Below, in pieces: positions 1 through 64,000 of a stretch of DNA of 64,000 nt; the stretch's first letter is position 1; the number at the start of each line of letters is the position of its first letter. The notes below the pieces were generated by a model. It saw only the letters and a list, made by a program, of their open reading frames with translations. It was not told where the DNA came from and ran no database searches. A program made the translations under genes and the position numbers. The stretch is from Octopus vulgaris (taxonomy: Eukaryota): NCBI GenBank assembly GCA_951406725.2, contig OX597843.1:18600001-18664000 (forward strand), read 5' to 3'.

Positions 1-2430
1 TTTACAGAGAGTTAAACAAAGAAGACTATATCAATAGACATCATGCCAACGACATCAGTGATTCAGTTATACTGGGAAGCAATATGGAACAAACCAAAAC
101 AATACAACAAAAATACTTAGAGGATTAATAGGGAAACGGGTAGGAAGAACACAATAGAACTACAGATATGTCCCACAATCACAAGCCAAGAGATCACGGA
201 CAACTGAGGAGTACCAGCAACTGGAAAACTTCAGGAATAAAGAAGATTCCCAACTTCTAGTTGGAACACCTCATCAGTACCCATAACCACGCAGCAACAG
301 CATTCAATTTATTGATGAGCCAGAATCAACATCAAACTGAATGCTGGAAAAATAAAGATACCGTACTTCCACAAAATTACAGACCAATAATATACCTATC
401 AACATCAAACAAAACCCTAGCATCAGTAATCCATAACCGGCTTATAAAGCATCTAGAAAACTACAATGTTTTACCAGAAGTAAAAAAAAGGGGTATGGGA
501 TAGGAATGCATGGCTGTAAGGAGCAACCTCTGGTAAACCGAGCCATTACAGAGGACTGTAAGAGGAGAAAGACAAACTTGAACATGACTTGGATTGATTA
601 CCAGAAAGCATTCGACAGCATTCCACACTCATGTATACAGGAATTTCTCCACACGAATAATATAGCCTCACCACTACCAAAATATTTTAAACACGCAATG
701 GCAAATCGGAAAATCAGTATAACATAAAAATTTACCCTACCCCGTGAGAAGAGGGATTTTTCAGGGAGACTCACTGTCAGACCCCTGCAGCTCTGCCTTT
801 CTCCGTCCCCGCTAACAGACTTGTTAAGCAAACCCACTATGCTATGGATAAAAAATAAAACATCTCCTGTACATGGGTTACCAAAACTTTTCTCTAAAAG
901 TACTATGGAACAGAGAAACCTAACCAAAATTGTCCATAGTTTCAGTAAGGATATAGAAATGAGCATGCGGCTGGACAAATGTGCCAGATTCACACCGAGA
1001 GAGGCAAATTAATCAGTACTGAAAACTCTGCACTCGACATAGACACAGAAATTAAAGAATAAGACCAAGATCGCTTATACAAATATCTGGGATTATACGA
1101 AACAGCTAAAATACAACACAGAAATATGAAAGAAACTTAGGAGAGAGTATTACAGAAGAGTTAAACTAATATTAAACACTGAACTTAATGCTAAAAAAAT
1201 AGGATAATAGGGATAAACACGCTAGTCATACCAGTCACAAATTATAGCTGTAACATAATAAACAGGAAGATCAGTAAATTGAGAAACCTAGATAGAAAAT
1301 TAAGAAGACTACTAACAGCGCACCGAAGTCACCACACCAAAGCAGACGCATGCAGAATATATTTATTCCACTTAGAAGGCGATTGTGACCTGATACAGAT
1401 AGAAAAATTACAATAAAATAACAACTGTTGGACTAAGGAAGTTCTTAGAAACAAAGTGTGGGAGACTATTGCATGTAGTTAAGCAACACGAGAATGAAAC
1501 AGAAGCAACGTTCACTGATACATTGATTTCAGATGATAGTATGGCGGAAATATTCAAAGAGATAAAAAAGAAACCTATGAAAATAGAAGTACAAAAGATA
1601 CTGAAGAAGAAATGAAGGGAAAATCACTCCATTGCCAATATCCTGCAAGGCTTGACCAAGAGGAAGTGAGCCTGAGTAAAAGCCAAAAATGGCTCAAAAG
1701 CTCAGGTCTAAAAGCTGATACGGAAGGATTGATTCCCGCTGCACAAGACCAATCTCTCACTACAAACAATTATAAAAATAAAATAAGGAAAATAGGCCCA
1801 ACACCAAATGCACAATGTGCAACCAAGACAATAAAACAGTTGACCACATCATTACGTGCTGCCCAGTCTTTGCCAAGTCTGAATAGATATACAGACACAA
1901 TAAGGTAAGCAGTTATATCCATTAGACAATATGCCAAAATTACATTAAAACTGACAATAGGTGGTATAAGCATATGCCAAAGAAGCTACAAGACAACGAT
2001 CAGGCCACAATCATCTGGGATAGGCCGGTTCAAACCAGCAAAGAAATAACAGGTAATCATCCAGACATGATAATCAAGGATTGGGGAAAAACACTTGCTT
2101 ACTTGTAGACAGTGCAGTACTTTCTGATAAAATAGATAAATACAATCCTCTTAAATACGAAATAGCCCGGCTATAGTAAATGAAGAAGGTGAAGATAGTG
2201 CCAATTATTGCCAGGTCCTTGGGAACAGTATCAGAAGGTATCAAGTGGAATATAGAGGAAATTGTAACAGAGTGCCTAGCAGAACTGTTACAAAAGGTTT
2301 GCCTCCTTGGCATGGCCAGAATAATCAGAAAAGTATTAGCTGAAAAGAACGGATAGCATAGTAGCCTAGACTGCAGATAGAAAGCCCGCTATGTATGCAA
2401 GACTCCGAGAGTTCAAACAAAACCTGTGAT
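1..2430 (+). mobile_element. Degenerate R4/Dong-type non-LTR retrotransposon (RT + zinc finger + restriction-like endonuclease), runs off the window start
   Basis: Frameshifted pieces read QNYRPI, GCKEQ, WIDYQKAFDSIPHS, LDKCA, YKYLG, KWLKSSGLKADTEGLIPAAQDQ and HPD, ending LGMARIIRKVL* at about 2343, followed by a short 3' UTR. Confidence 0.9.
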
Positions 2431-2439
2431 AAAAAGAAA

Positions 2440-4211
2440 TTGGATAATGGAATGTATGAACCTATTTGGTATTGCATCGAATATTGAGCGATTGCTCGGA
2501 AAAAGTATGGCAAATTGAGGGACGGACCTGACATAAGTTTAGGGAGAGTTGAAATCAGGAGGGGTATCTTCCAAGGGGACTGCCTGTCACCACTGATCTT
2601 TGTACTGTGCTTGATAACACTAACACTGATACTGAGGAAAGCAAAAGTTGGGTATGCATTCAAAAGCCGCCAACAAAAAGTCAACCATTTATTATTCATG
2701 GATGATATCAAACTTTATGGTAAAGACGAAGCCCAAGTCAGTTCCATCGTTTATACGGTGTATACCTTCAGTGCTGATATTAGAATGGAGTTCGGACTGA
2801 GAAAGTGTGGTATGTTAGATTTGAAGAGAGGCAAAATCAAATGAATGCACGGACTAACGATACCGTCGGAGGAGGTTATGAAGCAGATAGAAGAGACGGA
2901 CTATAAGTACTTGAGGGATTTTGGAAATGGATAAATTGATGGAGAAAGAAATGACAGAAACATTTAAGGAGGAGTACTTGCGCAGACTGAGTCTGATCCT
3001 TAAATCGAAATTAAATGGACGGAATAAGATGGAAGCTATCAACACCTGGGCGGTTTTAATCTTTAGATATGGAGCAGGGGAAATCGCATGGACAGTCGCC
3101 GAACTATACAGCTTAGATATAAAGACAAGGAAGTTGCTTACTAGATATGAGATACTCCAAACAAAAAGTGTCACAGACAGACTATATGTACCAAGAAAAT
3201 GAGGGAGAAGAGGACTGATTGGATGCGCACACAGCATTAGAGCAGAAGAAAACAACATAACAAAATGCCACAGAACCGTTATTATTAGAAGAAGGTGAGG
3301 CTTGTGTAGGATGAAATATTGCAAAGATAAAGCACTGTACGAGCAATTGAAAAGGAATGAAACTGAAAATAGGTGGGTAAAGAATATAGTGCATGGACCA
3401 TTTCATAGGGATGTTGAAATTAAGACAGACAGAGAAAAAAGATGACTGTGGATGACTTAAAGTGATTTAAAACCGGAAACTAATCTGTACTGCCCAAGAG
3501 CAAGCACTAAGAACAAACTACATAAAATACAGAGTAGACGACACAGCAGAAAGTGATAAGTGCAGAATCTGTGGACAAAATGGTGAAACCGTATGGCATA
3601 TTACCAGCCAATGTACGCCACTAGCACAGAAGGAATATAAGAGACGCCACGACAATATAGCAAGGCTTGTCCATTGGACAATTTGCAACAAATATGGACT
3701 TGATAGAGAAAAATATTGGTACGACCTCAAGCCCGAAAGCATCATCGAAAAGGATAATGCAAAGACCTTGTGGGATTTTATGATTCAGTGGGACCATGAG
3801 ATAGAGAATAGGAAGCCAGGCATAGTCTTAATTGAGAAAGAAAACAAACTATGCTGGATCATAGATATAACATACCCAGCTGACAACAAGGTATGCGATA
3901 AGGAAGAAAGAAAAGTCGATAGATATGACAGGTTAGCTTGGGAGGTAAAGCAGTTGTGGTCGATGAAGAAGGTGGTATAGTACCAATTATTGTCGGAGCC
4001 CTGGGAACAATGAGTAAAAATCTCGAGAAGTTCATGAAACAAATAGGGGCTGAAATAAGGGTGGAGCACTTGCAGAAAACAATACTCCATGGAACCGCTC
4101 GAATATTCCGGAAGGTGCTCGTAAAATAAGAGGTGTTGTGTTACTTTAGTTCCCTGGTAGTGAACAGCTGACAACGTAGTACATCTCCAGCGTTAGAAGC
4201 TGTGCAAAGGC

Positions 4212-4212
<1 letters not shown>
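2440..4212 (+). mobile_element. 5'-truncated R4/Dong-type non-LTR retrotransposon, second subfamily
   Basis: GIFQGDCLSPL, HLLFMDD, FGLRKC, LYVPRK, CRICGQNGETVWHITSQC (CCHC), RRHD, KVDRYDRL and GTARIFRKVL*; followed by an (AAT)n/(GAT)n tail. Confidence 0.92.
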
Positions 4213-4255
<43 letters not shown>

Positions 4256-4278
4256 CAATAATAATAATGATAATGATG

Positions 4279-4376
<98 letters not shown>

Positions 4377-4402
4377 AATAATAATAATAATAATAATAAT
4401 AT
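4213..4402. repeat. (AAT)n/(GAT)n microsatellite, tail or target of the Dong-like element
   Basis: Directly visible trinucleotide tract immediately after the 3' UTR. Confidence 0.95.
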
Positions 4403-5442
4403 TGATAATCTTTTCTTGAGTTTGTAAGTCATGTAATAGAAGATAACTATTTCATTTTCATTTCAATACATTTTAATATTTCTATATGCCTTTGAGTCTG
4501 TCTCATTTGGTGTGTTTTAACCGATACCAAATAATCCATTGATAAGGAGGCAATCAGGTAATCACTAAAGCAAAAACAAATCTCAATTCGATTGTCCTAT
4601 TCAGTTATATGTGGTCGAAGTATTGTCTGAGTAGGAAAGATGAATAAGAGAAGACTGAATCTCGAGCAGACAGATACGAATGTAGGCCATGCCCACCACT
4701 ACATACTGCAGCAGATTTATTCGAAAGGAGAAATGAGAAAGTGATAATTAAAATAACAGCAACCAAAACGATATTTGCAGATAAAACATGAGGTAAGTTT
4801 ACATGTTCTTCTTTCGGTCTTAAATTATTCTTCACATATAAGCACAAAGGAAAATATACTAATATTACAATGTTGAAACGAGTATTAATTTATTTTTTAA
4901 TTTACCTTATAATTTTAAATTACCTTATCCATACTACATTTATTTTAATTTTAAAATACTTATTCTCTCTTGAAAAATATTAGTTTTGAAACAGTAATAT
5001 CATTCTTCGTAAAGAATATATTGATTACTTTCCATTGCAATTCTCATTAAGACAACCAATCATATTTCATATTTAAAATTAATATTGATCAAATGAATTT
5101 TCCATTGCTACCAAAATAATGTATCTACCAGACAACTTTGTTCTGCTTCGTTTCTGTGTATTTGAATGGGTCAATAACAGTTTAAAGATGAAAGGAATTT
5201 TGCCACATCATAACGCAACACTAACACGGTCTTATAAATAAAATTTTTTAATAAGTTTACTGGTTTACCTCCGCCCTTCTTATATTGGGCAAACGTTGTT
5301 AGTTTTACTACTATCATCTCCTGTAAAATGTCCTCAGTTCCCAAGCGGTGTGGTTAAGCTTTGATAGGGATAGACTGGTGTTACATTTCTCTCTCCATCT
5401 TCACACTCACACACATATTTATATGTGTATATACATATATAC

Positions 5443-5482
<40 letters not shown>

Positions 5483-5487
<5 letters not shown>

Positions 5488-5771
5488 TGGTGGCTGCCCC
5501 CTCGTTATCGAGTATGGCCATTGCTAGAAGGATGCCCTAACAAAGGCTAGGAGTCCTTCACACCCAATGGTTCAACCGCGCGTACGGGTATTCAGTCCGA
5601 TTATTTCTATGTCCCCGCGCATGATACAGCCTTAAGACATTTATTGGATGGCCGCTGACTCTCAAGAGTTCCTCCGCCCTTTGACGTGTTTTGTTTTTCA
5701 TCTCGCAGGGAGTCCAATAAACACCCACCTCACCAAGCAAGCTTGGTGGGGTTGCCGGTTTAGTCGCCGAC
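5483..5771 (-). mobile_element. Short non-autonomous retroelement, probably RTE-derived (5' UTR plus 3' tail)
   Basis: About 290-bp GC-richer island between microsatellites; hairpin CACCAAGC/GCTTGGTG near 5731-5748; 3' end ...TACTCGATAACGAGGGGGCAGCCACCATGAAT resembles RTE 3' ends. Family recalled from memory. Confidence 0.45.
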
Positions 5772-6057
5772 ATACATACATACACACACACATACATATA
5801 TATATAAGCATACAAACACACACATGTATATTATGCGATCGATTAACATTCAGTGTTATTACATCGCACATTTTTGTAATTTGGCAATCTGTCCGAAACT
5901 TCCGATTCAAAATATATATATCTCTCTTCTTCTGTGTTCATATATACATATGAATAAATTCAAACACATATAGACACATCACACGATGTATGTAAACAAA
6001 TGTAGAATAATGCTGAATAGCAGAGAATATCTACTGCAGATTAATTTGTCAGTGGCT

Positions 6058-6127
6058 AGCCATGACACTCGAACTTACGTCGCTGTGATTACTGGTCAAG
6101 TGCTTTATCTTTAAGCTAAACTACTCA
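6058..6127 (-). pseudogene. tRNA-like (Thr-AGT-like) sequence or SINE head
   Basis: Minus strand reads TAGCTTAAAGATAAAGC (A-box-like), CTTGACCAGTAATCAC (anticodon-arm-like) and AGTTCGAGT (B-box-like); acceptor stem is not intact. Confidence 0.4.
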
Positions 6128-6168
6128 CTAACAAATTCTTCTGCAATTTTTCAGCTTATAAATTTAGC

Positions 6169-6457
6169 TTTTATAGACGCTGTATGTGAAATTCAAATTA
6201 CGATATAATGTAAACAAAGCTTTTTTTGAAGCGTTGAGGTGTATTGAAATATACAGATAAGGAAATAATTTATTCTCAAACAAAATTTTTTCTGCAATAT
6301 ATGGATATTCTATCTTATTTAAGCTATTCAGCCTTATTCTGCGTTTGAGAATAAATTATCTCCATATCTGTATATTTCAATACTTCTCACCGCTTCTAAA
6401 AAGCAAACTTTGTTTACATATATCATCATTTGAATTTCACATACAGCGTCTATAAAA
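6169..6457. repeat. Fold-back inverted repeat, arms 6169-6281 and 6343-6457
   Basis: TTTTATAGACGCTGTATGTGAAATTCAAAT...ATTCTCAAAC is reverse-complemented after a roughly 60-bp spacer. Confidence 0.9.
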
Positions 6458-7159
6458 AATAAATTACTATGTTCACGAAAAGAGTTCGAATCCTACATGC
6501 AATCTATGTGTTTTCAAAAGAGAGGGGTGTTGTGTAGAAATGTGTTAAAATCCACATAATTTCAATATCGTGTATGAAACAAATTATCTTTTACAGAGAG
6601 GCGTTTCTTTTGTAGTACACACACACACGCGCGCATATATGTGGCCGCGTCTCACATTGATGAATACAGGATAGCCCAAGCATACTTTTCAGGACTCGAT
6701 ACAAAAATACAACAAACAGAATGCAAAAAGTTATGAAATAGGGTAGAATGGCTTTCAGATGAAAGCGACTGTGGAGTGCGCCGATTCATTTGATGGCTGG
6801 TCATGCATGTCGAGCAAGACGCGGCTACTACGAACACTTGAAAACTACCAACAGCGATACGTCACCTATGTAACTTCAAAATTAGTTTGTCAACTGATGA
6901 TGCATGTCTGTACTGTTGAGTGCATCCGAATTCATTATATTGTGCTCCACCAGTTTGAGAGCAGTGCACAACTATGCTGAAAAGATCTTCGTGATAAATA
7001 AAGTTTCCAGGATACTCCGTATTTTGTATTAATCATTTAGAATATGCCCAACGTGCACCAAGGAATTCCTAACATAGATTCAGCGACGAACGTGCATTTG
7101 CTCCAGATGATGCCAGGTAGCCAGAAGTGGTGAACGTGCTCTGCCGGTACACGACGAAG

Positions 7160-8892
7160 GAATATTCAAAATAAGTTTTGGATGTAAATTCTAGATTTCT
7201 TATCTGATGTTTAATCTTAGCTGTAACTTACACATATAAGAAAACCAACAAAAACTCAGATGGCCTTAGAAACATTCAAACTGGAAATAGATCTGTTAAG
7301 AGCCAATTCCAGCGAAGAAAATTTCAAGGCACTCGACAATGAAAGAGAAACTGAAATTTCAAAATACTGTGAAGGCATATTCCATGATAAAACAACCAAA
7401 CTTTGGAAGAAAAAAACTATGAGTACGAAGAACTAACATTCATCGAACGGTGGGGACGGATACCAACTGGTTGGTCAATTATGGGATAGAAGGCAAGACA
7501 ATAACCTTACCAAACGAACCCAGGCACTCTCCAGCCCCCTGCCCTACACCATAGATCTCAGCTGCTCAGGGTTCATTTCAAAATCGAAGATTACAACCGA
7601 CACAAAGTAATCCGGTCCAAAACCATACATCCCAACCTACAAAAAGGAATCAGGTCCAAAACAGATCTCAATTCACGCAAAAGAACAAAAATGACAACCA
7701 TCACTAACAACAAATCAGAGCTGGGAATGTTCGAAACTACTATAGAAATCTACACAATAGCAGGGACAATGCCACTAGACACCGAAATACTAGGCATAGA
7801 GCAATTTCTAGAACTCATTGTTTAGACCAAGGCAATAGAATCCACGACATCAGATGGTATAAACCAGCTTTGAAAAATCAAAAATAATTAATCTTTCAAG
7901 CTTAAACCTTCCACCCCATCAAATTAAAATTCTTTAAAAGGACTGAAATTCACACCAACACCACAGCATTCTAACTTCTACATGACGATATTTCACACTT
8001 CTGAAGAAAATTACATCTAACAGAAAAAGTTTTAGAGAAGAAGAATAATGATGAATCAATGGTACAGATTAGAAGCAGATAAAACACTACAAAGAGCAGG
8101 AAGAAACTGTAGACACATCAACTTTCCTTTACAATGAACTACCGCAACCTAAACCCAAATCCAATACCAGTCGAAGGGAATGGGAGATCATCCACGAGTT
8201 AAAAAGCAATAATGACACCATAATTAAGGAAGCGGATAAAGGGAGTACTGTTGTGATTATGGATACGAAACACTACAAAAATTCTATATCTTACCTCTTG
8301 CAAGATACTAGGAAAGAGTAGACAAGTATCAGCAGCCAAAAACTATGACCAAATTAAACGCACTCATTTGCCAACATAAAAAAAAAACTTAGCGAGAACA
8401 GAATGCAGCTATGTAACACATTTTGAATGTAAAACCAGCAACCTCTAAAGAGTCCCGAAAATCCACCACAGCAAAATTATTAACGAAGCCTGCAAAAAGT
8501 CTACCTCAACCTGCGTCAATGTATCACACCCCCACTGACCTCAAACTGAGACCAATTATGTCTGGCCCAAATTGTGAAGTACACCGACAAAGCAACTTCA
8601 TACACATACTACTAAAACTAATTCTCAATTTCTCAATATTGCAAGAGATTACCTGGATCACCTAAGCCAGCTCCCCAAGCACGCTAACGTGGACATTTTC
8701 ATTCGTCTGCTTTGATGTGATAAACCTTTCCACTACAATTCCACACCAATACGAACTGGAAGCGATAAGGTTCTGGCTGGAAAACTACTCCCGGAAATGA
8801 GCTCCCGGAAAGAAAAAAAAACAAACCATAGATAATCTAGCTATGGCTTACCTGGAATTGGAAATATATGAACAATCCAAATCAAAGTATGG

Positions 8893-8923
<31 letters not shown>

Positions 8924-9700
8924 TTACACACAAATACACACCCTTCTTTACTTATGAGTCATATATACAAACCCCAAAATATCAGCCAAAAACTGCAAAA
9001 CTATAAGGGAACCAGCTTACCAAACAAGCCTTTCTTGGTTCCACAACAACTATTCGAAACCAGAACAATCGCGAACTATCTTTTGATCGTGTGACTGCCA
9101 TCAACCACCGACACGATTATTTTAGAGAAAGCAATTCTATGGCACTTTGTTTTAAAACAAAAACCATCATTTGATCACGAGACTGCCATCAACCAATCTC
9201 ATTGTTGCTTTCTATAAAGAAGGCTATTTTGAGCCACCATTTCTATATAGAATAAAACTAGAAGTAACAGTGAAATTTCATCTGGATGCAGGTTCCTACG
9301 TCCAGATCCGAAAGCTATAGATGGTCTGTTATTTCTCTACACACATTTTTCTCAATTTAAGATGCTGCGAGCAATTACGCTTTCTGTTCACAGTGAGGCT
9401 AAAACTTTAGCACCCACGGATTAGTAAACCAGTCACGTTTTATCTTCTTGTCAAAGACTCTATTACTAGATTGGGATATATTTATGTAAACTAATTATAT
9501 TCTCCTTATCATTGTGAAAAATTTCATTACCTCATCTGAACGTTTTTATGTAATCTATCACTTAATTTGAATATGTATAAGTAAACTAATTTTTAACACC
9601 ACATATGATACACAAAACCTCATGCTTTTGAAAATCGTTTTAAATAAGTGAAACCGGTCAATAGATACTTTTAAAAGTCTCCTGCATTTTCAGATGCTTT
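7160..9700 (+). mobile_element. Degenerate Penelope-like element, N-terminal half of RT, internally deleted
   Basis: GLKFTPTP (about 7940), IIKEADKGSTVVIMD (8220), PKIH (8455), LKLRPIMSGPNC, FVCFDVINLSTTIPH (8702), NLAMAYLE (8833); HHR-like motif near the 3' end. Confidence 0.85.
9621..9667 (+). ncRNA. Degenerate minimal hammerhead-like motif (U3-A8 type)
   Basis: TTGAAAA, 15 nt, GAAACCGGTC; stems I and II pair poorly. Confidence 0.35.
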
Positions 9701-9784
<84 letters not shown>

Positions 9785-9790
9785 AATAAA

Positions 9791-10039
9791 TAAATGGAGT
9801 TTAACGCAGGTGTAAATCAAATATTCTTACTTTCGACACATGTTTCGAAAATTCCACTGATACTATTCAAAAGAATAACTGGTATAAACAATGCAATCTT
9901 CTCTTCAGGAAAGTGAAAAAAGTGAAGAGAAGATTGCATTGTTTATACCATTTTTTCTTTTGATTAATATCAGTGGAATTTTCGAAACATGTGTCGAAAG
10001 TAAAAATATTTGATTTACACCTGCGTTAAACTCCATTTA
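9791..10039. repeat. Fold-back element, arms 9791-9907 and 9923-10039, next to (TA)n
   Basis: About 117-bp inverted arms around a 15-nt loop; contains an HHR. Confidence 0.92.
9829..9914 (-). ncRNA. Type I hammerhead ribozyme
   Basis: Minus strand: ACTTTC CTGAAGA GAAGATT...AATTTTC GAAAC ATGT GTC^GAAAGT; perfect 6-bp stem I, 7-bp base of stem II, palindromic ACATGT at stem III. Confidence 0.85.
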
Positions 10040-10190
10040 ATTATTCATATATTATTCAAAATATTCCACGTAAACACGAAATTTCTACCTTTATAAACAA
10101 GGAGTTAAAACATCTTTACTTGTGAGATTTTTGCTACCCTGGTAACTATTTTTTCCCGTGTTAATTGTTAACAAGGTAAAAATACACTCA

Positions 10191-10191
10191 T

Positions 10192-10240
<49 letters not shown>

Positions 10241-10267
10241 TATATAGATATATGTGTGTGCGCGCGC

Positions 10268-10309
<42 letters not shown>

Positions 10310-10779
10310 GTGTGTCTGTGTGAATCCCTATGACTTGAGAACTGCACAAATTTTACATTCAAATTTTACACATGCCTTACTTAGGGTCCGGGGAGTGTCA
10401 TCGGCAAAAAAAGTTTTAACTTTTAGCCTAGGTCGAGCCCACGGCAATACCATATCTTCTGCAGTATGAATCCCTAGAACTTGAGAACTACACAACCAAT
10501 TTCATTCAAATGTTACACATACCTTACTTAGGGTCCATGTAGTGTAAGGGGCAAAACATTTCTAACTTCTTTCCTAGGGTGAGCTCACAGCAATATCATA
10601 TCTTCTCCACTATTTCAGTATTACGTGTTAAAAGTGAAACATAAACATCTCTATTGTAATGTCAGATACTTTCACTTTCATACTGAAACTATTAAAGTCA
10701 AACTATTATATAAGAGGGTTGAACCATTAACAGTGGACATCCATTTTGCTAGAAGATCCGCTATGGTCTTATATGCTAC
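10191..10779 (+). mobile_element. Non-autonomous Helitron, family A
   Basis: A|TCTTTATATA 5' end, (TA)/(GT) tract, internal tandem duplication of about 145 bp, decayed hairpin plus CTAC end; homologous to 18874-19058, 16230-16280 and 30184-30320. Confidence 0.6.
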
Positions 10780-10852
10780 ACCACTGATGTATTCATATTA
10801 ATAAAATTAATATTCAATTTCTCACCGTTATTTTTTGAATTTAAATTTAAGC

Positions 10853-10906
10853 ACAGGACCATGTGTTTTGGAAAGAAGTTTGTTACCACACAGCCACACC
10901 TGCACC
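10853..10906 (-). mobile_element. Inverted partial copy of the adjacent SINE head
   Basis: Reverse complement GTGTGGCTGTGTGGTAACAAACTT...AAAACACATGGTCCTG matches 11106-11151. Confidence 0.75.
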
Positions 10907-11099
10907 TATGTATGTGTGTGTGTATGTATGATATAGCTGTATATGTATATGTATACATTTATTTCTATACATATAGATGTATATCTATACATGTATATGA
11001 TGTGTAGATGTATATATATATATATATATATATATAGATATATAGATTTACATGCATACATATATACACACATACACACATGCACACACACTTACATAG

Positions 11100-11485
11100 C
11101 TGAAGGTGTGTCTGTGTGGTAACAAACTTCGTTCCAAAACACATGGTCCTGGGTTCAGTCCCACTGTGTGGTGACTTGACATGTATCTTCTGCTATAGCC
11201 TCAGACCACCAAAAGCCTTGTCAGTGGATTTTGTAGACAGAAACTGAAAGAAATCAATCGTATATATATATGTACGTATATATGTAAGTCTGTGTGTGTG
11301 TCTTTGTGTTTCTCCCTCATCACTCCCTCGCAACCGGTGTTCGTTTATTTACATCCCCATAACATACTGGTTTCACAAGAAGAAACTAATAGAATAAGTA
11401 CCAGTCTTATAAAAAAAAACATTAGGCAGTATCTCATTTTTGTTTGCCCACACAGTTTATCTGTGTGTGCATGTGTGTGTGTGTG

Positions 11486-11542
<57 letters not shown>

Positions 11543-11575
11543 ATTTCGTAGACAGAAACTTAAAGAAATCAATCG

Positions 11576-11608
<33 letters not shown>

Positions 11609-11760
11609 GTATATATTTAAGTGTATGTGTATGACTTTGCTTCTGTGTTTCTCACTCATCCCTGCTTCATAACTGGTGTTCGTTTATTTACATCCCCATA
11701 ACTTACTGGTTTCACAAGAAGAAACTAATAGAATAAGTACCAGACTTATCAACATAAAAA
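11100..11760 (+). mobile_element. tRNA-derived SINE (octopus-like family) with tandem duplication of its 3' half
   Basis: A-box TGTGTCTGTGTGGT, B-box GGGTTCAGTCCC, body GGATTTTGTAGACAGAAACTGAAAGAA, internal microsatellite, GAATAAGTACCAG end; 3' half repeated at about 11540-11760. Confidence 0.8.
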
Positions 11761-11847
11761 AGCACTACGCTGTGTCTCATATTTTTGTTTGCCCATTCAG
11801 TTGTGTCTATCAATTTATCTTTGTGTGCATATATATATATATATAAA

Positions 11848-11933
<86 letters not shown>

Positions 11934-11957
11934 GTGTATGTATATGTGTACATTCAT

Positions 11958-12540
11958 ATTTATTATATCAAAGACAATGTCTTAATGTGTTCGTGTATTA
12001 CTTATACATTCGAAAACTGCTGCCCCGATCATAATGAAATTTGGAACACAAAATCGAAGTCTAGGGAGAAGGATAATGCTGTGTGTTTCATACAATTTCA
12101 TGGATCAAAATTACTGAATGGATTCTTATGATATTTGAATCTTATATTCAATGCATAAGGGCAGGTATAATGCAATATGTTTGGTTTGAATTTCAGATGG
12201 CTTAAAGGGAGCAGAAACCCCCATGAAAATTCATAAATGTTCGATGTTGATGAAATTTCAACCATGGGTAATTGACACACATCAAGAAGTATTCTCAAAG
12301 TTTCCACTTCACATGAGGATTCTATGACACCCCAGTGAGGGCCTTAACCTCCCAAATTTTAGTAATTTCTTTTATGATCCAAAATTAAGTCAAAAGTACA
12401 TATAGTATTGGATTGACAGGCCCTAAAGAGAATGGGGACTTTGATAGCTGGCTATGAGGTTAAACGTGATGGCGTGGCCAAGAATTTGGTAGGGGCGTGA
12501 TTCCCGTCTTTAGAATTGATGGCTGGTTACACTGACAGAC
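11958..12540 (+). mobile_element. Possible non-autonomous Helitron/DINE-like relic
   Basis: AAAACTGCTGCCCCGATCATAATGAAATTTGGAACAC motif resembles such elements; termini not resolved. Confidence 0.3.
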
Positions 12541-12669
12541 ATACACACTAAAATTAATATATAAGTAATAATAATATATATGTGCATGTGTATGTTTATA
12601 TCTGTATATACATACATATACAACACGCGTTATATATATATATGTGTGTGTGTGTGCGTGTGTGTGTGC

Positions 12670-12709
<40 letters not shown>

Positions 12710-13432
12710 GTCGGTATGTTGGCCACTCTTATAATTCCAGTTTATTATGTGTATTTATAAACATGGAGGAAACTAGGTCAAACGAATTGTCATGGTATTT
12801 GAACATAAACTTTACAATGATAAAGCACAATGCTCGGAAACCGTGTTGATCCGCTGAAATTTAGACCAACTCATCGCTATATTTTACCACCTACACTTAG
12901 CAAAGAACTGATAATTTGGTGAACTCATTTTATGATTTTAATTTTCCAACAAAGAGACTTTTCCTTACATTTTCTTTATACTGGACAGGAATAGGAAAGC
13001 GCCATCTTCATACTTTTGTATTTGGTTGTCTTGCAACTCTCTGAAAATAAAGAGACAAATATTACACACGTCAAGATAATTAAAAGTAAATAACTTTGTT
13101 TTCTGTTGTTCAATACCGTCTAAATTGCTCTTTTGTCAACACCAAGAGAATAAAAACTGATGCTCACAGACAATTGTTTATTTCTCTTCATAGTTCTCAT
13201 AGAAATGCTGTTTGAACAGGAATAAGTTTCTTCAATCTAACTTAATTATCCTTAGAGAATACATTCTACTAACCAAACAGCAAAAGATGATAAAATATAA
13301 AAATAAAGGAACAACGACACTTTATGTGCACAATATGGGTTTTACGTAACATTTTATTCATGTAATATATATATATAATAATAATAATAATTAATAAATC
13401 TCCGAACGAGATGTAAACAGTAACCTCTCGAC

Positions 13433-13755
13433 AACGTATAGTGTACTAGCCAGACAGTTTTTCTAAATCAGTGACTGTCGTTGCTGGGAAAAACATTAAA
13501 TAGTTATTTGCAAAGGTCTCCTTCATCGAAAACCGGTGTTTACCATACGTTGACGAGAGGCAAAAACCTTGAAACTATAGTCCGTATGTATCACTTAGGT
13601 TTTCGAGGGAGGATGACCTCCCTTTGCAAATATCATAAGTGAACAGAAATTGTGTCTAAGGCCAGCTGGAGACGTGGATCTCCTGGGGCTAAAAGCGTCA
13701 GTAACACCCACCCCCAGTGGCTAGCCACATTCAGATGGCTAGTACACTATACGTT
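13433..13755 (+). mobile_element. Rod-like, hammerhead-containing non-coding element (retrozyme-like)
   Basis: Perfect 20-bp terminal IR AACGTATAGTGTACTAGCCA (13433-13452/13736-13755); nested 12-bp (13505-13516/13621-13632) and 9-bp (13526-13534/13598-13606) IRs leading into an HHR; TAA-rich flanks. Confidence 0.7.
13544..13588 (+). ncRNA. Type I hammerhead ribozyme, U3 variant
   Basis: CATACG TTGACGA GAGG caaaaa CCTT GAAAC TATA GTC^CGTATG; predicted cleavage after 13582; C3 replaced by U. Confidence 0.8.
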
Positions 13756-13769
13756 AATAGTAATAATAT

Positions 13770-15440
13770 TAGGGAGTAAATCCAAACTTACAGTGAAAAA
13801 TTAGATTTAGGGTTAAATCAAATTTCACAGTATAAATATAAATTAAATTAGAGATATAACCATTATTAGGAAAATCAAACAGTTAATAATATAAAAATAA
13901 ATATAATTAAATATAATATACAAAATATATAAAATTCAAAATTTAAATTATTTAAATTTAAAATTTTTAATTTATATTTATAAATTTTTATATTTTTTAT
14001 ATTTTAAAAATTTAAAATTTATAAATTTTAAATCTTTTTATTATTTAATTTTTTAATTTTTTAATTTCTTAATATTTTTATTTTGTTAATGTTTTTATAT
14101 AACTATCAAAAAGTATTAAAAAGTTTAATATAATATAATTAAAACCACTACTTACGTTTCATGGCCATAACCCGATTCGAATTACAATAATTTAAATTCA
14201 ATTAAAAATTCGAATTATAATTATAGTCAATCTTCAGGTTAATGATAATAGTTAAATAAATAAGCAAATATAGTTAAACAATATTTTTAAAGAAATGAAT
14301 AAAATAATAATTTTTCTTATAAAAACTCCATTATCAAATTAGAATCTTTAACGATTAGGATTATGTCATACAATCCAATTTTAACATTAAATATTAATTT
14401 TTAAGGTAAAAATAGATAGAAAATGTATTTATTAAGATATAATAAGGTTTTAAAAAACATAATGAATTCACGAATAACCTAATCTCTGTTATAGTCAATA
14501 TCTAATTACCAAATTATTTAACAAAAAAATAATTACTATTCATATTTTTAAATTTAGGTTCAAATCTAATAAGAATAATAAGAATTTAAGAATAATAACT
14601 AAATTATTATCAATAAATGTAATAATTAAGATCTAAAATTTTCTCTAACAATAAATATATATATACGTATAATGAAAACTAAATAAATTAATTATTCCAT
14701 TATTACTTACGAAATATATAAAAAATTAAAGATGAAAAAGCAAATTATAAACTATCTTTAAAAAACCGTATAACTATTTAACGATCAATATATCTCGTTG
14801 GCCTATAAATCGTGTCATTAACTAAATTAATAATCAACAAATGGAAAATTATTTTAACAATGAAAACTACGAATATATTTTATCAATGAAAAATACTAAT
14901 ACAACTTATCAATGGAAAATGGCTATATTTAAGCTATAAGAGATGTTTATGAATATATAATATGGCTTAAAAACATAATAAACTCGCGAATATCCTTAAC
15001 TCAGTTATAGTCCAAAAATGTAATTACCAAATTATTTAACTAAATAATCATTTTTCATATTTTAGATTTAAGTACACATTTAATAGTTATTAAATATTTT
15101 AAAATAATAACTAAATTATTATCAACAAATATAGTGATAAAAATATAACATTTACGCTATCAATAAATGTATAGACATATAAAGAAAAATAAATTAATTA
15201 ATTTATCTAATACTACTTACATAAATATTAAATATTAATATAATATAATTATGAGATACATTAAAAGAATTAAAGATTAAAATCAAAATATAAACCAGTA
15301 ACTTAACTTTAAAAAACCGTAAGATAATTAAGTTTCTATATATCTCTTTGGCTAAGTAATATCTTACAAATAACGTAGAGTTATAATCTAATTATGTACA
15401 TATCTTTAACAACTAAATCATGAAATAACAATCAGTATTT
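13770..15440 (-). mobile_element. Extremely AT-shifted PLE-like relic with a diverged tandem duplication (about 14460-14810 and 14978-15350)
   Basis: Near-absence of G/C; duplicated block AATTACCAAATTATTTAAC...AATAATAACTAAATTATTATCAA; contains an HHR core. Confidence 0.45.
14143..14243 (-). ncRNA. Decayed type I hammerhead
   Basis: Minus strand: CTGAAGA, long imperfect stem II, GAAAC GTAA GTA; stem I only partly paired. Confidence 0.5.
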
Positions 15441-17053
15441 ATATAGTACTAGCATTAAAGACCCGTCGTTGCTGGGTCATAGTGCTAGTGCATGTATATA
15501 TGAGTATATATATGTGTATATATATGTGTACATATTACATGTACATCTATATATATACATTTACACATAAAATACAAAATACAACGTTATATCTTGATAT
15601 CGCTAGTGATAAAAATACTCAAAATATATAACAGACTGGAATTGTTAGCCCGTCTCTTGTAATTTCGATTAATTGTATCTTGTGCTCCCTCTTGTATACA
15701 AGTGTGGCTACAATCTAGCCTACCTCTACTTCTGGTGGAGGGGGGGCATTTTTATTTTTTTCCGGGACGGCCATCGTCGCAGATATAAAGGTAAAAATAA
15801 AATATTTCCACTTTGCAAGTTCGAGCCGAGTACTCCTTTGCAGGCTCCGTTGACTCAAACCTTTCTTCTATTGTGGCGAATTTACCGCCTCTGATTACAT
15901 ATCTTTCATAGTCGCACTAAGACACTTTTCGAAGGTGCTTTCCTACATGTGTTCAAATCTTTTTTTTCTACATTGTATACTTTATAGACAATAGTCTTTT
16001 CTTTAATTTAATTTTTTATTATCCATCTGGACTTTTCCATTTCTGCACGCTAATTTTATTTTTAATTTATTCCCATTCTTGTGAAACCACTTATTCAAGT
16101 TCAAGTCATTGATGCAATTTTATACCAATTGCTATTTTTACTTTTGTTATGTTACGATTATATTATATCTTTGTTTGATTTTAGTTATTACTTACTACAT
16201 ATAATTCAATTGTTATTATTATTTTTATTGTTAAAGTGAAAGTACCTGACATAAAATACAGAAATGTTTTTGTTTCACTAAAAGTACTCCAGTGGCAATG
16301 TAATGATATAAGAACTTTAAAAAAAATGAATTATTACAATAACATTGACTATCTTCAGACTAGTTCACAACTTTAAGCATCATATTCGAAGAACATAAAA
16401 CAATAAAAGTTCATCTTTAGCTTTTAGTAGAAAATAATTTGAACAATGAAGAAGAAAATGAAAAGTAAGGATACTTCATCAGACTTTATTGGAAATCATA
16501 GGCAAACAAATAGAATCATTAGAACACATCAACGTGGGTTCGATTGTTACCAATTATTCGTCGATTAAAGCCACATCACTTTTTCGTGGTTAATACTTTT
16601 TAACGTGGTTTTCAATGAAAGATTCTTCTCAGTGTGCACCTCTTGAAAAATCTGATTAATCTATAGTTTTCTTTTAAAAGGATTGGGATATGTTGATTCA
16701 AAGTTACTTTTCCCTTTACACTGCCATTTTCACACCATATATATTGAAATAAATTTCTAACTTCTAATTATTTGAGTTTAAAATGTAACTTACAACTCGA
16801 TCATCATTATACGAAAAGACCAATTTTAATTTGATTGAGAAGTGATTTAAGGAATAAATCTAGAAGTGCTGCGAGTAACTAACAGTTGTCATTAAGAGTA
16901 TATTCATAACTGCCGTGGGTGAATAATATATATATATATATAATTAATTAATAAGGGTGAGAGAATTAGATACTAATTTAATAGTATACCTATTCAACAC
17001 CAAGTGGCCCAGTGCCCCGAGAAACCTGGATTATTATAATATTTTATACAAAA

Positions 17054-17209
17054 ATAAATATAAGAGAGTGGTCACTATGTGGCTCACTCTAGCAAGAGTA
17101 AATCCAAAAGGTTTCAACCACAAAAATACAAAATGTATTTTTGTGGTTGAAACCTTTTGGATTTACTAGTGCTACAGTGAGCCACATAGTGACCACTCTC
17201 TTATATTTA

Positions 17210-17210
<1 letters not shown>
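17054..17210. repeat. Near-perfect hairpin (77-bp arms, 3-nt loop) in a (TA)n-flanked insert of about 16945-17218
   Basis: Arms differ at only three positions around the AAA loop at 17131-17133. Confidence 0.95.
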
Positions 17211-17276
<66 letters not shown>

Positions 17277-17414
17277 CAGAAACACTAAATTTCTAAATCT
17301 CTCATAGAGACATGTACGGTGGTGGGGCGATAGAATGGTTGTATACTGTCAATCTAACACGAACGGGACAGTAGGGGGTACACCACCGCTGTTTAGCCCT
17401 AGGAAGCATCGACG

Positions 17415-17936
17415 AGAGTGAATGCGAGACCAAGGTAGAAGACAGGATGAGGAAGAACAAACACAGTACAAGGAACAACAAAGATTGATATTTCTGTGGA
17501 GAATGGAAAACATGAATGATATGCAGCGTGCGCAGTATCAGGACCAACAGAAAAGCGTAATGTAACAGACAAGGGAGAATATGGATGATTTGGAAAGGGC
17601 TGCTTTACTCCAAGGTCAAACAGAGAGACATCAAGATGGAGTTGCAAGTATGAATGCTGAACAGGCCTTACGTTTGCGAGATGAACAGCTGCAACGAAAG
17701 CGTGAAGGAAGACATGGACTACCACTAAACAGACACGATAATCCTAAACGAACCTATCGTATTGGTGATATGTACTTATATTGCGAGTATTGTGGGGCAC
17801 TGAACTTTAAATATGAAAACTTCATGTTCTGTCACAATAAGAAAGTGAATTTTACCCCACTGCAACTAAACCCTCAGACATTGAAGCGTTTGTCGAAGGG
17901 GAGACAAACACCCCCGGCCGCCCGGGCTGCATCTAG
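17415..17936 (+). pseudogene. Helitron RepHel N-terminal (zinc finger) fragment, copy 1, ending in hairpin plus CTAG
   Basis: IGDMYLYCEYCGALNFKYE..FCHNKKV matches the Helitron GxMxxxCxxCxA..F..E..CC..GKV motif; CCCGG-CCGC-CCGGG hairpin and CTAG at 17913-17936. Confidence 0.75.
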
Positions 17937-17947
17937 GGACACTTTGC

Positions 17948-18873
17948 AATAACTCATATTATTGAACCAGTACCTCAAACGAGTGAGGATGAATATATTT
18001 CTATACGTTCTTTTCTTGAAGTGAGTATAACTCTGCATAAATATATATTTCATAATATACCCACCTGTAGACACAAATGCAAACATATATATTCACGTGC
18101 AATCGTACACTCATACACCAAATGTTAGACGTTAATGCAGACACATACAGACACAAACACTCATAGACACCTTCATACACACTTCAACATGAAAATAGTA
18201 GCAGAACGTTAGTTAGAGATACAGAGAAAAACAGGAAGATGAGAAGACATTAAGTTCCTAGAAAAATTTTGTAAATAAAATAATATCAAAAAACTTAAGC
18301 ATCTTACAATTTCCGTAAACTTGGAAGATTTTGAAAGGATCCTTGTGGGATGGTTGTGATATTATTCCTACTGAGATCTCTGAAACATAAAACGCAGTTC
18401 AAAAGAAAGAGTATTAAAAAGATTTCTTATAAACTATTAAATCTTGTATCTTTAGAATGATATTAATAAAAAGAGGACGATGATGTTGATGATGATGATG
18501 ATGATGACGAGGAGGATTGCGATGTTGATTGTAAATGTTGTGATAATGACGTTGAGAAGGGAAAATGGTGATGATTATTATCGAAAACGATGAGAAACGC
18601 TACCGATTAATTGGTGATGACGACGTTGATTATTATGAGGTTCATAACGAAGGTGATGATGATTCTGCATGCTAGAAATAGCAGAGTAAATGGTGGAAGG
18701 AAATAGTTATGATGACAAGATAAATTATAACGATTAGTGAATACGAAAATATGATTAGTAGAAGGACTATGAATATGATAGCATTGAAGATGATACTGAT
18801 GATGATGATGATGATGACGACGATGATGATGATGATGATGATGATGATACTGACGATGATGATGATGATGATG
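17948..18873 (+). repeat. Helitron-associated module B, copy 1 (partial)
   Basis: GTGAGGATGAATATATTTCTATACG... plus GAT-rich blocks; matches the copies at 23538, 33033, 37153 and 53583. Confidence 0.85.
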
Positions 18874-19059
18874 ATTGGTTGTGTAGTTCTCAAGTTTTAG
18901 GGAATCGTAGTTGAGAAGATATGATATTACTAATTAAGGCATGTGTAAAATTTGAATGAAATTGGTTGTGTAGTTCTCAAGTTTTAGGGAAACACACAGA
19001 CAAACAGACAGACACACACACACACACACACACATTCTCAGTTTTATATATATAAAGAT

Positions 19060-19965
19060 ATTACAATTAAGAAATATATACATTATAATTAAAATATATA
19101 TATTTCAATTAAAATCAAGGTGGACACACAGTAAATTCCATCTCTACAAGATCACGGTTGAGGTTGTAACTTCTTCTCATACATTCTGCCGTTGGTTGTG
19201 CTTCCGCTATGGGGGAGATAGAAATTCGCAGTTTACGGTTATTTGATCCTTGTTCCAATGCTGTGCTTATGAATTAAGCAAATTACAAAACTTAATTGAA
19301 CAATGGATAGTTAAAGGAGATTAGAAGCTACTCGCGAGAGGGTTGGGCACTACAGGCAGCGGATAAGAGAAGAACAGCAGTAAGAAACCAGAGAAAGGGA
19401 CAAATGGTACCAACAGATGAGAGGATCTGCAATAGATGAAGAGCAACGCAAAGCACAATTGTAGTGAGAGAGAATGCGAGACCAAGGTAGAAGACAGGAT
19501 GCGGAAGAAGGAACACAGTACAAGGAACAACAAAGATTGATATTTCTGCGGAGAATGGAAAACATGAATGATATGCAGTGTGCGCAGTATCAGGACCAAC
19601 AGAAAAGCGTAATGTAACAGAGAAGGGAGAATATGGATGATTTGGAAAGGGCTGCTTGTCTCCAAGGTCAAACAGAGAGACATCAAGGTGGAATTGCAAG
19701 TATGAATACTGAACAGGCGTTACGTTTGCGAGATGAACAGGTGCAACGAAAGCGTGAAGGAAGACATGGACTACCACTGAACAGACACAATAATCCTAAA
19801 CGAACCTATCGTATTGGTGATATGTACTTATATTGCGAGTATTGTGGAGCACTGAACTTTAAATATGAAAACTTCATGTTCTGTCACAATAATAAAGTGA
19901 ATTTTCCTCCACTGCAACCAAACACTCACACATTGAAGCGTTTGTCTGAGAAAATTACCAAGAGT
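19060..19965 (+). pseudogene. Helitron RepHel N-terminal fragment, copy 2
   Basis: R/E-rich region and CEYC zinc finger (ORF 19633-20007); collinear with 35245-36145. Confidence 0.78.
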
Positions 19966-19967
19966 AA

Positions 19968-20236
19968 TTTCAACAATATTTTTTGTTTATCAATTGTAAA
20001 AATTTAAAATTATGAATTAGAAAAACATGTTTTTATGTTTATAAGTTTCGGTAAAATGAAGTATGATATTAAATGTTCATAAATTTCAATAATATATAAA
20101 AAATGTGGATCGTTTTGCTCAAATGCACAAAATTCAAAAGTGTTAGTAGTGATCGATAAGAAATGTGGAGTATCAAAGTTTCGGCCATACTGAGTTAAGA
20201 GGGAGAAAAACAAGGGAGAAATGAAGATAGTGAAAA
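19968..20236 (+). repeat. Dispersed repeat D, unclassified
   Basis: Near-identical to 63739-64000. Confidence 0.85.
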
Positions 20237-21109
20237 AAGGGTTTTTGTTTACAGTTTCGGTGATTCTCTTACCGACATGTGCAAGATCTTTTGCTTGTAA
20301 AGGCGTTTTTTAGAATCCGGTGTATTTACGATTTTTTTCCGTGAACGGATCTGATATTTGTTGACGTCTTATTTTTCTGGTGGTCAAGATTTTCATTCTG
20401 CCTGGTTGGCTTACCTGTGGGGAACGGTCATCAGCCATTCTAGTTGGTTGATTCTCATAAAGGGTAATTTTGTTGTATTTGCTGAAGTTCGATTTTGATT
20501 GTAAGTCAAATTTCATCGTTAGGTGACGTCAACAACTGGTATATGTATGGTGATATTGTATGGCGATTTCGAAACCCGAGTACAAAAATGTTACTAAAGC
20601 GTTTTGAATTATATCTGTTGTATCTCGTTTGTTTTTTCTTTGTGGAGAAAGTGGGCCCTTTTCTTTTTTCGCTTTCGTGTTTAAACAGAGGTGAATAAGA
20701 GGGAACGAATTAAACGATATTCTATATTCCATAATACTACAATTGTTACTAAATGATTTCACAACCATTGTACATGGTTCAGATGATGTAATTAATAAAT
20801 TGCGTAATCCTTACCATCTATCAGAGGTGTAAAACATGCTTAGCAGGTGAGTATTTCAATAAGTTCTACGTTCCACCTTTAAGGAATTGATGAAACACGA
20901 TGTAAATTATATCATCTCATCAAGAACTACTGATGTGATGTGTAGACACAATTGCATTGATATAGAATAAAGAAAGTCGCTGATACCATTCGCTTATTCT
21001 TCATTAGGTATATATGCATGTATGTATGTATGTACCAATCCTCTCTCTTTTACTTGTGTTGTGTGGACGCCCCCAGACGATGAAGTAGGCTAGCACAATA
21101 CGTAGATAT

Positions 21110-22745
21110 AGAGGGAGAAGTCTAGACGTCGAAGTAGAGTCGAGTTGAGTAGAGAAGTTTGTAGTTGATAGGTGTTGATTTTCAGGTCGAGTTGCTGAAG
21201 TTGAGTTGTATTTGTGAGTGGAACGTGAATTTATTGCTGATTGTTGCTGTTGTTGATACCGTTGTTAATATCGTTAAAGTTTTGTTGAGTTGATTTTTCC
21301 CATTGGGGAAAATGGAGAAGGCGCCAGCGGGCGGTCACAGCTGTGCAGCCGCAACTGGAGGAGAAGCGGGGAGAGAAGCATTGGAGACTTTTGAAGTAGA
21401 GGTCAAGGCCAAGAGGATGAAGGCTGGCGAGAGGATGCTGAGGGAGCAAGGCGAGAAGATAAAATTGACACCACCCGAGTTGCTAGTGAACAGTGTTATG
21501 AGGAGGGCAGTGACATACAGGACTGTGAGGGTCGCTACAGGAAGGATCGAGATAGCAACTGTGGAGGGGATCGAGAGGATGTTGGAAGGCATGAAAGGTT
21601 GATAACCTTCGGAACAGGATGCAGGGAGTATGCAACTGTGGATGTGCGTTTCACATCGGAGGAGGAAGCGATGAGGCATGCTACGGAGGCGGTCCGCTCA
21701 GAAGAATGGATTCTTCTGCCATCCTGTTGCGGCGGACGTGTGGCGAGTGTTCGGTTGGGCCAGGTGGAGGAGGCATGGCTGATGACGGCCATTGTGTACA
21801 ACATCGAGGACGAGGCTGGAATATTGAGGGCCACCAGAGCAAACAAGCTGCTGGGGCTGTGGGTTGGAGCTAACAACCCAGGCTAAAGTGTAGGACTTGA
21901 ACGGAATGGCAGAGGGGATAGTGTTGCACTGGGAGTGAAGATGGTAAGCAGGCCGCTTGTGTGATTCGAGTGTTGCGAGGAGAGACACATGAAGGCGAGA
22001 TGCCAAGGGAGGGAGCAGAGAGAGATTGAATAGGGTGTTGAGCAGGCATTGACAGTAGAGAATAATGAGAAAACAGCGGAAGAAGAATCCAAGCCAGTGG
22101 AAAGAAAAAGGAGGAGCGGTAGGGTAAGCCCGCCACCGACTAACCAGGAAATGAAGAAAGAAGAGGTGGGAAAGAAAGAGATAACGAGAAAGAAAGATGA
22201 TAAAAGTGAGGCGGAAAAGGAAAGTGAAGAAATAATTAAGAAGGTGTGTGACAATGAGTCAGAGAAGGAGGAAGCAAGTATGAAGATGACAGGTGAATTG
22301 ACGGAAGATTCAAGAACACAACTACAAGAGGGTGAGATGGAGAAACTGAAGACGGAGAAAGAGAAGGTCTCAGACTCAGAGAAGTGTATAGAGGAACCTA
22401 TAAGAAGAAAAGTAGTAAAACAAGAAAGGAGAAGACCGAAAGGGGGTGAGAACAAATGGAATTTTGTGACGTATTCTAAGAACAATGAAGTGCAGAGACA
22501 AATCGTAAAGTTCAGGCACATCATAAGGTAAATTTTTCCAATGACGTGTACCAAGAGAGTGTAAAGGTCATTGTGGTCGATAGGGGAACCTATAGGAAAC
22601 TTAGAGATATGTGCGGGGATTGAATTGACCCAGCCAGAGCGTTGGTGGCGTTCAACGTGCTGCCCCCAGTAATTGATCTGTTAGAACAGGAGCCGTATAA
22701 GAGACGTTAAAGATGAAAAAGGAATAAAAGAAAGGAAAACGTTTC
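21110..22745 (+). mobile_element. L1/Tx1-type ORF1-only element, decayed
   Basis: RRM-like YATVDVRFTSEEEA..ILLPSCCG, zinc knuckle *FECCEERHMKARC near 21962 with the first Cys mutated to stop, K/E-rich tail, AATAAA near 22723; no ORF2. Confidence 0.7.
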
Positions 22746-22794
22746 ATATTTGTGTCTTATTTCGCAAAGCGACTTTTCCGAAGGAAATGAAGTT

Positions 22795-23375
22795 ATAACT
22801 CAGGTAGTATAAGTTACTTTTATTAAACATACCTCGTTCGGGAACTTTATGATACCACTTCGTATTTATACGCCAAGTTTCTAACAGTTACCGTGTACCC
22901 TATTAACTAACATACACGGGTTTGTTCGGTTGAAGACCAGAGTACACGCAGAGGGTCAGAATACAGAAGCAAAATTGTTATCACACAGCCATACCAACGT
23001 CTAAGTGTATACTCACACATACACGCACACATGCACACACATGAGGGAAATGGAAAATTGATTTTATGAGAATCGTTAATCACTACGGCCGTTTCAGCCC
23101 GTCTTCAATCGGCAACTCACGGATGAGATAATGGTCGAGTGGACTCGGTGCATCTTTCTGTGCAGATATTTCTCATCAGTTGACGTTTCAAAAAGCACCT
23201 CGCTCAATAAACTCGGTTTCAGTCGGTTCGATTATAATGTATTTCGTTATGTTAAGAAGAAGAACAACAATAACAACAACAACAACAAAATCAGTAACAA
23301 CGAGGAAGTCGATGATGAAGAAAAGATAATAAAAGTAGCAAGAAAACAGACAAGATGGACAATAAAAACAATATG
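22795..23375 (+). repeat. Dispersed repeat C; empty-site paralog of the Dong-like insertion at 41587-43823
   Basis: Matches the reverse complement of 43886-44395 joined to 41210-41431. Confidence 0.88.
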
Positions 23376-23537
23376 ACAATTACGAATGAGGATAGAAATG
23401 ACAATAAAAATATATCAACGTAAGTAATATCATTACACACACAGACAAACATACGAGGGACACACCAAACATTGTCTTTTATTGTGGACGACTGACTACT
23501 CTAACATCCTTCCTAAAGAAATTGAAACGGCATAAGC

Positions 23538-24890
23538 AGTCATCACACTGGAGAGTTTGACCAAATTGCCCCAGCTGTGGCTCACTGTACAAATAGAAAA
23601 TGACGACTGCCAACTTTAGCACGTCATGTAATTGTAGAGTTTTTAATAACTCATATTATTGAACAAGTATCTCAAACGAGTGAGGATGAATATATTTCTA
23701 TACTTTCTTCTCTTGAAGTGAGTATAACTCTCCATAAATATATATTTCATAATATACCCACCTGTAGACACAAATGCAAACATAGATATTCACGTGCAAT
23801 CGTACACTCATACACAAATTCCAGAGACTTTCATACACACTCCAACACGAATATGGTAGCGGAATATACGTTAGAGATACAGAGAGAAAAAGAAAGATGA
23901 AAAGACATTAAGTTCCTAGAAAAATTTCGTAAATAAAATATCAAAAAACTTAAGCAACTTACAAGAAGATTAAACTTGGAAGATTTCGAAAGGCTCCTTG
24001 TTGGATGGTTGTGATCTGATTCTTCCAGAAATTTCTGAAACATAAAACACGGGTCAAAAGAAAGAGTATTAAAAAGATTTCTGATAAAATATTAAATTTT
24101 GTATCTTTAGAATCATATTAAGAAGAAAACGACGATAACGGAGAAAATGGCCGAGATGATGTTTATGTTGATGATGAGGGGGAGGAGGATGGCGATGTTG
24201 ATGGTAAATGTTGTAATAAGGACGGTGAGGCGGATTCGGGGGATAATGATGATGATTATTATCGAGAACGTCGAGAAAGGCTTCGATGAATTGGTGATGA
24301 CGATGTTGATTATTGCGATGTTCATATCGAAGGTGATGACGACCTTATAATAATTCTGCTTGTCATTATGTTAATTAGTCCGTCGGTAACGCTTTCTCGT
24401 GATTAGAGAAAAAGAGGGAAAGTGAAGTGTCCATGATATGAGGTAGAAGGAACGTAACTGTAACGCTTTCACGTGATAGGTGAATGCAAAGAGAGACCAA
24501 GAGAAAGAAAAAGGAGAGAGAAAAAGAGGAAGAGGGCATGTGGTAGGGGGAACGAAATATTTATTACACGATAAAAATGTTAGTTGAAGGTCGTGATATT
24601 GAGGAGGGTTAGGAATATAATTTAGGTAGAGGGGTGATGTTCTGATGGTGAGATTAAAGAAAAACATATATATATATATGTATATAGATAGAGAGATAGA
24701 TATATATATGTATTTATGTATATATATATATATATATCAGTAGATAAGAAGGGAAGCTAAGAGAGATGGTGGCAGTGGTGGTGGGTGATGTGGTAGTAAG
24801 TATTTTAAATCCCCTATCACCTAACGCATGATCAGAAATGCAATTCCATGAAATATTCACACTTATATACAGTGTCATATGTACGGCGTA
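23538..24890 (+). repeat. Module B, copy 2, directly upstream of RepHel
   Basis: Shared blocks AAAATGACGACT.CCAA, TTAGTCCGTCGGTAACGCTTTCTCGTGATTAGAG and ATCCCCTATCAC. Confidence 0.88.
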
Positions 24891-24899
24891 TAAATAAAT

Positions 24900-27800
24900 T
24901 ACAATTAAATATATATTATAATGAAAGTACCAGGAGTGTAACTGTACAATTGCGAAGAGGTGAACTACACTTCAGAAGAAGGGATTATATAAGGCGTTAC
25001 AATTTTTCCACAAGCAATGAAATAGCTGCACAGTGAAAACAGAGACATTCTTGTCTATCCATGGAATTCACCTGCGGAGTGAATCGCGTAGACATTGTGC
25101 CATCTAGTCCCAATGAGTTATCCACTTCTATTCCCTCATGGAAAGTCCGGATGGCACTGTGAAATTCTACATGTGGCGAAACGCATAACATCCGCTCGCA
25201 GACGACTCATGATGTAATTTAGGGTTGCTAATTACAGTACCTTGGGGACCATCAGGCCCAGTTGCTCGTAGAGCAGAACAGTGGACTTATGGACTACCTG
25301 CAGAGAGGAGCTGATGAGAATGTTGAGCCAAGAGCTGTCCTCGGAGTATGCATTAATATTATCAGGATGTAATGCCGATTGCATCAGAGTATGGTAAACA
25401 AGACTTAATTGTCACATATACATCCAACCCTAAGTGCCATGAAATAGAAAATAATCTGCAGCGAAATGGGACACCAGGAAACTGGCCAGATTTGGTTGCA
25501 AGATTGTACAAGTTGCATCTCACTGAACGTCTGAAGGATATAAAGGACAGACACGTATTTGATGTATCAATAGCTCATGCCCATGTCGCCGAGTTTCAAA
25601 AGAGAAGGCTTCCACACTGCCATATGCTGGTAGACAAAGTGAAGATCAGAGATGATTTAGTTAAGAAATTCATGATACATGGCCTTTGTATGTAGAATGG
25701 CTCTTGCCCCAAAATGTTTCCCAAGAACTACAGAAATGAGATACTACTAAATAATAATGGATATCCATAGAACAGGAGGCGCAATAATGGGATGGCAGCA
25801 CAAGTTGGACTCCACTGTGTTGAAAACAGGTATGTCGTACCATACAATGCTTACCTATTAAAGCAATTCCGAGCTCATATTAATATAGAAGTTGGCTCCT
25901 CTGTAACAAGTGTCAAGTGCATCTACAAATAAATCTACAAATATCATAATAGCGATTCAATTGAAGTAAGGAATGATGCAATGGCAGAAAGCAAACAAAT
26001 TCAGCAAAACCATGGCGAAATCAGAAATTATTTTGTGTGTTGATACGTTTCACCTCCTGAAGCCATGTGGAGAATATCTCAGTACAAGCTGCATGACTCC
26101 TCTCACACTGTTTACAGACTAGCAGTTCAATTTGAAGACCGGGAGAGACTGTGCTTTCACAGAGGTAATACTCAGTAACCTACTCAAGAACAGAGATCGA
26201 TCGTGACAATACATTCAAACTGAATGAGCACGATGAAAATTAACGGAAATACTTGTGCCCTGACATTCCTTTACGTTATGTATTTGATGTACGTACAAAA
26301 TCATGAACACCCAGGAGAAGAAACAATAACATCGGCAGCAGATTGAACACAGTGAGTCCTAAGGACGTAGAAACATTTCATTTACGATTGCTATTTTGTA
26401 TGTTCCAGGTACTAAGCCCTTTGAAGAAGTGAACACTGTAGGAGGTGAAATCTATGCAACATTTAAAGATGCGTACATATGACTTGGTCTTCTCCAAAAT
26501 TATGTGATGTTGGAACATGCCATACTAAAGGTGCTGCACATCGGATGGCATTTCAGCCGCGTATCACGTTCTTTGTCCTTTGCACCTATTCAAAACCTTC
26601 TAATGTCCTTCGACTGAGGAACACTCACAAGAATACCATAATGGTAGATTATGTTCAGCGATGTTTGAATGCATACTCTACACTCTGTAAATTCTATGCA
26701 AATTGAAAATGGCATTAGCTGCCTTAATATTGGCTTGTCTGAACCAGTTCGAGTGTAACGGGTAGGGCATAAACATGACATGAACCACCCCGGCATTGCA
26801 ACCGTTACCGATGAACAGAGAGTGATCGCTGATGCAGTCATTGAAGACAGTTGATAATAAAAGGTGAGGTGAGGTGCTGGAATGTTCCTGCTTCTATGCA
26901 GCGGTTCCTGGAGGTTGGGAAAAGAATTACATATTTCATACGCTGATCTCACATCTACGAAGAAGAAACTATCAAGTGGTGCGTGCAGAGGCATAGCTTC
27001 AACATTGATGTCTGGTGGAAGGACGGTGCACAGTTTGCTCAAATTGCAGTGTACCACCCACCTCTGACTAGAAATTATTTGAGAAATTTGTATTTGATCA
27101 TTATAGATGAGGCTTCCGCGATCCCTCTGTATTCTTTTCATGCTAATGACAAAGCTCTGAAAGAAATCACTGGGAACAATGAAGGTTTCGGTTGAAAAGT
27201 TGTGCTCATTGGTAGAGACTTCAGGCAAGTTCTGCCAATATTGTCAAGAGGAACTCGTGAGGCAGTAATTCAGATCTCCATTAAGAACTCTCCTCTCTGG
27301 TTACACTTCAGACATTTATATGTTGAGCCAAAATAGGTCAACGACAGATCGAAGACAATTCGCAACATGGCCACAACACATTGACTATGGCACCACAACG
27401 CTTATGCAAGATCCAAGTGAGTCAATGATGATGTAAAAATGCTACATGATTCATGCTTTAATAGGTCGCTTATAAATGATGCTTTTTGGCAATGCCCCTC
27501 AAAAACAAAGAACAAGTAGAGTGATCCTCTCACCAAAAAGGTCAGACTGCTTAAAGATAAACGAAGGGGTTATGGATAAACTCCCAGGTGACCAGTGCTT
27601 TTATTACAGCATGGATAAGGTCTTCACAGATGACCTGCTGAAGCTGAGCGATATCCACTGGAATTTCTGATTTCAGGGACACCATCTGGAATGCCACCCC
27701 CTAGATTGCATTTGAAACCTGACTCCATAAAAATGCTCCTGGGGAATATTTCAATTCAAAATGGTCTCTATAAAGGAACAAGACTGGAAGTGGAGGCCCT

Positions 27801-28130
27801 CCATCAAATCTCGATTAAAGCCTCAATAATAAGTGGCACATTGATCGGGAGACGTATTCTCATTCACGGGATAAGGCTGGCACTGAGACACCTAATCCCG
27901 TTCGCTTGACAATTGCAATGACTATCAATAAATCACATGGACAGACATTTGATAAATTGGAGCTATTCTTGCCTGAACCTGCGTATTAATGGTCAGCTAT
28001 ATGTTGTTTCTCAAGGGCTCACAAACATTATCTGATATTAAAGTTAAAGTTATCAACACTGACAAGCAAGGGAAAAGAAGAGGGAGTAGTTACGCGAACA
28101 ACAGAATCTGTAACGAAGTATTGGATTGAA
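24900..28130 (+). pseudogene. Decayed Helitron RepHel (HUH Rep + PIF1-like SF1 helicase)
   Basis: YGKQDLIVTYTSNP (motif 1), EFQKRRLPHCH (HUH), KCIYK*IYK (motif 3), GGRTVHS, LIIIDEAS, DFRQVLP, MPPPRLHLK..GLYKGTRL, AMTINKSHGQT, GQLYV; many stops and frameshifts. Confidence 0.93.
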
Positions 28131-28904
28131 AGGTATACGCAAATTGAAATATGTATAAGCTCTGATGCACCGCCTTTCTTATGAACTACCAACGATGTGG
28201 CTTTCAGACGATGCCATGTTGCATTAAATTTTCAACCCTATGTTTTACCTATAAAATCTATTCTTACTATAATATTTCTGTTTTATTGATATGAATTTGT
28301 GGCCATGTAAATTTTAAAATGTAATTTTTTTCTCTCCATGAACTAAATGGAAAAAACTATTCAATATTTATTTTATGATTGATGTGTATTAAGTCTATAA
28401 AATCGTACATGAAGTTTATAAAGTACATATATAAAGTGCATAAAGTAATCGTCGTATTTCAGTTTCCTTCAATTTTCATTGGATAACAGATGAGAAACAT
28501 TCTTTTCATACACACACAACACAGTCTACGCTTTCAGATATTTTGGATAAATTTTTCAGGAGTCACCGAAAAGTTTTATAATTAATTCCGTGGAATATTC
28601 ATGGATCCGCTACTGAAGTAATAAATGTTGAGTATTAAGAATCAGATGAAGTGATGAAAGAGAAGGGTGAGACAATGATGACAATCAATATTATGATCGT
28701 GATGATGATGACGAAGATGATGATGATGATGATGACAGCGATAATGTCGATCGTAAATACGATGTTGAGGCTGTTATGATGATGAGGATGAATATGACGA
28801 GAAAGCGGATGAGAATGTTGATATTGATATTATCACTGAATATTCTAACAGTTCAGATGAAAAAGAAGAGGAGGAGGACGATGGGAGAAGGATGAAATGA
28901 AGAA

Positions 28905-29400
28905 TTCCTGCAGATTACTCAATAGTTCAACGAAGGTATTTTCTTTTTCGTTGATCTTTAGCTTCATGTTAACATCCACTGGGCAGCTGATTTCCACAAG
29001 TGTACACAGTTTCTCTCCTCAATCCCAAATCACCGTGTCAGGTCTATTATGTTTACATTACATTGGGATTTACCCTGGGACATTCCGGAAGCACTCCATT
29101 TTATTGGTAGCGGTTTTAGCTTGTACCATATTGTGGGATTTTATTTCTTTATCTTTGGAATTAATCATCCGACGGATCTCATTATACAGTGTCCTAGCTA
29201 CATCATGTCACATCGGTAGATAAAATCATGATGACATTTTCGGACAACTGCTTGTAATATGGGTGATATATTCGGTGTTACCGCCACGTAATCTGCATCG
29301 GCTGTCACGCTTTACTGTTTTGCCTGCATCTTTGTCCCTTTTGTGCATCAGGTATTTGGTTGATATTTCCTGTTCCTGGATTGCAAAGTAGGAGATAGTA
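28905..29400 (-). mobile_element. R4/Dong-type C-terminal fragment (zinc finger + restriction-like endonuclease)
   Basis: Minus strand reads FAIQEQEISTKY, CRLR...HITSSCP, M*HDVA and HNRPDTVIWD..LVEISCPVD..KINEK. Confidence 0.8.
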
Positions 29401-29411
29401 ATCCGGTTGTA

Positions 29412-29656
29412 TCTAATATATCAAATCCGTTCTGTCTGTCTGTTTGTGCGCTTATAACTCGAGTATTTTTCATCCAATCGCACTGTAATTTTACACATGG
29501 ACACATGAGAGAGCAGGGCGTTCTGTAATCTAAAAAGATTTTCAAAATTGCTTGTTTCAAAATGAGAATCGCTATTTTTGTAATCTTTTCGCCCTGTTTT
29601 TCCGCCATTAAAAGCAACGTGTTTGTTCAGACAGCCGGCACATGCCATTTAGCTAG
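29412..29656 (+). mobile_element. Short non-autonomous Helitron candidate
   Basis: A|TCTAATATATC 5' end, (TCTG)n tract, GGCA-CA-TGCC hairpin and CTAG at 29653-29656, followed by C rather than the canonical T. Confidence 0.45.
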
Positions 29657-30326
29657 CAACAAGTGGCGTACATGATGACAGTCAGCCAAAACCATCGCTT
29701 TTCTGTCTCTCTTCTTTCTTCTCTCTGTCTAGCTTATGCTGTCTGATTCCACTTGAAGTTGTATATATATTGTGTTAAAATTCGTTTTCAATCATTTATC
29801 CTTATGGAGAAGAAACAGACAAAAGTAACCACCACATACAATAAACAAACATCTCCACTACTTTACACCGTCCAAGTTAACCCTCTTCACTTTTGCACCT
29901 GACATGAAAAACAACGCAAAAAAGAGAAAAGATCAATTGCTATTAAAACAGGTAACATTTAGGGGTTAATAACCTTAACCTTTAGTTACAGTTTCTCATT
30001 CAAACTACATAATAAGTAGCATTTTCGGATTAAGACAGTAGGGTGTTTTGAGGGAGATTTGGCTGTTATTTCCCCTAGCTACATTGGTCTGCTTCATTGG
30101 CTCATACATAAATATATACATACATATATACATAAAATCGAAATAAAATATTTAAAGCAACAGTCGTCAAATTGAAAAGCCAAGGTCCATGCAGTGTCAT
30201 GGGCCCAAAAAAATTCCAGCTTTTTGCCTAATGCGAGCCCAGAGCAATCTTTTATCTCTTACACCATTTCAGTATTACGTCTGTATTGTAATGCGAGATA
30301 ATACTTTCAGTTTGAAAGAAGCCTGT

Positions 30327-30365
<39 letters not shown>

Positions 30366-30958
30366 GTACGAGTAAAAAAATATACAAACTGATACAAGAA
30401 CGTGAAACATTTAGAAGACGACACAAAAAACACGGAAGCCCTCAATCTTCAGTCAAGAACCGGATCATCTTCGCAATTTCGGCTGATTAGTCTTGAGATT
30501 GCTCCGACCTGGGCAGCCCCAAGGGAAATCTAAGCCAAGCGCATTAGATTCCTTGGAAGAAAACCTCGAATGTATACAACACAAGGACGGAAAACGGACG
30601 ATGTTACACGAATAAAAATACAAAAATACGTAAAAACAATAATGATAAAATAACAACAAAACGAGGACGACAGGACGAGTTAAGTTTTGAGCTGGCTATG
30701 GAAGAGTGCCTTCAGGCCACAGAGAAGCAAACAAGTGTGTCTTGCCACAATGACTGCTGGATGCGAAAAGGCAGTGGTCGGTGGCTGGTCACGTGAGGAC
30801 AAAAGAGAGGAAAAAGGGACAGATGAAGAGAGAAAGAAGGAGAACAAGGAACAAGGGAGGAGAAGGAAGAGAGGGAAAGAGGCAGATCAAGAGGAGTGTA
30901 AGGTGTGACATGCAGAGAAATGTAGGAGAGGGGTGACAGATGAAGAGAGAAATATGTA

Positions 30959-31036
<78 letters not shown>

Positions 31037-31041
<5 letters not shown>

Positions 31042-31460
31042 AAGCAAGTCAAAATAGAAAATGCTAAAATAATTCTATAAAGAACATTTCAGTACCGGTT
31101 TCGGTCATTTTGAGACCTTTTCAACTGTAACGATTAAATAATTAAATTTAGAAAAATTAGAAGAAAAGTTTTTTTAAAGGAATATTTGTATAGTGTTCAG
31201 ATATAAGTGGCATTCTGCCTTTCTCTGACTCCCTTGTTTGCACTTGTGTGTTCGAGGTCGTTGTGAATTCTTGGTAGGGTAGAAGAAGAAGAAGGCTGAT
31301 GTGGAGAGAGGTTGGAAAAATTTGGGAGTGCCTTGATTGTTGTATTTTGAATGGTCAGTGACGGCTAGCAGTTGCAGTTCAATTCAGGAGAATATTTCTA
31401 TTGAGAGGTTTGTTTATGGAATTTGCGTAGGTGTTTTACTAAAAAGCATTAGTGATAAAG
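31037..31460 (-). mobile_element. PLE-like 3' end abutting (TA)n
   Basis: Carries a minimal HHR about 50 nt from a long (TA)n tract. Confidence 0.5.
31085..31132 (-). ncRNA. Minimal type I hammerhead with U3-A8 core
   Basis: Minus strand: CGTTACAG TTGAAAA GGTC tcaaaat GACC GAAAC CG GTA^CTGAAATG; 7 of 8 bp in stem I, perfect stem II, palindromic ACCGGT. Confidence 0.8.
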
Positions 31461-33032
31461 TTAAGAGGTAGAAGGTGGAGCAGAAGAAGAAGAAGAGAAG
31501 AAGATGACGATGTTGATGATGATGATGATGATGATGAAGAAGAATGCGTGAAATGAAATGACTTGATCTAAGTAATAACGTCATTCATTTCAGGAATTGA
31601 TCCAGGGATATTATGATCATCAGCTGAACTTCCAAAACAAGTATGCCATATAACTTCATACATGCTCCACCACCAAATCTTCTTGATGTACTCCGAGCAG
31701 AAATTGAAATCAAGCTCTCATATGCAACACCAAGCTATAGAAGGGTACCTCTCTATCAAATAATTTTGCTGAATTCAAATGTGGAATCCATTTTTTAGCA
31801 TCACATCTAGATTTCAAGATACCCAAACCCTCAATTTTCACTATTTTCCTAATATTTCAGGGAAATATATTGTGAAAGGTAGTACGAATGTCTATTATGG
31901 TTTATCGATTATTTTATTAAAGGTCTGGTGTAAACATCGGGTAATGAAATAATGGCCACAGAGAGCATTAGTCCCAGGGTATTTTAATGTGAATGAACAG
32001 ACTTTAGTCCAGCCGGAGAAAATCATCCAACATCCACTTCTTATCAAGGTATCAAGGCAGATTGCAATTAAATACGATGCTGGGCTGTTGAGGTTCAGCA
32101 CTAAAGAAAACCATTCAAACACATATTCATGAAAAAATTGGCATGAACAAAAATGTAAACTGTCTGTAGAAATTTAGAGATAAGATGCAAGCATTTCAGT
32201 AGAATTTCAAAAGATCCTAGTTTTGAAGACAATGCAATTTCTATCTCGCAGACAGGATATCTCTTCTCTTTGATTTAACACTGTCACTGTCATGCTACAG
32301 ATTCTTGTAGGAGTTGGCTGAGCTCTTGACCCCACCAAGCAGGTACTACCGACTCACTCGTCTATTCCTTTGCTCCTCGATCTTAAACCTCAATTCGTTT
32401 TCAGTACTAACCTCTGTGCTAAACACTTCAAACCCTTCATCATTCCTGTAAATGTTGGCCTGTAGCACCTTAAATGGAACTTTCATGGTATCTATCTCAG
32501 ATTTCATTCAATTCGCGCTTAAATTATGAAAGATGAAAATATCTAACTTATTAAATAGAACATTGACTTTGCTATTCAACATCTTAATATATATAAGGTT
32601 TAAGGAATAACAGTAATAAACTTTGTTTTTCGCTTTACATTAGGATTTCTCAAATGGTCAACACGTTCCAAATTTGTTGACAAATGGGACTTATCGAATG
32701 AATCGATCCACTTTAGTATTTGAATATTTGATTAAAACTTGAAGTGATTAATGCTGTGATGCAAGCCATTTAATTGGAAATAATCGCCTAGAACGTAAAT
32801 TAGTTCTTATGATTTTCATGAGCATCTAATAATAATTCTGCTTATTTCTTTGTCAGTAAGAATAAGCAGAATTCTTATTAGATAATAATAGCACATCTGT
32901 AACACTTTTACAAGATGAATTGAAGGGAAATGCGAAGAGCGAGAGAAAAGATGGAGCAGAGGGAAAAAGCGGGTAAGGGGAAGAGCGAGAGAAAAACAGG
33001 CAGAGAGAAAAGGAGGGAGAGAAAAAAAGGGT

Positions 33033-33400
33033 GAATCAGTATCTCAAAAAAGTGAGGATGAATATATTTCTATACGTTCTTTTCTTGAAGAGAGTATAAG
33101 TCTGCATACATATATATTTCATAATATTGATTGTAACTGTTGTAATAATGACGGTGAGATGGAAAAATGATGATGATTATTATCGAAAACGATGACAAAC
33201 GCTACCGATTAATTGGTGATGACGACGTTGATTATTATGAGGTTCATAACGAAGGTGATGATGATTCTGCATGCTAGAAATAGCAGAGTAAATGAGGGAA
33301 GGAAATAGTTATGATGACAAGATAAATTATAACGATTAGTGAATACGAAAATATGATTAGCAGAAAGACTATGAATATGATTGCGCTGACGATTATACTG

Positions 33401-33432
<32 letters not shown>

Positions 33433-34292
33433 GAGGATGATGATGATGAAAGATGTGATGAAAAATTAGAAACTGAGAAGAATAACGAAGAAAGTGAAGG
33501 AAGATAAATCATAGAACGTATATAAATAGAAAAAAAATGAAGAAGAAGAAGGGGAAGAAGAAAAAGAAGAAGAAGTACAAGAAAAAGAAGAAGTACAAGA
33601 AGAAGAAGAAGTACAAGAAGAAGAAGAAGTACAAGAAGAAGAAGAAGTACAAGAAGAAGAAGTACAAGAAGAAGAAGAAGTACAAGAAGAAGAAGTAGAA
33701 GAAGAGGCGAACATGATTCATGAAGAGAGGAGAAAACAGTTGAAAAAATTAAAAGCAGAAGAACCAGAATATTATGAACAAGATGAATGTAGAGAAAAAG
33801 TTGTGAAGAAGACGATAAATGCAGGAAAAGTACATATATTAAGAGAAGAAAAATAACGTGGAATATCAGAATAGGGAAACAAGTGGGAATAAAAGAATAT
33901 AAATACAAATACAGTAGTCACACATCAAACAAACACAAATACACAGAGATATATATATGTGTACATACATATATCCACCTATATATACCTTATCAAATCC
34001 TGATGTATGAACGCAAACACTCACTTCAAGGCCACACATATATTCCCACTTTCTCACACACAGGCAAACACAAATTGCAAGACAATATGAATTGTAGAAG
34101 AATGAGAGTAAATAAAGAAGATAAGAGAGACATTTAGTTTGTGGAAATGACATTGGATGACATATCGTGATCTTATTATGAAGAAGATGACTAACATAAG
34201 AGAAAGTTGATGATGAAGAATAGGCCGAAAATGGAAACAACGATGAAGCAGCAGCAGCAGTAACAGCAGCGGTAGTAGTAGTAGTAGTTGTT

Positions 34293-34340
<48 letters not shown>

Positions 34341-35206
34341 ATAGTAGTAGAAGAAGAAGAACACAAAGAAAAAGATGATGATGATGATGATCATGATCAT
34401 GATCATGATGATCATGATGATGATGATAACGATTATGAGCAACAACAACAGCAACAACATTAAAACAACAATAAGAGAAGTGGCAGAAAATGTAGGAGCT
34501 GAAGAAAAGAATGATGTAAAAAATAAGGAGGAAACGAAGGAGTCCGTTATGAAGAAAACTTAAATATAATATTTCTGATCTTATAATAATTCTGCTTCTC
34601 ATTATGTTAATTAGTCGGTCGGTAACGCTTTCTCGTGATTAGAGAAAAAGAGGGAGAACGAAAAAGAGCGAAAGAGAAATGTCCATGACCTGAGGTAGAA
34701 GGAACGTGGCTGTAATGCTTTCACGTGATTAGTTGAATGGAATGAGAGACCAAGAGAAAGAAAAAGGAATGAGAAAACGAAAGGAAGTCGAAGAGTGTGA
34801 CAGAAAGAGAGGGAGAGGGAGAAAAGGGGAGAGAGAAAAGAGCGAGGGAGAAAAAGAGGGAGAGGACATGCGGTAGGGGGAAGGTAATATTTATTACTAG
34901 ATGAAAAAGTTAGTTGAAGGTAGTGATATTGAGGAGGGTTACGATTATAATTTTAGCAGAGCGGTGATGTTCTGATGGTGAGATTAAAGGAAGGCAGATA
35001 GGTAGATAAAGAGATTGATAGATAGATAAACTGAGAAAGTGAGAGGAAGGGGGAGTGAGAGACGGTAGTAGTGGCGATGATGAGTGCATAATGCAAAGTC
35101 ATTTTTGAATTGAATTAAGTGTTTTATATCCCCTATCACTTAGCGCATGCTCATAAATGCCATTCTGTTAAATATTCACACTTATTTTCAGTGTCATATG
35201 TATGGC

Positions 35207-35240
<34 letters not shown>
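33033..35240 (+). repeat. Module B, copy 3 (long form, microsatellite-expanded)
   Basis: Collinear with 53645-55975; includes a GAAGTACAA(GAA)n minisatellite at about 33570-33700. Confidence 0.88.
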
Positions 35241-35244
<4 letters not shown>

Positions 35245-35248
<4 letters not shown>

Positions 35249-36260
35249 CAGTTAAGAAATATACACATTATAATTAATATATATATATTTCAATTAAAAT
35301 CAAGATGGACACACAGTAAATTCCATCTCTACAAGATCACGGTTGAGGTTGTAACTTCTTCTCATACATTCTGCCGTTGGTTGTGCTTCTGCTACGGCGA
35401 GATAGAAATTCGCAGTTTACGGTTATTTGATCTTTGTTCCAAAGCTGTGCTTATGAATTAAGCAAATTACAAAACTTGACTGAACAATGGATAGTTAAAG
35501 AAGATTAGAAGCTACTCGCGAGAGGGCTAGGCACTACAGGCAGCGGATAAGAGAAGAACAGCGGTAAGAAACCAGAGAAAGGGACAAATGGTGCCAACAG
35601 GTTTGACAATCTGCAATAGATGAAGAGCAACGCAAGGCACAATTGCAGGGAGAGAGAATGCAAGACCAAGGTAGAAGACAGGATGAGGAAGAACAAACAC
35701 AGTACAAGGAACAACAAAGATTGATATTTCTGCAGAGAATGGAAAACGTGAATGATATGCAGCGAGCACAGTATCAGGACCAACAGAAAAGCGTAATGTA
35801 ACAGAGAAGGGAGAATATGGATGATTTGGAAAGGGCTGCTTGTCTTCAAGGTCAAACAGAGAGCCATCAAGATGGAGTTGCAAGTGTGAATGCTGAACAG
35901 GCGTTACGTTTGCGAGATGAACAGGTGCAACGAAAGCGTGAAGGAAGACATTGACTACCACTGAACAGACACAATAATCCTAAACGAACCTATCGTATTG
36001 GTGATATGTACTTATATTGCGAGTATTGTGGAGCACTGAACTTTAAATATGAAAACTTCATGTTCTGTCACAATAATAAAGTGAATTTTCCTCCACTGCA
36101 ACTAAACCCTCAGACATTGAAGCGTTTGTCTGAGAAAATTACCAAGAGTCTGCTTCATTTCGAAAAAAAACATCAGCAATTACAACTGCATATCTTCCTT
36201 TACGTCATTTGGTGTGAAACTCTCTGTGCCGCAAGGAAGAGGTCTACATTGTTTCCATAT
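35245..36260 (+). pseudogene. Helitron RepHel N-terminal fragment, copy 3
   Basis: CEYCGAL zinc finger, then ISNYNCISSFTSFG near 36172, matching the Helitron IRxYNxxFxFTSxG motif. Confidence 0.8.
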
Positions 36261-37152
36261 TGTTGTGGAAGGATTTCGACCACCTTCCAATTGACTAAAA
36301 GGGAACTGACACATTCCTATTAAATAGACAAATGTCGAGTATTCAGCAATTAATTGATAAGTAGTTCACTGTGTGCCAGTGACAGAGAGCGTTGGGTAAT
36401 CGATTCGTGTCATGTAAACATTTTCTTTCACACTGATTCCTTAAATCCTACGTTCCAAACCAGGGTATAAAAGTGGCGAAGAGTTCTTCGAAGTTTGCGT
36501 TGGACGTTTAAATTTGTTTGGGATGGATATGAAACCAAGGAAAAATCTTTTAAGATAGAAGGCTTATTGGTGTCTGTGGTGCAGTTGCAACAGCAACAAT
36601 AGTAACAACAACAAGAGCAACTACAACAGCAACAACAACAAAACCAAGAGTTACTGGAATCAATGTAAAAGACGTCTATAAATACTTCAGGTGCGAACTT
36701 GCCAGACGGCGTCACAATCTCTATTGAAGTATTCAGTTATAATCCAGAAGATGGGATTACTTTCTCAGCATATTTTCGAAGATACGAATAAATTTTCAAA
36801 GAAGAATTTAAAAATTGATCTGAGAGGAAAAATAGTACGACTACTTGATAGAAAGTTATCCCTTGCCGAATACAAAAAATATAGTAATTATATTCTGCCG
36901 AAGAAGCCAGGTGAGATTTGTTTCAATAAAAACAATTAAGACTTTATCACATGATTTAGAACTGGACAAAAATTATCTCTTCAGACAGAAGCAGAAGAAT
37001 GCCAGGGAAGACGAAAAAAATGAAGAAAGCGACGCACAAAACGAAATTGAAGGAAAAGATTGCTCTCATATTCCAGTGTCTCCATCGTAACGGATAAGAA
37101 ATAGGGAGAAAAATGTCAAGATCGAATCCATGTTGTGGGTGCAATGGTTTCA
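36261..37152 (+). mobile_element. Gypsy LTR retrotransposon fragment: 5' LTR, PBS and gag N-terminus
   Basis: TGTTG start, PBS-like TGGCGAAGAG at about 36473, poly-Q, FSYNPEDGITFSAYFRRYE and VRLLDRKLSLAEYKKYSNYILPKKP as in Mag-like gag. Confidence 0.8.
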
Positions 37153-38262
37153 ACCAAATTTAACCAAATTGCCCCGAGCTATATGTCACTGTACAAATAG
37201 AAAATGACGACTTCCAATTTCAGCACCTCTTGTAATTGTAGAGTTTAAAATAATTCATATCAATGAAGCAGCATCTCAAAAAAAGTGAGAATGAATATAT
37301 TTCTATACGTTCGTTTCTTTTCTTGAAGTGTATATAGATTTTTGAAACTAACTCTGCATAAATATGTATTTCCTAATAGACATTGATGGTGACGCATAGA
37401 GACACAAACAAATACAGAGACTTTCATGCACACTCCAACACGAATTTGGTAGCGGAATATACGTTAGAGATACAGAGAGAAAAACAAAGATGAGAAGACA
37501 TGAAATCCCAAGAAAAATTTCGTAAATAAAATAATATCAAAAAACTTAAGCAACTTACAAGAAGATTAAACTTGGAAGATTTTTAAAGGATCCTTGTTGG
37601 ATGGTTGTGATCTGATTCTTCCAAAAGAAAAAGTATTAAAAAGATTTCTGATAAAATATTAAATCTTGTATCTTTAAAATCATATTAAGAAGAAAAGGAT
37701 GATTAAGGAGAAAATGGCCGCGATGATCTTGATGATGATGATGAGGGGGGGGGGGGCATGTTGATAGTAAATGTTGTAACAAGGACGGCGAGGAGGATTC
37801 GGGGGATAATGATGATGATTATTATCGAGAACGTCGAGAATGGCTTCGATGAATTGGTGATGACGATGTTGATTATTGCGATGTTTATAACGAAGGTGAT
37901 GACGATCTTATAATAATTCTGCTTGTCATTATGTTAATTAGTCCGTCGGTAACGCTTTCTCGTGATTAGAGGAAAAGAGGGAAAGTGAAGTGTCGATGAT
38001 ATGAGGTAGAAGGAACGTAACTGTAACGCTTTCACGTGATAGGTGAATGCAAAGAGAGACCAAGAGAAAGAAAAAGGAGAGAGAAAAAGAGGAAGAGGGC
38101 ATGTTGTAGGGAGAACGTAATATTTATTACACGATAAAAAAGTTAGTTGAAGGTAGTGATATTGAGGAGGGCTAGGAATATAATTTAGGTAGAGGGGTGA
38201 CGTTCTGATGGTGAGATTAAAGAAAGGCAGAGAAAGAGAGAGAGAGAGAGATAGAGAGAGAG
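37153..38262 (+). repeat. Module B, copy 4 (short form)
   Basis: Collinear with 23555-24660. Confidence 0.88.
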
Positions 38263-38303
38263 ATTATGATGAGACAAACACAGGCACACAAACATATACA
38301 CAC

Positions 38304-38351
<48 letters not shown>

Positions 38352-38353
38352 TT

Positions 38354-38940
38354 CAAGCCACTTTGAATTAAATAGATACCTTTACCATCTCCCCCACCAA
38401 ACATTTACCTATATCTCAAATTTCATTAAAATCGGATCAAAAATATGAAATTTACAGATAAAAATAAAGCCCCTACGGGTATTTGCACGCTAAACACCTA
38501 TTGATTGTAGAAAACCACTGCTCAGGCGCAATTAGGGATTTTTTTCAACGTCATATACTGAGATCAACTTACTGCCCGTCAGCCTCGCTCACTCATCGAT
38601 TTTCATCAAAATCGGACAAAAAATGCAAAAGCTGCAGAAAAATAACTTCGATATAGGAAAATGCGAGGATACTGAACAAACTATTTAAAATGTCACCATT
38701 GTTCTTAAATTACGTTTCACTTCGTTTGAAAAGAAATAAATAGTGGATTATAATGGTGGTCGCTGAATTCCCAATTTTTTCATTTAAAACTTTTTTAAAT
38801 GCGTCGCTCAAAGGAATTGGCCAAAATCGGTACCGATCGGGATTGGGGATGTGAAAAAAAGATCAACACACATTAAAACAATTTTTAAAGAGCTTCCTGC
38901 CATCATCTGCAACGTTGAGGTGAAAAAAAAATGGAAAATC
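38354..38940 (+). repeat. Dispersed repeat E, unclassified non-autonomous element
   Basis: Collinear with 59161-59745; recurrent TTTCAT(C/T)AAAAT(C/T)GG motifs. Confidence 0.85.
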
Positions 38941-39949
38941 CTCTCCATAACGTAGAAAAGGTAGCTTATGAGGGAATGCTGTACCAAAAGTCTACCAAAA
39001 TATTCTGTTGTGGGATACGCTCGGCAACGAAGGGATATTTATCTAGAGTATATACATATATGCGTATGTGTGTGTAGGGAATGGCGTAGATACAATCCAG
39101 GCTACATAAGCTCCATAGCTAAGAGATCCACGGAAGTAGCATATTATCCTAACATGGGGTATACCACAACCTACTCTTCAGTCAAAGGATATCTTGATTA
39201 TGTGAAGTTTACATTCTCGTTAGAATCCCCGTGTAAACTCGTTGGGAATTTGATCAAAATGCAAAGAAAGGACAGTTCGGGAGGAAAACAGTTGTGTCGA
39301 AGGAAAATGCAAATAAAATACAAGAAATCCTATGTATAAGAATGAGAACGTTTGTTACTGATTAAGGAGTGTACGAAGACAAGGTTTGATATGGAAATTG
39401 GCTGGCGAGATGCTTTATGCAGGTATTCCGGGGTCATTCACGGGTCCGTTGTAGGATAGATAAGTCAACATATTGTAGCATTATATATAGCCATTTAAAA
39501 CAGAATTAAAGGGTGAAAATATAGGTGTAGTATTTGAAATGGATAGAGTGGTGTTTGAAGGAGAGGAAGGCGGAAGATAGTGTATTTACGTTGTAAAATA
39601 GTAGACCACGGTTTGCTCGTCGAGTTGGTAGAACTAATTTTGCTTTAAAATCTAAGGACAGCGCGTGAAGTGGGAGATAGTAGTAGTAGTAGCTTTCATC
39701 TGAGATTATTATGTAAGTGCGAATTAGTTCACACGCGCGTATATGGTGTGCGTCAGTAGAATCTAGTAGCTGTGTGCGCGTGCCTGTGTCCTTGTATATT
39801 ATCATATACTGAGGGATGTGTGTAGAGAGAGAAGAGTTAAGAAAATTTATGACGTATAAACGATAAGGAAAACAGGTTGGGAATTAAAAAATGAAAGAAT
39901 AAAATGTTTAGGAAATGTAAAGGTAGATAAACAGTTGTTTACTGCATAG

Positions 39950-41212
39950 ATATATGGAGCAGGATATCAGTTGAGGTGCAAGGGAGTTAGTTAGGGGATG
40001 ACACAGGGGTGGGTGGGGGATTGTTGTTATTTCTACTTAGAATATGAATTGCATAATTTGTGTCGAGAAGTAAATATTATGCTATCCCGTTCATTTAAAT
40101 AATCGGTGGATTGCATAATGGAGAAGACTTCACAATGCAGAAATCACACTTGTTATAGCCGATATAATGCTTAGCGTGGATGGCCATAAACCATTTCAGA
40201 TTACAGGAAATTGATTTATGTTGAAGTTTATGGATTAGTCGAGATAAACAGGTAATGTCAGACAATGCTTTGTCTTAAAGGGTCAGTGTTAGTAAGGAAG
40301 ATGAAATGTGTTCTAGTTTTGTGGATATGAGGCTGGGGGTTCGGGTGAGTTATTTTATTATGATAAAGGTTACTAATTGTATGTTTCAAAGTTTCTTATA
40401 TGTTAAGATTTCGGATTGGCCCAACAATTTCAGTGGTGGTGGAGTAGGAAAATGTTATAGATTGTGGGTTAAATATTTTGGCAAAGGGGCTGGACGTAGG
40501 GAGATGCTTCTCATGTATGGTGAAGAAGAGCATGGGTACAAGGGGTCGAGTATTAAGGAGGAAGGGATTTGAACCAGATAACTTAACACGTACTTCTTCG
40601 TTTATTTCGATTGAGGAGTTTATCGGAGTGTTTAAAGAATTTTGGAGGTCGACACGGGTGTAGATATCGGCGGGCAGCGACGGGGTTAGGGTCCAGGGTC
40701 AACGAGTGATGAGATTGCTTGTTAAGTCTTCTACTCCTTGAAAATTTGGGAGAGTAGTAGGACGGTGGGTTATGCGGGATATTTTTTGTTTTATCTGGAG
40801 GTCGGGTGTATTCTTGGTTCCAAGGTGAGTAGAGGGAGGCTTGTTCCACCTATGGGTATATTCGATCGAATTCTTATAACCGGCGTGTTGTAAGGCGCAA
40901 TTATAATATTCAATGATTTGTTCGAATATTTCCTTACTGGCGGACAGTGATGAATCCGTTTTGATACGATTTCTACGATAGAGTTTAAGACAACTGGCGT
41001 TGTGGTTGAGGGAAAAGTTGGCGTAGTTAAGGTCCTCCTTAAGTTTATGGCATGGGTAGAAAATTTGGCTTTGTAGATCTAGGGGGACATCTAGGAAATT
41101 AGAAGTTTTAAGGCTGTTACAAATTGTTATGCAGAGGCCCACCTTTTTAAAAAGATATCTTAGTCTTTTTCTAATCTGTTCGATTCGGCGGTTGCGAGAA
41201 TCCCGAATGTCT
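39950..41212 (-). mobile_element. Penelope-like element, 3' part (RT C-terminus, linker, decayed endonuclease region)
   Basis: RIEQIRKRL..FKK.GLCIT, NFLDVPLDL, YYNCALQHAGY, KIFNPQSITFSYS, CDFC; paralog of 61840-62425. Confidence 0.8.
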
Positions 41213-41437
41213 ATTGTTTTGCTTGTCCATCTTGTCTGTTTTCTTGCTATTTATATTACTTTTTCTTCATCACCGACTTCTTCGTTGTTATTATTGTTGT
41301 TGTTGTTGTTGTTGTTGTTGTTCTTCTTCTTCTTCTTCTTCTTCTTCTTCTTCTTCTTCTTCTTCTTCTTCTTCTTCTTCTTCTTCTTCTTCTTCTTCTT
41401 CTTCTTCTTCTTCTTCTTCTGCTTCTTCTTCTTATTA

Positions 41438-41499
<62 letters not shown>

Positions 41500-41512
41500 A
41501 TTATTATTATTT

Positions 41513-41567
<55 letters not shown>

Positions 41568-41586
41568 CATTATTATTATTATTATT

Positions 41587-43823
41587 CTATGTTTGACTTT
41601 TGCTTTATATTTGTACAAGTTGGCTCCAAGTCTCACCCAGAGACCTCAAGAGACAACAGGGTTGGAAGTTCATGTTGTTGTTATGCCTAGAGTGCCATAT
41701 ATTTGGGGGGTGGGGATGTTGTACTAATGAATGTCTAAAAAAAAGTTGTTTTTTTTTTTTAAACCGAAAATTATGTTTGTTTTAAACCTTGAGATTACAT
41801 AGAGAGTATTTTGCGTAGGATATGAGCAGTTCCCATGAGCACTATCTTTTGAACTTCTGCCATTTTTGGGTTTCCTGGTATCTGAGTTAGGTAGCTATCA
41901 GCCCCTTTTGCTATCATTCCCAGGGCACCTATGACAACAGGTATTGTTTTAGTCTTCAGCTTCCACATTTTGCTGATTTCTATTTCAAGATCTTTATATT
42001 TGCTCAGTTTTTGGTAGGTCTTGACAGATACGTTTATATCGATTGGGACAGTCATATCAATGAGGAGGCATGTTCTTTGTTTGAAGTCTTTCAATATGAT
42101 GTCTGGCCTATTTGCATCTATCTTCCTGTCAGTTTGAATGGTGAAGTTCCAGAGGAGTGAGATGTGGTCATTTTCAAGCACTGGGGGTGGTTTGTGTTCC
42201 CACCAGTTTTTTTCATGGGGCAAATCCAAGTTTTTACAGATTACCCAGTGAATATATTGTGCAGCTCTATCGTGCCTGTTGAGATACTCTGTAGGCGCTA
42301 GAAGACTGCACTTGGAGACCACATGGTCGATGGTTTCATTTTGTTGCTAGCATACACGACACGTTGGACTGCTTCTGATCATTAATATGTTGGCCTGGTA
42401 GTTTCTTGTTGGTAGGCATTGATCTTGAGCTGCTATGATAAACCCCTCTGTTTCAGATTTTAAGCCAGAGGCCATTAGCCATTGATGGGTCAGGGCTTTG
42501 TCGATATCTGCATTATTCGCTCTCTTTGGGTATTTGCCATAGAGAGGTTTTTCTTGCCATTTATTATTCAGAATATCTAAGGCCGCAGTTTTGGCACGGG
42601 TTTTCATGCGCCTAGGTTTTTCTGTGCATGTTTCTTGTATATCTATCTCTAATTCCGAAATTGGTTGTATTCGGAATTCACTTAGATATTCCTTTGCCTG
42701 TTTTGTGACTGAGTATGATGCTTTCTTGTTTTCATGTTTTGAGACAAGTTTTAACATCCAGTCCTCAGAGTTTTTCAGGTAGGTGTCTAGGCCAATTGTA
42801 GCAATCTTCATTGTTATTGCCAGTTGCAAAAGACCACGGCCTCCCTCTTTTCTTGGCAGATAGAGTCGTTCTGTATCTGCCTTAGGGTGGTGCATTCTAT
42901 GCATTGTCAACAGTTTCCTTATTTTTCTGTCGAGCTGACATATTTCAGTAATTGACCAGTTAACAATATTGAAACTGTAAGTCACGACTGGTATAGCTAA
43001 TGCATTGATCGCTTCGATCCTGTTTCTTGCATTCAGCTCTGTCTTGAGTATTGCTCTCACTCTTCGATAGCATTCTCTCCTGATCCTTTCCTTCATCTCT
43101 GAATGCCTTATTCCGTTCCCTTCAATTACCCCTAGGTACTTGTAGCTCTCCGCTGGGTCTAGTTCTTTTATGACATTCTATTGGTCAAGGTTAACGTTAG
43201 ATGTTTCTGTCATTTTTCCTTTGATAAAGGTAGCCTTTGCACATTTATCGAGGCCGAATTGCATTCTGATGTCGTCACTGAATTGTTTGACTATCGCTAG
43301 TAAGCCCTTGAGTTGTTGATCATTTTTTGCAAAAAGCTTTAAATCATCCATGTAAACGAGATGATTTATATTTTTATCAAACATTTTATACCCATACTGC
43401 GCGTCATTGAGCAGCTTTGAGAGAGGTATTAAGGATAAACAAAAGAGGAGTGGTGACAGTGAGTCACCCTGGAAGATGCCACACGAAATTTTTACTTCAC
43501 CAGCATTTAGGGATTCACTGTCACTGTTCAGAGTTAGTGTGGTTCTCCATGATCTCATACTTACAGTCAAGAAGTTTCGCAGAGTTGGTGCTATCTTATA
43601 CATTTCAAGGCATTTCCTAATCCAGCTATGTGGTAGGCTATCAAAAGCCTTTTTATAGTATATCCAGGCTATTGATAAGTTTTTGTGTCGTTTGTGACAA
43701 TCTTCTAAGATCATCTTATTGATGAGTAGTTGGTCTTTACAGCCGTAGGATCCACGTTTACATCCTTTCTGTTCATTAGGGAATATGCTGCTGTCTGTTA
43801 AAAAACTATAGGTATATTCCGTC
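41587..43823 (-). mobile_element. Young 5'-truncated R4/Dong-type retrotransposon flanked by (TAA)n
   Basis: One reading frame from about 43820 to 41795 with two in-frame stops: [49 protein letters not shown]; TAA tracts at 43824-43885 and 41432-41586. Confidence 0.96.
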
Positions 43824-43887
<64 letters not shown>

Positions 43888-44401
43888 CAACGAAATACAT
43901 TATAACCGAACCAAGTGAAACCGAGTTGATTGAGCAGAGTGCTTTTTGAAATGTCAACTGATGAGAAACATCTGCAAAGAAAGATGCACCGCGGCCATTC
44001 GACCATTATCTCATCCGTGAGGGGCGGATTGAAGACGGGTTGAAACGGCAGTAAGGATTAACGAATCTTGAAAAATCCATTTTCCATTTCCGTCATACGT
44101 GTGTGTGTGTGTGTATTGTGAGTGTGTGTGTGAGTGTGTGTGTGTGTATGTGTGTGTATTGTGAGTGTGTGTGTGAGTGTATGTGTGTGTGTGTGTGTGT
44201 TTCATACGCTTAGGCGATGGCACGGCTGTGTGATAAGAATTTTCCTTCTGTATTCAGTCCTTCTGCGTGTACTCTGGTCTCCACCCGAACAAACCCCTTT
44301 ATGTTGGTTAAGTGGGTAACTGAAGGAAACCCGTCGTATATATAAAGTTCCTGGACGAGCTATTTTTAATAAAAGTAACTTATATTACCTGAGCAATAAT
44401 A

Positions 44402-44885
44402 CTACTGCCCCACCTTTTCTGATACTTTTGGAATCCGGCCTGGACTTAGTTTAGCATAGGCGAGTCGAGGACCTCTTGATCTCGACGACGGCGTTAAATT
44501 CGCTCTTGATCTCGACCTCTGAGCTGATTTTTCATCTTGAGGAACAGTTGCAAGTCTGCAGGTGGTAAATCTGTTGAATAGGGCAGGTGCAAACTTACGA
44601 GTGAGGTGATAGGTGCATTGTTGTCGTGAAAAATTCCATACTTCGGGAATCACAGATCCGGTCATTTTCCCCGAACGTCCTCCCTGAAAAATCTCCCAAT
44701 GCACAATACCGAGGATGTCAGAAAAAAAATGATGAAGATGGTCTTGATTAAGCTGTGATTTTTTCGTGCGCCCGTTCACTCGAAACATTACATACGACCC
44801 ACTGTCTCAGCGCGCATAAAATCGTATGCAGCCATCAGTTGGCGCGCTATAGAACACGTTCGTGAAATTTTAAAATGACCTCGTA
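44402..44885 (-). mobile_element. Internally deleted mariner transposon relic
   Basis: 5' end TACGAGGTCATTTTAAAA; FFSDILGIVHWE, NNAP-like (HDNA) remnant, YSTDLPPADLQLFLKMKNQLRG (YSPDLAP motif); second TIR absent. Confidence 0.8.
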
Positions 44886-44887
44886 CA

Positions 44888-44931
<44 letters not shown>

Positions 44932-45014
44932 GGTCCCGGGTTGATTCGGGGTTAACCACAGTAAGTAAGGTACTCAATGCATAGCAGAGTAAAATTAATT
45001 TATTATATAGAAGG

Positions 45015-45065
45015 AGCTTCTACAGGACTAGTACTGTTTCATTCAAGAGAAATCTTCAGGAAGCT
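45015..45065 (-). ncRNA. Type I hammerhead ribozyme, left arm
   Basis: AGCTTC CTGAAGA TTTC tctt GAAT GAA ACAG tACTAGTc CTGT A^GAAGCT; U-U mismatch at the base of stem II. Confidence 0.78.
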
Positions 45066-45485
45066 ATTTAACAAGAATTGTATTAGCATTTATACATTTA
45101 GGCAGGTTTAAAGGAGTGGTGGTGGGGGACTTTTTGGGGGTAGGCATAGCGCAAAATATCATACTTGGGGGAGTGGTCAAGGAGTCATTGGTAAGTTAGA
45201 TGAAAGAATAGATAAATAAAAAAATAAATAAAAAAATAAATAAAAAATAAAAAAATAAAAAAATAAAATAAAAAAAATAAAAAAATAAAAAAAATAAAAA
45301 ATATAAAAATTTATATAAAAAATATATATATAAAATATATATATAAAAAAATATATATATAAAAAAAGGGGGGATAGAGTTATAGGTAAATAAGGAGATT
45401 CTCACTTATACCTATACACACATGTATACGTATCTACACACACATACATACATACACATATATATACACACACATATATATACAC

Positions 45486-45534
<49 letters not shown>

Positions 45535-46418
45535 CACACATACATACATATCTACATACTCACATACATACACCCGCCCACATATACAAATTTATACACA
45601 TGCACATGCCTATACCTGTCTACACATACACACACGTATATATGCATACACTCACTCCCATGCATGCACGCATACACACATGTATATATATATATATATA
45701 TATATATACCCACGACCACACATACATATATACACATAAAAATATATATTCATACGCACATACACTCATGCACACACAACACACCTAGTTCCCTATATAC
45801 ACATATTTACACCTATATATACACACATACACCCACATACACCTATGTACACATATATATATATAAACATATACACGCATACATATATATACATGTGTGC
45901 ACATACATACATACACACATATATACATACACATACACATACACATGTGTACCTATACATACCTACACATACACACATACATACATACAAATATACATAT
46001 ACATATATATATATACAATCCAATACAGGCCCATTCCCTAATTTTAATTTTATTATCTTCATTTATTACTTTTGTTATCTTTGATCGCTAGGGCTAAGAA
46101 TCCTGGCAATGGCTGCATGTCCATTTGTCTGTCTACTAGAAGGCAAGTACTCATTCCCGCACGCACACTCATTAGCACGTACATTCACCCATTCGTACAC
46201 TCATACACATACACGTACGCACGCGTTATATTCATACATACAAACATCTACATACGTTCACGTATATACACATACGTACTCGTACCTACAGATTCGTGTC
46301 TACACTTTAGGAGGCTAGTCTATACATATACACCAATAAATATACATATATATATATATATATATACCCGCATATACATACACACACACACATATATACT
46401 CCTACATACAGATACATA

Positions 46419-46459
<41 letters not shown>

Positions 46460-46952
46460 CATACACATACACACATACATTTACACACACATACATACAC
46501 ATATATATACATACACAAACATATATACACACACATATATATACATACACACATACACACATACATACGTATACATACATACATACATACATACATCCAT
46601 ACTTACATGCATTTATACGCATACACACACCCATCTATATATATGTATATATATATATATATATATACACACTCACACATACATATACAAATCTACGCAC
46701 ACACATACATACATACACGTATACGCATACACGCACATACACATATACATGCGTACCCATACACGTGCACACACGCACGCGCATCCATATATATACACAC
46801 ACACACATATATATACACGTGTGCAAGCATACATACATACTCATACGCGCACACATACTTACAAATACATATATGCACACACTTACACACATATATATAC
46901 ATACACATATACATGCATACATACATATATGCATACATACACACACGCACTC

Positions 46953-46985
<33 letters not shown>

Positions 46986-47056
46986 TATATACATGTATAT
47001 ATACATATATAGATATACATACACATACATACACATACACATACATACACACATAT

Positions 47057-47103
<47 letters not shown>

Positions 47104-47304
47104 TACATATATACACACATACATACATATACATACACACACACATACATATATACATATACACTGATACACATACCCATACATACACATGCATATACTT
47201 ATATCACTACATACTCACATATATAAACATATATACATATACACACATACATATATACATGTACATACACATACGCATGCATATATATACATATACATAT
47301 ATAT

Positions 47305-47351
<47 letters not shown>

Positions 47352-47619
47352 TACATATACACATATACATGTATACATACGCAAAAATGATACACATATA
47401 TACACATACACACACACAGACAGATGCATATACATACATATATATATATAAACAACATATCTATATAAATACATACATAATACACATATACACACACATA
47501 TATATATACATTCATGCATATACATATACAAGTATACATACACATACATACACACACACGCGCACACATACATATACACACACACATATATACATATACA
47601 AATACATACATACACACAT

Positions 47620-47652
<33 letters not shown>

Positions 47653-48023
47653 CATACATGTACACATATACATATGTATATATATATCAACAAGGGAGGG
47701 TAAAGTTAATTAGTTATTAATCAATTTCATCAAGTGTTCAGTATGTAAAGGGACCATTATTATTTTGAGTAAACAATGTTAGAGGGAAAAAAATTCTCTA
47801 AGTAGTGGAAGAGGCTAAAAAACTTTATTGGCTGCTATTTCTAGAAAGTTTAGTATGTGGCAAAGTAATTTATTTTATTTTCCTAAGCCCTAATTATATA
47901 ATATTTTATACATACATACACATACATAAGCACATACATTTACACATACATATGCATATACATATATACACATATACATACAAACACATATACACATATA
48001 CACACACACACACACATACAAGC

Positions 48024-48060
<37 letters not shown>

Positions 48061-49033
48061 TATATGCAAATATATATACATATATATATTTTTTTTTTTT
48101 TTTTATTTTTTTTTACATGCATACATACACACACACACACATAATACATGCGTATATTCCTACTGTACCCATGCATTTCTATACATATATACATACGTAC
48201 ATACGATACACATATACAAGCGTGCACATATAATATGTGAAAGGTCTTAGGAGAAAAGGTAATCGGGGGTGCTAGGGGAACAGTGGGGTTGGGGGGGGGT
48301 TGTAGGGGGGGGTTGTAGGGGGGGGGGGGTTGTAGGGGGGTTGTAGGGGGGGGGTTGTCATCAATCAGGTTGCCGGGTAGGTCTATAGTTCTTGTAGTTC
48401 GCATACTTCTTATGCATGCAATTTGGGGAGTGTTCTGAAAATTTGTTAAGGAGATGGATTCTTAGGATTCTTAGCCCTAGCGATCAAAGATAACAAAAGT
48501 AATTAATGAAGATAATAAAATTAAAATTAGGGAATGGGCCTGTATTGGATTGTATATATATATATGTATATGTATATTTGTATGTATGTATGTGTGTATG
48601 TGTAGGTATGTATAGGTACACATGTGTATGTGTATGTGTATGTATATATGTGTGTATGTATGTATGTGCACACATGTATATATATGTATGCGTGTATATG
48701 TTTATATATATATATGTGTACATAGGTGTATGTGGGTGTATGTGTGTATATATAGGTGTAAATATGTGTATATAGGGAACTAGGTGTGTTGTGTGTGCAT
48801 GAGTGTATGTGCGTATGAATATATATTTTTATGTGTATATATGTATGTGTGGTCGTGGGTATATATATATATATATATATATATACATGTGTGTATGCGT
48901 GCATGCATGGGAGTGAGTGTATGCATATATACGTGTGTGTATGTGTAGACAGGTATAGGCATGTGCATGTGTATAAATTTGTATATGTGGGCGGGTGTAT
49001 GTATGTGAGTATGTAGATATGTATGTATGTGTG

Positions 49034-49090
<57 letters not shown>

Positions 49091-49502
49091 GTGTGTGTAT
49101 ATATATGTGTATGTATGTATGTGTGTGTAGATACGTATACATGTGTGTATAGGTATAAGTGAGAATCTCCTTATTTACCTATAACTCTATCCCCCCTTTT
49201 TTTATATATATATTTTTTTATATATATATTTTATATATATATTTTATATATATATTTTTTATATAAATTTTTATATTTTTTATTTTTTTTATTTTTTTTA
49301 TTTTATTTTTTTATTTTTTTATTTTTTATTTATTTTTTTATTTATTTTTTTATTTATCTATTCTTTCATCTAACTTACCAATGACTCCTTGACCACCCCC
49401 CAAGTATGATATTTTGCGCTATGCCTACCCCCAAAAAGTCCCCCACCACCACTCCTTTAAACCTGCCTAAATGTATAAATGCTAATACAATTCTTGTTAA
49501 AT

Positions 49503-49553
49503 AGCTTCCTGAAGATTTCTCTTGAATGAAACAGTACTAGTCCTGTAGAAGCT
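49503..49553 (+). ncRNA. Type I hammerhead ribozyme, right arm
   Basis: Same motif on the plus strand; GUA cleavage triplet at 49545-49547. Confidence 0.78.
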
Positions 49554-49569
49554 CCTTCTATATAATAAA

Positions 49570-49610
<41 letters not shown>

Positions 49611-49639
49611 TCATAGATATGTATGCATTTCATACATAC

Positions 49640-49723
<84 letters not shown>

Positions 49724-50553
49724 TAACAAATATTCATACATGCATACATCTATCTCATATACATATATCTGCTTGTATTTGTGCATTTATATATATATAT
49801 AAATATATATCTATATCTATATTCTCTCTCTTCCTCTCTCTTTCTATTTATCTATCTATCTATCTGTCGTCTACGAGACAACCATACTGCCATTTAACCA
49901 CAGGAACACATCAGTTGATTTATTCAGTTCGCTTCGATATTCACTCGATATTTAGTGAAATCGGGAGATAACACCTGCTTCCCTAGCTCCAAGACTCTAC
50001 CCCACTGGTTACGATCTGTATTTGATCTCCTTGGAGGTGGGTAGTCGTCGCCAGGCATGTCAGGAGTTTACATCGATTGCAATATATAGAAAATAGTGTC
50101 ATTGATTGTGTAACTAGGACACTAATATGTTGGAAAATCTCTGTTCATGAAAGAAGCAGCATAAGACGCAAAAAAATCACTTTACAGAGGTTAAATATAT
50201 GTGATATATATATTCATGTATGTATTGAGACATTATACACATCAAATTACACATAAACACATGCCTATAGTTATGTACATATATGTGTGTGTGCGTGTGT
50301 TCGTAGTGCTTTGTTGTGTGTGTGTGTATATATGTGAGTGTGTGTGGGGGGGGAAATCATATTTAGAAAGGGAAATGTATGATATTATAATCTAATATAT
50401 TGTATATTGCTTTTGCATTACCGTGTCGCCTTAATGAAATTCCTCACACACATGCATACACTCACACTGACAAACACAAATACAAACACTCAGACTAAGC
50501 GATAAATTCATAGAGTGGAAAATTTTGCGTTGAGAAAATGAAAGACAAAGGCT

Positions 50554-50591
<38 letters not shown>

Positions 50592-50684
50592 GAAATCTTT
50601 TTTTGCTTCTGTCACAGTTTTTGAAATTTAGTATATTGATAAATTCCTTCACAATGAATCCGATTTTTTGACCCATGTATCTAC

Positions 50685-50757
<73 letters not shown>

Positions 50758-50807
50758 GTCAAATGCGATACAATAAAATTAATTATTATCGCTGGTGTTC
50801 TAGGACA

Positions 50808-51403
50808 CTAGCTTAAGGTGACCCGCTCTACGCGCGGGTAAGTGTGTGGTATATGTAAAATTGTATGCAAATATATATATATATATATATATATAAATAC
50901 AGATATATACACATTCTATATATATATTATATATACATATTTATATATAGAACACACACGCACACACATAAATTAACCCAATATATATCTGATTCATAAT
51001 ATTTGTTCTCATGATTGTGTGTCGGTGCTGGCGATGATAATTTTCTATATGAATGCAGACAGACGTAGAGAGAGAGAGAGAGTGAAAGCGCTGTCGAAGC
51101 GGCGGGGGAAGATAGTAGACGCTGCGAAACGACGTTATAGAGAGAAAGTGAAGGGAAGGAAGGAAAGAGAGTGACATGGAGGAAGACAGGCAGATAAGAG
51201 AATGAGAGGAGACTTGTCAAAGTGTTAATTTTTCGCCCTCGTAACCACACCTTTTAAGATCGGGATTTCTCACCTAGCCCACCCCCATCCTCACCTCATT
51301 TTACATGATCCTGTAAATTTTGGAGTCAATCCGACGAGATCTAGTGGCCTTTAACCCGTTCCAATGAAAATGAGACAAACTTTTCGCATTTCAGATTTAT
51401 AGA
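50808..51403 (-). mobile_element. Complete short non-autonomous Helitron (596 bp)
   Basis: A|TCTATAAATC 5' end at 51403; ACCCGC/GCGGGT hairpin at 50821-50839; CTAG|T at 50808. Confidence 0.8.
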
Positions 51404-51440
51404 TGTTGATATATATATACACACACACACATATATATAT

Positions 51441-51666
51441 GACGGTGAGCTGGCAGAAACGTTAGCACGCCGGGCGAAATGCTTTGCGGTTTTTCGTCTG
51501 TCGTTACGTTCTGGGTTCAAATTCCGCCGAGGTCGACTTTACCCTTCATCCTTTCGGGGTCGATAAATAAAGTACCAGTTTCGCACTGGGGTCGATGTAA
51601 TCGACTTACTCCCTTTGTATGTCCTTGTTTGTCCCCTCTATGTTTAGCCCCTTGTGGGTAGTAAAG

Positions 51667-51670
<4 letters not shown>
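51441..51670 (+). mobile_element. tRNA-derived SINE, second family
   Basis: TGGCAGAAACGTT A-box-like, GGTTCAAATTCC B-box, CCTTCATCCTTTCGGGGTCGATAAATAAAGTACCAG core, ends in (TA)n. Confidence 0.85.
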
Positions 51671-51710
<40 letters not shown>

Positions 51711-51741
51711 AATCAAAATAAGCAACAAGAATAACTTCGGA

Positions 51742-51831
51742 ATTTGGTACGATCGTTTCATGCTACATCATTTTATTAAATGTTATAAGTATTACAACAG
51801 TTTTAAAATGTTGAACAATCATCAGTCATTT
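51742..51831 (-). ncRNA. Type I hammerhead with partly decayed stem I
   Basis: Minus strand: CTGATGA, long imperfect stem II, GAAAC GATC GTA; palindromic ACGATCGT. Confidence 0.6.
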
Positions 51832-52260
51832 ATAGAGGTTTTCCATTAATACATAATTTCCGTAACAATTGATAACATTATAGAGAAGGTAGATATATAG
51901 ACAAGGATGTGGATTTAAATTTTAAGAACATTAAGGTAGTAGTGTTTATCAACTGACTGAAGAATATTCAGAATATTCAGTCGTTTTGAACTGCTAGAAG
52001 GTTTGGGAAGAATGATCAATTGAAAGGAGACAGGAAATATTTTCTATAATAGTAGTAAACGGCCTCTGTAGCATTACAACCCTTTCCCTCTACCCCAGTT
52101 TCTTTATATAGAACTTTGACACCTATTTCACCCCTATTTCTAGAAGTAGAAAATCTTCTCTATAATGTTATCAATTGATATGAAAATTATGTTTTAATGG
52201 AAAACCTCTATTAATGGCTGATGATTACTCAACATTTTAACACTGTTGTAATACTCATAA
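51783..52260. repeat. Inverted repeat, arms 51783-51888 and 52155-52260, (TA)n-flanked
   Basis: About 106-bp diverged arms; the right arm carries only the 5' half of the HHR. Confidence 0.88.
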
Positions 52261-52421
52261 TATTATATATGTATATATATATGTGTGTGTGTATATATAG
52301 TTAGTAAAAAGAAATAGAGAAGAAATAATATTGGCTATTATTTTTTACCTCAATGAAAAAGTAATACGTACAATATTTAAGATGTAAAGGAAGCGAATCA
52401 ACAAATGACATAAACATAAAG

Positions 52422-52473
52422 CAATCCTACAATTGTTTCAATCGTGCTGTTAGATTTCGATCATCAGCGTTTC
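52422..52473 (-). ncRNA. Decayed hammerhead-like motif
   Basis: CTGATGA TCG...CGATT GAAAC AATT GTA; stem I unpaired. Confidence 0.45.
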
Positions 52474-52577
52474 AGCGATGATAGATGTAAAATAACCCCG
52501 CATTATATGTCCGGATATCATCAGTGACAATGTTTACTTTCTGGCGGTGAACAACGAAATAACTAAGATGAAGACTG

Positions 52578-52667
<90 letters not shown>

Positions 52668-52701
52668 CTGCGTGTGTGTGTGTGTTTGTGCGTGTGTGTG
52701 T

Positions 52702-52792
52702 AGGCGCAGGAGTAGTTGTGCGGTAAGAAGTATGCCACCGAACCACATGGTTCCAGGTTAAGTCCCACTGCATGGCACCTTGGGCAAGTTTC
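52702..52792 (+). mobile_element. SINE head, same family as 11100
   Basis: GGCGCAGGAGTAGTTGTGCGGTAAGAAG...AGTCCCACTGCATGGCACCTTGGGCAAG. Confidence 0.8.
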
Positions 52793-52885
52793 TTTTGTAT
52801 GTTTTGTAGTATTTAATACATTTTACATTTATGGAATAACTGAACGTCACGTTTGCATATACATACATATGTAAATATAGGTATA

Positions 52886-53585
52886 GTAGCAGTTAAGCCC
52901 GGTTTCACCCGGTCTGTTTTGATGATGTGGGTGTGATCGTTTCGGTTAGGCATAATCTATAACAGCGTTTCTCAACCATATCATTTCGGGTCTCCTGTTC
53001 CGATTGAAGCCTCCAGCTATATGAAAATTTCTTTCCATCAACACCCCTCCCGCTGTCAGAAAACAGCTTCAGGAGTTGTGAAGAAAGAATTTGTACGTAG
53101 TCTGTTTCTGAGAGCTATTGTATTGGACCACTGTTTAATCCTTAAAACATTTATTTAATTATGAAGATAGAAAGAAATTATACATTAATCCCTATTTTTG
53201 TAAGCAGTTGTATCCATAAAAATTTTCTTTGCAGAGAGGAGAAGAGGGTGAGAAAGAGAGATAGGGTGAGTGAGTGAAGGTGTGTATCATTGAGTTACAT
53301 TGGCTGGCACGGCGGCTACGAAGCTTTTGGGGCGGCAGATGACTGGGGTGTTTTGAAAGATGTGAAGAAATGCCATCTTTTCAGAGGAGCGCTTCTTTGT
53401 AGGCAACATTTCTCGTTTTCCCTTCTGATGCGCAAAAGTCTAGACTTTGTGTGCTGCCAATATGGGAGCAGCCAACGAAGAGTTGACCGTGCGAGAACAC
53501 TTGCTCTGTGAGAATTTAAACCAACCCTTTGCAATGATTGACCCACTACCTTATTTATTGTCATTGCAAAGGAGAGTTTTGGTAA
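52886..53585 (-). mobile_element. Helitron 3' end: helicase C-terminal fragment and terminal hairpin
   Basis: Minus strand KLSFAMTINKVVGQSL..VG and, frameshifted, VFSHGQLFVGCS (53465-53585); CCGG-GTGAAA-CCGG hairpin then CTAC|T at 52886. Confidence 0.75.
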
Positions 53586-54491
53586 ATGACGACTACCAAC
53601 TTCAGCACGACATGTAATTTTAGTTTAAAATAACAAATATTATTGAATCAGTATCTCAAAAACGTGAGCATGAATATATTTCTATACGTTCTTTTCTTGA
53701 AGTGAGCATAACTCCCCATAAAAATATATTTCATAATATACCCACCTATAGACACAAATACAAACATAGATATCCACGTACAATCGTACACTGATACACA
53801 AAATGTGAGACATTTATGCAGACACATAGAGACACAAATACTCATAGACACCTTCATACACACTCTAACATGAAAATAGTAGCAGAACATTAGAGATAGA
53901 GAGAGAAAAAGGAAGATAAGAAGACATTAAGTTCCTAGAAATATTTCGTAAATAAAATAATATCAAAAAACTTAAGCAACTTACATTTGCTCTAAACTTG
54001 GAAGATTTTGAAAGCATCCTTGTTGGATGGTTGTGATCTTATTGTCATTGAGATCTCTGAAACATAAAACACAGTTCAAAAGTAAGAGTATTAAAGAGTA
54101 TTAAAAAGATTTCTTATAAAATATTAAATGTTGTAACTTTAGAATGATATTAATAAAAAGAGAACGATGATGAAGAAAATGGCCGCGATGATGTTGATGA
54201 TGATGAGGAGGAGATTGCGATGTTGATTGTAAATGTTGTAATAATGACGGTGAGAAGGAAAAATAATGATGATTATTACCGAAAACGATGACAAGCGCTA
54301 CCGATTAATTGGTGATAACGACGTTGATTATTATGATGTTCATAACGAAGGTGATGATGATTCTGCATGCTAGAAATAGCAGAGTAAATGGTGGGAGGAA
54401 ATAGTTATGATGACAAGATAACGATTAGTGAATATGAAAATATGATTAGCAGAAGGACTATGAATATGATAGCGCTGAAGATGATGAGGAC

Positions 54492-54522
<31 letters not shown>

Positions 54523-54705
54523 GTGACGACGATGATGACGATGATGATGATGATGATGATGATGATGACAAATTTAGAAACTGATAAGAATAACGAAGAA
54601 GGTGAAGGAAAATAAATCATAGAACGTAAAGATATAGAGAAGAAGAAGAAGAAGAAGAAGAAGAAGAAGAAGAAGAAGAAGAAGAAGAAGAAGAAGAAGA
54701 AGAAG

Positions 54706-54737
<32 letters not shown>

Positions 54738-54980
54738 GAAGAGGCGAATATGATTCATGAAGAGAGGAGAAAGCATTTGAAAAACTTAAAAGCAGAAGAA
54801 CCAGAAAATGATGAACAAGATGAATGTAGAGAAATATTGTGATGAAGACGATAAATGCAGGAAAAGAAGATATATTAAGAAAAGAAAAATAATGTGGAAT
54901 ATCAGAATGGGGAAACAAGTGGGAATAAAGGAATATAAATACAAATACTGTAGTCACACATCAAACAAATATATATATAC

Positions 54981-55028
<48 letters not shown>

Positions 55029-55415
55029 TGTATGTATATAAATGCACATAAACTCATACACCTATATATACCTTATCAAACCCTGATGTATAAACGCACA
55101 CACTCACTTCCAGGCCACACATATATTCCCACTTTCTCACACACAGGCAAACACAAATTGCAAGACAATATGAATTGTAGAAGAATGAGAGTAAATAAAG
55201 AAGATAAGAGAGACATTTAGTTTGTGGAAAAGACATTGGATGACATATCGTGATCTTATTATGAAGAAGATGACTAACATAAGAGAAAGTTGATGATGAA
55301 GAATAGGCCGAAAATGGAAACAACGATGAAGCAGCAGCAGCAGTAGTAGTAGTAGTAGAAGAAAAAGAAGAAGAAGAAGAAGAAGAAGAAGAAGAAGAAG
55401 AAGAAGAAGAAGAAT

Positions 55416-55447
<32 letters not shown>

Positions 55448-55975
55448 GTTGATGATAATGATGATGAAGATGATGATGATGATAAAGATGATGATGATGA
55501 TGATGATGATAACGATGATGGACAACAACAGCAACAACATTAAAACAACAATAAGAGAAGTGGCAGATAATGTAGGAGCTGAAGAAAAGAATGATGTAAA
55601 AAATAAGGAGGGAACGAAGGAGTCTGTCATGAAGAAAACTTAAATATAATATTTCTGATCTTATAATAATTCTGCTTGTCATTATGTTAATTAGTCCGTC
55701 GGTAACGCTTTCTCGTGATTAGAGAAAAAGAGGGAGAACGAAAAAGAGCGAAAGAGAAATGTCCATGACCTGAGGTAGAAGGAACGTGACTGTAATGCTT
55801 TCACGTGATTAGTTGAATGGAATGAGAGACCAAGAGAAAGGAAAAGGAATGAGAAAACGAAAGGAAGTCGAAGAGTGGAGCAGAAGAGAGGGAGAGGGAT
55901 AAAAGGGGAGAGAGAAAATATTTATTACGTGAAGAAAAATTTAGTTGAAGGTAGTGATACTGGGGAGGTTTACGT
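53586..55975 (+). repeat. Module B, copy 5 (long form)
   Basis: Collinear with copies 1 and 3. Confidence 0.88.
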
Positions 55976-55984
55976 AACAACCAC

Positions 55985-56900
55985 ATAGAAACAGACATCT
56001 TTTATAAACCCACTGATTCTAAACAATACCTATTATTTAACTCTTGCTGCCCCAAACACAAAACTTAATATATCGTTTAATCTAGCGAAAAGAATATGTA
56101 CCATATTTTCGGATACTTATACTCGTGAACAAAGACTCCTTGAACTTAGATCAACACTAGCTAAAAGACATTACCCAATCTCATTAATAAATGATGGCAT
56201 TAAAAGAGCTAAGGAAATAGATATACAAATATTAAGGCAAGCCAGCCGAAATACTAAACAAGACTTAAAAATACTCCCGTAGATTTCCACACATAACCCT
56301 AGAAACAACGAAGCCTTCAACATTATCACCCAAAATCTTCCCATCCTCACAAGAGACAATACAACGAACGAAATTTTAAGCTCACACAAAATTAAAAAAA
56401 GTAAACTGCAACCGAAGTCACTTAATAAAATATTAACCAGCGCAAGACTATATACACTAACAACAGAGCCAAAAGTGAAAAAATGTGGTCGTCTCAACTG
56501 TGGAACATGCCCCAACCTTTTGGAGGGTTCAGAATTCCACTTCAAACAAGGTGGAATATTTAAGATCAAATCAAATTTCACCTGCACCTCGGAAAATCTA
56601 ATCTATACCATGACATACTTATGATGAGGTAACCACTATATTGGACAAACAGGAATATCACTCCGCCGAAGAAGCACAATCCACAAGAAACAAATCTACC
56701 ACCCACAATACAGACAGTTACAGGTTAGTGAACACATAGAAAGGTGTGCTAGGAATCTTAATCCTAATTTCCAAATCTTCCCCCTCTATCAATGTTCACA
56801 GAACACGTCAATGCAACAAAGGTTGAATAAAGAGGCAATTATCATCAATACATATCTTCCCCAACTGAATATAAACACACAACTTAATACAGAACACATT
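55985..56900 (+). mobile_element. Penelope-like element 3' part with GIY-YIG endonuclease
   Basis: IETDIFYKPTDSKQYL, CGRLNCGTCP, FTCTSENLIY...HYIGQTGISLRRR, RLNKEAIIINTYLPQLN. Confidence 0.9.
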
Positions 56901-57422
56901 TAAGCCTTTAATTAACAACATAAAACCCTATACATTCCTTACACCATTCATATTACAATTCTATATCTAACCTTACTGCACAAAATCCAGAACTACTTAC
57001 ATCCCTTACAAATAATCTTTTTACTCCAGAACTATTAGACCTGACACCGTTCATTAGCCGGTGTTCATTCAAAGCAATGAATAGCTTATGACGAAAGCAT
57101 AGTATGCTTTCTGACTCTTTAATCATCTCATAATAAAGACATTTATGACTCTCATTACTACCTCAGTCCGTCTAAATGTATATATCTGTCGTTACCTTTC
57201 ATAAAAAGCTTTTCTTGTTTTATCTACAATGTGCATTTTCGTTGATTTTTCATATTTTCCCCTTACATTTCCACGTTTATTTTCTATTTTCTTCTTGTAA
57301 CATATTTCTACATACCTACATACATACATAGATACATACATATATACATACATACATATGTACATACATAGAAACATACATACATATATAGATACATACA
57401 TAAAAACATACATACATACATG

Positions 57423-57454
<32 letters not shown>

Positions 57455-57734
57455 CATACATACAGAAAGGCATACGTTATATATACATTATTTAAATACT
57501 GGTGTATGTGTTTCTTTGTGTATTTTTAGGCCTGTGAGCCTCTGAAACTTTGCGTCCTCGAGTAAAACGAATTTGATTTTCGAAATCCGATTCCCAAAGT
57601 AAATATCGTCCATAAAATTTAATATCGTCCATAAAATTTAATAATCCACGTGAAATAACCTAACTTTGAGACCCCAACCTCCCACACTATATCTTTCTCT
57701 ACCCATATATCTTATATTTGCCATACTGTTTGAT

Positions 57735-57780
<46 letters not shown>

Positions 57781-58114
57781 AATTAAAAATCAATCATTGC
57801 TTTCATTTTGTTTAAAATCTCACCTACTTCTATTTTATTATACATGTGTTCACATACAAACTGCTTAGTTTCCAAATCTTGTTTTCCAATGGGGTAAAAA
57901 TGATAAAACTTCGAACCTCTGACGTGTTTTCTGAACTTTTTCTCGAATAAATCAATAAATTTCTAAATTTCCACATAATTTTCAAATTTCAAATTCTGTG
58001 ACAGAAAGCGAAAAGTTCGATCTCTAATTGCTTATTCTTTTCCTTTTCTCATAGTAAACCTTCTCTGAACTTAAAGTCATGTACTGTGTACATTAAATTA
58101 GTAAATAGTATATA

Positions 58115-58378
58115 TGTTGTTGTTTGTTCATTCTCGAGCCATGCCTGGCTCATAAGGGACGGGACACCGGACCTTTGCCGGTGAGCTGCTAGAAGCAGGA
58201 GAAAAGTGTGAGAGAATGTGGTGGAGAAAGAGTCAGCAGAGGATCACCATTACCTTACGCCGGAGCCGCGTGGAGCTGAGGTGTTCAGCTCATAAACAGA
58301 CATCGCATAATCTGAGATTCGAACACGTGATCCCTCGAGCGCGAGACTGCTGCTCTAACCACTAGAACTTGTGCCTCC
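58115..58378 (-). mobile_element. tRNA-derived SINE, third family
   Basis: Minus strand GGAGGCACAAGTTCTAGTGGTTAGAGC (A-box), GTTCGAATC (B-box), AAC-repeat tail. Confidence 0.75.
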
Positions 58379-59160
58379 ATATATATATGCTCATGTGCCT
58401 CCATATATATATATATTGCTCGTGTTTTTCATGTTGAAGTTAAACCCACCTCTTGCCTTGTATTGAAATCTTCTACGTTCCCTCTACCAACTGTTACCAA
58501 TTAAGATGTTATATCTGATTCGGCAGGGATTTTATCCGCTTAACGCTTTTGACATACTCCTACATACTGGACCGTCTGAAATCGCAGTGAAACGTTTGGG
58601 TGTACTTCGAATTCCCATTAATGTCACTCTCGGTACAAAATTGATCAGTGTGTCCAATCTCAGCAAAATCTGAAGAAAAGTGGTAAGGTTATGTCATAAA
58701 ATAGAATCCATTTGACCATTTACATGAAAATATCCCATTGACATTTAAATCTCAATACATTATATAAATAATCGACGTTTCATATGTGGAAGTGCTTAAT
58801 TTTACACACTGTTCAATTTTCTTCAGAATCAGTTCCCTAATTTTGTGAATGATTCTGACGATTTCTGCCTTTCATCATTTTAATTTTAATTCAACTACAT
58901 GACTCCGGCCATAAACCTTACCTAAAAGTCAAAGTTCATCAAAATCGGATGAATTGTGTAAAAGTTACAGCATAAAATACTAATCCTATGGCTGATTGCA
59001 TACAAAAAGCCTATTGATTTTTTTTAACGCAGTTATCGATTTTTTGTCAACTCTTCATCTGGTATCAACTAATGGACATGAACTGTAATCACGTGTAAAA
59101 TTTCTACAAAATCGTTAAGAATATCTGTCAGGAAATGCTTATGTACATTTATGCCGTTTT

Positions 59161-59745
59161 CAAGCTCTTTTGAATTAAATACATACCTTTACCGTATCCC
59201 CCACCGAACATTTACCTACACTTCCTATTTCATTAAAATCGGATAAAAAATATGAAAGTTACGTCCAAAAATAAAATCCCTGTGAGTATATGCACGCAAA
59301 ACGTCTATTGATTTTATAAAACCACTGCTCCGGCGCAATTACCAATTTTTTTCTCAACGTCATATACTGAAATCAACTCACTGCTATGAGCCTTGCTCAC
59401 TCGTCGATTTTCATTAAAATTGGACAAAAAATGCTAAAGCTGCTGGGAAAATAACATCGTTATGGGAATATGCGAGGTTAATGAACAATATTTTAAAATG
59501 TCGCCATTTTTTAAAAATTAAGTTTCACATTTTGTTTGAAAAAAAAATGTGGATTATAATGGTGATCACCGATTTCCAAAATTTGTCATTTAATACTTTT
59601 GTTAATGCGTCGTTCAAACGCATTAGCCAAAATCGGTACCGATTGGGATTGGGGATTTGAAAAAAAACTACACACATTCAAACAATTTTTAAAGAGCTTC
59701 CTGCCATCATTTCCAACGTTGAGGTGAAAACAAAATTTGAAAATC
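59161..59745 (+). repeat. Dispersed repeat E, copy 2
   Basis: Collinear with 38354-38940. Confidence 0.85.
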
Positions 59746-60199
59746 ATCACCAGAACGAGTGCAAGAGTGGCTGTGTGGTAAGTAGCTTGCTTACCTCATT
59801 GAGCATGTGCGAATCAGAGTTGTGTTTGATACTGAAACTGTAAAGACGTGTGTTTGAAGCCGTCTAAAATTGAAGATTTTTGAAACTCAGCTGTAAGGTA
59901 AAACTTTTTGAGGGGGTCTAGTGGGGGCCTGTTGTCTGTCGCAATTATTTTTTACAAACAAGAAGTCCTCACTGGATTCTAATCTATTTGTAGCTGAGTG
60001 AATATTTTTTCACTTAACTGTGAAAATTATTGTGTTGGTGGGCGTATCCTGCCGCAAAATTTTGTTTGAGAATAGTGTTTGTCCAGGAATAACTCTGGGA
60101 ATTTTTAGAAAAGATTTCAACAATATTGTCCCTGTTAAGGAGTACCTATGAGAAGAAAAATTGGAATGATTTGCGTTAAAATTGTGGCCTGGAGTACCG

Positions 60200-61830
60200 A
60201 GTGGCCTATGCTGTGTTTTGAACTGCTGCTCTCTCTCTCTTCGTCTCTCTTTTATTTAAAAAAAGACTCTTTATTGAACTGTTAATATTTTCTCCTTTTT
60301 TATTTGGACTTTTTCTCTTCCTTTTTTTCTTTTTCATTTTGTATTTTATGAGGTGTTTTTTGGACTTTTTTAAAAAGAAACATGGCAAAAAAAAATGGAA
60401 AGTTGGTTGAGTGGGAATTTATACTACCCAAAAGATGATTAAAAGAACCTGAAAGTAAGACGTTGGTTTTGAGGACCTACTCTAGGATCCTCGACGCAAT
60501 TGCCTTTTTCAAAAAATATAATCGAAAGAGAGATGGAAGAATTTAAGCCAGCTATTAAGTTTATCACTCGGAGGGTCAAATATGCAACCGTGTGGTTGCT
60601 GTTTGACTCCCCAGAAGTGGATTGTGAATTTGCGTGCCAGCTCCTGGAAGGCAATGAAATTTTGTTTCTTCCCACTTATTGTGGGAAGAAGTTGACGAGG
60701 GCTTGGGTTGGCAGCTTGCCATCGGAGCTGAGCCCGAGTGGATAGGAGACACTATCCGCCGGAGTCTGCGTGGTAGTAGCACCGAGCTTTTCAATGTAAA
60801 TATTCTGCCTGCGGCTGACTGGGAGGGGTCAAAATCTGTTTTGACCCTCTGGACAAAGTTAGCTGAAAGTCTGGTATTTCCAGATTTTTGAGAATGTGCT
60901 GGTCGAAGTATACGGTGATGCTTGAGGGAGCTCCCCCCCACCAAGTGTCATCGGTGTCTGGAGCCTGGCCATATAAAAAAGAACTGTTCTCAACGGCAAA
61001 GCAAAGTCCTGGAGCGGTTGACGGAGACCTCTGTAGAAGAGGGAATGAAGGCGGCCGAGGAGACGGAGGATGCCTCAAAGAAGAGCCGCAAAAGGAAGAA
61101 GGTGAGTAATAATGTGTGCTCACCGAAGGATTCTTGGAATGAGGGAGGGGAGGCACATGTCCCGGTCACTGAGGGGACGCACCCTCACCTAGTCAAGAAG
61201 AAAAACGAGGAAGAGGAGAAACGGGATATTGCCGGCAGTCGGAGCCATGGAGCCTCATCGGTGGGGGAGCCGTGCCACCGGCGGGGATGGGTTAGACACA
61301 AGTGGTAAGAATTGTGCTGCGAACGGTAGAATTGACTACCTCAGACCCGGGGGAGGAAGAACTGTTGGTCTTCTGTTATAGAGGGGGAGTGGTGGAAAAG
61401 GTGGTGGAAGAACACTACAACGGAGTACCTTTGGCCTTCGCACGGTTACCCGAATGGACTCCGCAGATAGCTGTGGAGGTCATAAGGTTGCGCATGTTAC
61501 AAAGGCTGGGGGGACTAAAAGAGGAATATCGCTCGTGGCCGGGTGACGCCAACTCGGAGTCCGCCTTGATTTTAAAGCAAGCATGGGCGATGGTGGAGTA
61601 CACGTACATAAGCGATAATGAGGATTGTCAAGAGTTTGAAAAGCCTCAGTGTTATAATGTGTAAGAAGCTCAGTGCCTCACTTGTAAATGGACTAGTGTT
61701 GATTGTATAGTGAATATTTTATTGTATATTTTTGTATGTTATTATTTGTTATGGACTATTAAGTCCAAGTTTTGTAAAAACTGTAGTGAGAGGTTCAATA
61801 CCTCGTTTTTTTCTGTTGGGATAAAAAAGG
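60200..61830 (+). mobile_element. L1/Tx1-type ORF1-only element, second divergent family
   Basis: YATVWLLFDSPE..ILFLPTYCG homologous to the 21599 ORF; intact knuckle CHRCLEPGHIKKNC; frame ends at 61664 with a T-rich 3' UTR and no ORF2. Confidence 0.72.
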
Positions 61831-61839
61831 AGGAATGTT

Positions 61840-63110
61840 TTAGAGAACCGGAACCAGATAACTTCACGTGTTTTTGTTATCTAATTCCGATTGATAGGTT
61901 TATCCGAGTATATAAAGGGTTTTGAAAGTGCATACGGGTGTTGATATCGACGGGCAGAGACGGAGTTAGTGTCCAGATCATATACTACTTTAAAATTTGG
62001 GAGAGTAGTAGGACGATGGGTTATGCGGGATATTTTTTGTTTTATCTGGAGGACGGGTGTATTCTTTGTTCTTCGATCGAATTCGTATGACCGTCGCCTT
62101 GTAGGGTGCAATTATAATATTCAGCGTATTGTTCGAATATTTCCTTACTGGCGGACAGTGATGAAATCCGTTTTGATACGATATCTACGATAGAGCTTAG
62201 GACAACTGGCGTTGTGGTTGGAGGAAAAGTTGACGTAGTTGAGGTTCTCCTTAAGTTTATGGCATGGGTTGAAAATTTGACTTCGTAGATCTAGGGTGAC
62301 ACCTAGGAAATTAGAAGTTTTAAGGCTGCTACAAAAAGGGATGCAGAGGCCCATCTTTTTAAAAAGATATCTTAGTCTTTTTCTAATCTGTTCGATTCGG
62401 CCGTTGCGAGAATCCCGAATGTCTCTATTGGCCCAGAATTACCCAGTTTTATCATATGTCGACGGGCAGCCAAGATGATATCAATATCGTCCACAAGAGA
62501 GGTTAGATAGAATCATTGCAAAAATGAGGACTTTGTTGAGAAGGATAGCGGATACACTAGAGTAATTTGGTCTATGTCCATCTGTATGAATTTAAAAGTA
62601 TGTTTAGGACTTTAGGAATAAAACCACTGGACGGTTTGAGTAATTTCAGTCCATATGTGTAGTGTGTACGTTGGATACAGTTGGGGGTATAATCCTGTCT
62701 GATGAAATCTTGCTAATCTTACCTATATCTGAACTGAAGGGGCAAATGAGGCCTTCTACGTTAATATGGAGTGAGCGAGTTATGGAACGTCTGGTCCTAT
62801 CTTCTAATGCGCGTTTAAAAACGAGATCACGATTCGTGATGTAAATGTCTTTTAGAACGAGACTGGTACAATACGGTATCATTTATGTAGTTATTTGTGT
62901 ATTAGCTCTCGGTATTTATCTAGAGGAGTGTTATAAAGGTTGCCGGGCTTGACGGCTTGGAAGAGAATTTCATAGTATTTTTGGAGACTCCTGAGGATAT
63001 TATTGATTTTAGTTAGGTGGGGTTTGATTGTTAATTTTCTAGGTTTAAAATTGATTTTCTAAAGCAGATTGGTAAGATGTTGCTCGAAATTATCTAGGTC
63101 ACGCTTAGGA
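61840..63110 (-). mobile_element. Penelope-like RT relic lacking the catalytic segment
   Basis: LICPFSSDIGKISK, FIQMDI, DIDIILAARR, then directly RIEQIRKRL and NFLGVTLDL; paralog of 40560-41212. Confidence 0.8.
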
Positions 63111-63129
63111 GGTGCATATCTATCTATCA

Positions 63130-63175
<46 letters not shown>

Positions 63176-63178
63176 ATA

Positions 63179-63226
<48 letters not shown>

Positions 63227-63384
63227 AGAAAGTTGGTGTGTGAAAGCACGTGGTTGAATATATAGAAAATAGTAAAAAGTGAAAAAACTACAGAAGACTT
63301 GCTTTAAAAGGTTAAAAAATATATTTGAGTCATTATGTCAGAAGAATGTTATAAAATTTTTTCATACAGTGACATAGTTTTTGA

Positions 63385-63421
63385 AGAAATTACCGGTTTC
63401 GTGATAACTTTTCAAATTTCT
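63385..63421 (-). ncRNA. Minimal type I hammerhead with U3-A8 core in a (TA)n-flanked unit of about 285 bp (63219-63502)
   Basis: Minus strand: AGAAAT TTGAAAA GT tatc AC GAAAC CG GTA^ATTTCT; perfect 6-bp stem I. Confidence 0.78.
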
Positions 63422-63499
63422 CAAATTTCTCAAAACATTGTGTTATGTCTTCGTTATGAAGTGCAAAGAAGAGTTCCAGGTAGTGGGAGGTAATGAGCC

Positions 63500-63537
<38 letters not shown>

Positions 63538-63738
63538 AAAAAGGCGTTGTATTTCCATGCAGAAAGTATCTAGGAAAATTTGTTGTTGAAAATGCACCTA
63601 AATTTGAAAAACATGTTTTTGTTTTTAAATAAATATATTTATATTAAATGGCGGTGCCACAGCATGGCCACAGCTCGTGAGCTGAAACTAGATAAAATAT
63701 AATAAAATAAATAAAAAAAATATACATACCAAACTAGT

Positions 63739-64000
63739 TTCAACAATATTTATCAATGATAAAAATTTAAAATTATGAATTAGAAAAACATGTTTTTATG
63801 TTTATATGTTTCGGTAAAATGAAGTATGATTTTAAATGTTCATAACATTCAATAATATATAAAAGAAATGTGGATCGTTTTGCTCAAATGCACAAAATTC
63901 AAAAGTGTTAATAGTGATCGATAAGAAATGTGGATCATCAAAGTTTCGGCCATACTGAGTTAAGAGGGAGAAAAACAAGGGAGAAATGAAGATAGTGAAA
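63739..64000 (+). repeat. Dispersed repeat D, copy 2, runs off the window end
   Basis: Near-identical to 19968-20236. Confidence 0.85.

Follow-up and report, generated by a model that had tools for sequence, protein, structure and literature searches.

A retrozyme-like hammerhead insert with an inverted head and a one-sided tail in Octopus vulgaris DNA, probably placed by a Penelope-like element enzyme

In the 64-kb window, by which we mean the whole stretch of Octopus vulgaris DNA analysed here, a non-coding insert of 357 bases (unit size range 303-357) combines a canonical type I hammerhead with a perfect inverted repeat and an extension that is found at one end only. In our judgment, this is probably a single, solo, 5'-truncated and non-coding retrozyme-like copy that was inserted into (TAA)n by the enzyme of a Penelope-like element (PLE), with its inverted head made during that insertion. 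All of the anatomy described below comes from one copy of the element.

The insert, its predicted folds and its hammerhead

The inverted repeat is perfect over 20 bp (13433-13452/13736-13755) and encloses a span of 323 bp, within which shorter blocks of 12 bp (13505-13516/13621-13632), 9 bp (13526-13534/13598-13606) and 6 bp (stem I of the hammerhead) are nested, just as the first-pass annotation had described. When the element was dinucleotide-shuffled 5000 times, no non-overlapping perfect inverted repeat exceeded 15 bp, and one of at least 12 bp arose in 9 of these 5000. We likewise confirm that the element lacks a notable reading frame (the sole ATG-initiated ORF of at least 20 aa has 26 aa and lies on the minus strand), and that its GC content of 44% exceeds that of its flanks (27.5% over the left 400 bp and 17% over the right 170 bp). 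The repeat had also been called MITE-like and terminal; this is not supported, as it is terminal on the right only and no significant target site duplication (TSD) adjoins it. Outside the left arm lie 34-38 bp of element-like sequence (13397/13399-13432, minus strand), whose outer left boundary was set by composition alone and is approximate; we read this one-sided extension as a putative PLE-type tail at the 3' end of an inverted copy. The left arm itself (13433-13452, minus strand) is an inverted copy of the right end, matching it perfectly over 20 bp, and forms together with the extension a head of about 54 bp. The right arm (13736-13755, plus strand) is the 3' end of the direct unit and has no tail.

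To the left, the element abuts a (TAA)5 microsatellite (13376-13396, plus strand), its putative target, which ends in TTAATA (13391-13396), a candidate 6-bp TSD. TTAATA recurs in the right flank (13754-13769, plus strand) at positions 13754-13759, followed by a degenerate TAA run, so that the earlier statement of TAA-rich sequence on both sides is accurate for the left and applies to the right only in this degenerate form. A 6-bp boundary match was reached in 548 of 5000 shuffled flanks, and the candidate TSD is consequently not significant. The flanks of the two arms of the inverted repeat have no repeat in common. BLASTN detected no second copy of the element within the 64-kb window, and tblastx of the element flanks against the window returned weak, low-complexity-like matches only.

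The predicted fold of 13430-13760 (-127.9 kcal/mol, z -9.17) was equalled by none of 100 shuffles, and 65-71% of the bases are predicted to be paired. It is a three-domain multibranch structure, and the earlier description as rod-like is therefore apt for 13505-13632 and not for the fold as a whole. This rod-like part is an extended stem on the plus strand that prolongs hammerhead stem I across the cut site; its whole duplex amounts to about 41 pairs (-46.3 kcal/mol), in line with the imperfect stem of about 40 bp noted previously, with z scores of -6.58 on the plus and -4.97 on the minus strand. Hairpin A (13453-13496, plus strand), which is predicted to start from the head/unit junction and contains three G-U pairs, is stabler than shuffles on the plus strand (z -3.11, 0/200) and far less so on the minus strand (z -0.83, 33/200). 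The branched 3' domain (13640-13735, plus strand), with short predicted hairpins at 13668-13683 and 13683-13717, is by itself no stabler than shuffles (z -1.3 with 17/200 on the plus and z -1.69 with 10/200 on the minus strand), and the predicted 12-bp hairpin adjoining the right end (13716-13748, plus strand), which includes a 7-bp repeat nested in the arm, is of similar stability on both strands (-15.8 plus versus -16.9 minus). Among the extra hairpins listed in the first-pass annotation, GACAGT/ACTGTC gives way in the predicted fold to other pairings. Freed of its inverted-repeat arms, the inner unit has the better fold on the strand with the hammerhead (z -5.09 on the plus and -3.76 on the minus strand). 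The whole-fold comparison shows 8 G-U pairs per strand and hence no strand bias; a count of 7 G-T versus 0 A-C was set aside, since the helices had been picked from the plus fold and the count is biased. In the best fold the hammerhead is predicted to be free to form.

We assigned the canonical type I hammerhead (13535-13597, plus strand) with our own type I descriptor, an alignment to Rfam HH9 and the sizes of its helices. Its stem I is open, and helix I comprises 6 bp, helix II 4 bp with the loop CAAAAA, and helix III 2 bp with the palindromic loop TATA; these sizes lie within the canonical 6/4/1-2 bp and equal those of canonical metazoan hammerheads (PMC4209133). Internal loop 1 resembles that of HH9. 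The hammerhead string given earlier stands as written, and the predicted cut site, a position read from sequence only, falls between 13582 and 13583. Core positions 3 and 11.1 are both U where C is usual; the latter had been overlooked. All remaining positions of the type I core (C3-U4-G5-A6-N7-G8-A9, G12-A13-A14, A15.1-U16.1 and H17) are canonical, with G8 unchanged, so that the C3-G8 pair of the type I core is missing. The natural covariation at positions 3 and 8 is U3-A8 (PMC3088659). Because the C3-G8 pair is broken, we infer that the C3U change is harmful; the two core changes together likely weaken the hammerhead, and a slow ribozyme would be predicted from U3.G8 and G10.1.U11.1. U3 may be the family state, since a T is also present at the matching site of the half copy at the end of the unit (see below).

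Our type I descriptor finds one site in the whole window, namely this hammerhead; it matched none of 100 whole-window shuffles, and among shuffles of the element 1 of 20,000 in its loose and 0 of 20,000 in its strict form. Aligned to a 76-nt stretch that we selected, Rfam HH9 scores 33.6 bits (E 1.5e-7), below the gathering score of 52. At gathering level, no hammerhead is among the Rfam matches of the window, and none appeared at E<=10 on stretches of 4001 and 386 bases; the other weak Rfam matches on these two stretches we regard as chance. The helix sizes of 6/4/2 bp, a length of 303-357 nt, a GC content of 44%, a predicted pairing of 65-71% and the better folding of the hammerhead strand all speak for the earlier proposal that a highly structured hammerhead RNA element, similar in kind to animal retrozymes, has integrated here.

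Inverted head, one-sided tail and candidate routes of insertion

PLE insertions often have an adjacent inverted and 5'-truncated copy, which gives inverted repeats around the whole unit; they possess a tail of 30-40 bp at one end only, are biased toward microsatellites, and their TSDs are often not discernible (PMC8557442, PMC3846280). Our single copy has an inverted, 5'-truncated copy at its 5' end that places inverted repeats around the unit, and its extension measures 34-38 bp on the left with none on the right. A PLE enzyme studied in purified form nicks the two target strands and extends both, with a preference for ATT; it initiates at two RNA sites, one on either side of the tail, and accepts RNA that is uncut, including RNA with an inactive ribozyme. 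A head-to-head joining step was not demonstrated in that study (PMC11167929). On this precedent, a PLE enzyme would bind the uncut unit RNA and nick both strands of the A+T-rich target. A first cDNA would be primed at an inner start (about 13753-13755) and copy at least 303 nt, a second would be primed from an outer site lying 34-38 nt to the 3' side and copy only about 54 nt, and the two cDNAs would then be joined head to head. The 20-bp terminal-looking repeat would thus be the overlap of two cDNA copies, and the one-sided extension would correspond to the PLE tail, which separates the inner from the outer start. The hammerheads of animal PLEs are usually minimal rather than canonical (PMC4209133), which counts against the involvement of a PLE.

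The window contains a decayed C-terminal portion of a GIY-YIG Penelope-like element (55989-56900, plus strand), with a Pfam GIY-YIG match at E 0.0019 that is below the curated cut-off; among 12 longer homologues, a reverse transcriptase is annotated in 8 and GIY-YIG in 6. Judged from these sequences, the remnant shows that the enzyme class exists in the genome, and it would be a candidate partner only. No significant DNA similarity was found between the element and the PLE remnants of the window.

The first-pass annotation had favored a Dong-like reverse transcriptase over a PLE and a circularly permuted copy of a circular RNA. A copy of this type, with the left segment native and reverse-transcribed by a TAA-targeting Dong-like non-LTR element, is in our estimate very improbable. 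A reverse transcriptase-bearing element (RVT_1, E 7.8e-20) does lie between (TAA)n tracts at 41441-43885, and the circles formed by plant retrozymes and viroids contain a stretch complementary to their own hammerhead. Set against this, the element has no significant similarity to the Dong-like 3' end (9-mers only, E 5.9), the terminal redundancy that marks permutation is absent, the circular form is still predicted to prefer the inverted-repeat stem with an open hammerhead, and microsatellites are favored by PLEs too. Nothing in this copy gives evidence of a permuted circle, and the inverted head, the one-sided tail and the microsatellite target are published marks of PLEs.

Two further classes were tried and rejected. 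Canonical Helitrons (Helitron1) were judged by a 5' TC, a 3' hairpin plus CTAG, an A|T target and the lack of inverted repeats; the element does begin with TC (13399) in this reading and has a palindrome followed by CTAG (13742), yet the 13 bp beyond CTAG are a perfect inverted copy of its interior, for which a Helitron1 offers no explanation. For a tRNA-derived SINE, the window holds no tRNA, and neither an A nor a B box was found with our search patterns.

A half-hammerhead at the unit end

An antisense copy of the hammerhead 5' half (stem I 5' strand, 5' core and stem II 5' strand; 13542-13560), overlooked in the earlier reading, lies at 13424-13442 on the minus strand and matches at 17 of 19 positions, which 0 of 20,000 anchored and 0 of 1000 unanchored shuffles reach. 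The right end plus the tail is thus a 17/19 copy of the hammerhead 5' half, and the inverted head is consequently predicted to pair with the ribozyme, the helix between 13424-13442 and the hammerhead 5' half having a predicted energy of -24.6 kcal/mol. By this modeled pairing, the inverted head would block the ribozyme in the nascent RNA. At the right end, 13746-13755 repeats 13542-13551 at 9 of 10 positions and may, according to the models, pair with the first bases 3' of the cut site; for the 3' product of the predicted cleavage, pairing of 13583-13587 with 13749-13753 has a modeled probability of 0.63-0.80. A complete minus-strand hammerhead was rejected: neither descriptor matches one in the element, and in the antisense half position 6 is U and GAAA is missing. 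A 204-nt tandem unit was rejected as well, the sequences upstream of the two hammerhead-like segments being unrelated (459 of 2000 shuffles reach their score). The half-hammerhead at the unit end is unexplained, and insertion by a PLE does not predict it.

In a bolder reading, the head would be a fixed feature of a family whose ends are built from its own ribozyme, the element being either of rolling-circle type with Helitron2/Helentron ends or remobilised by a PLE. The terminal repeat would then copy the hammerhead 5' half, antisense pairing with the left end would keep the ribozyme locked during synthesis until the long stem and the far end are complete, and the right end would be a decoy half-hammerhead and the start of reverse transcription. 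We consider this scenario unlikely.

Also rather doubtful, in our assessment, is the main rival, a non-autonomous Helitron2/Helentron (HINE, DINE-1-like) on the minus strand, that is, a rolling-circle DNA element with the hammerhead as cargo or building material. In its layout, the 5' subterminal repeat at 13755 would contain a nested hairpin, the 3' subterminal repeat at 13452-13433 would be followed after 20 nt by another hairpin, and both ends would carry T's. All the end features listed for this group (PMC4067079, PMC3627910, PMC11417382, PMC5148889) can be found: a repeat at the 5' end, a nested inverted repeat 8 nt inside, a 3' repeat 34-39 bp from the end, a small hairpin, a T|T target and no clear TSD. 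The inverted repeats are asymmetric in the expected manner, the 5' one at the end and the 3' one 20-60 bp inside. The 7-bp nested inverted repeat, taken in this reading as the 5' hairpin, and the candidate 3' end, a 5-bp hairpin followed by T (13398-13412, minus strand), are each modestly above chance, and both were chosen after the fact; a nested inverted repeat of at least 7 bp arose in 195 of 20,000 shuffles and a hairpin followed by T in 989 of 20,000 shuffles of the stretch. The window also holds Helitron remnants (Helitron_like_N, E 1.4e-21, at 25357-25692). What disfavors a Helitron2 is the length of the repeat, 20 bp instead of the published 8-15, 12-15, 12-16 or under 18 bp (PMC4067079, PMC3627910, PMC11417382), and hence outside a range of 8-17 bp. 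Moreover, the repeat together with its flank nearly duplicates the hammerhead 5' half, a likeness that an autonomous Helitron2 partner would need to share; no such partner was found. The better folding of the inner unit and hairpin A on the plus strand argues against a minus-strand element, and a hammerhead-bearing Helitron was not found in the accessible parts of the literature on both hammerhead ribozymes and Helitrons.

Still less credence is due to a fixed composite family with inverted ends of its own, either a cut-and-paste MITE or a DIRS-like element with hammerhead stem I as the internal complementary region. The perfection of the 20-bp repeat would suit it, and complementarity links an internal stretch with the start of the left repeat, and 13583-13588 with the end of the right repeat, formally like the internal complementary region of DIRS elements (PMC8969392). 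Both complementarities, however, follow automatically from stem I and the inverted repeat, and between the outermost 25 bp and the interior there is no clear complementarity (best 11/15). A MITE, rejected here, would have truly terminal repeats and a TSD, whereas 34-38 bp lie outside the left arm and the arms share no flanking repeat. No recombinase or transposase partner was found. The PLE-made insertion of a retrozyme-like unit stays our preferred reading.

Family evidence and comparison with known systems

Sampled words of the element (35 in total) are present at 20-46% in 18 of the 24 listed sequencing runs, these 18 coming from 8 studies and 4 organism labels; two runs hold a small share (0.17) and four none, all six being set aside, and no run reached half of the words. 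This sharing would fit a family and an orthologous locus alike. Among the runs listed, no RNA run contained the words. The 20-bp repeat had no match in metagenome, viral and prokaryote genome contigs, and a degenerate pattern of the family hammerhead had none in viral and metagenome contigs; these blanks say little, because such collections are not intended for animal DNA.

Arguments about the enzyme that mobilises animal retrozymes still draw on co-occurrence and sequence resemblance. A retrozyme-type unit with an inverted head and a one-sided tail would, if true, provide direct structural support for mobilisation by PLEs. The repeated half-hammerhead bears on a question left open in PMC7229834, namely how animal retrozyme RNAs escape self-cutting when the ribozyme is free in the best fold. 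A true Helitron2 would be a ribozyme-bearing rolling-circle DNA element, which we did not find described in the literature searched. A single copy whose core is damaged does not yet establish any of these implications. The first-pass annotation did not recognise this architecture; PLE inverted insertions and Helitron2/Helentron ends are published precedents for it, and in our searches we found neither reported with a canonical retrozyme-type hammerhead.

The members of HH9 are conserved intronic single copies of amniotes. To Rfam Hammerhead_HH9 (RF02275) the element has a full-length match (model positions 1-77) in which the letters of loops 1 and 2 are kept; it differs by its two core changes and by its 33.6 bits against the cut-off of 52. 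On the minus strand, it is like the Helitron2/Helentron HINE/DINE-1 elements (PMC4067079, PMC3627910, PMC11417382) in its asymmetric inverted repeats, 5' nested hairpin, 3' hairpin, T's at the ends and lack of a clear TSD, and unlike them in its longer repeat (20 bp), the resemblance of this repeat to the hammerhead's own 5' half, and a hammerhead cargo that the accessible portions of the literature searched do not mention.

With PLE insertions that contain an inverted pLTR and a tail (PMC8557442, PMC3846280, PMC11167929), the element shares the inverted 5'-truncated copy at the 5' end, the inverted repeats, the one-sided 30-40-bp extension, the putative A+T-rich microsatellite target and a hammerhead upstream of the 3' end; it deviates in having no ORF, a canonical instead of a minimal hammerhead, and a very short inverted copy (about 54 bp). 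Animal retrozymes measure 150-450 bp with a GC content under 50% (PMC7229834), co-occur with PLEs, resemble PLE pLTRs and are commonly solo monomers (bioRxiv 10.64898/2026.07.22.740005). The element resembles the animal non-LTR retrozymes described there (Cervera and de la Pena, 2020, PMC7229834; Li, Clavereau and Pollet, 2026, bioRxiv 10.64898/2026.07.22.740005) in its canonical type I hammerhead, non-coding length of 300-360 nt, GC content under 45%, predicted pairing of 65-71% and a hammerhead free in the best fold. It departs from them in U3 and U11.1, in a single hammerhead with no second, tandem unit in the window, in the second half-hammerhead at its unit end, and in the inverted head and one-sided tail, which the portions of these two studies at hand do not report for retrozymes and which PLE insertions display.

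An asymmetric, structured insert in A+T-rich DNA

The window is A+T-rich and contains many microsatellites and decayed transposons; the only named relative of one retroelement remnant in it is an oyster protein (47% identity), which is consistent with animal, molluscan DNA. The element itself (13399-13755; 357 bp) lies between a (TAA)5 tract on the left and a degenerate TAA run on the right, has a GC content of 44% versus 27.5% and 17% in its flanks, and yielded no ATG-initiated reading frame longer than 26 amino acids. A perfect 20-bp inverted repeat pairs 13433-13452 with 13736-13755, while the longest non-overlapping inverted repeat reached by chance was 15 bp (5000 shuffles). Outside the left arm, 34-38 bp of element-like sequence follow, and outside the right arm none do. 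The first-pass annotation was right to regard the structured hammerhead element as a real feature, since the inverted repeat, the long stem and the type I hammerhead are all present; its terminal inverted repeat is terminal on the right only, and both this one-sidedness and an antisense half-hammerhead (17 of 19 positions matching) had escaped it. A MITE was rejected, as the repeat is not terminal and a target duplication lacks support (the 6-bp candidate recurs in 548 of 5000 shuffled flanks). All inferences on the element are drawn from one copy.

The plus strand is predicted to fold with a z-score of -9.17; without the repeat arms, the scores are -5.09 (plus) and -3.76 (minus), values reached in 0 of 200 shuffles on either strand. 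Three domains are predicted: hairpin A (13453-13496), stable on the plus strand only (z -3.11 versus -0.83 on the minus strand), a stem of about 41 bp (13505-13632), and a branched 3' part (13640-13735) whose stability by itself lies within chance.

To the right, 13770-15440 is very A+T-rich (17% GC in 14001-15000) and holds a 300-bp unit in two copies with 78% identity (14428-14729 and 14946-15238); Rfam gave no match above its cut-off there. Further away, a 1115-bp inverted repeat (44995-46104 and 48464-49573; 98.6% identity) encloses simple-repeat DNA; the entire stretch, 44995-49573, may be a foldback-like element of young age, or else may stem from the assembly.

The hammerhead and its antisense counterpart

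The long stem is capped by a type I hammerhead (13535-13597; predicted cut after 13582) with helices I, II and III of 6, 4 and 2 bp, the last capped by a palindromic TATA loop; canonical metazoan hammerheads are described with the same helix sizes (PMC4209133). It is the only type I site in a window-wide descriptor scan; among shuffled sequences, a loose match turned up once in 20000 versions of the element and never in 100 versions of the window, and a strict match in neither set. The Rfam model HH9 matched a chosen 76-nt stretch over its full length, with the letters of loops 1 and 2 retained, scoring 33.6 bits against a cut-off of 52 (E 1.5e-7); Rfam searches of longer stretches did not report the hammerhead. 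Its core deviates at two positions, U3 opposite G8 and U11.1 opposite G10.1. C3 and G8 form a pair, with U3-A8 as its natural variant (PMC3088659), and mutating either C3 or G8 alone is reported to abolish cleavage by the ribozyme of a Penelope-like element (PLE) (PMC11167929). Cleavage by the present copy is therefore predicted to be slow or absent; the literature searched provided no measured rate for a C3U change.

The segment 13424-13442 is antisense to the 5' half of the hammerhead (13542-13560) at 17 of 19 positions, a match never reached in 20000 anchored or 1000 unanchored shuffles. Read in the sense direction, the right end and the left extension form a degenerate half-hammerhead, a unit end for which we found no description in the literature searched (mostly titles and abstracts). 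It carries T at position 3, as does the intact hammerhead, so that U3 may, by parsimony, predate this copy. The two hammerhead-like segments are spaced 204 nt apart; the sequences preceding them are unrelated (score reached in 459 of 2000 shuffles), which rules out a simple tandem of that spacing.

In equilibrium folds of transcripts growing from 13399, the antisense helix is predicted with a probability of 0.99 up to 13610, past completion of the ribozyme, and is replaced by the hammerhead fold from 13620 on. The energy predicted for the antisense helix is -24.6 kcal/mol, compared with -32.7 kcal/mol for its competitor formed by the repeat arms and -46.3 kcal/mol for the long stem. The first five bases of the predicted 3' cleavage product would pair with 13749-13753 (probability 0.63-0.80). 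Both pairings are predictions from one sequence. The outer extension (13405-13419) is also complementary to 13537-13551 at 11 of 15 positions, a second possible register against ribozyme loop 1 and stem I whose excess over chance is not established. Plant retrozymes are reported to block their hammerhead with a segment of their own (PMC4918200), and most animal retrozymes are described without one (PMC7229834). A bolder reading, that the element's fixed ends were built from the ribozyme and work as a lock, strikes us as rather unlikely.

Proposed insertion by a Penelope-like enzyme and its rivals

We consider it fairly probable that a retrozyme-like unit was inserted here by a PLE enzyme and that its head, the left arm plus outer extension, arose at insertion. 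PLE insertions are described as often bearing an inverted, 5'-truncated copy beside the 5' end, so that inverted repeats flank the whole unit, and a 30-40-bp tail at one end only; their microsatellite bias masks target duplications (10.1101/2021.04.23.441226; PMC8557442; PMC3846280). A purified PLE enzyme reportedly nicked and extended both target strands, preferring ATT, used uncut RNA, and initiated cDNA synthesis at two positions, one on either side of the tail (PMC11167929). Here, one nick would prime a long copy, beginning at the inner start, and the other would give rise to a short copy, about 54 nt in length, that begins at the outer start; the two would then be joined head to head, a step that we infer.

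The stretch 55989-56900 holds a decayed PLE with a C-terminal GIY-YIG domain, matched by Pfam at E 0.0019, short of the cut-off; among its 12 longer homologues, eight are annotated with a reverse transcriptase and six with GIY-YIG. It shares no significant DNA similarity with the element. In 55989-57120, a C-x4-C-x2-C motif precedes the domain, as described for Neptune/Nematis (PMC8557442). By eye, a decayed hairpin resembling a minimal hammerhead accompanies this remnant (~57088-57117). Two related, decayed reverse transcriptase pieces (40400-41250, without a Pfam match, and 62150-62440) presumably resemble Naiad-type Penelope elements.

The first-pass annotation had instead proposed mobilization by a Dong-like reverse transcriptase. 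An RVT_1 domain flanked by (TAA)n tracts is present on the minus strand (41441-43885), which we take to be an R4/Dong-like non-LTR element; its 3' end shows no significant similarity to our element, and the proposal finds no support. Broken pieces similar to it, likewise adjoining TAA tracts, occur at ~400-4400.

Alternatively, a non-autonomous Helitron2/Helentron on the minus strand might carry the hammerhead. Its published end features (PMC4067079; PMC3627910; PMC11417382; PMC5148889) have counterparts on that strand, namely a 5'-end repeat with a nested hairpin, the 3' repeat about 35 bp inside, a small 3' hairpin and T's at both ends; among 20000 shuffles, the nested repeat recurred in 195 and a hairpin followed by T in 989, these two features having been picked post hoc. 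However, the 20-bp repeat exceeds published lengths and is a near copy of ribozyme sequence, and hairpin A folds on the opposite strand, making this origin improbable. No hammerhead inside a Helitron2 was found described in the same, mostly title-and-abstract literature. The resemblance to DIRS-like elements (PMC8969392) is formal only.

Helitron-related sequences occur nearby. A single hairpin at 15446-15489, with CTAG and then T on either strand, forms a two-faced canonical Helitron 3' end; it has a 12-mer, possibly by chance, in common with hairpin A. Three copies of one region with ~95% identity (17414-17894, 19045-19965, 35230-36149) presumably represent a Helitron-like N-terminal region; a Helitron_like_N remnant is located at 25357-25692.

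Relatives and comparison with retrozymes

Eighteen of 24 listed public runs (eight studies, four organism labels) contain 20-46% of 35 sampled element words, the fraction that 2.5-5% divergence would leave; this would fit either an element family or an orthologous locus. The 20-bp repeat (metagenome, viral and prokaryote contigs) and the hammerhead pattern (viral and metagenome) gave no matches in these collections, which are not meant for animal DNA. The literature searched, mostly titles and abstracts, describes no retrozyme that combines an inverted head with a tail; the family may already be listed in supplementary data, Repbase or Dfam.

Animal retrozymes are described as highly paired units of 150-450 bp with low GC content, whose type I hammerheads are canonical and whose mobilization is attributed to PLEs (PMC7229834), and solo monomers are reported to be common (bioRxiv 10.64898/2026.07.22.740005). 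The present element would work like a retrozyme, but the tandem arrangement was not found at this locus and any expression is hypothetical; we therefore liken it to a retrozyme rather than file it as a member.
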